DNA from: Candidatus Collierbacteria bacterium | Lineage (GTDB): Bacteria > Patescibacteriota > Microgenomatia > UBA1400 > MFAQ01 | Length of the DNA stretch: 64,000 nt | Direction of reading: 5' to 3' | Assembly (NCBI GenBank): GCA_903884375.1 | Contig: CAISER010000041.1 | Span: 9,164 to 73,163, forward strand | Part shown: positions 1 to 64,000 of the stretch, in pieces | Numbering within the stretch: the stretch's first letter is position 1 | Layout of the letters: each line of letters starts with the position of its first letter | Made by a program: the position numbers and the translations under genes | Notes under the pieces: model-generated | The model's database searches: none | Told to the model about the DNA's origin: nothing | Seen by the model: the letters and a program-made list of their open reading frames with translations, nothing else

Positions 1-49
1 AGAATCCAGAGTGTACTTTAAGAGTTTTCATTTTTAGGAGGTGGTGAAA

Positions 50-403
50 ATGGAGAAACGAAGTGGTGAAGTTTTAGAGCTTAAAGATCTAGTTGAAATA
101 GCAAAAAGCTTAGTTACTTTGCTTGAGGGGAAGGTCTTCGATATTGTGTCTTACCATTCAAGATTAAATTACTTTCCGATGGTAGTAGAAAGCAGACAGT
201 TAAAATCGCGAGAAATAGTTGTCATTGACACCTTAGTAAAATTGTTGTTATCTCCAAGCAGATCTCTTTCTTTTGATTTAAAAGAAAAACCGGAGATTAT
301 AATGGTATCAGACCGACAGATCATAATCGTAAGACTTTTATCGCCAAGAGACACCGTTACGAGAGTGATTTTGATTAATGAGAAGAAATCGGAAAATGAT
401 TAA
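50..403 (+). CDS. hypothetical small protein (about 117 aa)
   Basis: Strong SD AGGAGGTG at 36-43 precedes ATG at 50. The track ORF begins at GTG 41, which is too close to the SD. A rho-independent terminator follows. No recognisable motifs. Confidence 0.4.
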   Translation: MEKRSGEVLELKDLVEIAKSLVTLLEGKVFDIVSYHSRLNYFPMVVESRQLKSREIVVIDTLVKLLLSPSRSLSFDLKEKPEIIMVSDRQIIIVRLLSPRDTVTRVILINEKKSEND

Positions 404-411
404 TATGTTTT

Positions 412-440
412 GACCCTCGGAAACGGGGGTCTTTTTTTTA
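412..440 (+). terminator. rho-independent terminator
   Basis: Hairpin GACCC-UCGGAAAC-GGGUC followed by a T8 run immediately downstream of the ORF ending at 403. Confidence 0.5.
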
Positions 441-618
441 AAAAACGGGTTTTAAAGTGATGGGGAGAACTATTTTGAATTATTGAGTAAGTTTAATATT
501 TTTTGAAGAGGGGTAGCTGAGTTTTAAATTGATATAGTGTCTGAGAAAACTGAGTAGTTTTGATGTGGTTATTGATAGTTGACACGAGTGAGGGGGACAA
601 CATAAGGTATTAACTATC

Positions 619-2157
619 GTGAGCTTTTATCAAAAATATCGACCAAAGAAAATTAAGGAACTAGACCTAGTGGCTGTGCGTGATTCTTTGGCGTCTACCT
701 TAAAGAGTGGAAAGATATCTCATGCCTATTTGTTTGTGGGGCCTCGTGGTTCCGGAAAAACCAGCACGGCTAGAATACTGGCTCAAATTGTTAACTGCGA
801 AAATAATCAAGATAAAAAAGATAATCTGGAAGAACCCTGCGGTAAGTGCGATTCTTGTTTGTCACTTATTGGTGGAAGTAGCGTGGACGTGATTGAAATT
901 GACGCAGCTTCAAGTGGCTTGGTAGATGATATTCGTGATTTACGAGAGAAGGTACGTTTAGCACCCGTACAGCTTCCCAAAAAGGTTTATATCATCGATG
1001 AAGTACACATGGTCTCGACGGCAGGGTTTAACGCGCTTTTAAAGACATTGGAGGAGCCTCCCAAACATGCCATTTTTATTTTATGTACAACTGAAGCGCA
1101 AAAAGTACCGGAGACAATTATGAGTAGGTGTGCCAGAGTAAACTTTACCAAAGCCACCGATAAGGAAATCATCGGCTCTTTAATGAAGGCTGTTAAGGGA
1201 GAAAAACTGGATATCGATGAAGACGCTCTTAGAGAAATAGCTGATGCTACCGATGGTAGTTTCCGTGAAGGTCATAAATTGCTGGAACAGTTGGCTGCGT
1301 ATGGAAAAACAATTGATGCAGGATTGGTATTGGAAGTATTAGGGATAGCCGGTAGGGTAACAATAAAAAAACTATTGGAAGCAGCAATAAAAAGAGATAC
1401 TGGAAAAATAGTGAAAATTTTTGAAGAAATGGAAAAAGGTGGCATAAAAGCCCAAGTATTGGCATCATCACTGTTATCTGAGGTCAAAATTTTGCTTGAA
1501 GATAGTTTGGAGAGAGGGAGTTTGGTTAAAGACGAACTTAAACTAATCGATGAATTGATAGAGGCTACAGATAAAATAAAGGTGTCCCCCTTACCTTTAT
1601 TGCCATTGGAAATTGCTTTATTGACATTAGCTATTGATGAAAGCGGAGGGGCAACCTCCCCAAAAGTTGAGGCTCCTGCCCAGCCGAAAGAAAAAACAAA
1701 AGAAATAATAAATGTTAATACGGAAAGTACTATAACAGGGGAAAACGAAACAGATAAGAGTAATGTGGTTGTACAAAATTATGATGGGCCTTTGGTGAGT
1801 ATTGATAGGATAAAAACTGAGTGGATGGACTTTTTGAACGTCATGTCTACCAGTTGTGGTTCTTTGGCGGGAATGCTACGACTGGTATCGCCAGTGGACT
1901 TTAAAGGAAAATCTTTAACTCTTTCAGTAACATCAAGATTTCAACAGGATATGCTGGAGCGAGACGTTAAAAAGAAATTGATAGAAGAACAAATGGCAAA
2001 AATTTGGGGACCAATGACTTTTAAATGTGTTTTGGGAGAAAAAGAACCAGTACGAACAGCTCCAGAATTACAAGATCTTAATGTATTACCTGTTAATGAT
2101 GAGGAGACTGAAGACAAAGGCATTGTATCGGCTGCAGAAAAGATATTTGGTAGTTGA
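619..2157 (+). CDS. dnaX: DNA polymerase III subunit gamma/tau
   Basis: N-terminus YRPKKIKELDLVAV...HAYLFVGPRGSGKTSTARILA (clamp-loader Walker A). Zinc module CGKCDSC. SRC-like motif IMSRCARVNF. Conserved dnaX-ybaB-recR synteny. Confidence 0.9.
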   Translation: MSFYQKYRPKKIKELDLVAVRDSLASTLKSGKISHAYLFVGPRGSGKTSTARILAQIVNCENNQDKKDNLEEPCGKCDSCLSLIGGSSVDVIEIDAASSGLVDDIRDLREKVRLAPVQLPKKVYIIDEVHMVSTAGFNALLKTLEEPPKHAIFILCTTEAQKVPETIMSRCARVNFTKATDKEIIGSLMKAVKGEKLDIDEDALREIADATDGSFREGHKLLEQLAAYGKTIDAGLVLEVLGIAGRVTIKKLLEAAIKRDTGKIVKIFEEMEKGGIKAQVLASSLLSEVKILLEDSLERGSLVKDELKLIDELIEATDKIKVSPLPLLPLEIALLTLAIDESGGATSPKVEAPAQPKEKTKEIINVNTESTITGENETDKSNVVVQNYDGPLVSIDRIKTEWMDFLNVMSTSCGSLAGMLRLVSPVDFKGKSLTLSVTSRFQQDMLERDVKKKLIEEQMAKIWGPMTFKCVLGEKEPVRTAPELQDLNVLPVNDEETEDKGIVSAAEKIFGS

Positions 2158-2277
2158 TTTTTGAAAATTATTTCTTTTGTTATCGTTTTCTCATTAATGT
2201 ATCTGTCGCTTAATATCATTTTATCTTCATTGAGGGAGATGTTATACAATAGGATTTGTTAAAAGTTATTTTTTAAA

Positions 2278-2571
2278 ATGTTTAACGGAATAAAACAGTT
2301 CGGTTCACAAGGCGCAGCTATTGCTAAATTGGCCATATTGCAGAAAAAGATTCAGAACCACAAGACGGAGGTAGAAGAAAACGGAGTAAAGGCGGTTGTT
2401 TCCGGAGATGGAAAACTGAAAGAGCTATTTATCGATGAGGAAAATATGAATAAGGCGGTTAAGGTGATTAACGAAGCGATTACCAAGGCACAAAAATACT
2501 CTGCCGAGGAGATGAAGGATTCGATGGGGGATTTGTCTAAGGTTTTGGCCAATATGCCTAAAGGAATGTAG
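2278..2571 (+). CDS. ybaB: YbaB/EbfC nucleoid-associated protein
   Basis: 97 aa, MFNGIKQ...AAIAKLAILQKKIQ...VKAVVSGDGKLKELFIDEE, typical of the YbaB family. Sits between dnaX and recR. Confidence 0.8.
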   Translation: MFNGIKQFGSQGAAIAKLAILQKKIQNHKTEVEENGVKAVVSGDGKLKELFIDEENMNKAVKVINEAITKAQKYSAEEMKDSMGDLSKVLANMPKGM

Positions 2572-2573
2572 TT

Positions 2574-3182
2574 ATGCGAAGTATACGCCCGGTTCAAAAA
2601 GTAATCGATGCGTTTGAGTCTTTGCCTGGTGTGGGACCAAAGTCGGCCGCTCGACTGGCATATTACCTTCTTAACGTTCCTCAAGAAAAATTAACGAAAT
2701 TTTCGGAGGCTTTGGAAAACTTAAAAAAGGATACCAAGCTTTGTGCGCTGTGTTTTAATGTGGGAGAAGAGGAGTTTTGTCCAGTTTGCCAGGATGAGTC
2801 TAGAGATAGAACCCAAGTATGCGTGGTAGAGAATTCATTGGACTTACTGGCATTTGAAAGATCAGATGGCTTTGTTGGCGTATATCACGTCCTTGGGGGA
2901 GTAATTAATCCTTTGGCTAATATTGGACCAAATGATTTGAGGATTTCTCAGCTTTTAGGGAGAATAAAAACAGGCGAGATAAAAGAGCTAATTATTGCCA
3001 CTAATCCCAATATGGAGGGTGAGGCAACGGCGATGTATATCACCCAAAAAATTAAGGATATGGGTCTGAGTGAAAAGCTGAGAATTACGAGGATTGGCAG
3101 GGGTTTGCCGACAGGGGCGGATGTGGAGTACGCCGATGGGCAAACCTTATTGAGAGCGCTTGAAGGCCGAAGTGAGATGTAG
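2574..3182 (+). CDS. recR: recombination protein RecR
   Basis: SLPGVGPKSAARLAYYLL helix-hairpin-helix. C4 zinc finger CALCFNVGEEEFCPVC. Toprim-like region. 202 aa. Confidence 0.9.
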   Translation: MRSIRPVQKVIDAFESLPGVGPKSAARLAYYLLNVPQEKLTKFSEALENLKKDTKLCALCFNVGEEEFCPVCQDESRDRTQVCVVENSLDLLAFERSDGFVGVYHVLGGVINPLANIGPNDLRISQLLGRIKTGEIKELIIATNPNMEGEATAMYITQKIKDMGLSEKLRITRIGRGLPTGADVEYADGQTLLRALEGRSEM

Positions 3183-3213
3183 AACATTTCTTTATATGGT
3201 TTAATTAATTGAT

Positions 3214-3639
3214 ATGTCAAGTGTTTTAGGACAAATTGGCCAAAACGTAGCTGATAATCTATTTGAATTAGGCCAGGGCGCCGTGAAGGGAACTGTTGGT
3301 GTTGTTGCAGATGTAGCTCAGGAAGCCGTAGAACAAGTTATTCCGTCTCATAACCTATCTGATGTTCAATATAGCGATAAACAAACAGGAATCGAAAAGA
3401 ACAAAAATATCGAAGACAGAAAAATGATGGAAAAACGAAGATTTGAAGAAGTTAGAAGCGAACTGGCAAGATATTCTTCATGGAAGAAAGAACAAGATAG
3501 GAAAATAGCCGAGGAAAAATCAGCAGAAGGTCAGCAAAGACAAAAAGAAAAAATAGAAAAAAAAGAAAAAGATAATTGGGTGAAAAGAATGATTAATAGA
3601 TCCCAAACATCTACAGAAAAGGGAAGATTGGTGGAATAA
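3214..3639 (+). CDS. hypothetical Lys/Glu-rich protein
   Basis: 141 aa. N-terminal Gly/Ala/Val segment followed by a highly charged KE-rich, probably coiled-coil tail. No known motif. Confidence 0.4.
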   Translation: MSSVLGQIGQNVADNLFELGQGAVKGTVGVVADVAQEAVEQVIPSHNLSDVQYSDKQTGIEKNKNIEDRKMMEKRRFEEVRSELARYSSWKKEQDRKIAEEKSAEGQQRQKEKIEKKEKDNWVKRMINRSQTSTEKGRLVE

Positions 3640-3640
3640 A

Positions 3641-5362
3641 TTAATTCACCGTGACAGTGGTCTGAGGCGAGTTTCTTTTAGCGTAAATTACTGTTTTGTA
3701 TGGAGGAATGTTTAGATCTGCAACACTAGTCGTTGTGTATGAAAATGATCCAGCGTGTGAGGCTCCACGACTTAAAGAACCACTATTGCATTTTGTAGTG
3801 GCAGTGCTCAGTGATACTGTTCTGGAATGAGTATGTGTCGTAGTGCCTCCTGAAGTTCCCGGGGTGGCATTGCCATAGATAAATTTACCATCAAGACTAG
3901 TGTATCTAGCCCAGCCAAGTGGTGGTAACACGTCAGTAATAGTAATTAAATTCGCGATACCTTTTGCATCACTATTAACAGAAGCAAAGGACATTGTTAA
4001 ATAAGGGGGTAAATTAGAATCTGAACTGGTGGTACCAGCTGTTGCGGAATGTCCGAGACCGCCACAATTATTTGCTGTTCCTCCATCAATAACACCTGTG
4101 TTTGTGGTATTAGATATGCCAACAGATGTTTCCGTGTGGGAGTGAGTGGATGCTCCAGCAGGTGTTGGTGTCAAATTATATGACGAATATAATCGAGGAA
4201 AATATCCGTTCAGATTTGTGTTGGCAGTCCAACCAGAAGGAACTGATGAGTCAAATATTCCGATAAGTCCTGATTTTATGGATAAGTCTGAATTTTTACA
4301 CAGAACCATGTCGACATAGGGAGGGTAAACGGTAATGGCGGCAGGGAAATTTATGGTATATGAATGCGTGTGGGATCCGGAGGCAACTTTGGTTGCATTT
4401 GTTGAGCTTGTTGTACTTGATCCGTGAGTAAAACTACCAGATGCTGTATGTGTATGGGTTGCTGAGCCTCCTGTTGTTCCATAAGTGCTGCTTCCATAAG
4501 GGAAATACCCCGTGTCAAAATCAGTGTTTCTTGTCCATGATGTCGGACATGTTGCAGAAGTGTACATTAAATTAAACGACCCGCTCCAGGCTAGGAAACC
4601 ATTGGTTGTGGTAACACCATCATAATCAAGATTAATGGTTTTAGTTCCATTGGGAATCGAGGGAACTCTAACCCAAATTTGAGTATCGGTTGTATTACAA
4701 CCGGATTCAATCCAATAATTAAGAGAGGTGGTATTATCAGAGTCTTTGATACGGATATCTCCACAATCTGCAGTCATGGAAGCAGCAGCTATGGGGGTAG
4801 CTGTATCTAAAGAAAAAAGAACATCGTAGTCTGTAAGAGTTGTTCCAGAATTGGTAATGGCTATATTGTTGTGGCCAAAACAGGAGTTGTTGGCAGAAAA
4901 AACATTTGCATTACAATCAGCGACAGTAAAAGATTTTGCCAAACATTTTCTTCTTTTTCCAGAGGCGGTTGCGAGAGATAAAGTATCAAGTGCGTCAGGG
5001 TAGCCATCTGTATCACTATCTACCATATATATAGGTGCTCCAATTTTGATTTGTGCTCCGGTTCCTAAATTCATTACCGCTCCTGCCTCCATAACTAGAG
5101 AACCAACGACGATAGTAGAGTTTGCCAGAGTGGTTATAGCAACATTTGAGCCAACAGTCAAAATGGCAGTGTTAGTGGTTGAAAGCTCATTGTTATTACA
5201 CTCATCAATTCCGTTTATGCTATTTGTAGCCGCAATATCACAGGTGGAGGAAATCGTATAGTTACCAGAAGCTGGAAGAGAACAAGCGGCTGCGTGGGCA
5301 GATTTTGGATAGAATAATAAACAAAATACTAATGTTAGGAAAATAATATTTATTTTTTTCAT
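3641..5362 (-). CDS. secreted Thr/Ser-rich protein with three phage tail-collar (MdpB-like) repeats
   Basis: Signal peptide MKKINIIFLTLVFCLLFYPKSAHA. A DSDTDGYPDALD Ca-binding-like motif. Three repeats of G..THTHT/SHTHS ... (N)LPPY(L/V/K) hydrophobic end, the hallmark of the tail-collar domain. Confidence 0.6.
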   Translation of the reverse strand: MKKINIIFLTLVFCLLFYPKSAHAAACSLPASGNYTISSTCDIAATNSINGIDECNNNELSTTNTAILTVGSNVAITTLANSTIVVGSLVMEAGAVMNLGTGAQIKIGAPIYMVDSDTDGYPDALDTLSLATASGKRRKCLAKSFTVADCNANVFSANNSCFGHNNIAITNSGTTLTDYDVLFSLDTATPIAAASMTADCGDIRIKDSDNTTSLNYWIESGCNTTDTQIWVRVPSIPNGTKTINLDYDGVTTTNGFLAWSGSFNLMYTSATCPTSWTRNTDFDTGYFPYGSSTYGTTGGSATHTHTASGSFTHGSSTTSSTNATKVASGSHTHSYTINFPAAITVYPPYVDMVLCKNSDLSIKSGLIGIFDSSVPSGWTANTNLNGYFPRLYSSYNLTPTPAGASTHSHTETSVGISNTTNTGVIDGGTANNCGGLGHSATAGTTSSDSNLPPYLTMSFASVNSDAKGIANLITITDVLPPLGWARYTSLDGKFIYGNATPGTSGGTTTHTHSRTVSLSTATTKCNSGSLSRGASHAGSFSYTTTSVADLNIPPYKTVIYAKRNSPQTTVTVN

Positions 5363-5979
5363 CTGATGGAAATTGTGTTTTTGCTAGTATTTGTTCCGTC
5401 GCTAATCTCAATACCGAAGGTGTAAGTCTGGTTGTGGGTGTCATCTATTTTCCAAGAACCAGACCACTGACCATCTAGGGGAGTTCCGTTGGTAAGTATT
5501 AGATTGTATGTTGGACTTTTGTTGTCAGAGTTAAGTGTTATTTTTGCGGCGGTAACCGGTTTGGTGTGATTTACATAAAGAGTAAATTTTTGTACTGTTC
5601 CAACACTTGGGTCATGTGGATCGATGACTGCCTTAGTCATCTTGGGGCCATTTGTTTTTCCTTGACTGATGGTATATGTTTCAAGACCTTTAATTATGGG
5701 GATGGGAGTTGGGGTGGCTTTAGGTTTTTTAGGAGCTGTGAGGGTAATCGAATTATTTGATATGGTGAGAGATTCGTTATTTAATATTTTAAATAAAACG
5801 ATATAGGCAACTAAGCAGATGGAAGCAATTCCCAAAAAAAAGGAGAGAACTAAAAAGAGACATTTGTTGTTGGTGACAAGATTATTCTTTTTTCCTACAT
5901 TATCATTTTTTTCTACCATAACCTCATCGGTTCCATTATCCATATCTATATTTATGACAGTATTTTGTTGTGCTGTCAA
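5359..5979 (-). CDS. type-II membrane-anchored protein, probably co-transcribed with the tail-collar protein
   Basis: Single N-terminal TM (CLFLVLSFFLGIASICLVAYIVLF) followed by a Pro/Thr linker and an extracytoplasmic domain. Overlaps the downstream gene's start by 4 nt on the same strand. Confidence 0.5.
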   Translation of the reverse strand: MTAQQNTVINIDMDNGTDEVMVEKNDNVGKKNNLVTNNKCLFLVLSFFLGIASICLVAYIVLFKILNNESLTISNNSITLTAPKKPKATPTPIPIIKGLETYTISQGKTNGPKMTKAVIDPHDPSVGTVQKFTLYVNHTKPVTAAKITLNSDNKSPTYNLILTNGTPLDGQWSGSWKIDDTHNQTYTFGIEISDGTNTSKNTISIR

Positions 5980-6004
5980 ATAAAAAGTGGGATAGAATTG
6001 GTTT

Positions 6005-7408
6005 ATGTTAAATCTGTATAACAGTTTGTCAAAGAAACAGGAAATTTTTGTACCAATACATAAAGGAGAAGTAGGAATGTATGCTTGTGGTCCGACTGTT
6101 TATGGTTTTACTCATATTGGGCATGGACGTAAATATGTGACGGATGATGTTTTAAAAAGAACTTTGGAAGTTCTTGAGGAACTGAAAGTAAAGCACGTAC
6201 AGAACGTTACGGATGTAGGTCACTTGGTGTCGGACGGAGACGAAGGTGAAGACAAAATGGAAAAAGGTGCTGCAGCTACCGGGAAAACTGTTTGGGAAGT
6301 GGCTAAAGAGTACACCGATTATTTTAATAAGGTAATGAAAGAATTGAATGTATTAACGCCAACGGTGATATGCAAGGCAACAGAGCATATTGATGACCAA
6401 ATTGCATTAATTGAAAAAATTATTGCAAATGGATTTGGTTATGACACGGAAGAGGCAGTATATTTTGACGTCACTAAATTTAAAGACTATGGAAAAATGT
6501 TTAATCAAACGTTTGAGGATAAGACAATCGGAGCACGTGAGGAAGTGGAAACGGGAAAATATAAAAAACATCCAGCTGATTTTGTTTTGTGGTTTAAAAG
6601 AGTAGGAAAGTTTAGAGATCACGTAATGCACTGGAATAGTCCTTGGGGGGATGGTTTCCCTGGGTGGCATATCGAGTGTAGTGCGATGAGTATGAAGTAT
6701 TTGGGTGAACAGTTTGATATTCATACAGGGGGAGAAGATCATCTTTCAATTCATCACCCAAATGAGATTGCCCAAAGCGAAGCAGCCACAGGCAAAAAAC
6801 CATTTGTAAAGTACTGGATGCATACTACTTTCTTAATGGTTGATGGAAAAAAGATGAGCAAAAGTTTGGGAAATCTTTACAGGTTGTCTGATTTAGCTGA
6901 GAAGGGTTTTTCACCATTGACTCTGAGGTATTATTTTTTGACAACTCATTACAGAAAACAGATGAATTTTACTTGGGAAGGTTTGTCTGGAGCAAAAAAT
7001 GCTTTAGCGAAATTAAACAAAACGGTGATAGACCTTTCCGATGTACCGGTAACGGCAGATGGATGGTCGGATGAAGGAAGGGACTATTATGAAAAGTTTA
7101 TAATGGCCATGGAAGATGATTTGAATACCTCTTTAGCCTTATCAGTTGTTTGGGAAATGATGAAGAGCAAAATTTCAGATGGAGCCAAAAAGAATCTAAT
7201 TGTGGTAATGGATTCGGTACTGGGGTTAAATTTAGGGAAAGAGGAGATTTTGGATATCCCCAAAGAAATAATGGACTTGTTGGCAAAAAGAGAAGAAGCA
7301 AGAAAAACAAAAAATTGGGAAGCTTCCGATAGAATCCGTGATGAAATTTTGGCACAAGGATATCGAGTTTATGATTTTGCTGATGGAGCAAAAGTAAAGA
7401 AGATTTGA
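6005..7408 (+). CDS. cysS: cysteine--tRNA ligase
   Basis: HIGH motif (FTHIGHGR), KMSKS motif (KMSKSLGN) and Zn-binding Cys/His (GWHIEC). Confidence 0.9.
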
Positions 7409-7425
7409 TTGTGTTAGACTGATTT

Positions 7426-7977
7426 ATGGCCTTAAATAAAGTGAGCACAGGGATCCTCTTAGTTGTCTTTTGTTTGGCTGGTTGGCAGGTTTGGAATTTG
7501 TCTTCAGTGAAAAGACCTGCGGTATTGGCAGAGGTTACACCCAAGACGATTGAAGAAAGAGTTAAATCGCTTGAAAATAGAGTTTATGTATTAGAAAAGA
7601 ACGCTGGTTTGATATCAACGGCTACTAAAAAAACTTCCGAGTCGTTTGTTTCACTGGCAGGTGGCGATATTGCGAACTTTGATTGGACCAAAATTGAAGG
7701 TACCGATTTTTCTTTTGATACTTCTTTATACGGAAAAACAGTGGAAGTTTCCTGGCAGGGTTGGCTTGAAGGTGCAGGATCGGTAAGGGTTTACGACTCG
7801 ACAAATCACAGAGCGGTTGATTTCAGTGAGTATTCATCAAGCTCTTCAGTAAAGAAAAGTTTCTACACAAAGGTGATGTCGATTTGGAGAGGGCAAAATC
7901 AGTATTATATTGAGGGGAAAACTGTAGGAGGTTTAGTTAGTTTGTCGGCACCACGATTGAAAATTGTGTCAAAGTGA
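7426..7977 (+). CDS. hypothetical membrane-anchored protein
   Basis: N-terminal TM helix (ILLVVFCLAGWQVW), then a coiled-coil and a beta-rich domain. No known motif. Confidence 0.4.
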   Translation: MALNKVSTGILLVVFCLAGWQVWNLSSVKRPAVLAEVTPKTIEERVKSLENRVYVLEKNAGLISTATKKTSESFVSLAGGDIANFDWTKIEGTDFSFDTSLYGKTVEVSWQGWLEGAGSVRVYDSTNHRAVDFSEYSSSSSVKKSFYTKVMSIWRGQNQYYIEGKTVGGLVSLSAPRLKIVSK

Positions 7978-8213
7978 AGAGTTGGTCTGTATATATAGTA
8001 GAGTGTGTTGACGGAAGTTTTTATACCGGAATAACCGAAGATATTGATAATCGTTTGCGTGTTCATAATGCCGGAAAGGGGGCAAAATACACCCGAGGAA
8101 GAAGACCGGTAATTCTTCGATATGTGGAAAAAATGGCCGGTAAGAGTGAAGCTCTTAAGAGAGAAAACGAGATTAAAGGTTTAAAAAAGAGCCAAAAAAT
8201 GCGATTGTGGTAA
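7974..8213 (+). CDS. GIY-YIG nuclease-domain protein (UPF0213-like)
   Basis: 79 aa. The WSVYIVECVDGSFYTGITEDIDNRLRVH matches the GIY-YIG core. Confidence 0.7.
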   Translation: MKSWSVYIVECVDGSFYTGITEDIDNRLRVHNAGKGAKYTRGRRPVILRYVEKMAGKSEALKRENEIKGLKKSQKMRLW

Positions 8214-8240
8214 AATCTATCCCATAACTATACCTTAAAA

Positions 8241-8585
8241 TTGGAGGTTAAGATGTCAGAGCCGGTGTTTATGGACAATGATTTGGGCGGTGTAGTGTAT
8301 GTAAGTAAAAATGAATTAAGATTGATATTTAAGAATGGTGTCGATTATGTAATAAAAGTTGATACAACCGAGCTACTTAATGTTTTAGAAAATCGATCAA
8401 AAAAGAGTATTGAAACAATAAATTACATAATCGAGCCAATGTATTACGACTCAGAAGGGGCTTTGTTATCGCTTATTACCATCAAAAACACCAGACAGTA
8501 TGAAGATAGAGCCTTGGTATTCCATTGTGATTTAAAAGAAGCCTTAACCAGAATTAAAAATAAAAGTTATCCCTCTGCCATGTAG
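8241..8585 (+). CDS. hypothetical protein
   Basis: 114-aa AT-rich host-like ORF. It is the last gene before the compositional shift at about 8.6 kb. Confidence 0.35.
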   Translation: MEVKMSEPVFMDNDLGGVVYVSKNELRLIFKNGVDYVIKVDTTELLNVLENRSKKSIETINYIIEPMYYDSEGALLSLITIKNTRQYEDRALVFHCDLKEALTRIKNKSYPSAM

Positions 8586-8822
8586 GTAGAGGGATTTTTG
8601 TGGCTAAACAATGATCCGGGTGAGATAATCAAGTCATGTCGTTAAAAGTAGGCACTTGAACTATACAGTGCCACTTTTTCAATTCACCTTTTCATTCCAA
8701 CTCCCCAGACCCCGAAAAGACCGTTTGATCGTACTTCGTGACAAACTTGGTCGAATCCTCAAGGCTGAAACTCCAAAACCATTATTCGCTATACCGGGAA
8801 GGGGTGCCCCATAACTGAACTT

Positions 8823-9194
8823 ATGCAATGCACATATCTCAAACAAGACGGAAGCCAATGCAGCGCAAACGCGATGAAAGAGTCGCAGTTTTGTTTTAGT
8901 CATAACCCCGACACTCAAACGGAAAAGCACCTTGCCACGGTGAAGGGTGGAGAAAACAGCCGCTCGATTGAACTCAATCTCCCGCCTGTTGAGCTACAAA
9001 AGCCAGAACATGTTGTGTGTATGCTCGGAGATACTATCAACGGTGTCCGTAGCGGGGAAATACCGCCCAATATCGCCAATACAGTCGGATATTTAGCTGG
9101 TCATCTTTTGAAAGCCATGGAAGTTGCTAATCTTGCCGGTAGGCTTGAGTTGGTCGAAAGTGTTCTTATTGAAAGAAAGATGAGGACACGGTGA
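8823..9194 (+). CDS. hypothetical Cys-rich small protein (first gene of the element)
   Basis: 123 aa with a CTYLKQDGSQCSANAMKESQFCFSH Cys/His cluster, a possible zinc ribbon. Higher-GC codon usage. Its stop lies 8 nt before the next ORF. Confidence 0.4.
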   Translation: MQCTYLKQDGSQCSANAMKESQFCFSHNPDTQTEKHLATVKGGENSRSIELNLPPVELQKPEHVVCMLGDTINGVRSGEIPPNIANTVGYLAGHLLKAMEVANLAGRLELVESVLIERKMRTR

Positions 9195-9201
9195 GGAGTT
9201 T

Positions 9202-10767
9202 ATGTCCAACCTAAATCTTGCAACCACTGGTAAATACTTTACGCCGAAAGAGCGGGTAAAGCTCGTCATTGCGCTTCAGTTACGGATACTTGCCGAGAAA
9301 CCCAATAAAGATACAAAAAAAGACGAGGAGTCTACATTATCCGTATCAACCAGACGGGAGATACACGAGATTGTCAATTCATGTCCACAACGTCAGGCGT
9401 CGGACTATAACTTTTATGTTGACCTCAAGCAATATGTCTGGGAGCATATTGTTGATGAAATCCGAGAACATGTTCTTGCGATTGAGCTGATGAATGGCAA
9501 TATCGCTCCGCTTCGGTATTTATTGAGCATTAGTCCCTATCTATCAGAAATAGTCAGTGAGCTCAAACGGTTGCCCGTGATTGTCCAGAAAGAAGAATAC
9601 GACAAAGCTATCGTTGATGCGCGAATACACGAGCGCTCCGAAATACTGCCGCTTGATGGAGCATATGACCTTGCCAAACAGGAAGCATATTACCGTTTGA
9701 TTGGCGAAAAACTGATTGACACACCTGAATATGAGTCATATCGGGATTATATGGTTGTATTTGGTCGTTCAAAAGATGAGTTGTTTCAGGAGAAAGTCCA
9801 GTCTATCCGAAAAGATATCGATAAATATCAAAAACGAAAAGACCGTATGGGTGGTGAGGCTCCTTTCAATAATTACATTGAGCCCTATATTGGATTGTCA
9901 GATAAGGAAATAATCGAAAAAGTCGAAAAGGATTATCAGGGGTACTTTGATATTCCGGGAAAGGAAGAACATGACCGATGGGTGAGTTTAGTTGACGAAG
10001 AACGGAAACGGATTCAGCACGCGGTTGATATCGGTGCGCTTGTCAAAAAGAAAAATGGCATTGAATCTGGCAGCTATTACGACTGGAAAGACCGACGCCA
10101 GAAGTTCGCCGGAGACCCAGGCGTTGGAGACCGACATTGGAATCCGTTACATGAAGATTGTATGGAAATCGGATTTTCAGATGGAAAAGTTACGTCGGGT
10201 GCACGTGCCAAAAAAGGCGACTGGCGTCAAATTATTGCTGTGACCGTCCACAATAAAAACTCGATGGGGTATGCGGGAGATGATTTCGGTACGAAGCGAT
10301 TGGAGAGTGTCATAGATATGGTATCTGCACTTGTGCCGTTGGATGTATCGGATAAAGATTTTGACTCGGAGGAACGCAGGTTTTCTATTCGGGTTGGTGA
10401 TTATAAAGCGATGTTTCAAAAGTTTGCCAACAATACCCGCAGGGAAATACAGGAGATAGTAAATAAAATAGCGCTTATCAATGCGATAGAGGACATATAT
10501 TTTGATGGGATGCAGATTGTGGTTCCGGGTGAAATTGATGGGGTGTTGACGGTAGATAAAATGCTGCATCATGCGATGAATGTTATCTCTGAACACAACG
10601 ATGCAATCCGGGATATGATAATCAGTTTCAATAAATTGAGTTTTGGTTTCTGGGACTACAGATTGGATGACAAGGACTCATATTTGATTGACGCAAGTCC
10701 GGGTGTAGATGAAAAATGGGTTTATACTGAGCTTGAACAGGTGAAACTGAAACTACTCAGTAGATAA
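9202..10767 (+). CDS. hypothetical protein (521 aa), element cargo
   Basis: Long uninterrupted ORF with no P-loop, TM segment or other recognisable motif. Tightly packed with its neighbours on the same strand. Confidence 0.55.
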   Translation: MSNLNLATTGKYFTPKERVKLVIALQLRILAEKPNKDTKKDEESTLSVSTRREIHEIVNSCPQRQASDYNFYVDLKQYVWEHIVDEIREHVLAIELMNGNIAPLRYLLSISPYLSEIVSELKRLPVIVQKEEYDKAIVDARIHERSEILPLDGAYDLAKQEAYYRLIGEKLIDTPEYESYRDYMVVFGRSKDELFQEKVQSIRKDIDKYQKRKDRMGGEAPFNNYIEPYIGLSDKEIIEKVEKDYQGYFDIPGKEEHDRWVSLVDEERKRIQHAVDIGALVKKKNGIESGSYYDWKDRRQKFAGDPGVGDRHWNPLHEDCMEIGFSDGKVTSGARAKKGDWRQIIAVTVHNKNSMGYAGDDFGTKRLESVIDMVSALVPLDVSDKDFDSEERRFSIRVGDYKAMFQKFANNTRREIQEIVNKIALINAIEDIYFDGMQIVVPGEIDGVLTVDKMLHHAMNVISEHNDAIRDMIISFNKLSFGFWDYRLDDKDSYLIDASPGVDEKWVYTELEQVKLKLLSR

Positions 10768-10834
10768 TAAGCTAACGCAAATGTATTTTAAGCGTTCCGA
10801 GTTACAATAGGTGATAGTATAATGATTTATATAT

Positions 10835-13800
10835 ATGGCAAATACTGGCGGTGAACCGATTCCTGGCGCTTCGGGGTTTCCCACTGGGAAAGAGAATTTA
10901 TCTTCAGGACAATCAGAATTAAAATCCGCTATAAGCACCGGTCTTGATGCCTGTTTTGCTACTTTAGTAAATAAGGATATTGAGCCTCGTGATCGGGCTG
11001 GTGCAATCCGTCAATTTGAGAAAATAGTAAACGATTTATCTGGAGATGTTGCTATTATTATGAATGATGAACTTGTTCAAAAAACACAAGACCTAATATT
11101 TCAATCAATGACAGTTGACCCTGATAGATTTTTAACCTGGGGTCTAGATGAAGCAAAAAATATTTTGCAAATACTGCATCTGCCTCGGTCATTTCGTCAA
11201 ACTGACGATCGAATAAGTAGTCTGACTAGCCTGATTCAATTTACACAAGGTAGTTATCAAAGAAACAGGGTCGAAAATTTTGTAAAGCTATCAAAGCTAT
11301 TTGAAATACCTTCTCGAATAATTGATGACCCCGATATTCAACAAAAAATGCCCAGGTTAGATGTAGATTATAAAGGTAAATTCAAAACTTCACCTGATGC
11401 ATGTGCCGATTATTTGAATAATTGGTTTTCTAAATCTCAAAGATCTTCAGTTTTAGGCAAGGCAGTTCAATATTTTTGTGAAAATTATGTCCAATATCCT
11501 AGTGATAGCCCATCTTCAGGTATACATGATTTCGTTCAATTATTCTCATCAGTGCAAGACTTGTCGCTTTCAGAAATTCAACGGGTTATTACTGACGGTA
11601 TTGTTAAAAATATTGAATCCGAAGAGTATTTTCATTCAGAGCAGATCGTTACGTTAGCTACCGGATTTGAAGTAACGTCACAATTACAGCAAGATGTAAA
11701 CGCGATATCGGCCGCACAGAAAAGAATTATTAAAGAACTTGAAAATGGGAGAGAAAATTATGTTGCTCATAACGTTAACTTACTAGAAGATTTTTTTCAA
11801 TTTGGTCAAGAATTTAAATCGAGTATAGAATTCCAAGATGCCTTTAGTAAGGGTTTTGAGAAATATCTTCAAAAGAAAGCGTTTCGGCATCCAGATTATT
11901 CACCGGATGAAGAAGATGTAAACGAATGGAGATTATTATTTAATAAATTTGGTATATCACAAGAATTAAATGATCAGATTGTTGTTAATGCGATAAGGGC
12001 TGAATGCCGCGATCTTATTTCCGAAAATGAGCAGGGATATTCGAAAGGTGATGCTGATGTGGTTTTAGCGTTGACGAAGACAGAGTTTCTTCAAAATAAA
12101 CAATTAATCCTTAGGGAAGATGTCCAAAAAGATATTGTAGCGGCCATCGTGCATAAATTTGGCGTTCATGTATCGTCACAGTTTTTGGCAAAGATTCCTC
12201 TTACAAATGAGAGTTTGACGAACGAGGATATTACCGAGATTGCTAAATTAAAATTTCAAAAAGAAACACGCTCTGTGTTGTCACCTAATCGAGTAAATCT
12301 AGCAAAATCACTGCAGGAAAAATTTGGATTAGATCGATCGTTTGTGATTGAATGTTTGAGGAACGGAATTAGCCATGATGTTAATTTTGGTTTCAATTAT
12401 GACGGGATCAAATCTGCAAGAGAAGTCTTTCAATTAAGTGACGAGGAGTTTTTCCAATCTATTGCAGACGGACTTGTAATATCTACTCGTAGTAAGGAAA
12501 AGTATCATGGGAACTTGCCCGAACAATTGGAGCATTTGTTGGAAAATAGGAAAAAATATCCTGACAGCATTCCACCTGACGATATTTTATTAACTGCTTT
12601 ACCACTAGCTGTTCGAGATGTTTTAAAAACTGCGGATAAACCAAATGAAGTAATTGCTTTGAATAAATTTTATAGAACTTTAGATGGTCAGGCTGGAATA
12701 TTTGATAATAAGGAAGTACAAGACGCATACAAATTTGCTATCGAAAGATGGCTAGGGGCTGGAGATGTTTCTGCTGCACAAAAAATATGTAGCCTACTTA
12801 ATAAGGATAATAACCCAACGGTCAGTGATAGTACTTTGAAAGACGAATCAATTGGCAAACTGGTTGACGATATAGTGGCTAGATATATATTGGGAGAAAG
12901 CTCTTACGATTTACAATATGGCGCAATCCAGCTCCATGCTCTGGCTCCGTTTATTGATAGGCCGGTGAGAAATGAAGATGCAAAACAAAAATTAAATACT
13001 ATAATACTCAGCGCATATCAAAAAAGTTCCAGTGAATTAAAAGAGTTTTCTCAGCTGTACAGTGCCTTTCATCTGCCAGAAGAGGATCGAGTGAGATTAA
13101 CTGAATTATGTGTACAGACAAGTATGCATCCATCAAAAATAGGATCGGATTTGGTGAAATTGAATAATGCGTTAAACATTCTTGGAGAGCAAAATTCAGA
13201 AGCAGTTATATTGCAACGACTTCCTAAATATCTTGATACTGTAAAAACAAATTTTGCGCTTACAGGGATTGCTGAAATTTCTGAATTCGTTCGTGATCAC
13301 GAAGAGTACTTTGAATTTTTAGCGACCACTCCCGATACAGCGAGCCAATTAACACCCGAGGATATGAATTTGATAGTAAATATACCGATTGGAAAAGATA
13401 TGATTATTGCAGAACTTGCTAAACGAGATGGTATTGATCTTGCCAAAATAGAAACAGAAGAAGATTACCGAAGATTATTCACCGCGGTTCGAGGAAATTA
13501 TAAAGAATGGACAGATGAACAAAACATATCAGGTCCATTTGAAGCTGGCGCAAACATTTTTGGGTACAAACGCATGTTTGCTTATATACAGAGGGAGAAT
13601 TTGAGTTATCATGATGCACTTCATGCGTTTCAAAGTATCATTAATTTTTATCAAACTTCTGGTTTAACTCCCGATCAATTTTATGGTCAAATATTGAGCC
13701 ATGTTATGAGAGATGATGCTGTGTACAATGCGGGAACCGCTCACCATCAGTTGAATGAAATCGCAACGACACTTAACACAGATTATACTGAAAACCTAGA

Positions 13801-15745
13801 ATTAGCGAGAGAATTTTCTGATCTTGAGGGTGTTGGGGATTTGGCTACGTTATTTTCTTCACCTGAACAGGTATTCGCAAGCTGGAACAATCTTAAACGA
13901 TATAGCAAGTTGACCCAACTATTAGGAGAACGAGAGGTATTGGAGGCACTGCATGATATAAAAAATCCGAAATTACGCACGTATGTAACACGTCTTGCTT
14001 TCCATAGGGATAGTAAAGTCGATATACAAGCGGCGATCCAATTTGCTACAGATCCAATGGCATTCTTGGAGCGTGATGACGGGCATGCGCCACCGGAAGT
14101 TCATGATCGGAAAAAACCATCCAATTATATTGAAATTCCCAATCTTGACCTTACTGCACAAGAACTTGTTGAAGCCTTAGTTGATGGGAAAATGGATCCG
14201 CTCTCCGCGTTTACACCTATGGAGGTTGAATACACCGTTATTATTGATGAGGCGGCATCGCGACCGCATGAATTATTGAAACGAGCCCTTGGTGCCCGTG
14301 CGAAAGAAGGAGCGGATGCAATACCAGGTGAAGCGCGTGATCCCAAAAAACTATATTCAGAAGTTGGTCACTTGTTGAAACCAACTGGACTTAATGTCCA
14401 ACAATATCTTGCAGGGGTGGTCTTACCTGATACTGCGAAATCTGAAATCGAACAAAAACTCGTCACCATTCTGTTTAATGAACAATATGGGTTACGAAAA
14501 ACTGCGGTAAAAACCCAAACCTACGTTGCGAAAATCGGGAAGAAAAGCGATCCGGACATGGTGTTAGCCGGTGATGATACCGTTAACTGTATGCCGTTTG
14601 GATCAGGGAAAAACACGGTCTATACGTTTAATCCTAATACCGCACAATTTGTCCTCCAAGTTGTTCGACCCGACGGAAAACGACGAACCATCGCTCAAAG
14701 CGTTATCACAAAAGATATTGACATCAAAAAATCAATTCCAACTGTTATTCAACAATTGCAAGAAGAAGGCGGTCACTTAGTTGATGTGCTCCCTGAGGAT
14801 GCGCTTCTTCGACAATCTGCCATCATAGCATGCGATAATGTAGAAGTTTCTCCTAATTTTACTGATCAATCCGGAGTTATCACTGCACTCTATCGCGATT
14901 TTTTCCGGCAATATCTTGGGATTCACGCGAAAATTCAAAATTTACGGTCAGATTGCGTTATTGTTGGCGAAGGATATTCTGACGCACTTAATGAACTACC
15001 GGAAATTCCCAATACGTACGCACCACAGGCACCTGTAAGTTATTCAGATGCCACGGGATCTGAAGTGCGTACACTTGAGATGAGTGGAAAAGATCCATAT
15101 GTGATCCTTGAAAGTAATGTAACAGTTGACGAGTTACCACAAATACCAAAAGAAATAAGGCCCCCAATTGAGGGATTAGAATCACTGACGTTCGAACATG
15201 CATTACAAGTCGCCTATATTGAGGGTAAGGCATATTCAAGTAATACATCACTTATTCAATATCTCCACAATATGGAAAATGGGCTCATAGCTAAAGACAT
15301 CAATAATGCCGCAAAAGGACGACCGAATATGAGTCTTGCATATCGGGATAAAGCTGGAAAGATGCAAGGATATATGCTGGCCTACGAAGGAAAAATTAAT
15401 GATACAGATGTTGAGAACTACGCAAGTGAATACACAGAACAACCGTTTCTTTACATTTCCGATATCGCCTCGAATGTTTCTACCGGTGGAACAAATGATA
15501 CTGGATTAAGTCTCCTTCGTGGTTTTATCCAACTCTACAAACAACACTATATTGACGCAGGAAATGCAGTTCCTATATTTGCGCAAATGCGTGAAGAAAC
15601 ATCATATCGAATTGTCCAACGAGGACTACTCAATAGGTTGGTGCGCGATCTAGGTGTTGAGTTTGAGGTGGAAGAGTTGGAAACATATCAGGTAGGCAAT
15701 AGCACAATGCACCCCGTGATAATAAAACCGATAGGCGCGAAGTGA
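10835..15745 (+). CDS. giant hypothetical protein (1636 aa), element cargo
   Basis: 4.9-kb uninterrupted ORF. No signal peptide, TM or Walker motifs were seen, so it is presumably cytoplasmic. No family recognised by eye. Confidence 0.6.
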   Translation: MANTGGEPIPGASGFPTGKENLSSGQSELKSAISTGLDACFATLVNKDIEPRDRAGAIRQFEKIVNDLSGDVAIIMNDELVQKTQDLIFQSMTVDPDRFLTWGLDEAKNILQILHLPRSFRQTDDRISSLTSLIQFTQGSYQRNRVENFVKLSKLFEIPSRIIDDPDIQQKMPRLDVDYKGKFKTSPDACADYLNNWFSKSQRSSVLGKAVQYFCENYVQYPSDSPSSGIHDFVQLFSSVQDLSLSEIQRVITDGIVKNIESEEYFHSEQIVTLATGFEVTSQLQQDVNAISAAQKRIIKELENGRENYVAHNVNLLEDFFQFGQEFKSSIEFQDAFSKGFEKYLQKKAFRHPDYSPDEEDVNEWRLLFNKFGISQELNDQIVVNAIRAECRDLISENEQGYSKGDADVVLALTKTEFLQNKQLILREDVQKDIVAAIVHKFGVHVSSQFLAKIPLTNESLTNEDITEIAKLKFQKETRSVLSPNRVNLAKSLQEKFGLDRSFVIECLRNGISHDVNFGFNYDGIKSAREVFQLSDEEFFQSIADGLVISTRSKEKYHGNLPEQLEHLLENRKKYPDSIPPDDILLTALPLAVRDVLKTADKPNEVIALNKFYRTLDGQAGIFDNKEVQDAYKFAIERWLGAGDVSAAQKICSLLNKDNNPTVSDSTLKDESIGKLVDDIVARYILGESSYDLQYGAIQLHALAPFIDRPVRNEDAKQKLNTIILSAYQKSSSELKEFSQLYSAFHLPEEDRVRLTELCVQTSMHPSKIGSDLVKLNNALNILGEQNSEAVILQRLPKYLDTVKTNFALTGIAEISEFVRDHEEYFEFLATTPDTASQLTPEDMNLIVNIPIGKDMIIAELAKRDGIDLAKIETEEDYRRLFTAVRGNYKEWTDEQNISGPFEAGANIFGYKRMFAYIQRENLSYHDALHAFQSIINFYQTSGLTPDQFYGQILSHVMRDDAVYNAGTAHHQLNEIATTLNTDYTENLELAREFSDLEGVGDLATLFSSPEQVFASWNNLKRYSKLTQLLGEREVLEALHDIKNPKLRTYVTRLAFHRDSKVDIQAAIQFATDPMAFLERDDGHAPPEVHDRKKPSNYIEIPNLDLTAQELVEALVDGKMDPLSAFTPMEVEYTVIIDEAASRPHELLKRALGARAKEGADAIPGEARDPKKLYSEVGHLLKPTGLNVQQYLAGVVLPDTAKSEIEQKLVTILFNEQYGLRKTAVKTQTYVAKIGKKSDPDMVLAGDDTVNCMPFGSGKNTVYTFNPNTAQFVLQVVRPDGKRRTIAQSVITKDIDIKKSIPTVIQQLQEEGGHLVDVLPEDALLRQSAIIACDNVEVSPNFTDQSGVITALYRDFFRQYLGIHAKIQNLRSDCVIVGEGYSDALNELPEIPNTYAPQAPVSYSDATGSEVRTLEMSGKDPYVILESNVTVDELPQIPKEIRPPIEGLESLTFEHALQVAYIEGKAYSSNTSLIQYLHNMENGLIAKDINNAAKGRPNMSLAYRDKAGKMQGYMLAYEGKINDTDVENYASEYTEQPFLYISDIASNVSTGGTNDTGLSLLRGFIQLYKQHYIDAGNAVPIFAQMREETSYRIVQRGLLNRLVRDLGVEFEVEELETYQVGNSTMHPVIIKPIGAK

Positions 15746-15915
15746 GAGCAAAATTTACTTGACCATTTCGCAATAGGAGCATCTGTGTAATTAACGCAAT
15801 ACAAACTTACTGAAATAGTCGTTTTATGGACAGGTCGAACGCTGCTAGTAGGCAGCTTTTTTTGTGGCAATTTTGGCGTATAATGCGCTTGAAGTAGAAA
15901 CAACGTGGAGGAAAT

Positions 15916-17331
15916 GTGGCAGACAATAACAAGCAAATAACAGAACCACCTTTTTCGATTTCCGAGGATGAACGGAATCGGATTGTTTCTTCGATCGAAC
16001 GCAAAATACAAATCATCAAAGATACCGCTACTAATAATGATTATTTTCTTCAGATCGGGGAGTTTTACAAATATCTGATTGGGAGCGATACCATGGTCCG
16101 TTTGATTGATGTGATGTTTTCGGAATTTCGGGATACACAAGCGGAATTTGAAAAATTACGTGGACAGGTCATGGAAGAGGTGAATAAAGTTTTCAATTCG
16201 CTCCTTGGTAAAATAAAGGAGCTCACGTTGTTGTCTGATGATGACATTGCTTTGATTGATGGATATTATAACGGAACGAAAACAAACATAAATAAAGAAG
16301 AAGCAGATAGGCTAAATCGTAATGAGTCCGCATTATTTCGTGCTGTTGCTGGATTTTACTCCTGGGCACGTGGAAAATCGCAAACACTTGGTGGAGAATT
16401 ATTGGAGTATAGTTTACTTCGTGCTACAGAGGATGTGGTAAACGCACTTTATAACTCTGACCATAAAGATTTAGTCCAGCAGTACGTTCAAATTGACGCG
16501 TCAAACCCCGAGAAGCCAATGATTGTCGGCTATAATATCGCTCCGACTGAAAGCAAACTCCGAGAGGAACAGACAATATCCCGTACGAAGTTGGAAGCCT
16601 CTCCGTGGCTTGCATACCAGCGCCTCAAACTTGTACCGCTTTGTCTTTATGATTACGCAGAATTCAAGGCCAAACTGAGCAAGGAAGACAAGCTGGCTGA
16701 TTACATGAATTTTACTGGGACTATGGGTGAATTGAGTGAAGTCATGGCAGGACGGCGCACGCATGAGGCTCATTATTTCCGGCGTGAGTTATACAACTCA
16801 TACCTCCAACGCGTCACCGATAAACTGATTGATTTGATGGATGCTGCGAGTCGCATACCAAAGGGTACACTGAAAAATGTTGACGATGCACCATCGAAGG
16901 AAATATCACTTATAGATATGCCCGAACGACCGAAACAACTCCCCAATAATGATGTAAACAGCGAGTTATGTGCAAAATACTCGTTCAAACCGTCTGATAC
17001 CGGTGGTTACATATTGCGTTACGGAAATAATGATACGGTATCTTTTGGTGAAAATGATGACCTTGCCCGGATGATGCAGATATTTTCCACTTATCCCGAG
17101 CAATGGATTGATTTCAAAACTATTTTTCATTACATGGGTTTTGACTACGAACGTGACCTAAAAACAAAAAATAAACCCTTGCATAAGTTAGTGCGACGGA
17201 TAATCGCAGACATCAGGGACAAAAAATTGAACGAGAAAAGTTTGGGAGACATGATAGTTATTCAATCTGGAAAAGTGGAGCATGGGCCTGTTGGTGAAGG
17301 CTGGTACAGGCTTCATTTCGAAGCTCCATAA
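15916..17331 (+). CDS. hypothetical protein (471 aa), element cargo
   Basis: GTG start 4-5 nt after GGAGGA. No recognisable catalytic motif. The C-terminal roughly 80 aa is basic and could be a winged-helix-like DNA-binding region (guess). Confidence 0.5.
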   Translation: MADNNKQITEPPFSISEDERNRIVSSIERKIQIIKDTATNNDYFLQIGEFYKYLIGSDTMVRLIDVMFSEFRDTQAEFEKLRGQVMEEVNKVFNSLLGKIKELTLLSDDDIALIDGYYNGTKTNINKEEADRLNRNESALFRAVAGFYSWARGKSQTLGGELLEYSLLRATEDVVNALYNSDHKDLVQQYVQIDASNPEKPMIVGYNIAPTESKLREEQTISRTKLEASPWLAYQRLKLVPLCLYDYAEFKAKLSKEDKLADYMNFTGTMGELSEVMAGRRTHEAHYFRRELYNSYLQRVTDKLIDLMDAASRIPKGTLKNVDDAPSKEISLIDMPERPKQLPNNDVNSELCAKYSFKPSDTGGYILRYGNNDTVSFGENDDLARMMQIFSTYPEQWIDFKTIFHYMGFDYERDLKTKNKPLHKLVRRIIADIRDKKLNEKSLGDMIVIQSGKVEHGPVGEGWYRLHFEAP

Positions 17332-17332
17332 C

Positions 17333-17511
17333 ATCTTCGTACACTTCGTATAGTTCGTATATCTTCGGTCAGTAATTCGTATAGCGAATCCTCGTGACGC
17401 TCCAAATCACATACTTTACTATGAGGATAGCACGTGGAAGTAATGTGAGACGAAATTGAAAGTGAAGTGAATCTTCGTTTTCCTCACAAAATACTTCCCT
17501 GACAGAAAAGT
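17333..17511 (+). promoter_or_regulatory. direct-repeat (iteron-like) region upstream of the element's replication module
   Basis: Four to five tandem copies of (C)TTCGTA(T/C)A within about 60 bp (cttcgtaca cttcgtatag ttcgtatat ... ttcgtatagcg), plus GTGAAGTGAA. Non-coding and lies between the cargo genes and the replication genes. Confidence 0.3.
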
Positions 17512-17844
17512 ATGGTCACGATTTCACAAATACAATTAGTACCGGTTCGCTTTACAAACGGTTTGACGTTCTTTGCCGATTTCGTTTTGGACAATCGGTA
17601 TTATATCGGCAATGTTGCCATTTACACACTGATTGATGGAACCGGATTTCGGGTTGTATATCCGACCAAAAAACTCCCTAACGGTCAACAAATCCCTATT
17701 TTCTATCCCACAGACAAAGACATTGCCAAAGAAATACAACAGTTGATTTCTGAGGAAGCAACGAAGTTGTTGCAACCGAAGGAACCAAACAAAACGAGAT
17801 ATTATTTTGGGACAAAAAAACCAGAGATTGAGGAGATTTTTTGA
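17512..17844 (+). CDS. SpoVG-family nucleic-acid-binding protein homolog
   Basis: Pattern I.QIQLVPVRFTNGLTFFADFVLDNRYYIGNVAIYTLIDGTGFRVVYPTKKLPNGQQIPIFYPTDKDIAKEI parallels the SpoVG core (TDVRL..V...G.M.A.AS.TLD..FV.H.IRVI.G..G.FV.MPS.K..DG...I.HP). Confidence 0.5.
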   Translation: MVTISQIQLVPVRFTNGLTFFADFVLDNRYYIGNVAIYTLIDGTGFRVVYPTKKLPNGQQIPIFYPTDKDIAKEIQQLISEEATKLLQPKEPNKTRYYFGTKKPEIEEIF

Positions 17845-17850
17845 AGGGAG

Positions 17851-18276
17851 GTGAACCAAGATATGCCAAAACTAACAGCCAGCAAGCGAGTATTGCCTGA
17901 TGCCGGAAAGCACATGTGTGTGTTGATGGGGGTTTCCGAAGTAGAAAACAAGTTTTATGACCCCAAGAAGGATAAGGCGGACAAAGCGAAACGGCTTGAG
18001 TGGACGTTTCAATACGAGAAAAAGCCGGAGATGCAGATACGGGTATGGTCATCAGCCAACTTATCTATCTACAAAGGTATCAAAAGTAATGCGCTACGCA
18101 TGACGGAAGCGCTACTTGATAAAGAGCTGACGAAGAAAGAAATGGACGAGGGAAATGACACGGACAAGCTCATCGGTAAGAAATGCTTTCTCGAAGTGAA
18201 ACATTTCAAACAGGATGACGGAACGGTATTTGCTAAAGTACGGGATTTTGAAAGTGAAAGTGGAATCCCATTTTAG
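17851..18276 (+). CDS. hypothetical protein with SSB-like C-terminal tip (…FESESGIPF)
   Basis: 141 aa, mixed charge. It ends in an acidic segment plus IPF, as do the C-termini of bacterial and phage SSBs. The chromosomal ssb in this window ends DEIPF. Confidence 0.35.
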   Translation: MNQDMPKLTASKRVLPDAGKHMCVLMGVSEVENKFYDPKKDKADKAKRLEWTFQYEKKPEMQIRVWSSANLSIYKGIKSNALRMTEALLDKELTKKEMDEGNDTDKLIGKKCFLEVKHFKQDDGTVFAKVRDFESESGIPF

Positions 18277-18321
18277 CCTTGATGGTCGGACGTATTTCTA
18301 GGATGCGTCCGGCAATAAGGG

Positions 18322-20391
18322 TTGAAATCTATGAATGAACAATCAAACAATATCACAAAAAGCATGCTTGAACAAGCGCTTGCATATCTCGAAAGAGGTT
18401 GGAGCGTGATTCCTGTTGGTACGGATAAGAAACCGCTTATCGAGTGGAAGAAGTATCAGACAGAATATCCTACACCACAGGATGTCACTGAATGGTTTAC
18501 AAAGTATCCAAGTGCCAATCTTGCGGTTGTAACGGGACGGATATCAAATATCGTTATTGTCGATGTTGATGTTCGTCACAACGGTAGGCGTGATGCGTTT
18601 ATTGGATATGAAACGGTCGTGGCTGAAACAGGAAATGGTTGGCATTATTATTTTCGGTATAAAGATGGAATAAAAAACTTCGTTGGTATTGCTGAAGGTA
18701 TTGATATTAGAGGCGACGGTGGATATGCTATTTTGCCACCTTCAATACATAGCTCCGGTAAGCAGTATAAATGGTACCGTAATCCTGAAAAATATGAAGT
18801 ACTCGGAATATTGCCGGTTGTTCTTGAATGGATAGAAAATAAGAACAAGCAGGTATCATCGCAACAAAGCAATTGGTCGTCAAGAAAATTAGATGGAGCA
18901 AATGAAGGCGAGAGGAATGATACTTCGGCATCAGTAGCCGGTAAACTTCTTGCACGCTTCAAGCCGCATGAATGGGAGAGTGAAGCCTGGAAGCTTCTTC
19001 AATCATGGAACAATGACAAAAATAATCCTCCGCTATCGGAATCTGAGTTGCGGTCAGTTTTTGAGTCTATATCCAAACGGGAGGCACAAAAGCAAAGCGC
19101 AGATTATCCAGAGACTACAGAAATTATCGTACCTAATAATCTTTCACTCGACGAAGTGTTATTGAGAGTAGAACGTATATTGCCCAATAAAGAGGACTTG
19201 GTGCTTTTAGCAATGGCGGTATCTGTCAGTCAGATTATTGATAAAAAGACTCCGGTATGGCTTATGTTCGTAGGAGTGCCATCAAGCGCAAAGACTGAAG
19301 TAGCGCGGATGATTGGAAAAGCCGAGTGGGTTTTTTATCTGGACTCACTCACGGAAAATGCATTTGTCAGCGGGGGTCGGGGAGATACGGCAGACTTATT
19401 ACCGCTTGTTCACGAAAAATGTTTGATTATCAAAGATTTCACAACAACGCTTTCTCAGCGTGAAGAAACCGTACGGAAGATACTTGGCGACCTGACATCA
19501 ATATATGACGATTCGTTTGTCAAACATTCTCCATCAAGAGGTACGATTTCCTATCATTCATTTTTTTCGATATTAGGCTGTGTAACGCCACAGGCGCTCA
19601 ACAATCATCAGCGGTATGTGAGTCAAATCGGTCCACGATTTTTATATTACCGTGTCCAAGCATCCACCCAGGATGAAGTAGAGCAAAGTTTTGAGATTAT
19701 ATGGGCAGTTGGGAATGTTCAACCCGGATTTAGTATTGCTCAAAAGTATGTTTCGGCGTATGTCACGAAGATTGCAGCAGCGTATAACCCTGAATCGTTA
19801 GAGAAGGAAAATCCCGAAACGATTGCGTACATCAATACATTAGCTCGTTTTATTGCACGAGCGCGGGGTATTGTTGTGACCCGAAGCGGAGAGTTTATAA
19901 ATGGGCAGGGTGAAAAAGTTCAGTTTTATGAACCTGTTGAAATCCAAATCGAGGAGCCATTCCGTGCACTCCAACAACTCCGGGTGCTAGCACGGAGTCT
20001 ATGTGTTGTCCTTGGGCATAAAACTGTTGAGAAGCGAGTGCTCAAACTTCTCAAAGATGTTGCGATTTCCAGTATGCCAGCAGATAGAGCCTTACTTCTA
20101 TCCGTCGTCGCCTCGGAAAAGAAATCATGGTCAGCAAAAGAAGTATCAGACGTATTGGGTATTTCCCATAGGACTGCGCTTCGTCAGCTTGATGAGTTGT
20201 CATCACTGCGGGTGTTGCACAAACAGGGGCAAGGCGCTGGTTTATCAAACGTCTATACCGTATTAGATGAGTTCTCCCAATTTTTGTATAGCGGAGTGGA
20301 GTTTCTGTCACGCCTCCGCAATTCACCAACCGTGACACAAACTACGCAACGGGTAGATACGCAACTTGAGCTCGGAGGGAATAAGTCATGA
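18322..20391 (+). CDS. replication protein: bifunctional primase-polymerase N-terminal domain plus degenerate P-loop/helicase-like domain plus C-terminal wHTH
   Basis: N-terminus LERGWSVIPVG.DKKP...W.KYQTE.PT..DV.EWF..YP.ANLAVVTG...IVIVDVDV...G and DIRGDGGYAILPPSIH..GKQYKW is the Prim-Pol signature. Mid-region VGVPSSAKTE is Walker-A-like with Ala at the conserved Gly. The C-terminal VSDVLGISHRTALRQLDEL resembles an HTH. Confidence 0.65.
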   Translation: MKSMNEQSNNITKSMLEQALAYLERGWSVIPVGTDKKPLIEWKKYQTEYPTPQDVTEWFTKYPSANLAVVTGRISNIVIVDVDVRHNGRRDAFIGYETVVAETGNGWHYYFRYKDGIKNFVGIAEGIDIRGDGGYAILPPSIHSSGKQYKWYRNPEKYEVLGILPVVLEWIENKNKQVSSQQSNWSSRKLDGANEGERNDTSASVAGKLLARFKPHEWESEAWKLLQSWNNDKNNPPLSESELRSVFESISKREAQKQSADYPETTEIIVPNNLSLDEVLLRVERILPNKEDLVLLAMAVSVSQIIDKKTPVWLMFVGVPSSAKTEVARMIGKAEWVFYLDSLTENAFVSGGRGDTADLLPLVHEKCLIIKDFTTTLSQREETVRKILGDLTSIYDDSFVKHSPSRGTISYHSFFSILGCVTPQALNNHQRYVSQIGPRFLYYRVQASTQDEVEQSFEIIWAVGNVQPGFSIAQKYVSAYVTKIAAAYNPESLEKENPETIAYINTLARFIARARGIVVTRSGEFINGQGEKVQFYEPVEIQIEEPFRALQQLRVLARSLCVVLGHKTVEKRVLKLLKDVAISSMPADRALLLSVVASEKKSWSAKEVSDVLGISHRTALRQLDELSSLRVLHKQGQGAGLSNVYTVLDEFSQFLYSGVEFLSRLRNSPTVTQTTQRVDTQLELGGNKS

Positions 20392-20502
20392 GAGGCATTA
20401 CTCCGATTTCATTTAGCTTCGTTTATATGGATAAACCAGAAAGTCCAGATAGGCTGTCCGATGCATATCGCGGGATTTTCATCCAAGCATGGAAAAACAT
20501 AG

Positions 20503-20730
20503 TTGACAAACAAAGTACAGCAAAGTACAGTGGGGGTACGCATGACACAACAACCGACTCAGGACGAGTTTCTAACAATCGAGGAAGTAGCCAAGATTCT
20601 CAAAGTGACCAATGTAACGCTCTACCGAATGGCACGGAAGGGAAAAATCCCGGCGGTGAAGTTCGGCAAAGCGTGGAGAATAAGTTCACGACTCCTCGAG
20701 TCACTTCGTGAGGGAAAGAAAGTTATATGA
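20503..20730 (+). CDS. excisionase-family helix-turn-helix DNA-binding protein (candidate recombination directionality factor)
   Basis: FLTIEEVAKILKVTNVTLYRMARKGKIPAVKFGKAWRISSRLLESL matches the excisionase/MerR-type HTH consensus. The real start is probably the internal Met near 20542. Lies directly upstream of the recombinase. Confidence 0.7.
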   Translation: MTNKVQQSTVGVRMTQQPTQDEFLTIEEVAKILKVTNVTLYRMARKGKIPAVKFGKAWRISSRLLESLREGKKVI

Positions 20731-22382
20731 TTTCAACAATAACACCAATCAAACAAACGAAAATTGCAGCGTATTACGCCCGTGTGAGCACCGCCCGGCA
20801 AGAGGTGCAGGAAACAATAGACTCACAGTTGGATGAACTCAAAGCCCGAATCATTGCTGATGGCAATACGCTCCCGGAAGAAAATATGTTTCAGGATGAT
20901 GGCTGGACCGGCGAAATGCTCGAAAGACCAGGGCTTGATGCTATGCGTGATGCAGCATCGGACGGAAAGTTTGAAATCCTCTATGTGTATGACCGCGGCC
21001 GATTATCCCGTATTTTTGCTTACCAGGAGATTATTCTTGAGGAGATAAATAATCGTGGAATTGAGTTTGTGACGCTTCATGATTTACAAGCCAGAACACC
21101 AGAGGAACATGTATTACAGGCAATGCAGGGAGTTTTTCATGAGTACGAGCGGGTAAAGATTGTTGAGCGGTTTCGCCGTGGAAAACTGCATAAAGCCAGA
21201 AACGGCATACTTATCAATGGTCAGGCACTTTATGGTTACCGGTATGTCAAAAAGACGGAGACAGAACCCACTCACTATGAAATCAATGAAGATGAAGCAA
21301 AAGTAGTCCGCATGATTTTTGAGTGGGTAGCGCGTGAGCGGCTATCTGTGTATGAGATACGCAGGAGATTGTATCAGCTCAAAATCATACCACGTAAAGC
21401 AAAAAATCCTTATTGGACTCGTGGACCGATTATCCGAATGCTCCGCACGGACTCATATCTAACTGGCATTGTTTATTACAACAAATCTGAAGCCATAGTT
21501 GCCAAAAAACCACTCAAACACGACAAATATAAAAAGATAAAGCGGACAAGCAGGAAAGTCCGACCGCGTGAAGAATGGATACCATATCATGTCGCTCCGA
21601 TATTGGAAAACAACGGAATATACGAACGGGTACAAGACGTGTGCGATTACTATAAAAAGTTTCAACCGAAAAATAAGAAATATGATTACTTACTCTCAGG
21701 TTTAGTGTGGTGTGAATGTGGTGAGCGTCGAGTCGGGGACGGATACCATAAAGGTGGAAATCATTATTATCGTTGTATTGAGAAAGTGAAAAAGTTTCCG
21801 CTTATGGAAGTCAACTGTTATGCACACGGAGTCAACGCCGTTATCGTCGATGGGCTGTTGTGGCAGAAACTCCGGGGATTTTTATCAGACAAGACACAAA
21901 TGCGCGAACAGGCAGTCAACTTTTTCAAAGAAGAAATGGTAAAAAGCTCTGTAGGTCAAAGAGAAAAACAACGGTTGATGCTGCAACTGCAACAAGCCAA
22001 GGATGAGGACCTTCGATATGCCCGCGCCTTCGGTAGTGGTGCTATTGAAGAAGAGCAACTCAAAATCCTTACCGCTGAGTTGAGAAAGAAAATACAGTCG
22101 TATGAAGCACAACTCCGCGAAATAAATACACATTCATTTGACGGTGTTATTGATGAGCAAAAGATAGATGCACTATGTGATGAGTCTCAAAGGGTGATAG
22201 AATCATGGTCACAACAGGACAAAAAGAAAACTGTTCAGGATATAATAGATAAAGTAACAATTTTTGATGAAGGAAAGGTGAGGGTGGAGGGGCATGTGCC
22301 TCAATTCGCCCAATACATGGGATATGAACTTACGCATAGGAATTGTTGGTTTGCCAAATGTAGGGAAATCTACCTTATTTAA
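20727..22382 (+). CDS. large serine recombinase (integrase)
   Basis: N-terminal resolvase domain with the catalytic Ser in AAYYARVSTARQ, followed by a recombinase domain and a Cys-rich zinc ribbon (CECGERRVG...YYRCIEK) and a coiled-coil C-terminus. 551 aa. Its 3' end overlaps the ychF start. Confidence 0.85.
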   Translation: MISTITPIKQTKIAAYYARVSTARQEVQETIDSQLDELKARIIADGNTLPEENMFQDDGWTGEMLERPGLDAMRDAASDGKFEILYVYDRGRLSRIFAYQEIILEEINNRGIEFVTLHDLQARTPEEHVLQAMQGVFHEYERVKIVERFRRGKLHKARNGILINGQALYGYRYVKKTETEPTHYEINEDEAKVVRMIFEWVARERLSVYEIRRRLYQLKIIPRKAKNPYWTRGPIIRMLRTDSYLTGIVYYNKSEAIVAKKPLKHDKYKKIKRTSRKVRPREEWIPYHVAPILENNGIYERVQDVCDYYKKFQPKNKKYDYLLSGLVWCECGERRVGDGYHKGGNHYYRCIEKVKKFPLMEVNCYAHGVNAVIVDGLLWQKLRGFLSDKTQMREQAVNFFKEEMVKSSVGQREKQRLMLQLQQAKDEDLRYARAFGSGAIEEEQLKILTAELRKKIQSYEAQLREINTHSFDGVIDEQKIDALCDESQRVIESWSQQDKKKTVQDIIDKVTIFDEGKVRVEGHVPQFAQYMGYELTHRNCWFAKCREIYLI

Positions 22383-23370
22383 TGCGCTTTTGAAGCGCCA
22401 ACAGGCTTTAGTGGCCAACTATCCTTTTGCAACCATAGAACCGAATGTTGGAATAGTTGAGGTTCCTGATGAGAGACTTGAATCGTTGGCGAAGATTTCC
22501 AATAGTGGAAAAATTGTCCCGGCAACTGTCGAGTTTGTGGACATTGCCGGTTTGGTGGCAGGTGCGGCAACGGGTGCGGGATTAGGAAATAAGTTTTTAA
22601 CTCATATTCGTGAAGTGGATGTAATTTTGCAAGTTTTGCGTGATTTTGAAGATTCGGAAATTGTTAAAGAGGGCTCGGTTAACCCCGAATCCGATTACAA
22701 AGTGATAGAAACAGAGCTTGTATTAAAAGATTTAGAGACGGTTGGCAAATGTTTGGAGAGTAAAGATACCAAAGCTAAGGGAAAGGAAAAGAAAAAGGCG
22801 ATTGTTGAAAAACTATTCGTCGGATTAAATAACGGAATACCTGCAAGGGAATTACTTATCACAGAGGAAGATAAAGAATTGGCGAGAGATTTGTTTTTAC
22901 TGACGGCTAAAAAAGAAATTAAGGTATTAAATGTAGCCGAATCAGATCCTCGTTTGCATGAACTAATGGGGGATATGTTATATATCAGTGCCAAAGTTGA
23001 GTCTGAATTATCAAGCTTAGATGAGGCTGACGCTAAGGCATATATGGCTGAATTGGGAATAAAAGAGTCGGGGTTGGACATGCTAATCAAGAGAGCTTAT
23101 GAGACTTTGGGCTTAATCTCATTTTTAACGACAGGAGAGATGGAAAGTAGGGCGTGGACAACCACAAGAGGAGCCAAAGCACCCCATGCCGCGGGGGTGA
23201 TTCATACCGACTTTGAAAAGAAATTTATCAAAGCCAAAATTTGTGATTATGATAAGTTTGTAGAAGCAGCAGGTTGGAAAATGGCTGCCGATAAAGGCTG
23301 GGTGCGTTTTGAAGGTAAGGAGTACGAGATGAAAGATGGAGATGTGGTCGAATTCATGATTGGATCATAA
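22324..23370 (+). CDS. ychF: ribosome-binding ATPase YchF
   Basis: MNLRIGIVGLPNVGKSTLFNAL G1 motif, then NYPFATIEPNVG. The C-terminal TGS-like region has HTDFEKKFI. The track ORF starts 30 nt earlier. The start given here is the conserved Met. Confidence 0.85.
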   Translation: MNLRIGIVGLPNVGKSTLFNALLKRQQALVANYPFATIEPNVGIVEVPDERLESLAKISNSGKIVPATVEFVDIAGLVAGAATGAGLGNKFLTHIREVDVILQVLRDFEDSEIVKEGSVNPESDYKVIETELVLKDLETVGKCLESKDTKAKGKEKKKAIVEKLFVGLNNGIPARELLITEEDKELARDLFLLTAKKEIKVLNVAESDPRLHELMGDMLYISAKVESELSSLDEADAKAYMAELGIKESGLDMLIKRAYETLGLISFLTTGEMESRAWTTTRGAKAPHAAGVIHTDFEKKFIKAKICDYDKFVEAAGWKMAADKGWVRFEGKEYEMKDGDVVEFMIGS

Positions 23371-23391
23371 GCTTTACATACAGGCACGATT

Positions 23392-23628
23392 GTGATATAT
23401 TACAGGTTATACTTTAACAAAATAGGAGGTGTTTCTATGATATTCCCTTGGATTTCTTTTGTACTTGCGGCCTTTTTCCAATGTATGGTACTGATTTTTG
23501 TATTACCCGCTCAAGGGTATCCAAACGGTATCAAGGTTAAACAAAGCATCGCTTTTTGGCTTGTATTCATTTTTGAAGCAATAGCCTTGATTTTATTTGC
23601 TTATCCGATTTCATTATTGTTACACTGA
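23392..23628 (+). CDS. small two-TM membrane protein
   Basis: 78 aa and very hydrophobic. RBS AGGAGG about 8 nt upstream. A terminator follows. Confidence 0.4.
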   Translation: MIYYRLYFNKIGGVSMIFPWISFVLAAFFQCMVLIFVLPAQGYPNGIKVKQSIAFWLVFIFEAIALILFAYPISLLLH

Positions 23629-23645
23629 TTGTTTTGTAAAAAATA

Positions 23646-23674
23646 CCCTTTGAATATTTTCAAAGGGTTTTTTG
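23646..23674 (+). terminator. rho-independent terminator
   Basis: CCCTTTGA-ATATT-TTCAAAGGG hairpin followed by a T6 run. Confidence 0.55.
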
Positions 23675-23764
23675 TGGCAAAATCGTGCGTTGTGTAGTAA
23701 AATTACCGGGTTATTAAAAAAAATAAAGGTGAAAAAAACAAAGACAACCGAAATAAAACCGTCC

Positions 23765-24046
23765 ATGGGTTCGACTAAAAAATACGAACTCGTTGTCATT
23801 TATCCCGTATCCGAAAATGAGATCGGAGCTGAGAAAACAATTACAGAGAAGTGTAAAAAACGAACACTAAAAGTAATTGAAGTAGATAAATGGGGAACAA
23901 AAACCATGGCTTTTGAGATTAAAAAACAAAGTAGAGGATATTACCTAAGACTATTGATCGAAGGGACTCCTTTCGCAGCTAAAGAGCTGGAAAGGGATTT
24001 GCAGATGGACGATAAGCTGCTAAGATTTTTATTGATTAGAATTTAA
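23765..24046 (+). CDS. rpsF: 30S ribosomal protein S6
   Basis: KKYELVVIYPVSEN...KWGTKTMAFEIKKQSRGYYLRLLIEGTPFAAKELERDL matches the S6 pattern. In rpsF-ssb-rpsR order. The start is chosen at an internal Met. The track ORF starts at 23672. Confidence 0.7.
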   Translation: MGSTKKYELVVIYPVSENEIGAEKTITEKCKKRTLKVIEVDKWGTKTMAFEIKKQSRGYYLRLLIEGTPFAAKELERDLQMDDKLLRFLLIRI

Positions 24047-24049
24047 TTA

Positions 24050-24571
24050 TTGATTATTATGAGCACAAGAAGTTTAAATAAAGTTCAGTTAATAGGAAAT
24101 TTGACTCGTGATCCTGAGTTAAAATACACCCCTTCTGGTACAGGAGTTTGTACATTTGGTTTGGCGACAAATCGTGAATGGACTGATTCATCCGGTCAAA
24201 AACAAGAAGGAGTGGAATTCCACCGAATTGTGGCCTGGGGTAAGTTGGGAGAAATTTGTTCCCAATTAATGACCAAGGGACGAAAAGTGTACGTGGAGGG
24301 CCGTTTGCAAACCAGAGCTTGGAAAAGTCAAGATGGTGCCGACAGACAAGTTACCGAAGTGGTTATCGATGAAATGATTTTATTGGATGCTCCAAAAGGA
24401 GATCGTAGTGAGGGCGGTTATGAAACTCATTACACAAGTGACGAAGCAGTTTCTCCAATAGCTGACGTTACACCGGTGGAAGAAATTTTTAATCCAGATA
24501 CCGAGGATAAAGATAGCAAAAAACAAAAAAAGGTAGACTCTAAAGAGGATTCGGATGAAATACCATTCTAG
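24050..24571 (+). CDS. ssb: single-stranded DNA-binding protein
   Basis: OB-fold N-terminus LNKVQLIGNLTRDPELKYTPSG...F.LA, then ...FHRIVAWGKLGE. Acidic tail ending DEIPF. Confidence 0.9.
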   Translation: MIIMSTRSLNKVQLIGNLTRDPELKYTPSGTGVCTFGLATNREWTDSSGQKQEGVEFHRIVAWGKLGEICSQLMTKGRKVYVEGRLQTRAWKSQDGADRQVTEVVIDEMILLDAPKGDRSEGGYETHYTSDEAVSPIADVTPVEEIFNPDTEDKDSKKQKKVDSKEDSDEIPF

Positions 24572-24643
24572 ATTAAAATATAATTCATCCGTGTCGAACT
24601 AAGAATTCCACGAGAAGCGGATTGAATACAAAAAATAAAAAAT

Positions 24644-24874
24644 ATGATCATAAAAAAGAAAATCAGAAAGTCAAGTAAACCATGTCCGTTTTGTGTTAAA
24701 AAAGTAGAACCTGTTTACTCGGATCTTGAATCTCTGGCAATTGGCGTATCAGCTAAGAAGCGAATTGTATCCCGTTGGACTACCGGTGTATGCGAAAAAC
24801 ACCAACTTCGACTTGCAAGAGCAATTAAACGTGCTAGACACTTGGCTCTTCTTCCAGTTACCGACAAAGTATAA
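24644..24874 (+). CDS. rpsR: 30S ribosomal protein S18
   Basis: KPCPFCVKKVEPVYSDLESL...RIVSRWTTGVCEKHQLRLARAIKRARHLALLP. Confidence 0.85.
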   Translation: MIIKKKIRKSSKPCPFCVKKVEPVYSDLESLAIGVSAKKRIVSRWTTGVCEKHQLRLARAIKRARHLALLPVTDKV

Positions 24875-24894
24875 ATTAACAAGTTTTAACAGTT

Positions 24895-26100
24895 TTGTTT
24901 ATGAACCTAAAAAACATTAGGCGGTTTCTTTTTGTTATTTTGATTTGCAGCCTATTGGTTTATGGAGGATTTAGATTGGGGATGTGGAAAGCGGAACAGA
25001 AAATAAAGACTTTTTCCGAAATTGATACAAGTTCCATGAATGATGTCCTGCAGAGATTGAAAACAAGTTACTTAAAGATTGAAAACATTGACGCCAAGAA
25101 ATTAATGTATGGAGCGACTGTAGGCATGACGGAAGCCTTGGGAGATCCCTATACTAATTTTTTTCCTCCTGAAGATAACAGTAGATCAAAAGAAGACCTT
25201 TCCGGTGAGTTTGGAGGAATCGGGATTCAACTTGGATTTGTAGACAATACTTTAGCAGTTATGACACCCTTAAAAGACACACCGGCAATGAAAGCCGGTA
25301 TTAAGGCAGGAGATTTAATTTTAAAAATTGTCGATAAAAGATATAATATTAATAAAGATACAACTAAGATAACGCTTACAGAGGCGGTAAATTTGATTAG
25401 AGGTGAAAAAGGAACTGAGGTTACCCTAACCATGTTTAGAGAAGGGGATAAACAATCAAAAGAAGTTACCCTAATGCGTGAAGTAATTAACGTACCGTCA
25501 ACAGATCTTAAATGGATTGATAATGGAAAGGTAGCCGTAATTTCAGTTAATAAATTTGGTGAACAAACTCTTTCGGAGTGGAACAAAATAGTTACAGAAG
25601 TAAAAAATAAAAAAGCTTCTGGAGTTATTTTAGATTTGCGTAATAATCCTGGAGGATATTTACAACGAGCGGTTGATCTTGGCAGCGAGTTTATTCAAAG
25701 TGGAGTAATTGTCAAACAAAGGGATAAATTAAAAACTGAAGTAATGAATGTCGACCGTAATGGAAAACTGATCGGAACACCACTAGTTGTATTGATCAAT
25801 CGAGGCTCAGCATCAGCATCAGAGATTTTGGCTGGTGCTTTACGAGAAAGGTTGGGAGTAAAACTTGTTGGTGAAAAAAGTTTCGGAAAGGGAACAGTCC
25901 AAGAAGCTCAAGAACTTCCAGATGGTTCTGGTTTGCATGTCACAGTTGCCGAATGGTTATTGCCTTCCGGAGAAAATATTCATGAAAAAGGATTAGAGCC
26001 GGATGTTAAAGTGGAATATCTTTATAACGAGAAAAATCCAACAGCGGACAATCAACTGGATAAAGCGCTGGAAATCTTAAAAGGCATTATCGCCAATTAA
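24895..26100 (+). CDS. ctp: carboxyl-terminal processing protease (S41)
   Basis: N-terminal TM anchor. PDZ segment GGIGIQLGFVDNTLAVMTPLKDTPAMKAGIKAGDLIL. S41 motifs ILDLRNNPGGYL and LINRGSASASEI. Confidence 0.85.
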   Translation: MFMNLKNIRRFLFVILICSLLVYGGFRLGMWKAEQKIKTFSEIDTSSMNDVLQRLKTSYLKIENIDAKKLMYGATVGMTEALGDPYTNFFPPEDNSRSKEDLSGEFGGIGIQLGFVDNTLAVMTPLKDTPAMKAGIKAGDLILKIVDKRYNINKDTTKITLTEAVNLIRGEKGTEVTLTMFREGDKQSKEVTLMREVINVPSTDLKWIDNGKVAVISVNKFGEQTLSEWNKIVTEVKNKKASGVILDLRNNPGGYLQRAVDLGSEFIQSGVIVKQRDKLKTEVMNVDRNGKLIGTPLVVLINRGSASASEILAGALRERLGVKLVGEKSFGKGTVQEAQELPDGSGLHVTVAEWLLPSGENIHEKGLEPDVKVEYLYNEKNPTADNQLDKALEILKGIIAN

Positions 26101-26134
26101 AAAAAGCAGTATTTTCCAACAGTAGCGACGGAAT

Positions 26135-26162
26135 ACAAAAAACCCACCAAGAATGGTGGGTT
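26135..26162 (-). terminator. rho-independent terminator (minus-strand orientation, possibly bidirectional)
   Basis: CCCACC-AAGAAT-GGTGGG hairpin with an A-run on the + strand, which is a T-run on the minus strand, downstream of the minus-strand 85-aa ORF. Lies between convergent ctp and that ORF. Confidence 0.45.
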
Positions 26163-26174
26163 AAAAGGAAATTA

Positions 26175-26432
26175 TTACGAGAAAAGATATTTGGATAGAA
26201 TAAACAGGAGATAGCTGAGTACAGCTTCATCCACATACGGCAGGGGGTCAGCGATGATTATATCCAGAAACCAAATTATCAAAACGGCGATGAAGATTAC
26301 CCTCACAATCCATTTGCGGTGTTTTTCTGGGATATTGTCAATTATCTTGATTAATAAGTTGTAACCAAATACCGTCTTCTCCTTCTTCTCCTTTGCCAAC
26401 GAGACATCTTTGTCTAGATTATCGTCTTTCAT
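26175..26432 (-). CDS. small membrane protein (85 aa)
   Basis: Two hydrophobic helices (VRVIFIAVLIIWFLDIIIA and LSYLLFILSKYLF). Convergent to ctp. Confidence 0.35.
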   Translation of the reverse strand: MKDDNLDKDVSLAKEKKEKTVFGYNLLIKIIDNIPEKHRKWIVRVIFIAVLIIWFLDIIIADPLPYVDEAVLSYLLFILSKYLFS

Positions 26433-26496
26433 GATATTCTCCCTTCAAAAAGATTAATGTACCCTATAATTATAGCATATTTAGCTATAAATGGAT

Positions 26497-27417
26497 TTAA
26501 AGCAGTTTATCGAATTCGGAAATGGTAAATTCAAAGACGTTTTCCAGATCTCCTTCCATAATTTCTTTGAGATTGTGCCAGGATTTGCCAATTCGGTGGT
26601 CAGTTAGGCGATTTTGTGGAAAATTGTATGTTTTGACTTTTTCGGCTCTCATTCCGCTACCTACGGCTAGGGAGCGCTTATCAGATAGGGTCAAAAGTCG
26701 CTTCTCTTCTTCTTTTTGCCAGATTTTGGAACGTATCATATTGAGAGCGATTTCCTTATTTCTGGCTTGATAACGTTCCTCGTGAACAAAAACAGTAATT
26801 CCTGTTGGTTTGTGGGTAAGTCGAACAGCAGTGTTGACTTTATTAACATTCTGACCCCCTGGGCCTCCGGCTCTGGTAAACTGCCAATCGAGGTCGGTTT
26901 CTTGAATTTCAACTTGTGTAGGCTTTACTTCCGGAAGTACCGCTACGGTAGCTGTAGAGGTCTGTATTCGCCCTTGTGCTTCGGTTATGGGTACTCTTTG
27001 AACTCGGTGAACTCCTGACTCATATTGAAACGTTTCGTAAGCTCCATGATTCCACAAAGTGCGATTGGGACGTGAGAATTTAACCACCCCATCATCAATA
27101 TTTTCGATGGTAAATCCTTTTTCTACCGCAAAGCGGGTGTACATACGAAGTAAATCCATGGCAAATATTTTTGATTCATCTCCGCCTGCAGCACCACGAA
27201 TCTCGACGATAGCAGGAGAATCATTGAAATTATCTGAAGTATCAACTTCACCCTCAAGACGATTATTGTTTAATAACAAGGAGTCGAGTTGTTTTTGAAG
27301 TTTTTCAACTTCGGATTTGGCAAGAATACCCAAATCGGGGTCATTTTCTAATGCTTTATTTGCCTTAATTTCGTTCTCGATACGAGTGATTTCTGATGAA
27401 ATATACGGATTATCCAT
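26497..27417 (-). CDS. prfA: peptide chain release factor 1
   Basis: GGQ motif ([22 protein letters not shown]). RF1-type codon-recognition region [19 protein letters not shown], the PxT-type tripeptide, here PIT. 306 aa. Confidence 0.8.
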
Positions 27418-27474
27418 AAGAATAGATTACATTTTATATTGTACAAGGTGAATTGTTGCGGAAAAGTTCTTAAT

Positions 27475-27810
27475 CTATTCTGTTATAGCTTCTTCGGCTT
27501 GAGATTTCTCTGTTTTAGCATCAGCTTTTTTCTTCGCTTCAAGCATTTCCTTTAAGGTTTTGGGATTGGAATCCAGTTCTTTCTTTTCTTTACCTTTTTT
27601 AACGTATCCTGAGGCTGCTTTACGTTTGGCAATAAATTTGTCAACTCTACCCATAGAATCAATAAAACGTTGAGTACCGGTAAAGAAAGGGTGACATTTA
27701 TCACAAACATCTACGTGAAGGACTTTGGATGTTCCACCCACGGTAAAAACGTTACCACAAGCACAAGTAACGGTAGTTTCTTGGTATTCTGGATGTAGAT
27801 TCTGTTTCAT
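27475..27810 (-). CDS. rpmE: 50S ribosomal protein L31
   Basis: [28 protein letters not shown]...[16 protein letters not shown], with the conserved CxxC...CxxC Zn ribbon, plus a basic C-terminal extension. Confidence 0.8.
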
Positions 27811-27909
27811 AGCCTTTGTATTTTAACACATGAGCCTATTTTTGGTTAATCTGACATAGATATTCAGACGGATTGATCTTGTTATCCGATGGATAGGAAA
27901 ATGAAGTAA

Positions 27910-28782
27910 CTAACGTTTTTCGGAAGTAATGACACCAAAAATAATGAGTATTGTGGCAAGAATAGCTATAGGCGAAAAGGTTTCTTTAAGCCATAAAATT
28001 GAAAGGGGAATAGCAAAGGCAGGTTTTAGGTAGGTAAAAACAGCCGCTTCCGAAGCCTCAATGCGTTTTTGACCTTCTTGGTACGCCCAGAAAGCGATGA
28101 TGGAGCCACCAATAGCCATGTAAAGTATTCCTGGAAGTGCCAGAGGATTAATTAATAAAGGCGTCTTGCTTGAAACAGAAATGAAATAGAAAAACGGAAT
28201 ACTAAGAAGAAATGAATAAAAGGAAAGATAAATTGGGTTGGTTTGGATTTTTTTAGACAGAATAATAAAAAGAGTCCAGATAATATTACTGAGAATAATC
28301 AATAAGTTTCCCTGAACGGAGAGCCGAAGGTGATTTTGGCCGACGAGTAGTGGCTCTAGGGCAATAATAAATGTACCAATGATGGCGATAACAAGACCTT
28401 TCCACTCTTTTGGTTTTACTGTTTCTTTTAGAAAGAAATAACACATCAAAACCGTAAAGATGGGACTTGACGACTCCAAAATCGAAGCTTCAACTGCAGT
28501 TGTTTGATTTAGGCCGTAAAAAAGAGGAAGAAGACAAAGCGGTGTGCCAAGGAGGGCAATAATTATTGTTTGAAGATGGCTAATATGATGTTTTGTGTGG
28601 GTACGGTAAATTAAAAAAAATGGGAGAAAAATAACAGTGGCAAATAAATAGCGATACAAGAGAAACACAGAAGGAGATACGAATTGAAAAGAGTGCTTAA
28701 TAATTGGTGCAGAAAAACCCCAAAGAGCAGTATTTATTAACAGTATGAAATAAGCAATAGAACGGTTTTTTAACCGGGGCAT
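27910..28782 (-). CDS. EamA/DMT-family transporter
   Basis: About 10 predicted TM helices arranged as two 5-TM repeats. 290 aa. Confidence 0.6.
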   Translation of the reverse strand: MPRLKNRSIAYFILLINTALWGFSAPIIKHSFQFVSPSVFLLYRYLFATVIFLPFFLIYRTHTKHHISHLQTIIIALLGTPLCLLPLFYGLNQTTAVEASILESSSPIFTVLMCYFFLKETVKPKEWKGLVIAIIGTFIIALEPLLVGQNHLRLSVQGNLLIILSNIIWTLFIILSKKIQTNPIYLSFYSFLLSIPFFYFISVSSKTPLLINPLALPGILYMAIGGSIIAFWAYQEGQKRIEASEAAVFTYLKPAFAIPLSILWLKETFSPIAILATILIIFGVITSEKR

Positions 28783-28801
28783 TGTATTATTTTAGCTTAA
28801 C

Positions 28802-29440
28802 TTAGAGAGATTTGGCACGAGATATTGAAAGGGAGCCATTGTATTCTTTGATTATTCCCAGAATAGTTTGACCGGCTTTGTACTCGTCCAGCTTGACGGT
28901 AGATTTTTTTGAAAGTGATAGAGCTTGATCGATTCCATCAATTGAAAGAGTAACCGTTTTCTTTTTTAGATCAATGGCTGTTATTTTGGCTACCACTGCG
29001 GTAGTTTTTACTAAAATGGGATCATCTTTAATCACAGTAATTCTTTTGGCAGAAACGATGCCATCTTTAACGGAAGTGCCGATAACGATTATCTTGTCAT
29101 TAATAGCTAGAGATGTAAATTTAATGACAGATGACCCATCTTTAAGAAATATTGTTTTTGTGCTGGTGGGTACTTGGATTAAATTACCATGGGATTCAAG
29201 AGTTAAATTGCCTGAACTGATAGTGGTTATTTTACCGACAAAACCTACGAGTGATTGAAGATCTACTTTTTCTTTAAGTTTCGCTTCGGTGGTAGCTAGA
29301 TTTTCTTTGATTAATTGTTTTACTTGATCTGCCATATTGGTTGTTGGTTCAGCTGAAGGTGTCGCGGAAATGGCAAATATTCTGCGGGGAGAAGTAAAAC
29401 AAAAAGTAAAAACAATGGCGATTAATATTATTTTTTTCAT
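28802..29440 (-). CDS. hypothetical secreted/anchored protein
   Basis: Probable start at the internal MKKIILIAIVFTFCF signal/anchor (the track ORF extends to 29509). Beta-rich repeats follow (ITVIKDDPILVKTTAVVAKITAID...). Confidence 0.4.
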   Translation of the reverse strand: MKKIILIAIVFTFCFTSPRRIFAISATPSAEPTTNMADQVKQLIKENLATTEAKLKEKVDLQSLVGFVGKITTISSGNLTLESHGNLIQVPTSTKTIFLKDGSSVIKFTSLAINDKIIVIGTSVKDGIVSAKRITVIKDDPILVKTTAVVAKITAIDLKKKTVTLSIDGIDQALSLSKKSTVKLDEYKAGQTILGIIKEYNGSLSISRAKSL

Positions 29441-29441
29441 T

Positions 29442-29876
29442 TTATTCAGGCAAATTATCTGTATGGATAACAATAATCGATGCCGAGGAAGTAGCCTGAT
29501 TTTCGTCAACAGCAGTAACGCTTACCTGATTTTCTCCATTTATTAAATTGATTAACGATGTAAAGTTGCCGGAAGTATCAGCGGTGATAATAAGATCATC
29601 ATTTTCCGTAATAATAGCAATCGATGAATTAGGCTTAGCAACACCTTTAAGGGTGATTTTATCCTCAGTTATCACTGAGTTGTTTTGTGGATAAACGATT
29701 GATATTTGATCGTCTTTTTTGGGAGATAGGGTTGGGGTAGTCTGAGAATTTTTATCCAATAGATTGTCGATATCTTGATTTAAAATAGAGGATTTATTGG
29801 CTAAATTAATGCCATAAAGAATGATTCCTCCAAGAAGGACTCCTATTATCACGGCTAAAATAACTTCTTTGCGCAT
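29442..29876 (-). CDS. hypothetical membrane-anchored protein
   Basis: N-terminal TM (ILAVIIGVLLGGIILYGI), then a Ser/Thr/Asn-rich extracytoplasmic domain. Immediately upstream of the previous gene on the same strand. Confidence 0.4.
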   Translation of the reverse strand: MRKEVILAVIIGVLLGGIILYGINLANKSSILNQDIDNLLDKNSQTTPTLSPKKDDQISIVYPQNNSVITEDKITLKGVAKPNSSIAIITENDDLIITADTSGNFTSLINLINGENQVSVTAVDENQATSSASIIVIHTDNLPE

Positions 29877-30034
29877 AGTCTTTCGAGTGAAAGGATAACA
29901 GTTTGATAAGGGATTTGCAAGTTTTGATAAGTGTATTGTGATATGAGCTTATATATTTTAGATAACAATAAAAAACATTTAATTATTCTTTTCTGTTTGT
30001 AACATTTTTTTAATTTGTAGGGTATCATAGTTCT

Positions 30035-30700
30035 ATGGAAATCACATATTTGGGCCACTCATGTTTTAAGTTAAAAAATAAAGAAGGAATGACAGTTTTA
30101 ATGGATCCTTTTAATAGTCAAAGTCTTGGATTACCACTGGCAAAAGAAGTTGCTGATATTGTTACAATTTCTCATGGTCACGATGACCACAATGCGGTGG
30201 ATATAGTCACGGGGCCGGTGACACGTCAAAGTACATTTGTAATTGACAAAGAAGGTGAATATGAAATAGGTGGAGTAGAGGTTACGGCAACAAAAATGTA
30301 TCACGATAAAGTTGACGGAGCTGAACGGGGAAAGAATTTAATTGTTAGTATTAGAATGGACGGGGTAAATATTTTGCATCTTGGTGATTTAGGCCATACT
30401 TTGACCGATGCGCAAATTGAAAAAATTGGGTCGGTGGATGTACTAATGGCTAATGTTGGCGGACAAACATCACTAGAAATTGATGAAATGATGCACTTAG
30501 TTGGAGAAATTCAACCTTCATATATGATTCCTATGCATTATAAGGTTGATGGAATAAGTGAAATTTTTGCCAAAAAACACAGCTTGGAAGAATTTTTAGA
30601 TAAGAACAAGTTTTTGGTATCTGGCGAACCAGTGCATAAGATTAAAGTTGAAGAAGGAAATCTGCCCGACGATACACAAGTACTAATAATGAATGCCTAA
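30035..30700 (+). CDS. MBL-fold metallo-hydrolase
   Basis: ISHGHDDH (HxHxDH) metal-binding motif, followed by later His/Asp ligands. Confidence 0.7.
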   Translation: MEITYLGHSCFKLKNKEGMTVLMDPFNSQSLGLPLAKEVADIVTISHGHDDHNAVDIVTGPVTRQSTFVIDKEGEYEIGGVEVTATKMYHDKVDGAERGKNLIVSIRMDGVNILHLGDLGHTLTDAQIEKIGSVDVLMANVGGQTSLEIDEMMHLVGEIQPSYMIPMHYKVDGISEIFAKKHSLEEFLDKNKFLVSGEPVHKIKVEEGNLPDDTQVLIMNA

Positions 30701-32003
30701 CACGAGAATCCCACCTCATTCTGATGAGGCGGAAAAATCGATACTGGGAGCGATACTAATCGATAAAGATGCAATAGTAGATATTGCTGTTTTGTTACGT
30801 CCGGTAATGTTCTACAACGAGAATAATGGAACTGTTTTTGACGCGATGGTTTCCTTGTACGAAAACCGTGATCCAATTGATGTTTTAACGGTAGCCGATT
30901 GGTTAAAAAAATCCAAATTACTGGATAGAGTTGGTGGAAAGTCATATCTGTCGGAACTATCCAATGAAGTACCTGTTGCTTCTCATGTAAATAAGTATGC
31001 ACAAATTGTTCGCGAAACATATATTAAAAGACAGTTAATTTCAGCTGGTGCTTCAATGGGAGAGATGGGTTTTGATGAAAGTAAGCCTTTAGGGGAGATT
31101 CTGGATAAAGCAGAGCAAGAGATTTATTCATTATCACAGACTCACGTACGAAGATCATTTGTGCCAATTAAAGATGCTCTAGCAGAAAGTTTTGATCGTC
31201 TTGACTCGTTACAAAACTCTCCCGATGGTCTTCGTGGCGTTCCGACTGGTTTTTCAGATTTGGATCGAATGTTGGCCGGAATGCAAGATAGCAACCTTTT
31301 GATTTTGGCGGCTCGACCTGGAATTGGAAAAACAGCTTTCGCAACCAACGTGGCACAGTACGTGGCAGTAGAAAAAAAGATGCCGGTTGGTTACTTTGCC
31401 CTAGAAATGAGCAACTTGGAAATGGTTGACCGTATGCTCGTGTCACAAGCGAATATTGATGCATGGAAGTTAAAAACGGGAAATTTGAAAGATGATGATT
31501 TCGCCAGGTTGTCGGAAGGGATGGGAGTTTTAGCTGAATCTCCTTTGTATATTGACGATACTCCGGGGCAATCAATTTTGGAACTGCGTACCAAAGCCAG
31601 ACGATTGCATTCTCAGGTTGGCATGAAATTATTAGTGGTTGACTATTTACAATTGTGTGTCGGTGATAAAAGCTATGAAAGTCGCGTTCAGGAGGTTGGA
31701 GCCATATCACAAGGTTTAAAAAACTTGGCGCGTGAGCTTAAAATACCAGTGTTAGCTCTTTCACAGTTAAATCGTGGAGTTGAAAGTCGAACTGATAAAA
31801 CGCCTGTTTTGGCAGACTTACGTGAATCAGGGAGTATCGAACAAGACGCTGATGTGGTGATGTTTCTTTATCGAAATGATGAAAGCAATTTGGAAGATGT
31901 GAAATTAGCAGTTGCCAAACACCGTAATGGTGCATTGGGAACTATTGATCTTAAGTTCCGCGGTGATCGTGTTAAGTTTTATGGAGTTGAAAGAGGAAGA
32001 TAG
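30693..32003 (+). CDS. dnaB: replicative DNA helicase
   Basis: N-terminal PPHSDEAEKSILGAILID. Walker A AARPGIGKTAFATNVA. Walker B LLVVDYLQL. RecA-like motifs SQLNR and arginine-finger region. Confidence 0.9.
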   Translation: MPNTRIPPHSDEAEKSILGAILIDKDAIVDIAVLLRPVMFYNENNGTVFDAMVSLYENRDPIDVLTVADWLKKSKLLDRVGGKSYLSELSNEVPVASHVNKYAQIVRETYIKRQLISAGASMGEMGFDESKPLGEILDKAEQEIYSLSQTHVRRSFVPIKDALAESFDRLDSLQNSPDGLRGVPTGFSDLDRMLAGMQDSNLLILAARPGIGKTAFATNVAQYVAVEKKMPVGYFALEMSNLEMVDRMLVSQANIDAWKLKTGNLKDDDFARLSEGMGVLAESPLYIDDTPGQSILELRTKARRLHSQVGMKLLVVDYLQLCVGDKSYESRVQEVGAISQGLKNLARELKIPVLALSQLNRGVESRTDKTPVLADLRESGSIEQDADVVMFLYRNDESNLEDVKLAVAKHRNGALGTIDLKFRGDRVKFYGVERGR

Positions 32004-32007
32004 TATT

Positions 32008-32042
32008 GAACATTTTCTTAGTGCCGAGAGAGGGGATCGAGA
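32008..32042. repeat. 35-bp direct repeat copy (partner at 32152..32186) containing the tRNA-Leu 3' end
   Basis: tgaacattttcttagtgccgagagaggggatcga occurs twice, about 144 bp apart. The second copy is the 3' terminal 19 nt of tRNA-Leu plus about 15 nt of flank. Confidence 0.6.
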
Positions 32043-32165
32043 TTCGGTCAATACTTTGTATTGCCTCATCCTGCCTCACCAGGTTCGTTACGAAACTGGT
32101 TCCGGCATGTTCGTTCCCCTATATGACTAAAAAAATATTCACCACAAGGGTGAACATTTTCTTAG

Positions 32166-32248
32166 TGCCGAGAGAGGGGATCGAACCCTCACGGCCTTGC
32201 GACCACAGGTTTTTGAGACCTGAGCGTATACCATTCCGCCATCTCGGC
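32166..32248 (-). tRNA. tRNA-Leu (anticodon CAA), class II with long variable arm
   Basis: The minus-strand sequence has an acceptor stem GCCGAGA/TCTCGGC+A. Anticodon stem-loop CAGGT-CTCAAAA-ACCTG. T-arm GAGGG-TTCGATC-CCCTC. No CCA is encoded. Confidence 0.8.
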
Positions 32249-32309
32249 ATCATTCAATATTATACCCTAGTATAGGTTCAAATTTAGCGTTTGGTGGTAA
32301 AATATACGA

Positions 32310-32870
32310 ATGATTGACGTAAACAAACTAAAGGTTGGTGTTACTTTTACTGAGGAAGGGCAGCCGTTTCGGGTAATGAAATATGATTTTACTAAGATGG
32401 GGAGAGGTAATGCCACGATAAAAGTGAAAGCTAAGAACCTTTTTAATGGTTCTATTGTGACAAAAGGATATATCTCTGGCAATATGGTTGAGGATATTCT
32501 TTTGGAAAAAAAGCACTTACAATATTTATACAAAGACGATATTAATGCCTATTTTATGGACCCCGTGTCATTTGAACAGTGTGAAATTCCCTTGATTGTT
32601 TTGGGAGATGACGTCAAGTATTTAGTTGAAGGAGAAAAAGCCTGGGTTCTTTTTTGGGATGAAAAAATATTAGGTGTGGAGTTACAGGCAAGTGTGATTA
32701 TGGAGATTACAGAGACTGAACCAGGTGCAAGAGGAAATACCGTTAGTAATGTTCTTAAACCAGCTAAAACTGCTTCAGGGCTCACCGTAATGGTACCTTT
32801 GTTTATTGGTGTAGGTGACAAGATTAAGGTAAATACAGAGACAGGTCAGTATACTGCTCGATCTAACTAA
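32310..32870 (+). CDS. efp: elongation factor P
   Basis: MIDVNKLKVGVTFTEEGQPFRVMKYDFTKMGRGNATIKVKAKNLFNG. KOW-like N-terminus plus two OB domains. 186 aa. Confidence 0.85.
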   Translation: MIDVNKLKVGVTFTEEGQPFRVMKYDFTKMGRGNATIKVKAKNLFNGSIVTKGYISGNMVEDILLEKKHLQYLYKDDINAYFMDPVSFEQCEIPLIVLGDDVKYLVEGEKAWVLFWDEKILGVELQASVIMEITETEPGARGNTVSNVLKPAKTASGLTVMVPLFIGVGDKIKVNTETGQYTARSN

Positions 32871-32872
32871 AT

Positions 32873-33376
32873 TTATTTTAAAACGAGAACAATAAGGATT
32901 ACAAGAATTTGGGGAAGGATTCCCCAGAGTTTTTGTGGGGTGGAACGATGAACCCAGCCATGTAAAACGGCGAGTTGTTTAATTGGAAAAAATTTCATAT
33001 TAAGAAACAAATATGGGAATTCTAAAAAATCAGGAAGCAGACCCACAAACCAGCCAAGCCAAACGTGCCAATCAAGTGGATTGCCTACTTGAAAAACAAA
33101 ATAGACAAAAAGAATAGAAAGAGGAAAATCGAAAAATAATTCTTCCAAAAAGGCAGCCATCTTTGATTTCTTTTTTCGAGTAAGTCCTTGACCAATATCC
33201 CAATGTGGAACACGGTCTTCAACATAATGGGAAATAATTATTAGTGGGATACTAATGAAGGGATTGGGGATTTTAGAGGCTATAAGAGCGCCAGTGGCGC
33301 CATGGGCAATAGATAGCATGATGTTTTTTAGTATACAATATTTGGAGATGAATGAAGCAATTTTAAGAATAAACAA
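32873..33376 (-). CDS. hypothetical membrane protein
   Basis: 167 aa, hydrophobic. Fills the gap between efp and lgt, overlapping the lgt track ORF. May be spurious. Confidence 0.3.
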   Translation of the reverse strand: MFILKIASFISKYCILKNIMLSIAHGATGALIASKIPNPFISIPLIIISHYVEDRVPHWDIGQGLTRKKKSKMAAFLEELFFDFPLSILFVYFVFQVGNPLDWHVWLGWFVGLLPDFLEFPYLFLNMKFFPIKQLAVLHGWVHRSTPQKLWGILPQILVILIVLVLK

Positions 33377-34085
33377 TATTTCGATATATGGCTTTGGTTT
33401 GTTGGCTGTGTTGTCATTTTTATGGGGATCATTCGTTTTTTTTAAAAAAGCAAACGAATCAAATTTTGAGGATAAATTAATACTGGATAGTGTTGTTCTA
33501 TCGGCATTTTGGGGTTTTATCTTAGGCAGAATAGCTTATTCGATATTAAATTTGGCGACATTTTGGAATCATTGGTCTAGGTTATTTTTATTGACTAACT
33601 ATCCCGGCCTTAATCAATTTGGAGTTATAGCCGGTTTGGCTGTTGGGTTATGGCTATGTATCAGAAAAACAAAAGAAAAATTTTTGGATTGGTTTGATAT
33701 TTTGATTTTAGGAATATTTTCTGGTTCATCGATATATTATGCCGGTCTGGCGATAATGGTATTTATGTGGCAATTTGTGGTTATGTCGGTATTATTTTTA
33801 TTAACATTTGTTTATTTTTGGAATATTGAAAAACGATATAGAACATTTGATTGGTATCGGAATAAAAAAACATCAGCCAAATCAGGATTTATTGTTGGTT
33901 TTTCTTTATCGATGATGGGATTGCATTATTTGCTTGATAGATTGATTTTGAATAATTATTCCTGGAAAGCTGGATTGTGGTGTGGAATGCTGTTTGTTGG
34001 AGGCTTGATTTTAGTGTATATTAGGTCTGGCAGGACAATAAACGACGATTTAAAAATAATTTTAAAAAATGGAAAAAGACAGTAA
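33346..34085 (+). CDS. lgt: prolipoprotein diacylglyceryl transferase
   Basis: IYGFGLLAVLSFLWG resembles HWYGLMYLVGF. FWGFILGRIAYSILN resembles FLGGRIGYVLFYN. GVIAGLAVGLWLCIRKTKEKFLDWFDIL resembles [27 protein letters not shown] of E. coli Lgt. lspA lies downstream. Confidence 0.6.
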
Positions 34086-34458
34086 AAAAATATTTTTTCC
34101 CGCACAACTATTAAAACCTTTGGTGGCATATTTGAAAGGGGAACAAAAAAAATTAAAGGAAACAAAAAAAGAACTTAAGGAAGTTGATCCATTTGTTACA
34201 GGCAATCGAGATGCTGATAACTCAGTTGATTCCGACGTGGCGGAAAACGTTGAACATGATCGAGCGTTTGCAATGCGAAGACAGGTAGCTAAATCACTGA
34301 TTGCGATTCGAAAGACACTAACAAGAATTAAAGTTGGGAAATATGGTATTTGCTCTGAGTGTGGAAAGATGATTGATACGGATAGATTAGCTGTTTCACC
34401 GACAGCAGAGTATTGTATGGAGTGTGCCAAAAAAGCTGAGAAAAAAACAATAGAGTGA
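34069..34458 (+). CDS. DksA/TraR-family C4 zinc-finger protein
   Basis: C-terminal CSECGKMIDTDRLAVSPTAEYCMECAK four-Cys finger after a coiled-coil N-terminus. Confidence 0.7.
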   Translation: MEKDSKKIFFPAQLLKPLVAYLKGEQKKLKETKKELKEVDPFVTGNRDADNSVDSDVAENVEHDRAFAMRRQVAKSLIAIRKTLTRIKVGKYGICSECGKMIDTDRLAVSPTAEYCMECAKKAEKKTIE

Positions 34459-34844
34459 TTTTTATTGGTGCGTTTATTCTGGGATTAGATTTGATTTTAC
34501 AAGTAATTTTTAGATTTAATAATTTTGGTTTAGAAAATAGGGGAGTAAGCTTTGGGGTTGTTGCCGAAAACGGATTAAATATATCTTTAATAGTTTTCTT
34601 TATATTTATTGTTATTTATTTTTATCAACTACATAAATATAGAAAAATTTCCTTATTTTATTCTTTGATAGCCTTGGGAGGAGTAGGAAATATCATTAAT
34701 AGGTTAATTTGGGGAAGTGTTTGGGATTATATTTGCCTTCCTATTTTGCCTTTCTGTTTTAATTTATCGGATATTTTAATCTGTATTGGTGTTTTGTCGT
34801 ATATACTTGGAATTGATGGAAATAGAGATCCTTTTCGAAGATAA
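34455..34844 (+). CDS. lspA: lipoprotein signal peptidase II
   Basis: NRGVSFG motif and GGVGNIINRLIWGSVWDYI ... FNLSDILICIGV conserved boxes. 4 TM. Follows lgt. Confidence 0.7.
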   Translation: MIFIGAFILGLDLILQVIFRFNNFGLENRGVSFGVVAENGLNISLIVFFIFIVIYFYQLHKYRKISLFYSLIALGGVGNIINRLIWGSVWDYICLPILPFCFNLSDILICIGVLSYILGIDGNRDPFRR

Positions 34845-35544
34845 AGATACTTTGGTTATAAATAAGCCAGTTGGATTGGTGGTTAATCGGGCTGATTCAG
34901 TAAAAGATAAAACAGTTCAAGATTGGATTGAAGATAGATTGGGAGATGATTTTTTTCAGTATGATGATAGAGTGTTTCGTCAAAGAAGTGGTTTTTGTCA
35001 TCGATTGGATAAAGAAACAAGTGGTTGCCTGGTTATTGCCAAAAACCCTAAAGCGATGAATTATTACTTGAAGCTTTTTAAGAAAAGAAAGTTAAATAAA
35101 GAATATGTTGCCTTAGTCCATGGAAGAGTGGAACCCAATGAGGGTACTGTGATTCTTCCACTAAAACGAAGCTTAGTGGACCGGGAAAAATGGCAGGTGC
35201 ATTATGAAGGGAAAAGAGCCGAAACATCATGGACAGTATTAAACCGTTATAAATATAACAACTCAATGCATTGGAAGAATGCATTAACTTATCTAAGACT
35301 AAATCTAAAAACCGGTAGAACTCATCAAATAAGAGTACATCTATCATTTTTGGGATGGCCAATATTCGCAGATGAAAAATATTTAAATAAAGATTTGATT
35401 AGGCGAGATCGCGAGTTATTAAGTCACCATTTTTTACATGCCGAACAAATATCATTTAAATCATTTTCAGGAAAGGATGTGAAGATAATTGCTCCACTTC
35501 CCATTGATTGTGAGGTGTTGCTTAAGAGTATGGTTTCCGATTAG
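34816..35544 (+). CDS. rluD: RluA-family pseudouridine synthase
   Basis: ILFEDKDTLVINKPVGLVVN and the catalytic HRLDKETSGCLVIAKN motif. The start is taken at the internal Met (the track ORF starts at 34786). Confidence 0.8.
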   Translation: MEIEILFEDKDTLVINKPVGLVVNRADSVKDKTVQDWIEDRLGDDFFQYDDRVFRQRSGFCHRLDKETSGCLVIAKNPKAMNYYLKLFKKRKLNKEYVALVHGRVEPNEGTVILPLKRSLVDREKWQVHYEGKRAETSWTVLNRYKYNNSMHWKNALTYLRLNLKTGRTHQIRVHLSFLGWPIFADEKYLNKDLIRRDRELLSHHFLHAEQISFKSFSGKDVKIIAPLPIDCEVLLKSMVSD

Positions 35545-35553
35545 AATGATGTA

Positions 35554-48327: not shown

Positions 48328-50088
48328 ATGGATTATCAGGAAACTGCCCTACTGGATTATCTTCTTTCGTCGGGAAAATTAACGGAAGAGTTAGTGGAGA
48401 GTCTAAAGATTGAAGCTGCAACTTTAGGAAAAAGTTTGACTGAGTTGCTATTGGAAAAAAGATTGGTGGACCAAAGGGGCTTGGCTGAAGCAAAAGCAAA
48501 AGTGTTAGGCATTCCTTTTTTTGCTGAAAGTAAAATATCGGCAGATCCGGAACTTTTAAGTTTGATTTCTGTTGATTTGGCTCGAACATATCAAGTTGTC
48601 CCTTATACTCTCGACAAACAGGGCAAAATATTAAGTTTGATAATGGTAAAGCCAGAAGAACTGTCGACGGTGGATTTTTTTCAAAAAAGAACTGGGTATG
48701 CAATTAAATCGCTATTGACATCGAAAGAGAATCTTGACAACTTGATAGCCAATGTTTATAGCCAAAGCTTATCCGGAGAAATATCCGGGGTATTAAAAAG
48801 AGGAAAAGAAGGGCCTGAAGACGAGGGCGTCCGTCTGGTAACAGCAGATACAATTTCACAAATTATTAAAGAACCAAAAATTGTTGAGATTGTTCGTAAA
48901 ATATTGGAACATGCAATACGCTTACGTGCTTCGGATATTCATATTGAACCAATGGAAAATATTACTCGGGTGCGTTATCGTATTGATGGTATTTTGGAAG
49001 AAAAACTAACACTTGATAAAGATTATCACGCGTCTTTGATTTCCCGTATCAAAATTTTGTCAGGAATGAAGATTGATGAAAAACGTGTTCCACAAGATGG
49101 CCGTTTTAATTTTCAATCTGAATGGGGTGAGGTTGATTTACGTATTTCTTCCCTACCAACTGTTAATGGAGAAAAAATTGTAATGCGTCTTCTTAAAAAA
49201 ACAGATAAAGTGCCAACACTGTCCGAGCTTGGACTTCGTGGAAAGGCGCTTACAACATTGGAAGAAGCGATTCGTATCCCTCACGGCATTATTTTGGCTA
49301 CAGGACCGACCGGTTCAGGAAAAACTACGACTCTTTATTCAATTTTAACCATGGTTAATTCACCAAAGGTAAATATTGTGGCTTTGGAAGATCCAGTTGA
49401 GTACCAAATCGGCGGAGTAAATCAAGTTCAAATTAATCCTCAAGCTGGTTTGACTTTCGCTTCCGGTTTACGTTCTTTTCTTAGACAAGATCCAAATATC
49501 ATTATGGTTGGTGAAATTCGTGATGAAGAAACAGCTCAATTGGCAGTTCAAGCTTCGCTTACCGGCCATCTTGTGTTTTCAACAGTACATACCAATTCCG
49601 CTGCCGGTGCTCTCCCCCGTTTGCTAGATATGGGTGCAGAACCATTTTTACTATCTTCATCAATGACAGCCGTGATTGGGCAGCGTGTTTTGCGTACAGT
49701 GTGCGATAAGTGTAAAACAGCATATGTACCAGAAACAAACGTTATCGATGATATTAAAGAGGTGTTGGGTAAATTGCTTGATGGGTGGATTAAATCAAAT
49801 CCAATAAAAGCTGCAGAAGCACAAAAAAACAATACTCCTTTTATGTTATATAAAGGATCCGGATGTGATAAATGTGGCGGGTCAGGATATTATGGAAGAA
49901 TCGGTATTTATGAAGTACTTAGAGTTACAGACAAAATAGCTAAGCTTATTATGGAAAGAGCTGACGCAACAACAGTAGAAACAGCTTCAAAAGACGACGG
50001 AATGATTATTATGAAACAAGACGGATATCTAAAAGTGTTAGACGGAGTAACCTCTTTGGAAGAAGTTATTAGAGTAGCACAGGTGTAA
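48328..50088 (+). CDS. pilB: type IV pilus assembly ATPase PilB (GspE family)
   Basis: N-terminal GSPII_E N-domain. Walker A ATGPTGSGKTTTLYS. Asp/His boxes. Tetracysteine CDKC...C.KCGGSGYYGRIGIYEVL. Confidence 0.9.
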   Translation: MDYQETALLDYLLSSGKLTEELVESLKIEAATLGKSLTELLLEKRLVDQRGLAEAKAKVLGIPFFAESKISADPELLSLISVDLARTYQVVPYTLDKQGKILSLIMVKPEELSTVDFFQKRTGYAIKSLLTSKENLDNLIANVYSQSLSGEISGVLKRGKEGPEDEGVRLVTADTISQIIKEPKIVEIVRKILEHAIRLRASDIHIEPMENITRVRYRIDGILEEKLTLDKDYHASLISRIKILSGMKIDEKRVPQDGRFNFQSEWGEVDLRISSLPTVNGEKIVMRLLKKTDKVPTLSELGLRGKALTTLEEAIRIPHGIILATGPTGSGKTTTLYSILTMVNSPKVNIVALEDPVEYQIGGVNQVQINPQAGLTFASGLRSFLRQDPNIIMVGEIRDEETAQLAVQASLTGHLVFSTVHTNSAAGALPRLLDMGAEPFLLSSSMTAVIGQRVLRTVCDKCKTAYVPETNVIDDIKEVLGKLLDGWIKSNPIKAAEAQKNNTPFMLYKGSGCDKCGGSGYYGRIGIYEVLRVTDKIAKLIMERADATTVETASKDDGMIIMKQDGYLKVLDGVTSLEEVIRVAQV

Positions 50089-51161
50089 TGGAAAAAAACG
50101 AAAATATAATTCAAAGTCTATTAATGTTGGCGGCAGAAAAAAACGCTTCGGACCTGCATTTGATGGCTGATTCATATCCGATTTATAGAATAATGGGTAA
50201 ATTAGTTTTTTATGAACCAGCGGGGTTAATGAATCCAACAGCTTTGTTGGGTTATATCGGTGGTTTGATGAATCCCACACAAAGAGAGAGTTTTATGCGA
50301 GATATGGAACTGGATTTTTCGGTTACTGTGGGTGGTAAATATCGTTTTAGAGCCAATGCCTATTACCAAAAGGGTTCGGCAGCTATTTCTTTGCGTTTTA
50401 TCCCCGATAAAATTCCAGGAATTGATGCTTTGAGGTTACCCGGTATCTGTCATGCATTTGCCAAATTAAAACAAGGGTTTGTGGTGGTGACCGGACCGAC
50501 CGGTTCAGGAAAATCAACAACAGTCGCGTCGGTATTGGATGAAATAAATGAGTCGAGAACAGAACACATTGTTTCAATTGAGGATCCGGTGGAGTTTATT
50601 CATGTAAACAAAAAATCGATTATTTCTCAGCGAGAGTTGGGAAGTGATACTCGCAGTTGGGATGCCGCCTTAAAGTCTGTATTACGTCAAGATCCGAATG
50701 TAGTGTATATCGGGGAGATGAGAGATGCAGAAACAATGTCTGCCGCAATGACTGTTGCCGAAACTGGTCACTTGGTTTTTGCAACACTACATACCAACTC
50801 AGCATCACAGACAATTGAGCGCATTGTTGACAGCTTCCCCGAAGACCAACAACCTCAGATTGTTTTACAGTTGTCAATGGTTTTGGAAGCAGTTTTATCA
50901 CAACGTTTAGTTCCAACTACGGATGGAAAACTGACAATAGCAACGGAAATATTAATCGCAACACCGGCTGTAAGAAATAATATTCGAGAAGGTAAATCAT
51001 TCCAGATTGATAACGTTATTCAAACAAGTGGCAATTTGGGTATGAGCTTGTTAGAGCAAAATTTGGCAGATTTGGTAAACAAAAAAGTGGTGGATAGAGC
51101 TGTCGCTTTAGAGTACGCAATTCGACCATCAGTATTAGACAAAATGATTGGTGGAAGATAA
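50088..51161 (+). CDS. pilT: twitching motility ATPase PilT
   Basis: VVTGPTGSGKSTT Walker A and IEDPVEF. 357 aa without the N-terminal or Zn domains of PilB. Confidence 0.9.
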   Translation: MEKNENIIQSLLMLAAEKNASDLHLMADSYPIYRIMGKLVFYEPAGLMNPTALLGYIGGLMNPTQRESFMRDMELDFSVTVGGKYRFRANAYYQKGSAAISLRFIPDKIPGIDALRLPGICHAFAKLKQGFVVVTGPTGSGKSTTVASVLDEINESRTEHIVSIEDPVEFIHVNKKSIISQRELGSDTRSWDAALKSVLRQDPNVVYIGEMRDAETMSAAMTVAETGHLVFATLHTNSASQTIERIVDSFPEDQQPQIVLQLSMVLEAVLSQRLVPTTDGKLTIATEILIATPAVRNNIREGKSFQIDNVIQTSGNLGMSLLEQNLADLVNKKVVDRAVALEYAIRPSVLDKMIGGR

Positions 51162-51164
51162 ATT

Positions 51165-52367
51165 ATGAAGTCGTTTAATTATAAAGTCCGTGACCAAAAA
51201 GGAATTGCTTCAAGTGGAGTAATGGAAGCAAATGACGAAAAACAAGTAGCCACAATTTTACGAAGTAAGGGAATGATTATTACTTCACTAAGTGAAACGG
51301 ATCAGCTAAATATTGATTCGTTTATTGGCAAATTTTCAAAACCAAAGCAAGATGAAATCACTAATTTCACCCGTCAGCTATCGACCATGGTTGGGGCTGG
51401 ACTACCCTTAATAAATGCTTTGAGAATATTAAAAATGCAATCAGGACAGTCTTTAAAATTAGTAATCGAAAAAGTATTGTCTGAGGTTGAAGGTGGTAGT
51501 ACCTTGGCAGAGGCCTTGGAAATTTCCGGTGGTGGTTTTTCTTCGGTGTATTTAGCAATGGTACGGGCTGGTGAATCTGCGGGGGTCTTGGATCAAGTCT
51601 TAAAAAAACTTGCTGATGCCTTGGACAAACAAAGAGAGTTTAAGAGTAAAACAAAAGGGGCTATGGTTTATCCGATGATTATTATTGTCGGTATTGTGGT
51701 GATTGCCACCATAATGATGGTATTTGTAGTACCGAAATTGACGGCGATGTATAAAGATTTTGGTGCAGAATTACCTCTACCTACAAAAATTTTGATGGGT
51801 GTTTCTAATTTTGTAGCTAAGTTTTGGTTTGTTGTGGCAGCGTTAATAGGATTGTTGTCGGTGTTAATCGGCAACTGGGCAAGGACCGAGGTCGGTTCTC
51901 TAGTGGTTGAACAGTTGTCGTTTAAAATACCTATTTGGGGAAAATTACGAAAAGATTTGATTATTACCGAGTTTTCGAGAACGGTGAGTGTGTTGTTGGG
52001 AGCCGGTATTCCAATTTTAGATACACTGCAAATTGTTTCGGAAACGATTGGAAGTAATGTTTATGGTGCAGAAATTCGTCAGGTGGCAACAATGGTAGAA
52101 AAAGGTGTTAGTTTGGCTGAGGCAATCCAACAGTTTGAAATATTTCCACCGATTTTAGGGCAGATGATTTCTGTAGGAGAAGAAACAGGAAAGTTGGATG
52201 AAGTATTGGCAAAATTGGCAACTTTTTATGAAGGTGAAAGCGAAATTAAGATAAAAGCATTAACCACAGCAATAGAACCATTGATTATGGTAGTTATGGG
52301 AATAGGAGTTGGATTTTTGGTGATAGCCGTAATTATGCCTATATATAACTTGACAAGCCAGTTTTAA
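51165..52367 (+). CDS. pilC: type IV pilus platform protein PilC (GspF family)
   Basis: Two GspF repeats, each followed by TM helices. 400 aa. Confidence 0.85.
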   Translation: MKSFNYKVRDQKGIASSGVMEANDEKQVATILRSKGMIITSLSETDQLNIDSFIGKFSKPKQDEITNFTRQLSTMVGAGLPLINALRILKMQSGQSLKLVIEKVLSEVEGGSTLAEALEISGGGFSSVYLAMVRAGESAGVLDQVLKKLADALDKQREFKSKTKGAMVYPMIIIVGIVVIATIMMVFVVPKLTAMYKDFGAELPLPTKILMGVSNFVAKFWFVVAALIGLLSVLIGNWARTEVGSLVVEQLSFKIPIWGKLRKDLIITEFSRTVSVLLGAGIPILDTLQIVSETIGSNVYGAEIRQVATMVEKGVSLAEAIQQFEIFPPILGQMISVGEETGKLDEVLAKLATFYEGESEIKIKALTTAIEPLIMVVMGIGVGFLVIAVIMPIYNLTSQF

Positions 52368-52415
52368 TCATTCATAGTGATAGCAGTTGGGGTTATTATA
52401 AAAAAAATAATTAAA

Positions 52416-53000
52416 ATGAATAGACCAAATAAAGGTTTCACGCTGATGGAACTTTTGATTGTCATCGGTGTGTTGGGTATTTTGGCTGCCGGACTTTTGG
52501 CTGCTATTGACCCATTTGAGCAATTAAAGAAAGCCCGAGATACCAATAACAGAAGTGCTGCAATAGAATTTTTGCAGTCATCGCAACGTTATTATGCTAA
52601 TCATGGTTACTTGCCCTGGTACAAACAAACAGTTTCCGGAACGTATGACTGCGATACAGCATCAGACACTCTTACGACAATAACAACTTCAAGTCCCTGG
52701 CCAACGATATTGGTTAACAAACCTGGTTCTACTGGTCATGATGAGGTTATGAAAACTTGTGTCGATAATACATTATTATTGGATGGTGAAATAAAAGGTA
52801 CTTTTTTTGACGGTCTGTCGACAACTTTATACGTGACTTCTGGAAGTACAACGAGAGTTGGGGTTTGTTTCCCCCCTGAAAGTAAATCAAATAGATCTGA
52901 CGCACAAACAGCTTCAAATATCGCAACAGCTGGTGTTGTAACCGATGGGTGTACAACTGTTCAACGAGATGCCGGATTGTGTGTACAGTGTTTTCAATAA
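52416..53000 (+). CDS. type IV pilin (probable major pilin)
   Basis: Class III signal MNRPNKG|FTLMELLIVIGVLGILAAG with Glu5. C-terminal Cys pair (DGCTT...CVQC). Confidence 0.8.
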   Translation: MNRPNKGFTLMELLIVIGVLGILAAGLLAAIDPFEQLKKARDTNNRSAAIEFLQSSQRYYANHGYLPWYKQTVSGTYDCDTASDTLTTITTSSPWPTILVNKPGSTGHDEVMKTCVDNTLLLDGEIKGTFFDGLSTTLYVTSGSTTRVGVCFPPESKSNRSDAQTASNIATAGVVTDGCTTVQRDAGLCVQCFQ

Positions 53001-53066
53001 GGCCTTGATATTAGGAAAAAGAGGGGTGTACCCCCCTCTTTTTTTTGGCTCTTTGGAAAATAAAAG

Positions 53067-53900
53067 TTGATGTATCATTATCCTATGCTTTTGGTGATTA
53101 CATTTATTTTTGTCATGGGCTTAGTTTGGGGTTCATTTTTAAATGTGGTTATTTTTCGTATGTCACGTGGTTCTTCTCCCCTATCGGGTCGGTCAATTTG
53201 CCCAAAATGCAAACATCAACTAGCTTGGTTTTATAATATTCCTCTTTTGTCCTATATATGGCTTCGCGGAAGATGTGCATATTGTCACAAAAAGATATCA
53301 ATCCGTTATCCGTTGATAGAGGCATTGACGGGTATACTTTTTGTTTGGTGGTTTTTGGTTGGCTTTAATTTTTTTAGATTAGTCGGCTCTCCTTGGAGTT
53401 TTATTCAACCGATTTTTTGGTTGGCTGTGGGTATGGTATTACTTTCAATTTTTATGACGGATTTGCTTTATATGGTAATTCCTTTTAGTCTAAATTTATT
53501 GCTTTTTTCTTTAGCTTTATTTTATCGAGTTAGTTTAACCGGTTTTGGAATTATGAATCCGATGGATTTATTTAATGCTTTGTTTTCCGGCCTGGCTCTT
53601 TGTGCTTTATTTCTTTTTTTACAGATATTAACAAGAATTATTAAAAAAATTGACGGTTTTGGTTGGGGTGATATTTATCTAGCACCATCACTTGGACTAT
53701 TATTGGGTTGGCCAAAAATACTACCGGGAGTGTTTCTTTCCTTTGTTTTTGGAGCAGTGGCAGGAATTTTATTAATAGTAATTGGTAAGAAAAAAATTGG
53801 TCAATATATTCCATTTGGTCCTTTTTTAATTCTAGGCACTGTTGTGGCTTTAGTTTGGGGAGGAGATATCTGGAATTGGTATATAGGTTTTCTGGTTTGA
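53067..53900 (+). CDS. pilD: prepilin peptidase (A24 family)
   Basis: Zn-binding CPKCKH...CAYCHKKIS, the polytopic TM architecture of A24 peptidases, and catalytic Asp-containing loops. Confidence 0.85.
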   Translation: MMYHYPMLLVITFIFVMGLVWGSFLNVVIFRMSRGSSPLSGRSICPKCKHQLAWFYNIPLLSYIWLRGRCAYCHKKISIRYPLIEALTGILFVWWFLVGFNFFRLVGSPWSFIQPIFWLAVGMVLLSIFMTDLLYMVIPFSLNLLLFSLALFYRVSLTGFGIMNPMDLFNALFSGLALCALFLFLQILTRIIKKIDGFGWGDIYLAPSLGLLLGWPKILPGVFLSFVFGAVAGILLIVIGKKKIGQYIPFGPFLILGTVVALVWGGDIWNWYIGFLV

Positions 53901-53931
53901 CATTTATCTTTATTTCTAGCACAATGAAATT

Positions 53932-54465
53932 GTGAGAAGACACAATTCTGGATTTACTTTGGTTGAATTGATTTTAACTATGTCATTAATTGCAATTTTG
54001 TCGATTATCGGTATTGGTAGTTATACTCAGGCGACACTAAAATCACGTGATACCCAGAGAAAAAACGATTTAAATCAAATGGCTAAGGCAATTGAGTTGT
54101 TTAATAATGATTTGGGAAGATATCCTAATATTGATGACATTAGTGGAAAGATGCTTTGTCCGGGAGTCGATGGAATAGAAACCGAATGCAACTACTCTAT
54201 TTACGCATATAATAACCAAGAAGTGACCGCAAAAGCGGTATATATGGATAATATCCCCGTTGACCCAAGTTCAAATAGAGATTATGTTTATGTGGCAAAC
54301 GACCCAAGCGTCGGTAGTTTTGCCCTGTATGCGGCATTGGAAAATACAGAAGACAGAGATGTAGTAAGAGATGCAGATCAAACCGTGACTACTTGGGATG
54401 TATTGTGTGGCGAAGTTAAATGTAATTATAAATTGACCGAAACCGGATTAATAAGAACAAAATAA
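53932..54465 (+). CDS. prepilin-type (minor pilin/pseudopilin-like) protein
   Basis: MRRHNSG|FTLVELILTMSLIAILS class III signal. Confidence 0.7.
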   Translation: MRRHNSGFTLVELILTMSLIAILSIIGIGSYTQATLKSRDTQRKNDLNQMAKAIELFNNDLGRYPNIDDISGKMLCPGVDGIETECNYSIYAYNNQEVTAKAVYMDNIPVDPSSNRDYVYVANDPSVGSFALYAALENTEDRDVVRDADQTVTTWDVLCGEVKCNYKLTETGLIRTK

Positions 54466-54467
54466 TT

Positions 54468-54905
54468 ATGAAACAAAAAGGTTTTACTCTCATTGAACTA
54501 TTAGTTTCTATGGGAATTATCGCAGTACTTTCAGGAATGGCAGTATTTAATTTTAATCAAGCTAGAATGAGAGCCAGGGACGTGCAAAGAAAAAGCGATT
54601 TGAGTCAGTTGCAGAAAGCCTTAGAGCTTTACAAAAATGATAATGTCGGGAAGTATCCTGAAGTAGCAGATTTTCAGGCAACATTAATTAGTGGCGAGTA
54701 CTCAAAAATTGTGTTTAATGACCCAAAAGAATCAACGGGAGCAACCTGGCCAAGCTATGTGTATACCAGACCTACAAATACCACATATTCAATTACCGCT
54801 TGTTTGGAAAATAAATCGGATACTACCAGGCAACTTGTTGACGGTATTTCAGTTCCTTGTGGTTCATCAAACGAGGGAGTAATTTATCAAATTACACAAC
54901 CATAA
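54468..54905 (+). CDS. prepilin-type protein
   Basis: MKQKG|FTLIELLVSMGIIAVLSG class III signal. C-terminal Cys pair. Confidence 0.7.
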   Translation: MKQKGFTLIELLVSMGIIAVLSGMAVFNFNQARMRARDVQRKSDLSQLQKALELYKNDNVGKYPEVADFQATLISGEYSKIVFNDPKESTGATWPSYVYTRPTNTTYSITACLENKSDTTRQLVDGISVPCGSSNEGVIYQITQP

Positions 54906-55310
54906 ATGAAAAAGAACAATGATGGCTTCACTTTACTTGAACTTTTGGTGGTAATTGGCATAATCGGTATTCTGGTGGCTCTTGGAACAGTGGCCTACTC
55001 TACTACTCAAAAAAGCGGCAGAGACTCCAGAAGAAAACAGGACATGGTAGCAATACAAAGTGCTATGGAACAATATTATTCCGAAAATACTTTTTCTTAT
55101 CCAATTTCGTGTAGAGATGCTTCTTCTTATTTAAAAAGTGGTTGGCCTGTAGATCCGGATAATTCTGGGTTATATATTTACAGTGAAAGTTGCACAGAAA
55201 CTTCTTATTGTATTTGTGCTCTAATGGAAAAGAATACTTCCGGTAATTCCGGTACAAACTGTACCTGGAATGGTGGAAAGACTCATTATTGTGTAGGGAA
55301 TTTACAATGA
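54906..55310 (+). CDS. prepilin-type protein
   Basis: MKKNNDG|FTLLELLVVIGIIGILVA class III signal. Several Cys. Confidence 0.7.
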   Translation: MKKNNDGFTLLELLVVIGIIGILVALGTVAYSTTQKSGRDSRRKQDMVAIQSAMEQYYSENTFSYPISCRDASSYLKSGWPVDPDNSGLYIYSESCTETSYCICALMEKNTSGNSGTNCTWNGGKTHYCVGNLQ

Positions 55311-55678
55311 AAAATAACGCCTTTACTTTATTGGAGTTGTTGGTGGTGATTGGAATTATCGGTGTTGTGATGGCTGTTGGTGTTGTTTCATATACAACAA
55401 TCAGTAAAAATAGCCGAAATGCCAGAAGAAATGCCGATTTAGAAGCTATCCGTCAAGCATTGGAGATGTGTAGATCGGTTGATGGCGAATATCCCGTTAG
55501 TATATATGAGACAGTTACTTGTCCAAATTCAACTAGCGTAATAACATTAAAATCAACACCAAAAGATCCAAAACCTTGTGTATCTGGCGAACGATACAAT
55601 TATGTTGTTAATGGAAACGGATATGAGTTGACGGCAAATTGCTATGAGGGGGGTGCTCTCACAGTAACAAATCCATGA
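55307..55678 (+). CDS. prepilin-type protein
   Basis: MKNNA|FTLLELLVVIGIIGVVMA. The start is at the internal Met of the track ORF (55289). Confidence 0.7.
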   Translation: MKNNAFTLLELLVVIGIIGVVMAVGVVSYTTISKNSRNARRNADLEAIRQALEMCRSVDGEYPVSIYETVTCPNSTSVITLKSTPKDPKPCVSGERYNYVVNGNGYELTANCYEGGALTVTNP

Positions 55679-56163
55679 TAGACATGAATAACAAAGCCTT
55701 TACCTTGATAGAATTGATTGTAGCAATTTCGATTATTGCTATATTGTCGGGAATGTCGTTGGTTAGTTATACCCAGTTTAATATACGTCAATCTGCACAA
55801 AATGATGGTCGGGGGTTTGAAACTGAATTACGTAAAGTACAAGCAATGGCTAAAAATTTAGTATATCCAGAAAATAATGGAACAAGATGTGAAAGTTTAT
55901 CAAAATATATTATTAAATCTGATGAAAGTGGAATTTCTTGTAATGAATGCCAGTTTATATCCGCAAGTGCAATCTGTGGTAATGGAGAATTTGTTGTGTT
56001 AAGCCATGACAAAGTATTTACAAAAGCTTTTTTTTCGGGCGATCTAAACATTGATATTGAACCGGGAACGGGTATTTTCACAGTAAATTATGTTTTTCCG
56101 ATAAATAATATTAATGATATGGTTTTAAAAACTGATGAAAATGGAAATATTAATGTCCAATAA
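55675..56163 (+). CDS. prepilin-type protein
   Basis: MNNKA|FTLIELIVAISIIAILSG. Confidence 0.65.
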   Translation: MIDMNNKAFTLIELIVAISIIAILSGMSLVSYTQFNIRQSAQNDGRGFETELRKVQAMAKNLVYPENNGTRCESLSKYIIKSDESGISCNECQFISASAICGNGEFVVLSHDKVFTKAFFSGDLNIDIEPGTGIFTVNYVFPINNINDMVLKTDENGNINVQ

Positions 56164-56174
56164 ATTTATTAATA

Positions 56175-56582
56175 ATGATAAATAGTAACAAAGGACAATC
56201 ATTAATTGAAATAGTGGTGGCTGTCGGTATTATTGCCCTTGTTTTAGTGGGAGTTTCTGATTTGATTACGAGGTCACTAAGTTTGGCTAGTTATCAAACT
56301 AAAAAAAATCAGGCAATTAATATTGCTCAAGATCAGCTTAATCATTTCCGAAAATTTAAAGATCAAGAACCACTAATTTTTTTTGAAAAGCCAAGCGATT
56401 ATAATGTTTGTGAACCAGGTTTCGATACAACAAAATACACCTGCGCCATTACTTATAGCAATGAAGTATATGAGGGTGGTGTTATCGTGGGAATTGATAT
56501 GAAGGTTAGTGTTGGTTGGATTGATGGAAACAATAATATTATGACGGAGTTATCACAAACACTGGCAAAACCAAGAAAATGA
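56175..56582 (+). CDS. prepilin-type protein (PilW/minor-pilin-like)
   Basis: MINSNKGQ|SLIEIVVAVGIIALVLVG. Glu5 is retained but Phe1 is replaced by Ser. Confidence 0.55.
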   Translation: MINSNKGQSLIEIVVAVGIIALVLVGVSDLITRSLSLASYQTKKNQAINIAQDQLNHFRKFKDQEPLIFFEKPSDYNVCEPGFDTTKYTCAITYSNEVYEGGVIVGIDMKVSVGWIDGNNNIMTELSQTLAKPRK

Positions 56583-57100
56583 AAATTAGGCAAAAAGGTT
56601 ATACCTTAATTGAACTAATAATGGCCGTGTCGTTGCTAATAATAGTTATGGTTGGTGGAACGGCAATATTTTATCGGAGTTTCCGATCAAGTGGTGTTAG
56701 TGATATCCAGTCAACATTAAGCTCAGGATTGCGTTCGATTGACGAAATGATTGAGTGGAGTTTGCGTTATGGAGAAGTTGTACGAATTGATGATAATTGG
56801 AGAACAAATTGTTTAGCCAGTGGTGATGAAGGAGTGACAGGTAATACTTTGGTTGTGCGGAATTCTACAGGTGGTAATGTAACTTATTCTCTTAATAATG
56901 GAAGAATAGCTTCAGATTCGGCGGTAATCAGCAACGCAAACCTGATGATAAACAAGTTAGAATTTAGTTGGTTTTGTAGATCCGGAGTAAATGATAAGAT
57001 TAATCTATACATTGAAGCCTCACCATTAACTGAATCTGGAGAAGTAACAAAAAGTATTTTTAACAAAGATATTAATTTATTAAATAGCGGTATTAATTAA
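56579..57100 (+). CDS. prepilin-type protein
   Basis: MKIRQKG|YTLIELIMAVSLLIIVMVGG. Confidence 0.65.
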   Translation: MKIRQKGYTLIELIMAVSLLIIVMVGGTAIFYRSFRSSGVSDIQSTLSSGLRSIDEMIEWSLRYGEVVRIDDNWRTNCLASGDEGVTGNTLVVRNSTGGNVTYSLNNGRIASDSAVISNANLMINKLEFSWFCRSGVNDKINLYIEASPLTESGEVTKSIFNKDINLLNSGIN

Positions 57101-57852
57101 TGAATAAAATTAATAATAGAGAAGATAAGGGGCAAGTAGCTTTGATACTGGTATTGATAACTACTGTCGTAAGTGCGTTGGCAGTATCTTTAGCCTCTCG
57201 TTCAACTGTGGACACAAAAATTCAACAAACGGAGGCTGAAGGAGTTCAAGCTTTGCTTTTTGCTCAGTCAGGTCTGGAACAATTAATATTAAATCCTAAC
57301 GAATCAGCAGTCCAAGATACTAATTACTCAGCGACAAAATCCGATTCTGGAATTGATAGTCTGGAAACCGGATTAATGGAAACAGGTAGTTCTGTTGAGT
57401 TGACTCTAGGCACGGTAAATTCTTTATCGAGTTTTTCTGTCTATTGGGGACCGGATGACGGCAATCCTTCCGGTAAACCGGCAATTTTCATTTCTTTGAT
57501 TGAAAAAACTGGGAAAATTTCCGACAAGGCATTTGATTATGATAATTTAAATAATTTTACGGCCGGGAAAGTGGTGAGTGGTGTTTATCCTCGATGGACG
57601 GACACAATAGGACTTAATAGTAATGTGTCAAAGATTAGGATTACTGTATTGGGATCATCGGCATTGTTAAAAGTTATTCCAGCTGAAGGGGAGGCTTTTC
57701 CTTCTCAGTTAAAGTCGATAAAATCAATCGGGTCAGTTTCATCAGATAATAATATTGTGAAATACGGACTACAATATGACGAATCAGCCTTTGATACGGT
57801 TCCTTCGGTGTTTGATTACGCTTTGTTTTCTGGAGGCCAAATCGTACAATAA
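57100..57852 (+). CDS. PilX-like minor pilin / pilus-associated protein
   Basis: N-terminus GQVALILVLITTVVSALAVSLAS, a PilX N-terminus-like hydrophobic segment without the Gly-Phe cleavage motif. Confidence 0.5.
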   Translation: MNKINNREDKGQVALILVLITTVVSALAVSLASRSTVDTKIQQTEAEGVQALLFAQSGLEQLILNPNESAVQDTNYSATKSDSGIDSLETGLMETGSSVELTLGTVNSLSSFSVYWGPDDGNPSGKPAIFISLIEKTGKISDKAFDYDNLNNFTAGKVVSGVYPRWTDTIGLNSNVSKIRITVLGSSALLKVIPAEGEAFPSQLKSIKSIGSVSSDNNIVKYGLQYDESAFDTVPSVFDYALFSGGQIVQ

Positions 57853-57868
57853 TTAATTGATTTGAATC

Positions 57869-58909
57869 TTGTATTTAAGGTATACTGAGTGTAGTATGTC
57901 TGCCCATTTTGGATTAGATATTGGTTCAACTAGTGTCAAAATTGTAAAAACCGAAGGGAACAAGGTTTTGGTAATAGGTGTTGGTGTAAATAGTTCAGGA
58001 AAAACATTAATGGCTATGAATAACGCCGAAAAAATAGCTCTTGCTGATGAAATTAAAGGGTTGATAAAGAGTGTTGGTCTTCGAGAAAAACAAGTTGTTG
58101 CCTCAATTTCCGAATCACTTGTATATTCTCGGGTTATGCAACTACCAATTATGTCTACTCCCGAACTAGCAACGGCTATTAAATGGGAATTAGACCAATC
58201 AGTCCCCTTTCCTCCGAATGAGGTTGAGACTTCGTGGGCAGTTTTGGATAAACCGGATAAAATTAAAGGTGATGAAAAAATTTCGGTATATGTTGTAGCA
58301 GTACCAACTGCTGTATCTGATGCATACGCTCAGTTATTGGAGTTGTTGGAGTTAACGCCTTTAAGATTGGAAAACGAAATTCCTGCTTTAATGAGAGCAT
58401 TTTCCGATAACTTAAGCGATGATAATCCTTCGATTTTGGTTAATATTGGAGCTGGTGGCACGGAATTAATTTTGGCAGGAAAAGAAAAAATATACGGAAA
58501 TTATTTTTTACCCTTTGGAGGAACAGTGATGACAAAGCTTGTTGCAGATGCATTTGGCTTACCAATTATTCAAGCCGAAAGTTATAAAAGAACCTATGGT
58601 ATGGTTAAAGACCAGCTCGAAGGTAAAATGTTTAATGTATTAAAGCCGATGGTGGATAATTTAATTGGTGAATTAAAAAAATTAATTGTTGGCTATCAAA
58701 ATGAGCACGATAAATCAACGGTAAACAAAATTATTTTAACCGGTGGAGGTGCTTATCTATTAGGGTTAATTCCTTATCTTTCCGAATCTCTTTCTGGAGT
58801 TGAGATTGTTATGGGTGATTGCTTTTCAGGAAAAAGCGTCGATCAAAAATATGCTTCTCTTGGCCCTGTTTTTGCTACGGCCATGGGATTATCAACCGAG
58901 ATTCAATGA
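57869..58909 (+). CDS. pilM: type IV pilus assembly protein PilM (actin-like ATPase)
   Basis: FGLDIGSTSVKIV phosphate-1 motif. A second actin-fold motif LVNIGAGGTELIL. An ATGA overlap with the next gene. The probable real start is the internal Met near 57897. Confidence 0.8.
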   Translation: MYLRYTECSMSAHFGLDIGSTSVKIVKTEGNKVLVIGVGVNSSGKTLMAMNNAEKIALADEIKGLIKSVGLREKQVVASISESLVYSRVMQLPIMSTPELATAIKWELDQSVPFPPNEVETSWAVLDKPDKIKGDEKISVYVVAVPTAVSDAYAQLLELLELTPLRLENEIPALMRAFSDNLSDDNPSILVNIGAGGTELILAGKEKIYGNYFLPFGGTVMTKLVADAFGLPIIQAESYKRTYGMVKDQLEGKMFNVLKPMVDNLIGELKKLIVGYQNEHDKSTVNKIILTGGGAYLLGLIPYLSESLSGVEIVMGDCFSGKSVDQKYASLGPVFATAMGLSTEIQ

Positions 58910-59460
58910 TTAAGGTCAATTTAATTAGTCGGAAAAGAAAAGCAAGTACAGGTAAAAACTGGACGAAGATTGTGACCTTGTCCTTGTTCGGTTTATTTTT
59001 ATTTTATTTTATCGGAATTACTTTTTATGTTGTAATTTCCATGTCAGTACTAAGCAATAAAATTAAAGATCTTGATAAAGAATCTTTGGATATATCGAAT
59101 ACGATGTTAAAAAATAATGAAAAATTAAGCCGATTTGTATTGACGAAGTTAATTTTGGGACAGATACAAAATATTAATAAAACTAGATTCCAATATAAGG
59201 ATTATCTTGACCAAATCTCGATATTACTTCCTCCAAAAGCATTTTTAACGAGCGTTGATTTTAAGATAAAGGGCTGGATATCTTTGTCAATTAACGCTAA
59301 CGATATCTATACTTTTCAGTCTTTAGAAAGAGTATTGCTAAATAAAGACACTTGGAGTAATAGTAATTCTTTTTCAGGTGCATACATTGAAGGAGTGGCA
59401 AAGGAAAAAAATGGATCGTATACAACAAGATTACAACTAGAATTAAAAGGAAATGGCTGA
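58906..59460 (+). CDS. pilN: PilN-like pilus assembly protein
   Basis: MIKVNLISRKRK, then a single TM, a coiled-coil and a periplasmic-type domain. Translationally coupled to pilM. Confidence 0.6.
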   Translation: MIKVNLISRKRKASTGKNWTKIVTLSLFGLFLFYFIGITFYVVISMSVLSNKIKDLDKESLDISNTMLKNNEKLSRFVLTKLILGQIQNINKTRFQYKDYLDQISILLPPKAFLTSVDFKIKGWISLSINANDIYTFQSLERVLLNKDTWSNSNSFSGAYIEGVAKEKNGSYTTRLQLELKGNG

Positions 59461-60256
59461 TAACAAGATATTTGGATATAAAAGAATATTCGGGTTTGTG
59501 TTACCAGATTGGGTTGACGAAGGATTGATTCGGACTATAGTTACCTTTTTGCTGTCGACGGTGGTAATGCTTTTTGTTTTGATATTCGTGATTTGGCCAA
59601 AATTCGCAACGATTGCTGATATTAAAAGAAACTTGACGGAAAAACAAACTCAACTGGACTCTTTAAAGAGCTCTAAAGCGGGTTTTGATAAGCTTAATGA
59701 AGATATCCCTGAAGCAACACAAAATTTGATTCTACAGTCAATTCCCCAGACATATTCACCTGAAAATGCTATCTTTATGCTAAGAAATCTAAGTAATGAA
59801 ACTGGAGTATCGATTGTTTCGTATACACTTCCTTCTGGAGTTTTATTTGATTCTGAAAAACCGACTTTGAGTAAATCTGGGGATAAAGATAATATGGTTA
59901 ACTTTATTAACTATCCGATTAAGTTATCGGTATTGGCTCCGGTGGATTCCCTTCTTTCATTTATAAAAAGGGTTGAGTCTTCACTTCCTTTTGGGGTAGT
60001 TTCCGATTTAGGAATGCAGGAGGTAAGCAAACTATCAAAATCAACTTCAACAGATAAATCTGTAAAAATGGAATTGGAAATTAAATATTTTCAAACAGTC
60101 TTAAAACAAGTTGATATTTCAAAAATAACTCAATTTACCAATCAGGAAATGAAATTGGTCGATGAGATCGCTGGATTCTCTCAATTTACTCAAGGAAGCG
60201 ACAGCGCGGGTACGGCTACTATTATTAATAATTCAGGCAATCTGTTTGGTTTTTAA
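59453..60256 (+). CDS. pilO: PilO-like pilus assembly protein
   Basis: N-terminal TM (TIVTFLLSTVVMLFVLIFVIW), a coiled-coil (LTEKQTQLDSLKSS) and a C-terminal domain. Position after pilMN. Confidence 0.5.
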   Translation: MADNKIFGYKRIFGFVLPDWVDEGLIRTIVTFLLSTVVMLFVLIFVIWPKFATIADIKRNLTEKQTQLDSLKSSKAGFDKLNEDIPEATQNLILQSIPQTYSPENAIFMLRNLSNETGVSIVSYTLPSGVLFDSEKPTLSKSGDKDNMVNFINYPIKLSVLAPVDSLLSFIKRVESSLPFGVVSDLGMQEVSKLSKSTSTDKSVKMELEIKYFQTVLKQVDISKITQFTNQEMKLVDEIAGFSQFTQGSDSAGTATIINNSGNLFGF

Positions 60257-60624
60257 TCGTCAATCTTTTCCTCTTTTTTTTCTTCGATGGCGTTGGCAAC
60301 TTCTTCAATAGCCTCTTCTTTTTCTTCAACGAGGTCAGCTGGAGACTCTTTGTCAAATTCAGTATCAATGAGTTGTTTTGGCGAATCGTCTTCTTGGAGA
60401 TCAACAATAGCGCGAGTACCTTTTTGAATGGCAGCGATTCGGACTATTTGACGGATAGATTTGATTACCTTTCCTTCTTTTCCGATAACTCTACCAACAT
60501 CTTCGGGATCTACCTTAATTAAATATTTGATAGCTTGTTTATCTTCTGTTTGATCTTCGGTGATAATGACACTTTCCGGGTGATTAACGATGTTGCTGAC
60601 GATGTACTCGATAAGTTGTTTCAT
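60253..60624 (-). CDS. KH-domain RNA-binding protein with acidic C-terminal tail
   Basis: VGRVIGKEGKVIKSIRQI carries the KH GxxG loop (GKEG). Located downstream of rpsP. EEKEEAIEE tail. Confidence 0.7.
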   Translation of the reverse strand: MKQLIEYIVSNIVNHPESVIITEDQTEDKQAIKYLIKVDPEDVGRVIGKEGKVIKSIRQIVRIAAIQKGTRAIVDLQEDDSPKQLIDTEFDKESPADLVEEKEEAIEEVANAIEEKKEEKIDD

Positions 60625-60625
60625 T

Positions 60626-60850
60626 TTATTTAACTAATTTTCTAACAGTATCGGTTGGTTGAGCTCCTTTGGTTAGCCATAATTGATAATTTTCTTTATT
60701 TATTTCTACCTTGTTTTCAGGATCATGAGGGTTGTAGGTGCCGATGGTGTCGATTACCTTTCCTGATAATTTTGATTTGTCTTCGGCAACCACGATACGA
60801 TAAAAGCGTTGGTGTCTTTTTCCGGTCGGTTGAAGTTTGATTTTTAGCAT
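60626..60850 (-). CDS. rpsP: 30S ribosomal protein S16
   Basis: MLKIKLQPTGKRHQRFYRIVVAEDKSKLSGKVIDTIGTYNP. Confidence 0.85.
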   Translation of the reverse strand: MLKIKLQPTGKRHQRFYRIVVAEDKSKLSGKVIDTIGTYNPHDPENKVEINKENYQLWLTKGAQPTDTVRKLVK

Positions 60851-60857
60851 AGCGATA

Positions 60858-61541
60858 TTATATCAGCTCAATAGCTTTTTTAGCAGCATTTTGCTCGGCT
60901 TCCTGCTTACTTTTACCTGAACCTGAGGTTATTTCTTGATTATCAATAATTACAGCCACTTCGAAGGTTTTGCTGTGATCTGGTCCCGACTCCTTCACTG
61001 TTTTATATATGGGCGAGGTTAATCCCTTGCTTTGCACGTGTTCTTGGAGGCTAGACTTGGCATCTTTTAGATTGTCATTGGTAATGATTTCTTCGGCATT
61101 TGGAAGAATAAATTTAACAAAAAAGTGGTTTGCAGCCTCGATCCCACCATCACAATACAAGGCGCCTATTATGCTTTCAATCACATCTTCAAGAATTGAA
61201 GGGTTATTCCTACCTCCGGTAGACTCTTCTCCCTTACTCATTAGAATAAAGGTATCGATACCGTGTTTTTTTGAAATTTTAGAGAGAGACTCGGTTCGCA
61301 CAGTCGCTGATCTGGCTGCTGTGAGATAACCCTCCATTTTGTTTTGATATTTATTAAATAAATATACAGAAATCATCATTTCTAGAACTGCATCTCCTAA
61401 AAATTCAAGCCTTTCATAACTTTCGTTGACTCCGGGTTCGTTTAAGCAAGAGCGATGAGTAAGGGCGGTATTGAGCAGTTTTTCGTTCTTGAAATTATAG
61501 TCAAGCAATTCTTGCAATGGTTTAAGGTTTGACTTTATCAT
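60858..61541 (-). CDS. rnc: ribonuclease III
   Basis: RNase III signature ERLEFLGDAVLE plus a C-terminal dsRBD (GSGKSKQEAEQNAAKKAIE). Confidence 0.9.
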   Translation of the reverse strand: MIKSNLKPLQELLDYNFKNEKLLNTALTHRSCLNEPGVNESYERLEFLGDAVLEMMISVYLFNKYQNKMEGYLTAARSATVRTESLSKISKKHGIDTFILMSKGEESTGGRNNPSILEDVIESIIGALYCDGGIEAANHFFVKFILPNAEEIITNDNLKDAKSSLQEHVQSKGLTSPIYKTVKESGPDHSKTFEVAVIIDNQEITSGSGKSKQEAEQNAAKKAIELI

Positions 61542-61911
61542 CTGGATTATCCTGCCTACCTGTTAGGGTGATGGCGGTTGCTAAAGCTCCATTGACAAAA
61601 CTTGAACTAGTTTTTCCACCATATCGTTTGGCAATTTCCACCGCTTCATCTATTATTACTTTTGTTGGCGTTTCTGTTTTAATTAACAGTTCATATACTG
61701 CTTGTCTTAATACAGACAAGTCAACTCTATTTATTTGTGATAAAGGCCATTCAGGAGCGCATTTTTGGATAATATGGTCAATTTTTTCGATATTTGCCTG
61801 TATTTTATCTACTCTTGAAGGATGTTCCGGTTGAGTAGTAAAGGTACCCGCAAAAAGCGATTTAAAAACATCGATGCGTTTTAAATGTCTTGGGTCTTGG
61901 GCAGATTTCAC
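61522..61911 (-). CDS. nusB: transcription antitermination factor NusB
   Basis: GTG start. RHLKRIDVFKSLFA...LSVLRQAVYELL...DEAVEIAKRYGG matches the NusB helical fold motifs. Confidence 0.75.
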   Translation of the reverse strand: MKSAQDPRHLKRIDVFKSLFAGTFTTQPEHPSRVDKIQANIEKIDHIIQKCAPEWPLSQINRVDLSVLRQAVYELLIKTETPTKVIIDEAVEIAKRYGGKTSSSFVNGALATAITLTGRQDNPDDKVKP

Positions 61912-61917
61912 GATTAG

Positions 61918-62070
61918 TTATTTAGTTTTACAAACCGGACAAGCAAAATGAGACTTTTTTAAATTACCACATTTTTTACATGTGATCATTTTTGGTTCAA
62001 TCAGGTGAATCTGAGAACGTCTAGCTCCTTGTCTTCTGGTTGAAATTTTTCTTTTTGGTGTTGCAGCCAT
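61918..62070 (-). CDS. rpmF: 50S ribosomal protein L32
   Basis: 50-aa ORF absent from the track because it is under 60 aa. MAATPKRKISTRRQGARRSQIHLIEPKMITCKKCGNLKKSHFACPVCKTK has the basic N-terminus and CxxC...CxxC ribbon. Confidence 0.7.
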   Translation of the reverse strand: MAATPKRKISTRRQGARRSQIHLIEPKMITCKKCGNLKKSHFACPVCKTK

Positions 62071-62108
62071 AGTGGTGGTTGTTAATTAATACTCGATATG
62101 GGTATATT

Positions 62109-63914
62109 TTAGCAAGTTTCGAACAGGCTGACAATGTGCTTTGCTTTTTGAGGATTTTTATCGGCTATCTCTCGGGCTATTTCTTTTGCGGAAAGAAATA
62201 ATTTTTTAGACCAAAAATACTTCAATCTTGTTGGTAAAGAACCATGCTGTCTGGTACCAAATATTTGACCAGCACCTCTTAAACGAAGGTCTTTTTGAGC
62301 AAGAATCAAGCCTGTTTTGAATTTCTGTAATAATTGTAATCGTTCTGTTTCCTCCTCGTCATCATTAGTAGGGACTAAAAAACAGTATCCCTGTTCTTCA
62401 CCTCTACCAACACGTCCCCGTAATTGATGAAGACTGGCAAGGCCGAATCTTTCAGCTGAATGAATTATCATTACGTTGGCTGAGGGGATATCAATACCTA
62501 CTTCAATTAGAGAAGTTGATACAAGGACTCCCCTACCTGTATTTTTAAATTGTGTAAGAATTTCATTTTGTTTATCGGTTTTCATTTTTCCGTGAATGAT
62601 ATATACAGGAAATTTATCACCAGCTATCTTTTGATAGATTTTGCTTATTTTATTTACCGAAACTATTCTTGAATTATGTTCTTCTATGTTAGGACATACT
62701 ACAAATATCTGACTACCGTTTTGGAGTTGTCTTCTTAGCCAATTTGGGCTTTTTTTGAAATGAGTTGGAGAAACAACAAAGGTTTTTGTTGGTAGTCGAT
62801 TTTGTGGTTTATGAGTGATGTTGCTAATGTCAATATCTCCAAGCAAACCTAGGGCGACTGTCCTGGGAATTGGAGTGGCCGAAAGATTAAACAAATGAGG
62901 CAAGGGGGACCGATTTATTAGTTCGTCTCTTTGTTTTACTCCAAATTTATGTTGTTCGTCAATTGCAACAAAAGCCAAGGGGAATTTTAGTATTTTTGGA
63001 AGTTTGGTTAATAAGGAGTGGGTGCCGATATAGATAACAGGTTTATTTGTCTGAGGTTTATCTTTTGAAGAGCCGGTAATTAATTGAATTTGTTTTGGAA
63101 ATAAAGATAACGATTGAAAGGTTTTGTAGTGCTGATTAGCCAGTATTTCGGTGGGAGCCATAATAGCGCAACTTAATTTGTTTGTTAGGCATTGATTTGC
63201 AGCAAAAATAATTGTGGCAGTTTTTCCTGATCCGGTATCTCCTTGAATAAGACGATGGGTAAATTCGGAACTTTGAAGATCTTTATATATTGCAGATACT
63301 GTTTTTTGTTGATCGATTGTTAGTTTAAATGGAATTTTTTGAGTTGTCTTTTTGGTTGTTCCACTAATAATTTTTAAGGCTAGGGATTTGCCTAAATTTT
63401 TTTGAGCCAAACGATTATTGATATTAATGAGCAAATGTTCGTTGAAAGATAATCTCTTGTCGGCTTCCCAGCGTAGTTCTTTTGATGGTGGAAAATGAAT
63501 ATATTGATATGCTTCTGTTTCGGACAACAAATTTAATTTTATTTGCAACTCAGTTTCAAAAGGATCAGTTATTTGAATAGTTGGTAATAATGAATGAATT
63601 TTTGTACGAAGCCATTTGGAAGTAATACCTTCAGTTTGAGGATAAACAGGTACAAATCCACCGGTATTTATTGAAGGGACACCCCCTTCTTCAAAAATTG
63701 GAGCTATAACAGTAAGTCCTTTTCCCCAAAAGGACACCTTCCCGGCGAAAGTATAAATAGTGTTTTCTTTCAAAACACGTTTGATAAAGGGATTATTGAA
63801 CCAAGTTAACAGAATTTTCCCTGATGAATCGCTTACCGTAGTTTGAGTGAGAAGTTTGCTGGTTTTTGTAAAAAATGATTTTATTTTTCCGGTAGTGCCG
63901 ATAAAACTAGCCAT
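62109..63914 (-). CDS. recG: ATP-dependent DNA helicase RecG (N-terminus may extend past the window end)
   Basis: Wedge/OB N-terminal region, helicase motif I GDTGSGKTATIIFAA, motif II DEQHKFG, and later SAT-like and arginine motifs. 601 aa to the listed Met. Confidence 0.85.
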   Translation of the reverse strand: MASFIGTTGKIKSFFTKTSKLLTQTTVSDSSGKILLTWFNNPFIKRVLKENTIYTFAGKVSFWGKGLTVIAPIFEEGGVPSINTGGFVPVYPQTEGITSKWLRTKIHSLLPTIQITDPFETELQIKLNLLSETEAYQYIHFPPSKELRWEADKRLSFNEHLLININNRLAQKNLGKSLALKIISGTTKKTTQKIPFKLTIDQQKTVSAIYKDLQSSEFTHRLIQGDTGSGKTATIIFAANQCLTNKLSCAIMAPTEILANQHYKTFQSLSLFPKQIQLITGSSKDKPQTNKPVIYIGTHSLLTKLPKILKFPLAFVAIDEQHKFGVKQRDELINRSPLPHLFNLSATPIPRTVALGLLGDIDISNITHKPQNRLPTKTFVVSPTHFKKSPNWLRRQLQNGSQIFVVCPNIEEHNSRIVSVNKISKIYQKIAGDKFPVYIIHGKMKTDKQNEILTQFKNTGRGVLVSTSLIEVGIDIPSANVMIIHSAERFGLASLHQLRGRVGRGEEQGYCFLVPTNDDEEETERLQLLQKFKTGLILAQKDLRLRGAGQIFGTRQHGSLPTRLKYFWSKKLFLSAKEIAREIADKNPQKAKHIVSLFETC

Positions 63915-64000
63915 TTCCCCCTGGGAAAGATGTTTTAATTGCTTAGGCTCGGTAAAATCATAATAACGAACCGGAAAATGATTTATTAAATCGCCTACGG

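What the first reader, a model, noticed from the sequence alone, without database searches (positions are those of the whole stretch)
3641..5979. Surface module: type-II membrane protein plus secreted Thr/Ser-rich protein with three tandem phage tail-collar (MdpB-like) domains
The 573-aa protein has a cleavable signal peptide, a DSDTDGYPDALD calcium-binding-like motif and three repeats with the same signature. The repeats are ...GGSATHTHTASGSFTHG...SHTHSYT...PPYVDMVLCK, then ...GASTHSHT...NLPPYLTMSFAS, then ...GGTTTHTHSRT...NIPPYKTVIYAK. The HTHT box and the terminal hydrophobic PPY strand are the hallmarks of the phage tail-fibre collar domain. That domain is also found in bacterial MdpB-type proteins, which may mediate attachment. 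A triple tandem array on a secreted protein, co-transcribed with a membrane anchor, suggests a cell-surface adhesin or host-attachment device in what is probably an episymbiotic organism.
Basis: partly seen in the sequence, partly recalled or inferred. Interest (0 to 1): 0.6.

Follow-up and report, generated by a model that had tools for sequence, protein, structure and literature searches.

The report
Three-in-one phage-fibre tip surface protein
A secreted protein of an ultra-small (CPR-type) bacterium carries three fused copies of the histidine-studded tip domain that phage tail fibres normally build from three separate chains. It is always encoded next to a small membrane protein that probably holds it on the cell surface.

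Summary
Both ORFs exist, and the 573-aa protein has a signal peptide, an invariant DxDxDG loop and three significant ~105-aa repeats.

The Pfam Collar model itself does not match. A profile of the repeat unit does align over its whole length with the Collar-positive tail-fibre family of Pseudomonas phage Pa223/PaP4 gp60 (PDB 9NXK, a homotrimer). That hhalign match has probability 98.8% and E 1e-16.

- A DUF2341 domain lies before the repeats.
- Units come only in threes. In 173 related proteins, 140 have 3 and 23 have 6, and apparent exceptions are triplets split by an inserted domain.
- Each unit keeps two HxH boxes, 90-99% conserved in all three positions.

AlphaFold gives one compact body (pTM 0.77). 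It matches tail proteins Pas28 and Pas29 of Actinoplanes phage phiAsp2.

My reading is a single-chain pseudo-trimer of a gp37/gp12-like metal-clamped fibre tip, with variable hairpin tips as the binding face. The upstream membrane protein accompanies the N-terminal domain in 9 of 9 loci, whatever the C-terminal payload.

The module is absent from Pfam yet found in more than 5,000 protein clusters. The adhesin function is inferred.

The parts
6005..6032 (-). Sigma-70-like promoter match (TTGACA, 16 nt spacer, TAACAT) just upstream of gene B, inside the start of the divergent cysS gene
   Evidence: 10 of 12 positions match. The number of such matches in the region is not above chance (6 found, 9.1 expected). 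Only the position is suggestive.
5359..5979 (-). Gene B: 206-aa single-pass membrane protein. The start is either TTG 5979 or ATG 5943 (194 aa). Its stop overlaps A's start (ATGA).
   Evidence: The family alignment is A6. Pfam, NCBIfam and PHROGs give no significant match.
5791..5862 (-). B transmembrane segment, residues 40-63 (CLFLVLSFFLGIASICLVAYIVLF)
   Evidence: Kyte-Doolittle 19-residue mean is 2.71. A hydrophobic span lies at the same place in every B-family member examined. Coordinates were checked.
5362..5697 (-). B conserved C-terminal domain, residues 95-206, after a Pro/Thr linker. It is probably a small beta-sandwich outside the membrane.
   Evidence: Alignment A6 has invariant P92, G111, P112, P121, G127, D152, W172 and Y186. 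Only faint Ig/CBM48-type hints were found (E 0.01-0.03; PDB E above 0.1).
3641..5362 (-). Gene A: 573-aa secreted protein with four parts (signal peptide, N-terminal domain, DUF2341, triple unit module)
   Evidence: An identical protein is present on 9 public metagenome contigs.
5291..5362 (-). A signal peptide, residues 1-24 (MKKINIIFLTLVFCLLFYPKSAHA)
   Evidence: Read from the sequence. It is modelled as a helix at residues 2-16. Its position relative to invariant C27 is conserved in P0030 and P0035. No signal-peptide predictor was available.
4877..5290 (-). A N-terminal 'handle' domain, residues 25-162. It has short regularly spaced beta strands (solenoid-like) and conserved Cys pairs C27/C41 and C150/C161. 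This is the part that co-occurs with B.
   Evidence: Strands lie at 67-70, 75-78, 83-86, 88-91, 96-99, 104-107 and 112-114, with pLDDT about 90. The same domain is found on proteins with other C-terminal parts (P0030, P0035). The Cys columns are 16 of 16 or 14 of 16 conserved.
5000..5020 (-). DxDxDG[YWF] loop, residues 115-121 (DSDTDGY), a calcium-binding-type motif
   Evidence: Invariant in 16 of 16 relatives. The calcium-binding role is inferred from the known DxDxDG motif class (my own knowledge).
4607..4876 (-). DUF2341 domain, residues 163-252, with conserved C200/C222
   Evidence: Pfam PF10102 E 1.9e-13, 51.1 bits against a cutoff of 23.4. The beta strands have pLDDT 90-95. DUF2341 precedes the triple module in 33 of 44 related proteins.
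4289..4597 (-). Unit 1, residues 256-358. His boxes are H303/H305 and H331/H333. The hairpin is 306-315 / 328-338 and its tip is 316-327. The unit-1-specific Cys pair is C272/C355.
3971..4288 (-). Unit 2, residues 359-464. The first His box is H407/H409. The second box is degenerate: H438 is present but position 440 is Ala. The tip is 424-437.
3665..3970 (-). Unit 3, residues 465-566. The first His box is H510/H512. The second box is degenerate: H536 is present but position 538 is Gly. The tip is 525-535.

Best explanation
A and B form a two-gene surface cassette.

**Protein A.** After Sec export and signal-peptide cleavage, A consists of three parts:
- a disulfide-stabilised N-terminal beta-solenoid 'handle' carrying a DxDxDG calcium-type loop;
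- a DUF2341 beta-sandwich;
- a C-terminal module made of three fused copies of the C-terminal domain of Collar-type phage tail fibres.

**The module.** In phages that domain works only as a homotrimer. Each chain adds a collar subdomain and a beta-hairpin, and HxH boxes from the three chains meet on the axis to clamp a metal ion. Here the three 'chains' are joined in one polypeptide and fold as a pseudo-trimer. The three hairpins would pack into a six-stranded needle held by a complete His6 site at its base (H303/305, H407/409, H510/512). A second, partly decayed site lies nearer the tip (H331/333, H438, H536). The three variable hairpin tips together would form the distal, asymmetric ligand-binding face. 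The module would then act as a receptor-binding (adhesin) head, as fibre tips do in phages.

**Protein B.** B is a single-pass membrane protein whose outer domain holds A's N-terminal handle and so keeps A on the cell surface.

**Shown:** the domain layout, homology to trimeric fibre domains, the rule of three, histidine conservation, a compact predicted fold, and the linkage between B and the N-terminal domain.

**Inferred:** the pseudo-threefold packing and metal sites (model coordinates could not be read), B's orientation and its binding to A, and the ligand-binding role.
For: **Homology to trimeric fibre domains**
- The unit profile A2 finds Pa223 gp60 (9nxk_A) in the PDB at E 0.009, colinear over both halves.
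- hhalign of A2 against the gp60 family A4 gives probability 98.8%, E 1e-16, 101 of 105 columns.
- 35 of 39 members of A4 hit Pfam Collar.
- gp60 is a homotrimer whose residues 124-215 resemble the T4 gp37 tip (10.1101/2025.06.11.659172).
- T4 gp37 binds iron through HxH pairs in octahedral sites (PMC11705849).

**Rule of three**
- Among 173 related proteins, 140 have exactly 3 full units and 23 have 6.
- Runs of adjacent units are 169 triplets and 5 sextets.
- The '2+2' cases are triplets with a domain inserted inside unit 2.

**Histidines**
- In 178 triplets the four His positions are 90-99% conserved in each of units 1, 2 and 3.

**Differentiated positions**
- Unit 1 has its own Cys pair and unit 3 has PPLGW, both conserved across the family.

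**Structure prediction**
- The module alone is predicted as one body: pTM 0.77, with 157 of 321 residues at pLDDT >= 90 and low confidence only in the three tips and the C-terminal tail.
- The whole module matches BFVD models of phage phiAsp2 Pas29 and Pas28 at E 1e-14 and 7e-14, TM 0.60 and 0.54.
- Each of those phage proteins has three units. They lie in the tail gene block, and the depositors marked Pas29 as a possible receptor-recognising protein with HXHY motifs.

**Hairpin tips**
- The tips are the most variable parts of the mature protein: 2.3-2.5 bits against 1.0-1.2 for the collar parts.
- In relatives the tip of unit 2 carries inserted Gly_rich_2 domains.

**Link between B and the N-terminal domain**
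- A B-family gene lies directly upstream in 9 of 9 loci with A's N-terminal domain. Two of those have a different C-terminal payload.
- It is absent from 2 of 2 loci whose proteins lack that domain.
Against: - I could not read the model coordinates or the predicted aligned error. The convergence of the six histidines and the pseudo-threefold packing are therefore inferred from pTM, counts and homology, not measured.
- The Pfam Collar HMM does not match.
- In this protein the second His site has only 4 of its 6 histidines. That site may not bind metal here.
- Tip variability could simply reflect weak constraint.
- No adhesion, pilus or host-interaction genes lie nearby.
- No ligand is known, and no experiment exists for any member.
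- B's topology is not settled by the positive-inside rule, because charges flank both sides of the span.
- B's outer domain matches nothing known.
Confidence: 0.55

Rival explanations
1. A is a conventional homotrimeric fibre. Three A chains would associate, and each of the three units would form its own trimeric collar-plus-needle with the same unit of the other two chains. The result would be three stacked trimeric knobs rather than one single-chain pseudo-trimer.
For: The homologous phage domain is an obligate homotrimer. Phage fibres often repeat domains along a trimeric shaft (my own knowledge). I could not inspect inter-unit contacts in the models.
Against: - A trimeric fibre has no reason to carry exactly 3 or 6 units, yet 163 of 173 proteins do, and the rest are split triplets or fragments.
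- The three positions have distinct, family-wide signatures.
- A monomer prediction gives pTM 0.77 with pLDDT above 90. Intertwined homotrimers modelled as single chains usually do not reach this (the general point is my own knowledge).
- The upstream domains (solenoid, DUF2341) show no coiled coil or other trimerisation element.
Confidence: 0.15
2. The triple module is a rigid, metal-stapled structural element of the cell envelope, such as a spacer or an S-layer-like component. It would have no specific ligand, and the variable tips would be unconstrained loops.
For: - In phage fibres the HxH-metal needle mainly gives rigidity (my own knowledge; PMC11705849).
- The module sits inside giant multidomain surface proteins next to Ig, fn3 and LamG domains, where it could be a spacer.
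- No ligand or adhesion neighbours are known.
Against: - In A the module is the terminal domain, not an internal spacer.
- The phage counterparts sit in receptor-recognition positions.
- Relatives insert extra domains exactly at the hairpin tip, which suggests an exposed working end.
- Variability is concentrated at the tips.
Confidence: 0.2
3. The pair is phage-derived cargo, for example a prophage tail-fibre gene with its assembly chaperone, and not a cellular surface system.
For: The unit is homologous to phage fibre domains, and the whole module occurs in phiAsp2 tail genes. Small genes next to fibre genes are often chaperones (my own knowledge).
Against: - The pair lies between recR/ybaB/dnaX and cysS, with conserved synteny in a relative at 57% identity.
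- No phage structural genes are adjacent, and PHROGs gives no hit for A or B.
- A has a Sec signal peptide and conserved disulfide cysteines, and B has a membrane span. None of these is typical of virion proteins or fibre chaperones.
- B follows the N-terminal domain, not the fibre-like module.
Confidence: 0.05

Closest known systems
Tail fibre gp60 of Pseudomonas phages Pa223/PaP4 (Bruynoghevirus), PDB 9NXK; borderline Pfam Collar PF07484, often annotated 'microcystin-dependent protein'
   Same: It has the same order of motifs in one unit: hydrophobic strand, P-x-G-W, F-P-x-G, G-G, HxH, about 25-40 residues, HxH, N-x-P-P-[YF], hydrophobic strand. The profile-profile match covers the whole unit (probability 98.8%, E 1e-16), and the PDB profile hit has E 0.009.
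   Different: gp60 has one unit per chain and forms a homotrimer on a virion. A has three units in one secreted chain. A's unit lacks the roughly 20-residue stretch between GW and FPxG and the 'LTxxQxPxHxH' stretch. A does not reach the Pfam Collar threshold.
Receptor-binding tips of T4 long and short tail fibres (gp37, PDB 2XGF; gp12, PDB 1H6W/1OCY)
   Same: The topology is collar, ascending strand, tip, descending strand, and back to the collar. HxH boxes on the strands are known to coordinate Fe (gp37) or Zn (gp12) with six histidines from three chains (PMC11705849; the gp12 details are my own knowledge). Pa223 gp60 residues 124-215 are described as resembling the gp37 tip.
   Different: I made no direct sequence or fold comparison with gp37 or gp12. 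gp37 has seven metal sites and a long needle, whereas A would have at most two. The T4 proteins are homotrimers that need chaperones.
Pas28 and Pas29 of Actinoplanes phage phiAsp2 (NC_005885)
   Same: These are the only named proteins found that carry the whole three-unit module in one chain. Foldseek gives E 1e-14 and 7e-14 with TM 0.60 and 0.54. The unit HMM finds three units in each. They sit in the tail gene block, and Pas29 is annotated as a possible receptor-recognising protein with HXHY motifs.
   Different: They are virion tail proteins of 936 and 1291 aa with longer hairpins and more His boxes per unit. They have no DUF2341, no Sec signal and no B-like partner. Sequence identity is about 20%.
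DUF2341 (PF10102) surface proteins of Patescibacteria, DPANN archaea and archaeal type IV pilus loci
   Same: A has a bona fide DUF2341 domain. 33 of 44 proteins with the triple module have DUF2341 just before it. DUF2341 is reported in giant Patescibacteria surface proteins and in adhesin-like proteins of archaeal pilus loci (PMC11809585, PMC4858521).
   Different: Those papers do not describe the triple His-box module. A is small (573 aa) and is not in a pilus locus.
PAAR-repeat spike-tip proteins (working analogy only)
   Same: A single chain with three internal repeats folds with pseudo-threefold symmetry in a system otherwise built from trimers, and it binds a metal on the axis (my own knowledge; the T4/P2 spike-tip papers appeared).
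   Different: No homology is claimed or was tested. PAAR caps a spike and has a different fold and motif.

Membership tests
Pfam Collar (PF07484, Phage Tail Collar Domain) | Match to the family HMM at or above the gathering score (24 bits) | tested here: not met
   There is no hit to A at E <= 1. None of 44 related triple-module proteins hits at E <= 0.001. One distant relative (P0040) scores 12.3 bits, E 0.17.
Pfam Collar (PF07484), superfamily-level homology | Significant profile-profile similarity to a family whose members match Collar | tested here: met
   hhalign of A2 against A4 gives probability 98.8%, E 1e-16, 101 columns. 35 of 39 A4 members hit Collar, best E 2e-8.
gp37/gp12-type metal-binding trimeric fibre tip | HxH boxes on both strands of a long beta-hairpin that leaves and returns to a collar subdomain | tested here: met
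   The boxes lie at 303/305 and 331/333, 407/409 and 438, and 510/512 and 536. They flank predicted hairpins 306-315/328-338, 413-424/..., and 513-524/533-543. Family-wide conservation is 90-99%.
gp37/gp12-type metal-binding trimeric fibre tip | Three copies arranged around a threefold axis so that six histidines surround one metal ion | not testable with these tools
   Model coordinates and PAE are not returned. Support is indirect: pTM 0.77, the rule of three, and a TM 0.60 match to the phiAsp2 models.
gp37/gp12-type metal-binding trimeric fibre tip | Bound Fe or Zn | not testable with these tools
   This needs purified protein and metal analysis.
DUF2341 (PF10102) | Match to the family HMM above the gathering score (23.4 bits) | tested here: met
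   51.1 bits, E 1.9e-13, residues 199-250, profile positions 1-53 of 84.
Sec-exported protein with signal peptidase I site | Positive n-region, hydrophobic core, small-x-small site before the mature end | tested here: inconclusive
   All three features are visible in the sequence and conserved in relatives, but no predictor was run. The conserved A-A-C after the site does not fit the PROSITE lipobox rule as I recall it: His at -4, and Lys within the six residues before.
Type II (N-in, C-out) single-pass membrane protein (B) | One hydrophobic span and no cleavable signal | tested here: met
   Kyte-Doolittle mean 2.71 at residues 40-58. The same feature occurs in all B-family members.
Type II (N-in, C-out) single-pass membrane protein (B) | Orientation with the C-terminal domain outside | tested here: inconclusive
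   Positive charges occur on both sides of the span across the family. The orientation is inferred from the Pro/Thr linker and the secreted partner.
Phage or prophage structural gene | Match to phage protein families and a phage gene neighbourhood | tested here: not met
   PHROGs gives no hit. tblastn of the module against 50,697 phage records finds nothing. The neighbours are housekeeping genes and synteny is conserved.

The most novel reading that the evidence does not exclude
The three-unit His-box module is a previously undescribed, very widespread single-chain version of the trimeric phage fibre tip. Ultra-small episymbionts (CPR bacteria and DPANN archaea) and some phages would use it as a receptor-binding head. 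Because its three tip loops are encoded separately, they can diverge and even host inserted domains. That gives an asymmetric binding face that a homotrimer cannot have. In the A-type subfamily the head is mounted on a new two-gene display system: a B membrane protein plus an N-terminal handle. The same system also carries other payloads.
Probability: 0.45. Interest if true: 0.75.

Novelty: new variant of a known kind. Interest (0 to 1): 0.6.

Why it matters
How CPR and DPANN cells recognise and hold on to their hosts is largely unknown. Their large surface proteins are mostly unannotated.

This finding gives a concrete structural reading for one recurrent, unannotated block in those proteins: more than 5,000 clusters at 50% identity, not in Pfam. 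It is a phage-type receptor-binding tip compressed into one chain. A 573-aa member like this one is small enough to express, test for metal content and solve.

A single-chain fibre tip would also interest phage and protein engineers. It removes the need for trimer assembly and allows three independently designable loops.

The strict B-handle pairing points to a simple surface-display cassette that could be tested directly.

Tried and rejected
**Searches that found nothing**
- Direct HMM scans of A and B found only DUF2341 in A. Pfam, NCBIfam and PHROGs were used.
- phmmer of A against PDB sequences gave only noise.
- Foldseek of the full-length and module-only models against the PDB gave no hit below E 0.1. 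The top rows were long-hairpin pore formers at chance level.
- tblastn of the module against the phage collection found no match, probably because of low-complexity masking and about 20% identity.

**Runs that were uninformative**
- The single-protein scan of GTDB genomes picked up only the DUF2341 part, in DPANN and CPR genomes. It did not find the source genome.
- The listing of cluster members gave almost no names.
- A literature search on 'MdpB' returned only unrelated dental and chemical papers.
- 'tail collar' combined with 'Patescibacteria' returned nothing.

**B's outer domain**
- The B-family profile against the PDB and Pfam gave only insignificant Ig/CBM-type hints.

**Ideas rejected**
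- Lipoprotein anchoring of A through C27: the lipobox rule is not met, and C27 pairs with the invariant C41.
- Prophage origin: the context is housekeeping genes and there is a Sec signal.
- A second copy of the module in the window: none was found.
Full report
**1. What is in the sequence**

Two overlapping minus-strand ORFs fill the reported interval.
- B runs 5359-5979 and is 206 aa from a TTG start. Public gene calls use ATG 5943, giving 194 aa.
- A runs 3641-5362 and is 573 aa. B's stop overlaps A's start (ATGA).

The pair lies between recR/ybaB/dnaX on one side and cysS on the other. An identical protein A occurs on 9 metagenome contigs with the same neighbours. A relative with 57% (A) and 75% (B) identity keeps the same synteny.

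A begins with a typical Sec signal, MKKINIIFLTLVFCLLFYPKSAHA|AAC. I had no predictor, so this is a reading of the sequence. It is supported by the same layout in two divergent proteins that share the N-terminal domain.

The DSDTDGY loop is D-x-D-x-D-G-[YWF], invariant in 16 of 16 relatives. Four Cys pairs are conserved, as expected for an extracytoplasmic protein: 27/41, 150/161, 200/222 and 272/355.

Thr+Ser is 28% overall and 32% in the C-terminal half.

The three repeats (256-358, 359-464, 465-566) are significantly alike. Pairwise BLASTP gives E 2e-7, 3e-5 and 5e-9, and HMM domain E-values are 1e-25 to 1e-30.

**2. Domain searches**

Pfam finds only DUF2341 in A (residues 199-250, E 1.9e-13). 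It finds no Collar hit even at E <= 1. NCBIfam and PHROGs find nothing for A, and B has no significant match. I did not stop there, because the order of motifs in each unit is distinctive.

**3. The family and the rule of three**

The word-indexed search found 43 relatives. The named ones come from Woesebacteria, Dojkabacteria, Saccharibacteria and Microgenomates. In every relative that carries the repeats, a unit HMM found 3 or 6 units.

An exhaustive HMMER search with a 43-unit profile (A2) found these counts of representative proteins:

| E-value limit | Proteins |
|---|---|
| <= 1e-3 | 5,033 |
| <= 1e-10 | 1,934 |
| <= 1e-30 | 507 |

Some of these proteins are up to 6,510 aa long. One 5,808-aa member is a 'DUF2341 domain-containing protein' of a Woesearchaeota archaeon.

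In 173 proteins that I could analyse:
- 140 have exactly 3 full units and 23 have 6.
- Runs of adjacent units are 169 triplets and 5 sextets.
- The '2+2' patterns are triplets in which unit 2 is interrupted, around model positions 70-87, by an insertion of 125-628 aa.
- Three insertions that I scanned are Pfam Gly_rich_2 domains.

In 178 clean triplets, the four histidine positions (two HxH boxes per unit) are 90-99% conserved in each of units 1, 2 and 3. The three positions also carry their own conserved signatures: a Cys pair only in unit 1, and PPLGW in unit 3. The triplet is therefore an old, differentiated and obligatory unit of three.

**4. Homology to phage fibre tips**

The unit profile searched against all PDB sequences returned one meaningful hit, 9nxk_A, 'Tail fibers protein'. 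The E-value was 0.009, and two colinear segments covered both halves of the unit.

9NXK is gp60 of Pseudomonas phage Pa223. [quoted passage not shown]

I took the gp60 sequence from phage PaP4. It reads ...IPAGWKLCNG...FPWG...GTRGGSAN...PSHTHT...GQTHNH...GNIPPFCSVFFIIKN. This is the same motif order as A's units.
- A 61-aa piece of gp60 hits Pfam Collar at 24.5 bits, against a cutoff of 24.
- In an alignment of 39 gp60 relatives (A4), 35 hit Collar, and several are named 'microcystin-dependent protein' by their source.
- Profile-profile comparison of the units (A2) with that family (A4) gives probability 98.8%, E 1e-16, and 101 aligned columns spanning the whole unit.

A's units are therefore diverged, shortened homologues of the C-terminal domain of Collar-type trimeric tail fibres. 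They are not members by Pfam's own threshold.

**5. Structure**

| Model | Mean pLDDT | pTM | Low-confidence regions |
|---|---|---|---|
| Full length (27-sequence alignment) | 82.4 | 0.65 | three hairpin tips (316-326, 424-432, 526-533) and a linker (151-160) |
| Module alone (residues 253-573) | 79.5 | 0.77 | the three tips and the last four residues |

In the full-length model each unit shows short strands, a long beta-hairpin whose base and return strand carry the His boxes, and a final strand after PPY. In the module-only model 157 of 321 residues have pLDDT >= 90.

A pTM of 0.77 for a 321-residue chain that contains about 20% floppy loops implies a confident mutual arrangement of the three units. 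The tool returns no coordinates, so I could not measure it.

Foldseek against the PDB found nothing significant for either model. A single chain cut from an intertwined trimer would be a poor match to a one-chain three-unit body, but this is still a missing confirmation.

Against predicted viral structures the module matched Pas29 and Pas28 of Actinoplanes phage phiAsp2. The E-values were 1e-14 and 7e-14, with TM 0.60 and 0.54 normalised to the query. The third hit was a 'Phage tail collar domain containing protein' at E 0.11.

Pas28 and Pas29 lie next to a tail protein gene in the tail gene block. The depositors noted Pas29 as a 'possible receptor recognizing protein; contains HXHY motifs; similar to phage TuIa tail fiber'. 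My unit HMM finds three units in each of them.

**6. Mechanism proposed**

In T4 gp37 the HxH pairs of three chains coordinate iron ions octahedrally along the needle (PMC11705849). T4 gp12 binds zinc the same way (my own knowledge).

A homologous domain that always occurs in threes within one chain, and keeps two HxH boxes in every copy, is most simply read as a single-chain pseudo-trimer with two His6 sites. In the window protein:
- The basal site is complete: H303/305, H407/409 and H510/512.
- The site nearer the tip has lost two histidines, now A440 and G538. The closest relative has lost one.

The hairpin tips are the most variable parts of the mature protein, at 2.3-2.5 bits against 1.0-1.2 for the collar parts and DUF2341. 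They are also where relatives insert extra domains. This places the working end there, as in phage fibre tips. The ligand is unknown, and the adhesin role is an inference from the phage counterparts and the extracellular setting.

**7. The partner B**

B has one hydrophobic span (residues 40-63), a Pro/Thr linker and a conserved domain of about 110 aa with no known relatives.

A B-family gene lies immediately upstream, overlapping by 4 bp or within 15 bp, in 9 of 9 loci whose downstream protein carries A's N-terminal domain:
- the window itself;
- P0002, P0008, P0006, P0014, P0023 and P0004;
- P0035 (N-terminal domain plus a Hint domain) and P0030 (N-terminal domain plus a Cys/Gly-rich part), which have no collar units.

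B-family HMM E-values for the upstream genes tested with it range from 7e-25 to 6e-95, and the closer relatives were matched by BLASTP. The loci are described.

Two Dojkabacteria homologues start at DUF2341 and lack the N-terminal domain. They have no B gene anywhere in the 13-14 kb that I fetched.

B therefore travels with the N-terminal 'handle', not with the fibre-like head. That fits an anchor or display role. Physical binding and B's orientation remain untested.

**8. Context of the module elsewhere**

Of 44 representative proteins with the module:

| Pfam family | Proteins |
|---|---|
| DUF2341 (just before the module) | 33 |
| Ig_Rha78A_N | 19 |
| Gly_rich_2 | 6 |
| fn3 | 5 |
| Laminin_G_3 | 4 |
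| Collar | 0 |

Single cases carry Kelch, sialidase N-terminal, Gp53-like_C or Ig_J_second domains.

DUF2341 has been noted in giant Patescibacteria surface proteins (PMC11809585) and in adhesin-like proteins of archaeal pilus loci (PMC4858521). None of the homologue loci I inspected contains pilus or known adhesion genes.

**9. Verdict**

The best explanation is a single-chain, metal-clamped pseudo-trimer acting as a binding head, displayed through B (confidence about 0.55). The main gaps are the unmeasured geometry and the lack of any experiment.

I rate it a new variant of a known kind. The domain type is known from phages. The obligate three-in-one form, its wide use in CPR and DPANN surface proteins, and the B-handle cassette appear to be undescribed in the libraries and papers I could search.

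Noticed in passing
window 8241-22382: This stretch looks like an integrated mobile element. It has four ORFs with no Pfam match (114, 123, 521 and 1636 aa), then a Prim-Pol/PriCT primase (18322-20391) and a large serine recombinase (20727-22382). In the syntenic relative (L003/L004) the 521-aa and 1636-aa genes are missing, and a YchF GTPase gene follows soon after the GIY-YIG gene instead.
   Followed up: partly
relatives P0022, P0055, P0058, P0063, P0076, P0094, P0103, P0109, P0110, P0112, P0123, P0124, P0131, P0148: The hairpin of unit 2 is interrupted by an inserted domain of 125-628 aa. The three insertions I scanned are Pfam Gly_rich_2 (PF21722) domains (E 1e-15 to 8e-9). A glycine-rich domain mounted on the tip of a gp37-like needle recalls the gp38 adhesin on T2/S16-type fibre tips. 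I did not test any relationship.
   Followed up: partly
L012 4001-5035 (P0035) and L014 2501-3454 (P0030): A's N-terminal handle domain, with its signal peptide, AAC start and DxDxDG loop, also occurs on proteins with quite different C-terminal parts. One is a Hint/PT-HINT domain and the other is a Cys/Gly-rich region. Each has a B-family gene directly upstream. The B-plus-handle pair therefore looks like a general display cassette with exchangeable payloads.
   Followed up: partly
window 4043-4045 and 3749-3751 (A residues 440 and 538): The second histidine of the distal HxH box is replaced by Ala in unit 2 and by Gly in unit 3. These positions are His in 98-99% of 178 triplets. The closest relative (P0002) has lost the unit-2 one only. 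The distal metal site seems to be decaying in this lineage.
   Followed up: partly
L007 7756-8804 and L016 4275-5335: In two relatives the B-A cassette is followed directly by VKOR and DsbA-type thioredoxin genes, which form disulfide bonds. That fits the four conserved Cys pairs of A. No such genes lie next to the cassette in the window.
   Followed up: no
window 5943-5979: The start of gene B is ambiguous. The longest ORF starts at TTG 5979, while public gene calls start at ATG 5943. The 12 extra residues (TAQQNTVINIDM) are conserved in the 75%-identical relative, where the call starts at the upstream TTG. No clear Shine-Dalgarno sequence precedes either start.
   Followed up: partly
window 3214-3639 (+): A 141-aa Lys/Glu-rich ORF converges on gene A and ends one base from A's stop codon, so there is no room for a terminator between them. 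A gene of 141-148 aa is called at the same place in the relatives. It has no Pfam hit on record.
   Followed up: no
loci L018-L047 (GTDB genome scan): The DUF2341 core motif (NYWIESGC-like) is very common in DPANN archaea, with several copies per genome. The lineages include Aenigmatarchaeota, Nanopusillaceae, Pacearchaeota and Nanobdellati. It also occurs in CPR bacteria and Archaeoglobus.
   Followed up: no
window 32166-32248 (-): This is the only Rfam match in the window at gathering threshold. It is a tRNA gene (58 bits).
   Followed up: no

Follow-up and report, generated by a model that had tools for sequence, protein, structure and literature searches.

The element and its limits

Sequence at the 5' end of ychF in a Candidatus Collierbacteria genome raises two questions: whether it is a mobile element and, if so, how it can lie within this coding sequence and leave the encoded protein intact. 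An element of about 13.7 kb had been proposed at this position in an earlier note on the window, the whole 64,000-nucleotide stretch that was analysed. The proposal is borne out, with limits now sharpened by a 4-bp core: positions ~8653-22340 (13.69 kb) are a real mobile element, integrated by a serine integrase in a Patescibacteria genome. It very probably belongs to a new Patescibacteria family that combines ychF-targeting integration, an apparently split integrase, Prim-Pol replication and variable cargo; this family (about 9-14 kb) is previously undescribed.

The GC content is 41.3% within the element versus 36.7% across the remaining window, a real shift but a smaller one than the rise from ~35% to 43-47% first estimated, and between 10.5 and 13.5 kb, inside the element, it falls to 0.34-0.37. 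GC skew is lower within the element, and the tetranucleotide distance, measured against the remaining window, averages 144 for the element versus 93 (sd 12) outside. The profile proposed as a check, by GC and tetranucleotide frequency, is therefore not uniform and is anomalous inside the element. The element holds 10 ORFs and a split int tail, not thirteen genes; the ORFs lie where they had been placed, all on the + strand, as are the host genes flanking the element. Upstream of attL, the last feature that clearly belongs to the host is an intrinsic-terminator-like hairpin (8569-8595, + strand; 11-bp stem, then a T run) at the 3' end of a host 114-aa gene. Domain matches substantiate the proposed serine integrase, HTH excisionase and Prim-Pol protein, and searches of Pfam, PHROGs, NCBIfam and PADLOC gave, as expected, no match for capsid, terminase, tail or conjugation genes. 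The conclusion that the element is neither a prophage nor an ICE is supported.

Integration into ychF

Both ends of the element carry a ychF start. At attL (8636-8652, + strand) the orphaned native 5' end, ATG TCG TTA AAA GTA GG, encodes M-S-L-K-V-G and has an SD-like GGGTGAG upstream and a stop two codons downstream. At attR (22324-22340, + strand) an element-borne surrogate start, ATG AAC TTA CGC ATA GG (M-N-L-R-I-G), opens a hybrid ychF of 348 aa (22324-23370, + strand) that is host sequence from 22341 on. A YchF from another sample (P0290) is identical to that of the window at 343 of 348 residues (99%), three of the five differences being at residues 2, 4 and 5, and its N-terminus, MSLKVG, is the peptide encoded at attL. 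Given that the attL peptide is the N-terminus of P0290 and the window YchF starts MNLRIG, the crossover is placed within the core TAGG, with copies at 8649-8652 (attL) and 22337-22340 (attR), and the surrogate start within the 3'-terminal part of int. The empty site, for which the earlier note had suggested a search, thus appears to be represented by P0290 at the protein level. Two integrase variants of the same 90%-identity cluster (P0286 and P0287) are identical to the window integrase up to ...THR and diverge from it exactly past the core AGG, an integrase at least 90% identical is joined to another ychF allele, and MNLR[IV]G is the YchF start in the window element and in two relatives, L082 and L096. 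As had been noticed, int stops early in ychF: its stop (22382) is 58 nt past the ychF start (22324).

In the reading favoured here, the large serine integrase recombines attP with attB in ychF codons 5-6 at the core TAGG, the attB position being the sequence for the conserved xGIVGLPNVGK start of YchF, and integration has left the native start (MSLKVG) orphaned at attL. Because the replacement start (MNLRIG) lies at the right end of the element, within the 3' end of int, YchF stays intact; its expression would presumably now rely on element sequences. No long flanking repeats were found around the element, as expected for a serine integrase, and dyad symmetry was not demonstrable in the reconstructed junctions (attP, ...TTACGCATAGGCACTTGAAC...; attB, ...GTCGTTAAAAGTAGGAATTGTTGG...). 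The most unusual features of the element are the orphaned ychF start, the element-borne surrogate start and an int frame that continues across attP.

An apparently split integrase

The large serine integrase, 551 aa as integrated (20727-22382, + strand), has Resolvase (2e-25), Recombinase and Zn_ribbon_recom domains. Codons 1-538 are encoded by the element and the last 13 codons of the integrated form are ychF in another frame. Across the reconstructed attP the int frame continues for 53 codons (HLNYTVPLFQFTFSFQLPRPRKDRLIVLRDKLGRILKAETPKPLFAIPGRGAP*), now at 8653-8814 (+ strand), and the 53-aa tail peptide is also found at the left ends of the related elements L084 and L085, with two copies in the latter (tblastn 9e-11, 9e-11 and 4e-9). 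Directly before each copy is a remnant of the ychF start, [A/G]TG GAA ATT GG, or CTA GAA ATT GG in L085a, and the codon register is that of int at all four attL sites. Conservation of the 53-codon frame at three other attL sites suggests that the integrase exchanges its tail on integration; judged from sequence, the element's own int gene appears to be cut in the process. With attP inside the int frame, the integrase made from the excised form would have 591 aa and end in the conserved 53-aa tail; on integration this tail would come to lie at the opposite end of the element, and 13 out-of-frame ychF residues would take its place. Such a swap would report the integrated or excised state and bias directionality, perhaps in partnership with the xis-type HTH protein, the conserved ORF overlapping xis, or both. 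Alternatively, the tail frame could be translated as a small separate protein when integrated, there being start codons nearby. Neither the circular junction nor a 591-aa integrase was found, and the attP junction is absent from IMG/VR.

Related elements and horizontal transfer

On four Patescibacteria contigs (L082, L085, L088 and L096) int overlaps ychF at the same position, followed by rpsF-ssb-rpsR. Insertion at the same site was judged at the int/ychF junction, where the elements align with a core of [AG]TAGG; for L082, L088 and L096 no left boundary could be located. Between the window element and L082 the integrases are 82% and the Prim-Pol proteins 77% identical, whereas the host proteins are 57% (YchF), 51% (SSB) and 46% (CtpB) identical. 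An integrase 82% identical between hosts whose YchF is only 57% identical indicates horizontal transfer, and the conclusion that the phylogenies of element and host disagree is supported.

It could be argued that the region is no active element but what is left of a decayed prophage, or a part of the chromosome that was inherited vertically. The Prim-Pol gene of L096 is split, so decay does occur in the family, and the failure to detect an excised form would fit such a reading. However, it is highly improbable, for several reasons: the backbone genes of the window element are all intact and remnants of structural genes were not found; none of 80 ychF loci from other genomes has the element genes; a YchF that is 99% identical has the native N-terminus; the element proteins are far more alike between hosts than are housekeeping proteins; and the integrase at least 90% identical to that of the window is joined to a different ychF allele.

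Replication module and backbone

The backbone common to the family consists of Prim-Pol, xis, the large serine integrase and a ~140-aa protein whose tip resembles that of SSB. In the window, the 689-aa replication protein (18322-20391, + strand) contains Prim-Pol (1e-29) and PriCT_1 domains and gives weak HTH matches at its C-terminus; by our own reading of the sequence it may also contain a degenerate P-loop domain. It has 433 matches, of which the named members are Patescibacteria. The 141-aa protein (17851-18276, + strand; NGO0469 family, 3e-8) has the SSB-type tip noticed before, its end ...ESESGIPF resembling the ...SDEIPF of the host SSB. This protein is kept in related elements (4e-80 to L082), its more distant counterparts in L088 and L089 giving a weak DUF669 match, and is a candidate ssDNA-binding or replication accessory protein. 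The excised circle would be replicated by the Prim-Pol protein, aided by this 141-aa protein. The adjacent 110-aa protein (17512-17844, + strand) does match SpoVG, as had been suggested, but weakly (4e-5) and below the Pfam cutoff; in relatives its slot is taken by DUF5659 proteins.

The xis-type HTH protein (TIGR01764 excisionase, 1e-13) has 62 aa from the ATG at 20542 (20542-20730, + strand; ORF open from 20503) and overlaps the int start by 4 nt. A 107-aa ORF (20388-20711, + strand), conserved over its N-terminal ~48 aa, overlaps xis in another frame, and this frame is open across xis in all seven elements tested, the chance of its staying open after synonymous shuffling being 0.002-0.02 per element. 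The 471-aa protein (15916-17331, + strand) is weakly related to proteins of L083 and L084 (21 bits over about 150 aa, E about 2e-6 against a database of 540 sequences) that share its position just upstream of the replication module. Given this weak kinship and the same position, it is probably part of the backbone, as a regulator or replication accessory protein.

The cargo block

The left half of the element is a cargo region that varies between relatives, filled in the window by genes for proteins of 123, 521 and 1636 aa and followed by a terminator-like hairpin (15841-15866, + strand). The 123-aa protein (8823-9194, + strand) combines a Cys-rich knuckle in its N-terminal part (C-x8-C-x11-C-x2-H) with a helical C-terminus, and matches DUF5763 (0.013) and phrog_9747 (1e-4, of unknown function); variants at least 90% identical to it lie on other contigs, one of 131 kb. 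The 521-aa protein (9202-10767, + strand), predicted to be mostly helical, has no match in Pfam, PHROGs, NCBIfam, PADLOC, PDB sequences, or phage or plasmid records, and its single-sequence AF2 model (pLDDT 36) is unusable. The 1636-aa protein (10835-15745, + strand) has a variable helical N-terminal part of ~790 aa and a conserved C-terminal part of ~846 aa (13205-15742) that ends in a GNAT-fold domain (about 15180-15742). HMM and structure searches on the cargo, as advised at the outset, yielded a GNAT fold in this protein and nothing for the 521-aa protein.

Most invariant residues of the 1636-aa family fall in a GNAT-like domain that precedes the terminal one. This domain weakly matches tandem-GNAT and N-myristoyltransferase structures (the tandem-GNAT enzymes compared being N-myristoyltransferase and MshD-type), but the protein differs from known GNAT acyltransferases in that its best match to Pfam GNAT models is not significant (E = 0.12) and the same chain carries, besides the GNAT module, about 1200 aa of helical sequence. 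No known counterpart was found for its invariant motif KSDPxGVxAGNDTACCMPFGSGKN.

Four ORFs (these three and the 471-aa gene) had been described as lacking recognisable motifs, which is right for Pfam, but the 1636-aa protein has hundreds of homologues in a widespread uncharacterised family with a conserved C-terminus and highly variable N-termini. At 78 other loci its neighbours are housekeeping genes, with no conserved neighbour and no relative of the 123-, 521- or 471-aa proteins; it is normally a stand-alone gene. Given this, and the weak backbone kinship of the 471-aa protein, the four ORFs do not form the coherent undescribed system once proposed. The 1636-aa product is a large helical protein with terminal GNAT-type acyltransferase folds, very probably taken from the stand-alone family.

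A narrower proposal is that the three-gene block occupies a cargo hotspot and acts as a system in conflict with phages or other elements, with the GNAT module as an effector that acylates a target and the variable helical N-terminus as a sensor. The block, which has a terminator of its own, forms a separate transcription unit, the enzymatic C-terminus is conserved in the family and the N-termini vary greatly, and relatives hold restriction-modification, Fic and ABC ATPase genes at the equivalent position. Nevertheless, this is unlikely: PADLOC gives no match for any of the three proteins or for 41 members of the 1636-aa family, the 78 loci beside housekeeping genes have no conserved partner, relatives of the 123- and 521-aa proteins are never near them, and the pattern resembles a stand-alone cellular gene, not a defence operon.

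Comparison with known systems

Because genes for particles or conjugation are lacking from the element, its transfer would have to use a helper phage, as satellites do, or DNA uptake. PICIs/SaPIs and P4-like satellites are likewise integrative, of about 10-15 kb, with an integrase, an excisionase-type HTH protein, a Prim-Pol/PriCT_1 protein, no virion genes and a variable accessory region. The equivalent left half of the element's relatives varies in content, with type I restriction-modification, a ResIII helicase with a methyltransferase, Fic or an ABC ATPase. The element differs from these satellites in its serine integrase (a tyrosine integrase is usual in satellites), in its host phylum, Patescibacteria, and in the lack, in the window copy, of terS or capsid-remodelling genes; nor was it detected among collected viral contigs. 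It is possible, if doubtful, that the element is a PICI-like phage satellite, induced by a Patescibacteria helper phage and packaged in its capsids, the 123-aa and perhaps the 521-aa protein redirecting packaging; this would be a more specific version of the mobile element favoured here and no contradiction of it. The size of 13.7 kb, the int, xis and Prim-Pol/PriCT_1 set and the absent structural genes are consistent with it, as are the Terminase_2 (small terminase)-like genes of two relatives only, L085 and L089, and the defence-type cargo of several relatives (all those genes listed above except the ABC ATPase), the variable hotspots of P4-like and PICI satellites typically carrying defence cargo. 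Against it, the window element has no terminase-like match in Pfam or PHROGs, its 123-aa protein shows no detectable kinship to the relatives' Terminase_2 proteins, no helper phage is known, and the family is nearly absent, and the attP junction absent, from the 2.9 million viral contigs of IMG/VR.

Tycheposons of Prochlorococcus, reportedly described by Hackl et al. as small integrative elements with mostly tyrosine recombinases and tRNA targets, also join a site-specific recombinase to a primase/replication module and to cargo that varies, and do so in a streamlined genome without conjugation, whereas in the family described here the recombinase is a large serine enzyme and the target is the coding sequence of ychF. 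As with the SSV-type integrases of archaeal fuselloviruses and plasmids, attP would lie within the integrase frame, and integration would carry part of the gene away to the opposite end. The SSV integrases are tyrosine recombinases whose gene loses its N-terminal part to the split and is inactivated, whereas the serine recombinase of the element would lose only its 53-aa C-terminal tail, with catalytic and DNA-binding domains intact. In the mycobacteriophages BPs, Brujita and Charlie, integration by a tyrosine integrase is said (Broussard et al. 2013) to truncate the repressor, whose tail was reportedly shown to be a degradation tag. There too attP lies within a coding sequence and integration alters a protein C-terminus, and with it how the protein behaves, but the element would truncate a serine integrase, and its tail function is inferred. 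Finally, the three-domain recombinase, the short core and insertion inside a coding sequence are features of other large-serine-recombinase elements (A118 at comK, SPbeta at spsM, phiC31 and SCCmec Ccr). Those usually disrupt their target, whereas the element restores ychF with its own start and first five codons, and the partner of its recombinase is a Xis/MerR-type HTH protein in an IS607-like arrangement.

Insertion of the element in ychF

The finding of an integrated element at the 5' end of ychF, made in the earlier note, and its core interpretation are upheld overall: a serine-integrase element has inserted in codons 5-6 of ychF and has itself restored the ychF frame. The int stop does fall inside the 5' end of ychF as claimed, with the stop at 22382 lying 58 nt past the ychF start at 22324, where the gene begins with MNLRIGIVGLPNVGKS. 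An exact-sequence cluster look-up identified a YchF from another sample (P0290) that is identical to the window's YchF at 343 of 348 residues, and three of the five differences are residues 2, 4 and 5, the N-termini being MSLKVG in P0290 and MNLRIG in the window. To the left of the element, 8636-8652 reads ATG TCG TTA AAA GTA GG, the codons of M-S-L-K-V-G, with an SD-like GGGTGAG upstream and a stop two codons downstream; this stretch is the native 5' end of ychF, orphaned by the insertion. Given that the M-S-L-K-V-G of attL is the N-terminus of P0290, the crossover is placed within the common TAGG, found at 8649-8652 in attL and 22337-22340 in attR, and the element extends over ~8653-22340 (13.69 kb). 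The element supplies codons 1-5 of ychF as it now stands. As an independent check, two integrase variants on JGI contigs that fall in the window integrase's 90%-identity cluster, P0286 and P0287, match the window integrase through ...MGYELTHR (codons CAT AGG) and then diverge at once, which is the pattern expected for the same element in another ychF allele.

As a large-serine-recombinase element, the insertion combines a three-domain recombinase with a short common core, the matching empty site being seen at the protein level only. Evidence for the uninterrupted junction sought by the earlier note came from a protein, P0290; a metagenome scan for the empty site with the host 114-aa protein, encoded by the last host gene before attL, gave no match. 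The predicted empty-site sequence, directly after the 114-aa gene and its terminator, is GGGTGAGATAATCAAGTCATGTCGTTAAAAGTAGGAATTGTTGGTTTGCC. No long flanking repeats were found at the element ends, as expected with a serine integrase, dyad symmetry in the reconstructed attB and attP gave no significant signal, and repeat and dyad searches for att sites returned chance-level matches. A crossover at 8816 (TGAACTTAyGCA, a 12/14 match to 22325) was rejected because ychF would lose its start codon, and an 11-nt match to the attL core in the related contig L088 is due to chance and located within an ABC-ATPase gene. The sequence TGAACT(A/T)(T/A) occurs three times, at 8656-8664, 8816-8823 and 22325-22332, that is on both crossover arms and just upstream of the 123-aa gene start; it could be a candidate binding site, with a triple occurrence that is not significant against shuffles (39/500).

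The cysS-attL-element junction is also present on a second, independent assembly contig, which excludes an assembly artefact as the source of this arrangement. Vertical inheritance of these genes as part of the core was tested and is contradicted by 80 ychF loci retrieved without any element gene. Among one-genome-per-species contigs the closest YchF proteins are from Patescibacteria (Levyibacteriota, Woesebacteria, Daviesbacteria and others), with identities of 57% or less, and the downstream order ychF-rpsF-ssb-rpsR-ctpB is kept in these relatives.

An integrase gene predicted to span attP

When the right end of the element is joined to its left end at the core, the int frame continues for 53 more codons, CAT AGG being followed by CAC TTG AAC, and ends at a TAA at 8812-8814, 8 nt upstream of the 123-aa gene start. 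The peptide encoded by this continued frame begins HLNYTVPLFQFTFSFQLPRPRKDRLIVLRDKLGRILKAE. The left ends of two related elements carry conserved versions of this peptide, one in L084 (E 9e-11, 58% identity across 38 aa) and two in L085 (E 9e-11 and 4e-9), and each starts immediately after a remnant of the ychF start, which reads GTG GAA ATT GG in L084, ATG GAA ATT GG in L085b and CTA GAA ATT GG in L085a; the N-terminus of L085's own YchF is MEIG. In the integrated form the integrase is of 551 aa, and its final 13 residues come from ychF in another reading frame. At 4/4 attL sites the peptide shares its codon register with int at attR. It is possible that the tail peptide is made as a separate small protein instead, and the protein collection searched does not contain the predicted 591-aa integrase. 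Frame continuity, conservation and register together indicate that the excised form would encode a 591-aa integrase. The position of attP within the int ORF, as in SSV-like partition, is supported by reconstruction and conservation and not by a direct view of the circle. The predicted attP junction sequence is GGGATATGAACTTACGCATAGGCACTTGAACTATACAGTGCC; its 20-mer is absent from viral contigs, and no circular junction was found there.

Given a fused enzyme, the excised circle would produce an integrase of 591 aa with the conserved tail, and the tail swap upon integration may act as a switch between integrated and excised states that affects directionality or stability. The directionality factor would be Xis and/or the product of an ORF overlapping xis, and ychF would be expressed from element sequences. 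This raises the possibility, which we advance tentatively and would stop short of calling probable, that serine integrases with attP in their own CDS serve as a state sensor setting the direction of recombination, with the ychF start replaced and expression of the host gene tied to the element. Should the tail swap control directionality, it would be a novel mode of regulation in serine integrases, enzymes that are in wide use for genome engineering. Partition of an integrase or other coding sequence on integration has known analogues in the SSV-type tyrosine integrases and in the integration-dependent immunity of mycobacteriophages. The element resembles the SSV-type arrangement in having attP in the int ORF and differs from it in that the enzyme is a serine recombinase and not an SSV-family tyrosine recombinase. 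We know of no description of such an attP-within-CDS tail swap for serine recombinases, and the literature consulted, whose incomplete coverage makes it weak evidence, described neither elements of this kind nor a serine integrase gene spanning attP.

Two tandem attL-like sites are present in L085 at 3076-4453, each with a ychF-start remnant and a copy of the integrase-tail peptide, and they flank only one GNAT gene and one NYN gene (1.4 kb). They could represent what is left of an earlier insertion, or else a small integrase-less cassette that uses the same site.

Related elements at the same target

A word-indexed search with the Prim-Pol protein returned 433 relatives, of which the full-length ones are 42-77% identical and the named ones are from Patescibacteria. 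The contigs of eight of these were examined, and homology was confirmed for the ~140-aa protein, Prim-Pol, xis and integrase; a DUF5659 protein usually precedes this backbone in the relatives, with the SpoVG-like protein in its place in the window. In L082, L085, L088 and L096 the insertion site is the same as in the window and the hosts are different: int overlaps ychF by 55-58 nt in the first three and by ~255 nt in L096, where the int frame is open longer, and rpsF-ssb-rpsR follows downstream in all four where the contig is long enough, with extra genes between ychF and rpsF in L085 and L096. The core is [AG]TAGG in 5/5 junctions and lies within the (I/V)-G codons of the conserved xGIVGLPN motif. 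The element of L089 is inserted elsewhere, at a different site.

Comparison of the window with L082 gives 82% identity for Int and 77% for Prim-Pol, as against 57% for YchF, 51% for SSB and 46% for CtpB among the host proteins, and this discordance in sequence identity strongly suggests that the element moved horizontally between hosts. Prim-Pol is split in L096 (7376-9493) into ORFs of 165 aa and 478 aa, which is therefore a decaying copy. The left halves of the relatives' contigs vary from element to element. That of L084 holds a ResIII helicase and an N6/N4 methyltransferase, both of which lie within the element because attL is located at ~756, and that of L085 holds a Terminase_2 gene. The left part is occupied by a type I restriction-modification system and a Terminase_2 gene in L089, by Fic and an Ltp lipoprotein in L083 and by an ABC ATPase in L088; the left boundary was not found in these three contigs, and membership of these genes in the element is therefore not certain. 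The genomes of Patescibacteria are tiny, and few routes are known by which they exchange genes. The family, whose members have one precise target, bear restriction-modification and other cargo and evidently pass between distant hosts, shows accessory-gene movement in this phylum. The junction anatomy further defines exactly the attB and attP of a new serine-integrase group that targets a highly conserved coding sequence, the P-loop region of YchF.

Gene content and class of the element

All ORFs listed by the earlier note are on the + strand where it had placed them, and most of its assignments were confirmed. The 551-aa protein is a large serine recombinase (Resolvase 2e-25, Recombinase 8e-12, Zn_ribbon_recom 4e-7; PHROG phrog_95 integrase 6e-67), the ORF directly upstream of int (20503-20730) encodes an excisionase-family HTH (TIGR01764, 1e-13) and the 689-aa replication protein has Prim-Pol (1e-29) and PriCT_1 (3e-13) domains. 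The C-terminus of the 141-aa protein, ...ESESGIPF, resembles the host SSB tip ...SDEIPF as proposed, and endings of this type are retained in its homologues; Prim-Pol together with this protein strongly suggests a replication module. Similarity of the 110-aa protein to SpoVG was found but is weak (4e-5), under the Pfam cutoff. The compositional anomaly is real but more modest than had been estimated by eye, with a GC of 41.3% within the element versus 36.7% in the remaining window and a dip to 0.34-0.37 at 10.5-13.5 kb; the mean tetranucleotide distance to the rest of the window is 144 for the element versus 93 ± 12 outside, and GC skew drops within it. A second island was considered for the low-GC stretch at 33-42 kb and rejected, the genes there being ordinary membrane and housekeeping genes. 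This stretch (33000-42300, GC 0.32-0.33) encodes Lgt, a pseudouridine synthase, a Na+/H+ exchanger, TPR and DUF5656 proteins and, at 41353-42306, a XerC/D-like tyrosine recombinase, and looks like ordinary chromosome rich in membrane proteins.

That the element is neither a prophage nor an ICE was likewise sustained: Pfam and PHROGs gave no capsid, portal, terminase, tail or lysis genes and tblastn no match in phage records, and there were no relaxase, coupling protein or type IV secretion matches in Pfam or NCBIfam. PADLOC defence models identified no system, the sole match being that of xis to a MADS1-type HTH, which is a generic HTH_17. Scans of viral contigs with the 1636-, 521- and 471-aa proteins, Prim-Pol and two family alignments gave zero or 1-2 distant loci, and the element family is nearly absent from IMG/VR (2.9 million viral contigs). 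The gene set is satellite-like (PICI-like). With PICI-like satellites the element shares an integrase, a primase/replication module, a size of ~10-15 kb and the absence of virion genes; it differs from them in that packaging-hijack genes (terS, capsid-size or packaging redirection) are absent from the window in Pfam and PHROGs searches, small-terminase-like Terminase_2 genes being found only in the relatives L085 and L089. The element belongs among the small integrative replicative elements, with the PICIs, P4-like satellites and tycheposons. Its unusual features are a target inside a conserved coding sequence, where the 5' end of the gene is replaced by the element, a conserved ORF overlapping xis and Patescibacteria as the host phylum, to which may be added an integrase gene that is predicted to be partitioned on integration.

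An ORF overlapping xis

In the window an ORF at 20388-20711 (frame 0) overlaps xis at 20542-20730 (frame +1), and the same arrangement is present in L082, L083, L084, L085, L086, L088 and L096. The ORF is of 107-119 aa and begins at the Prim-Pol stop (ATGA overlap), and conservation covers its N-terminal ~48 aa (phmmer 6e-42 to 6e-7). Its frame is open through the entire xis in every element, and synonymous shuffling of xis left it open in just 0.2-2% of trials per element (7/7 elements). On these coding-sequence data it is probably a genuine overlapping gene, and its product a candidate partner of the integrase.

Cargo proteins and the 1636-aa family

The points of interest are the junction anatomy and an uncharacterised GNAT-tailed protein family. 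Of the claim that the cargo is without recognisable motifs, the profile searches left one part standing, with no significant match for the 123-, 521-, 1636- and 471-aa proteins in Pfam, PHROGs, NCBIfam or PADLOC, but the 1636-aa protein proved to have many homologues. An exhaustive HMMER search with its residues 438-1636 found 475 clusters (302 at E <= 1e-30), the best at 67% identity, whereas a word-indexed search had returned its own cluster only; given this false negative, 'no homologue' from an indexed search is untrustworthy for such proteins. Members are of 526-5715 aa, with 33-67% identity over the last ~770-860 residues and unrelated N-termini, and have no match in Pfam, PADLOC or PDB sequences. 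An alignment of 41 members has the invariant motifs KSDPxGVxAGNDTACCMPFGSGKN, RTIAQSVLTKD, ACDNIEVAPN, LHNMENxLIAKDINN and ARExTSY, among others; C462, K447 and E547 (numbering of alignment A2) are invariant too. AlphaFold2 on this alignment gave a model of residues 791-1636 with pLDDT 88 and pTM 0.81. The C-terminus has a GNAT fold, its best match among curated GNAT-family sequences being PF22559 (E = 0.12), and a conserved AGG loop between beta4 and alpha3 of the family consensus is a candidate acyl-CoA-binding motif. Most of the invariant residues lie in the domain preceding the GNAT, whose strands and helices follow a GNAT-like order by reading of the DSSP string and which matches tandem-GNAT and N-myristoyltransferase structures more weakly; in the first ~330 residues of the model the structure is helical. 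In a viral structure library (BFVD fold search) the C-terminal region had GNAT matches only.

Across 78 metagenome loci and three further contigs the family gene stands alone, without a conserved partner, and recurrent neighbours, each at no more than 7/78 loci, include housekeeping genes (IMPDH, LepA, PurA, PurB, MgsA). Relatives of the 123-, 521- and 471-aa proteins, Prim-Pol and this integrase were never near a family gene at the examined loci. The proposal that the four unplaced ORFs are one undescribed system is not supported and the 123-521-1636 block is rejected as a conserved system, given zero co-occurrence of the three across the 78 loci. The 1636-aa protein is most likely a transferase of cellular type that depends on acyl-CoA, has a variable targeting region and was captured as cargo. 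It reveals a large uncharacterised domain family, which comprises no fewer than 475 clusters at the 50% identity level, contains a GNAT module, lacks a Pfam model and merits its own description. A large serine recombinase is found within 6 kb of a family gene in 5/78 loci, including L131 (8388-9740), and some members may also reside on other mobile elements. In assembly ERZ1426665, from the same population, the 1636-aa gene is called as 204 and 1397 aa (window 10835-11449 and 11552-15745), which suggests a sequence difference or an assembly error near 11450-11550 in one of the assemblies.

The 471-aa gene is separated from the upstream block by a terminator at about 15841-15856. Its product aligns weakly over ~150 aa with a 603-aa protein of L083 (21 bits, E about 2e-6 in a 540-sequence database), which in turn matches a 379-aa protein of L084, and each of the three is encoded just upstream of the replication module; by position and sequence the 471-aa protein may be regarded as a backbone component that evolves fast. 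The 123-aa protein has a Cys-rich knuckle at its N-terminus and variants at least 90% identical on other contigs; its identification as a small terminase was rejected because it does not resemble the Terminase_2 proteins encoded by the relatives. For the 521-aa protein, a single-sequence AF2 model had a pLDDT of 36 and is unusable. Two genes upstream of attL, at 7974-8213, is a stand-alone GIY-YIG nuclease-domain gene (79 aa, 8.5e-21), and L089 too has a small GIY-YIG gene, immediately after its integrase.
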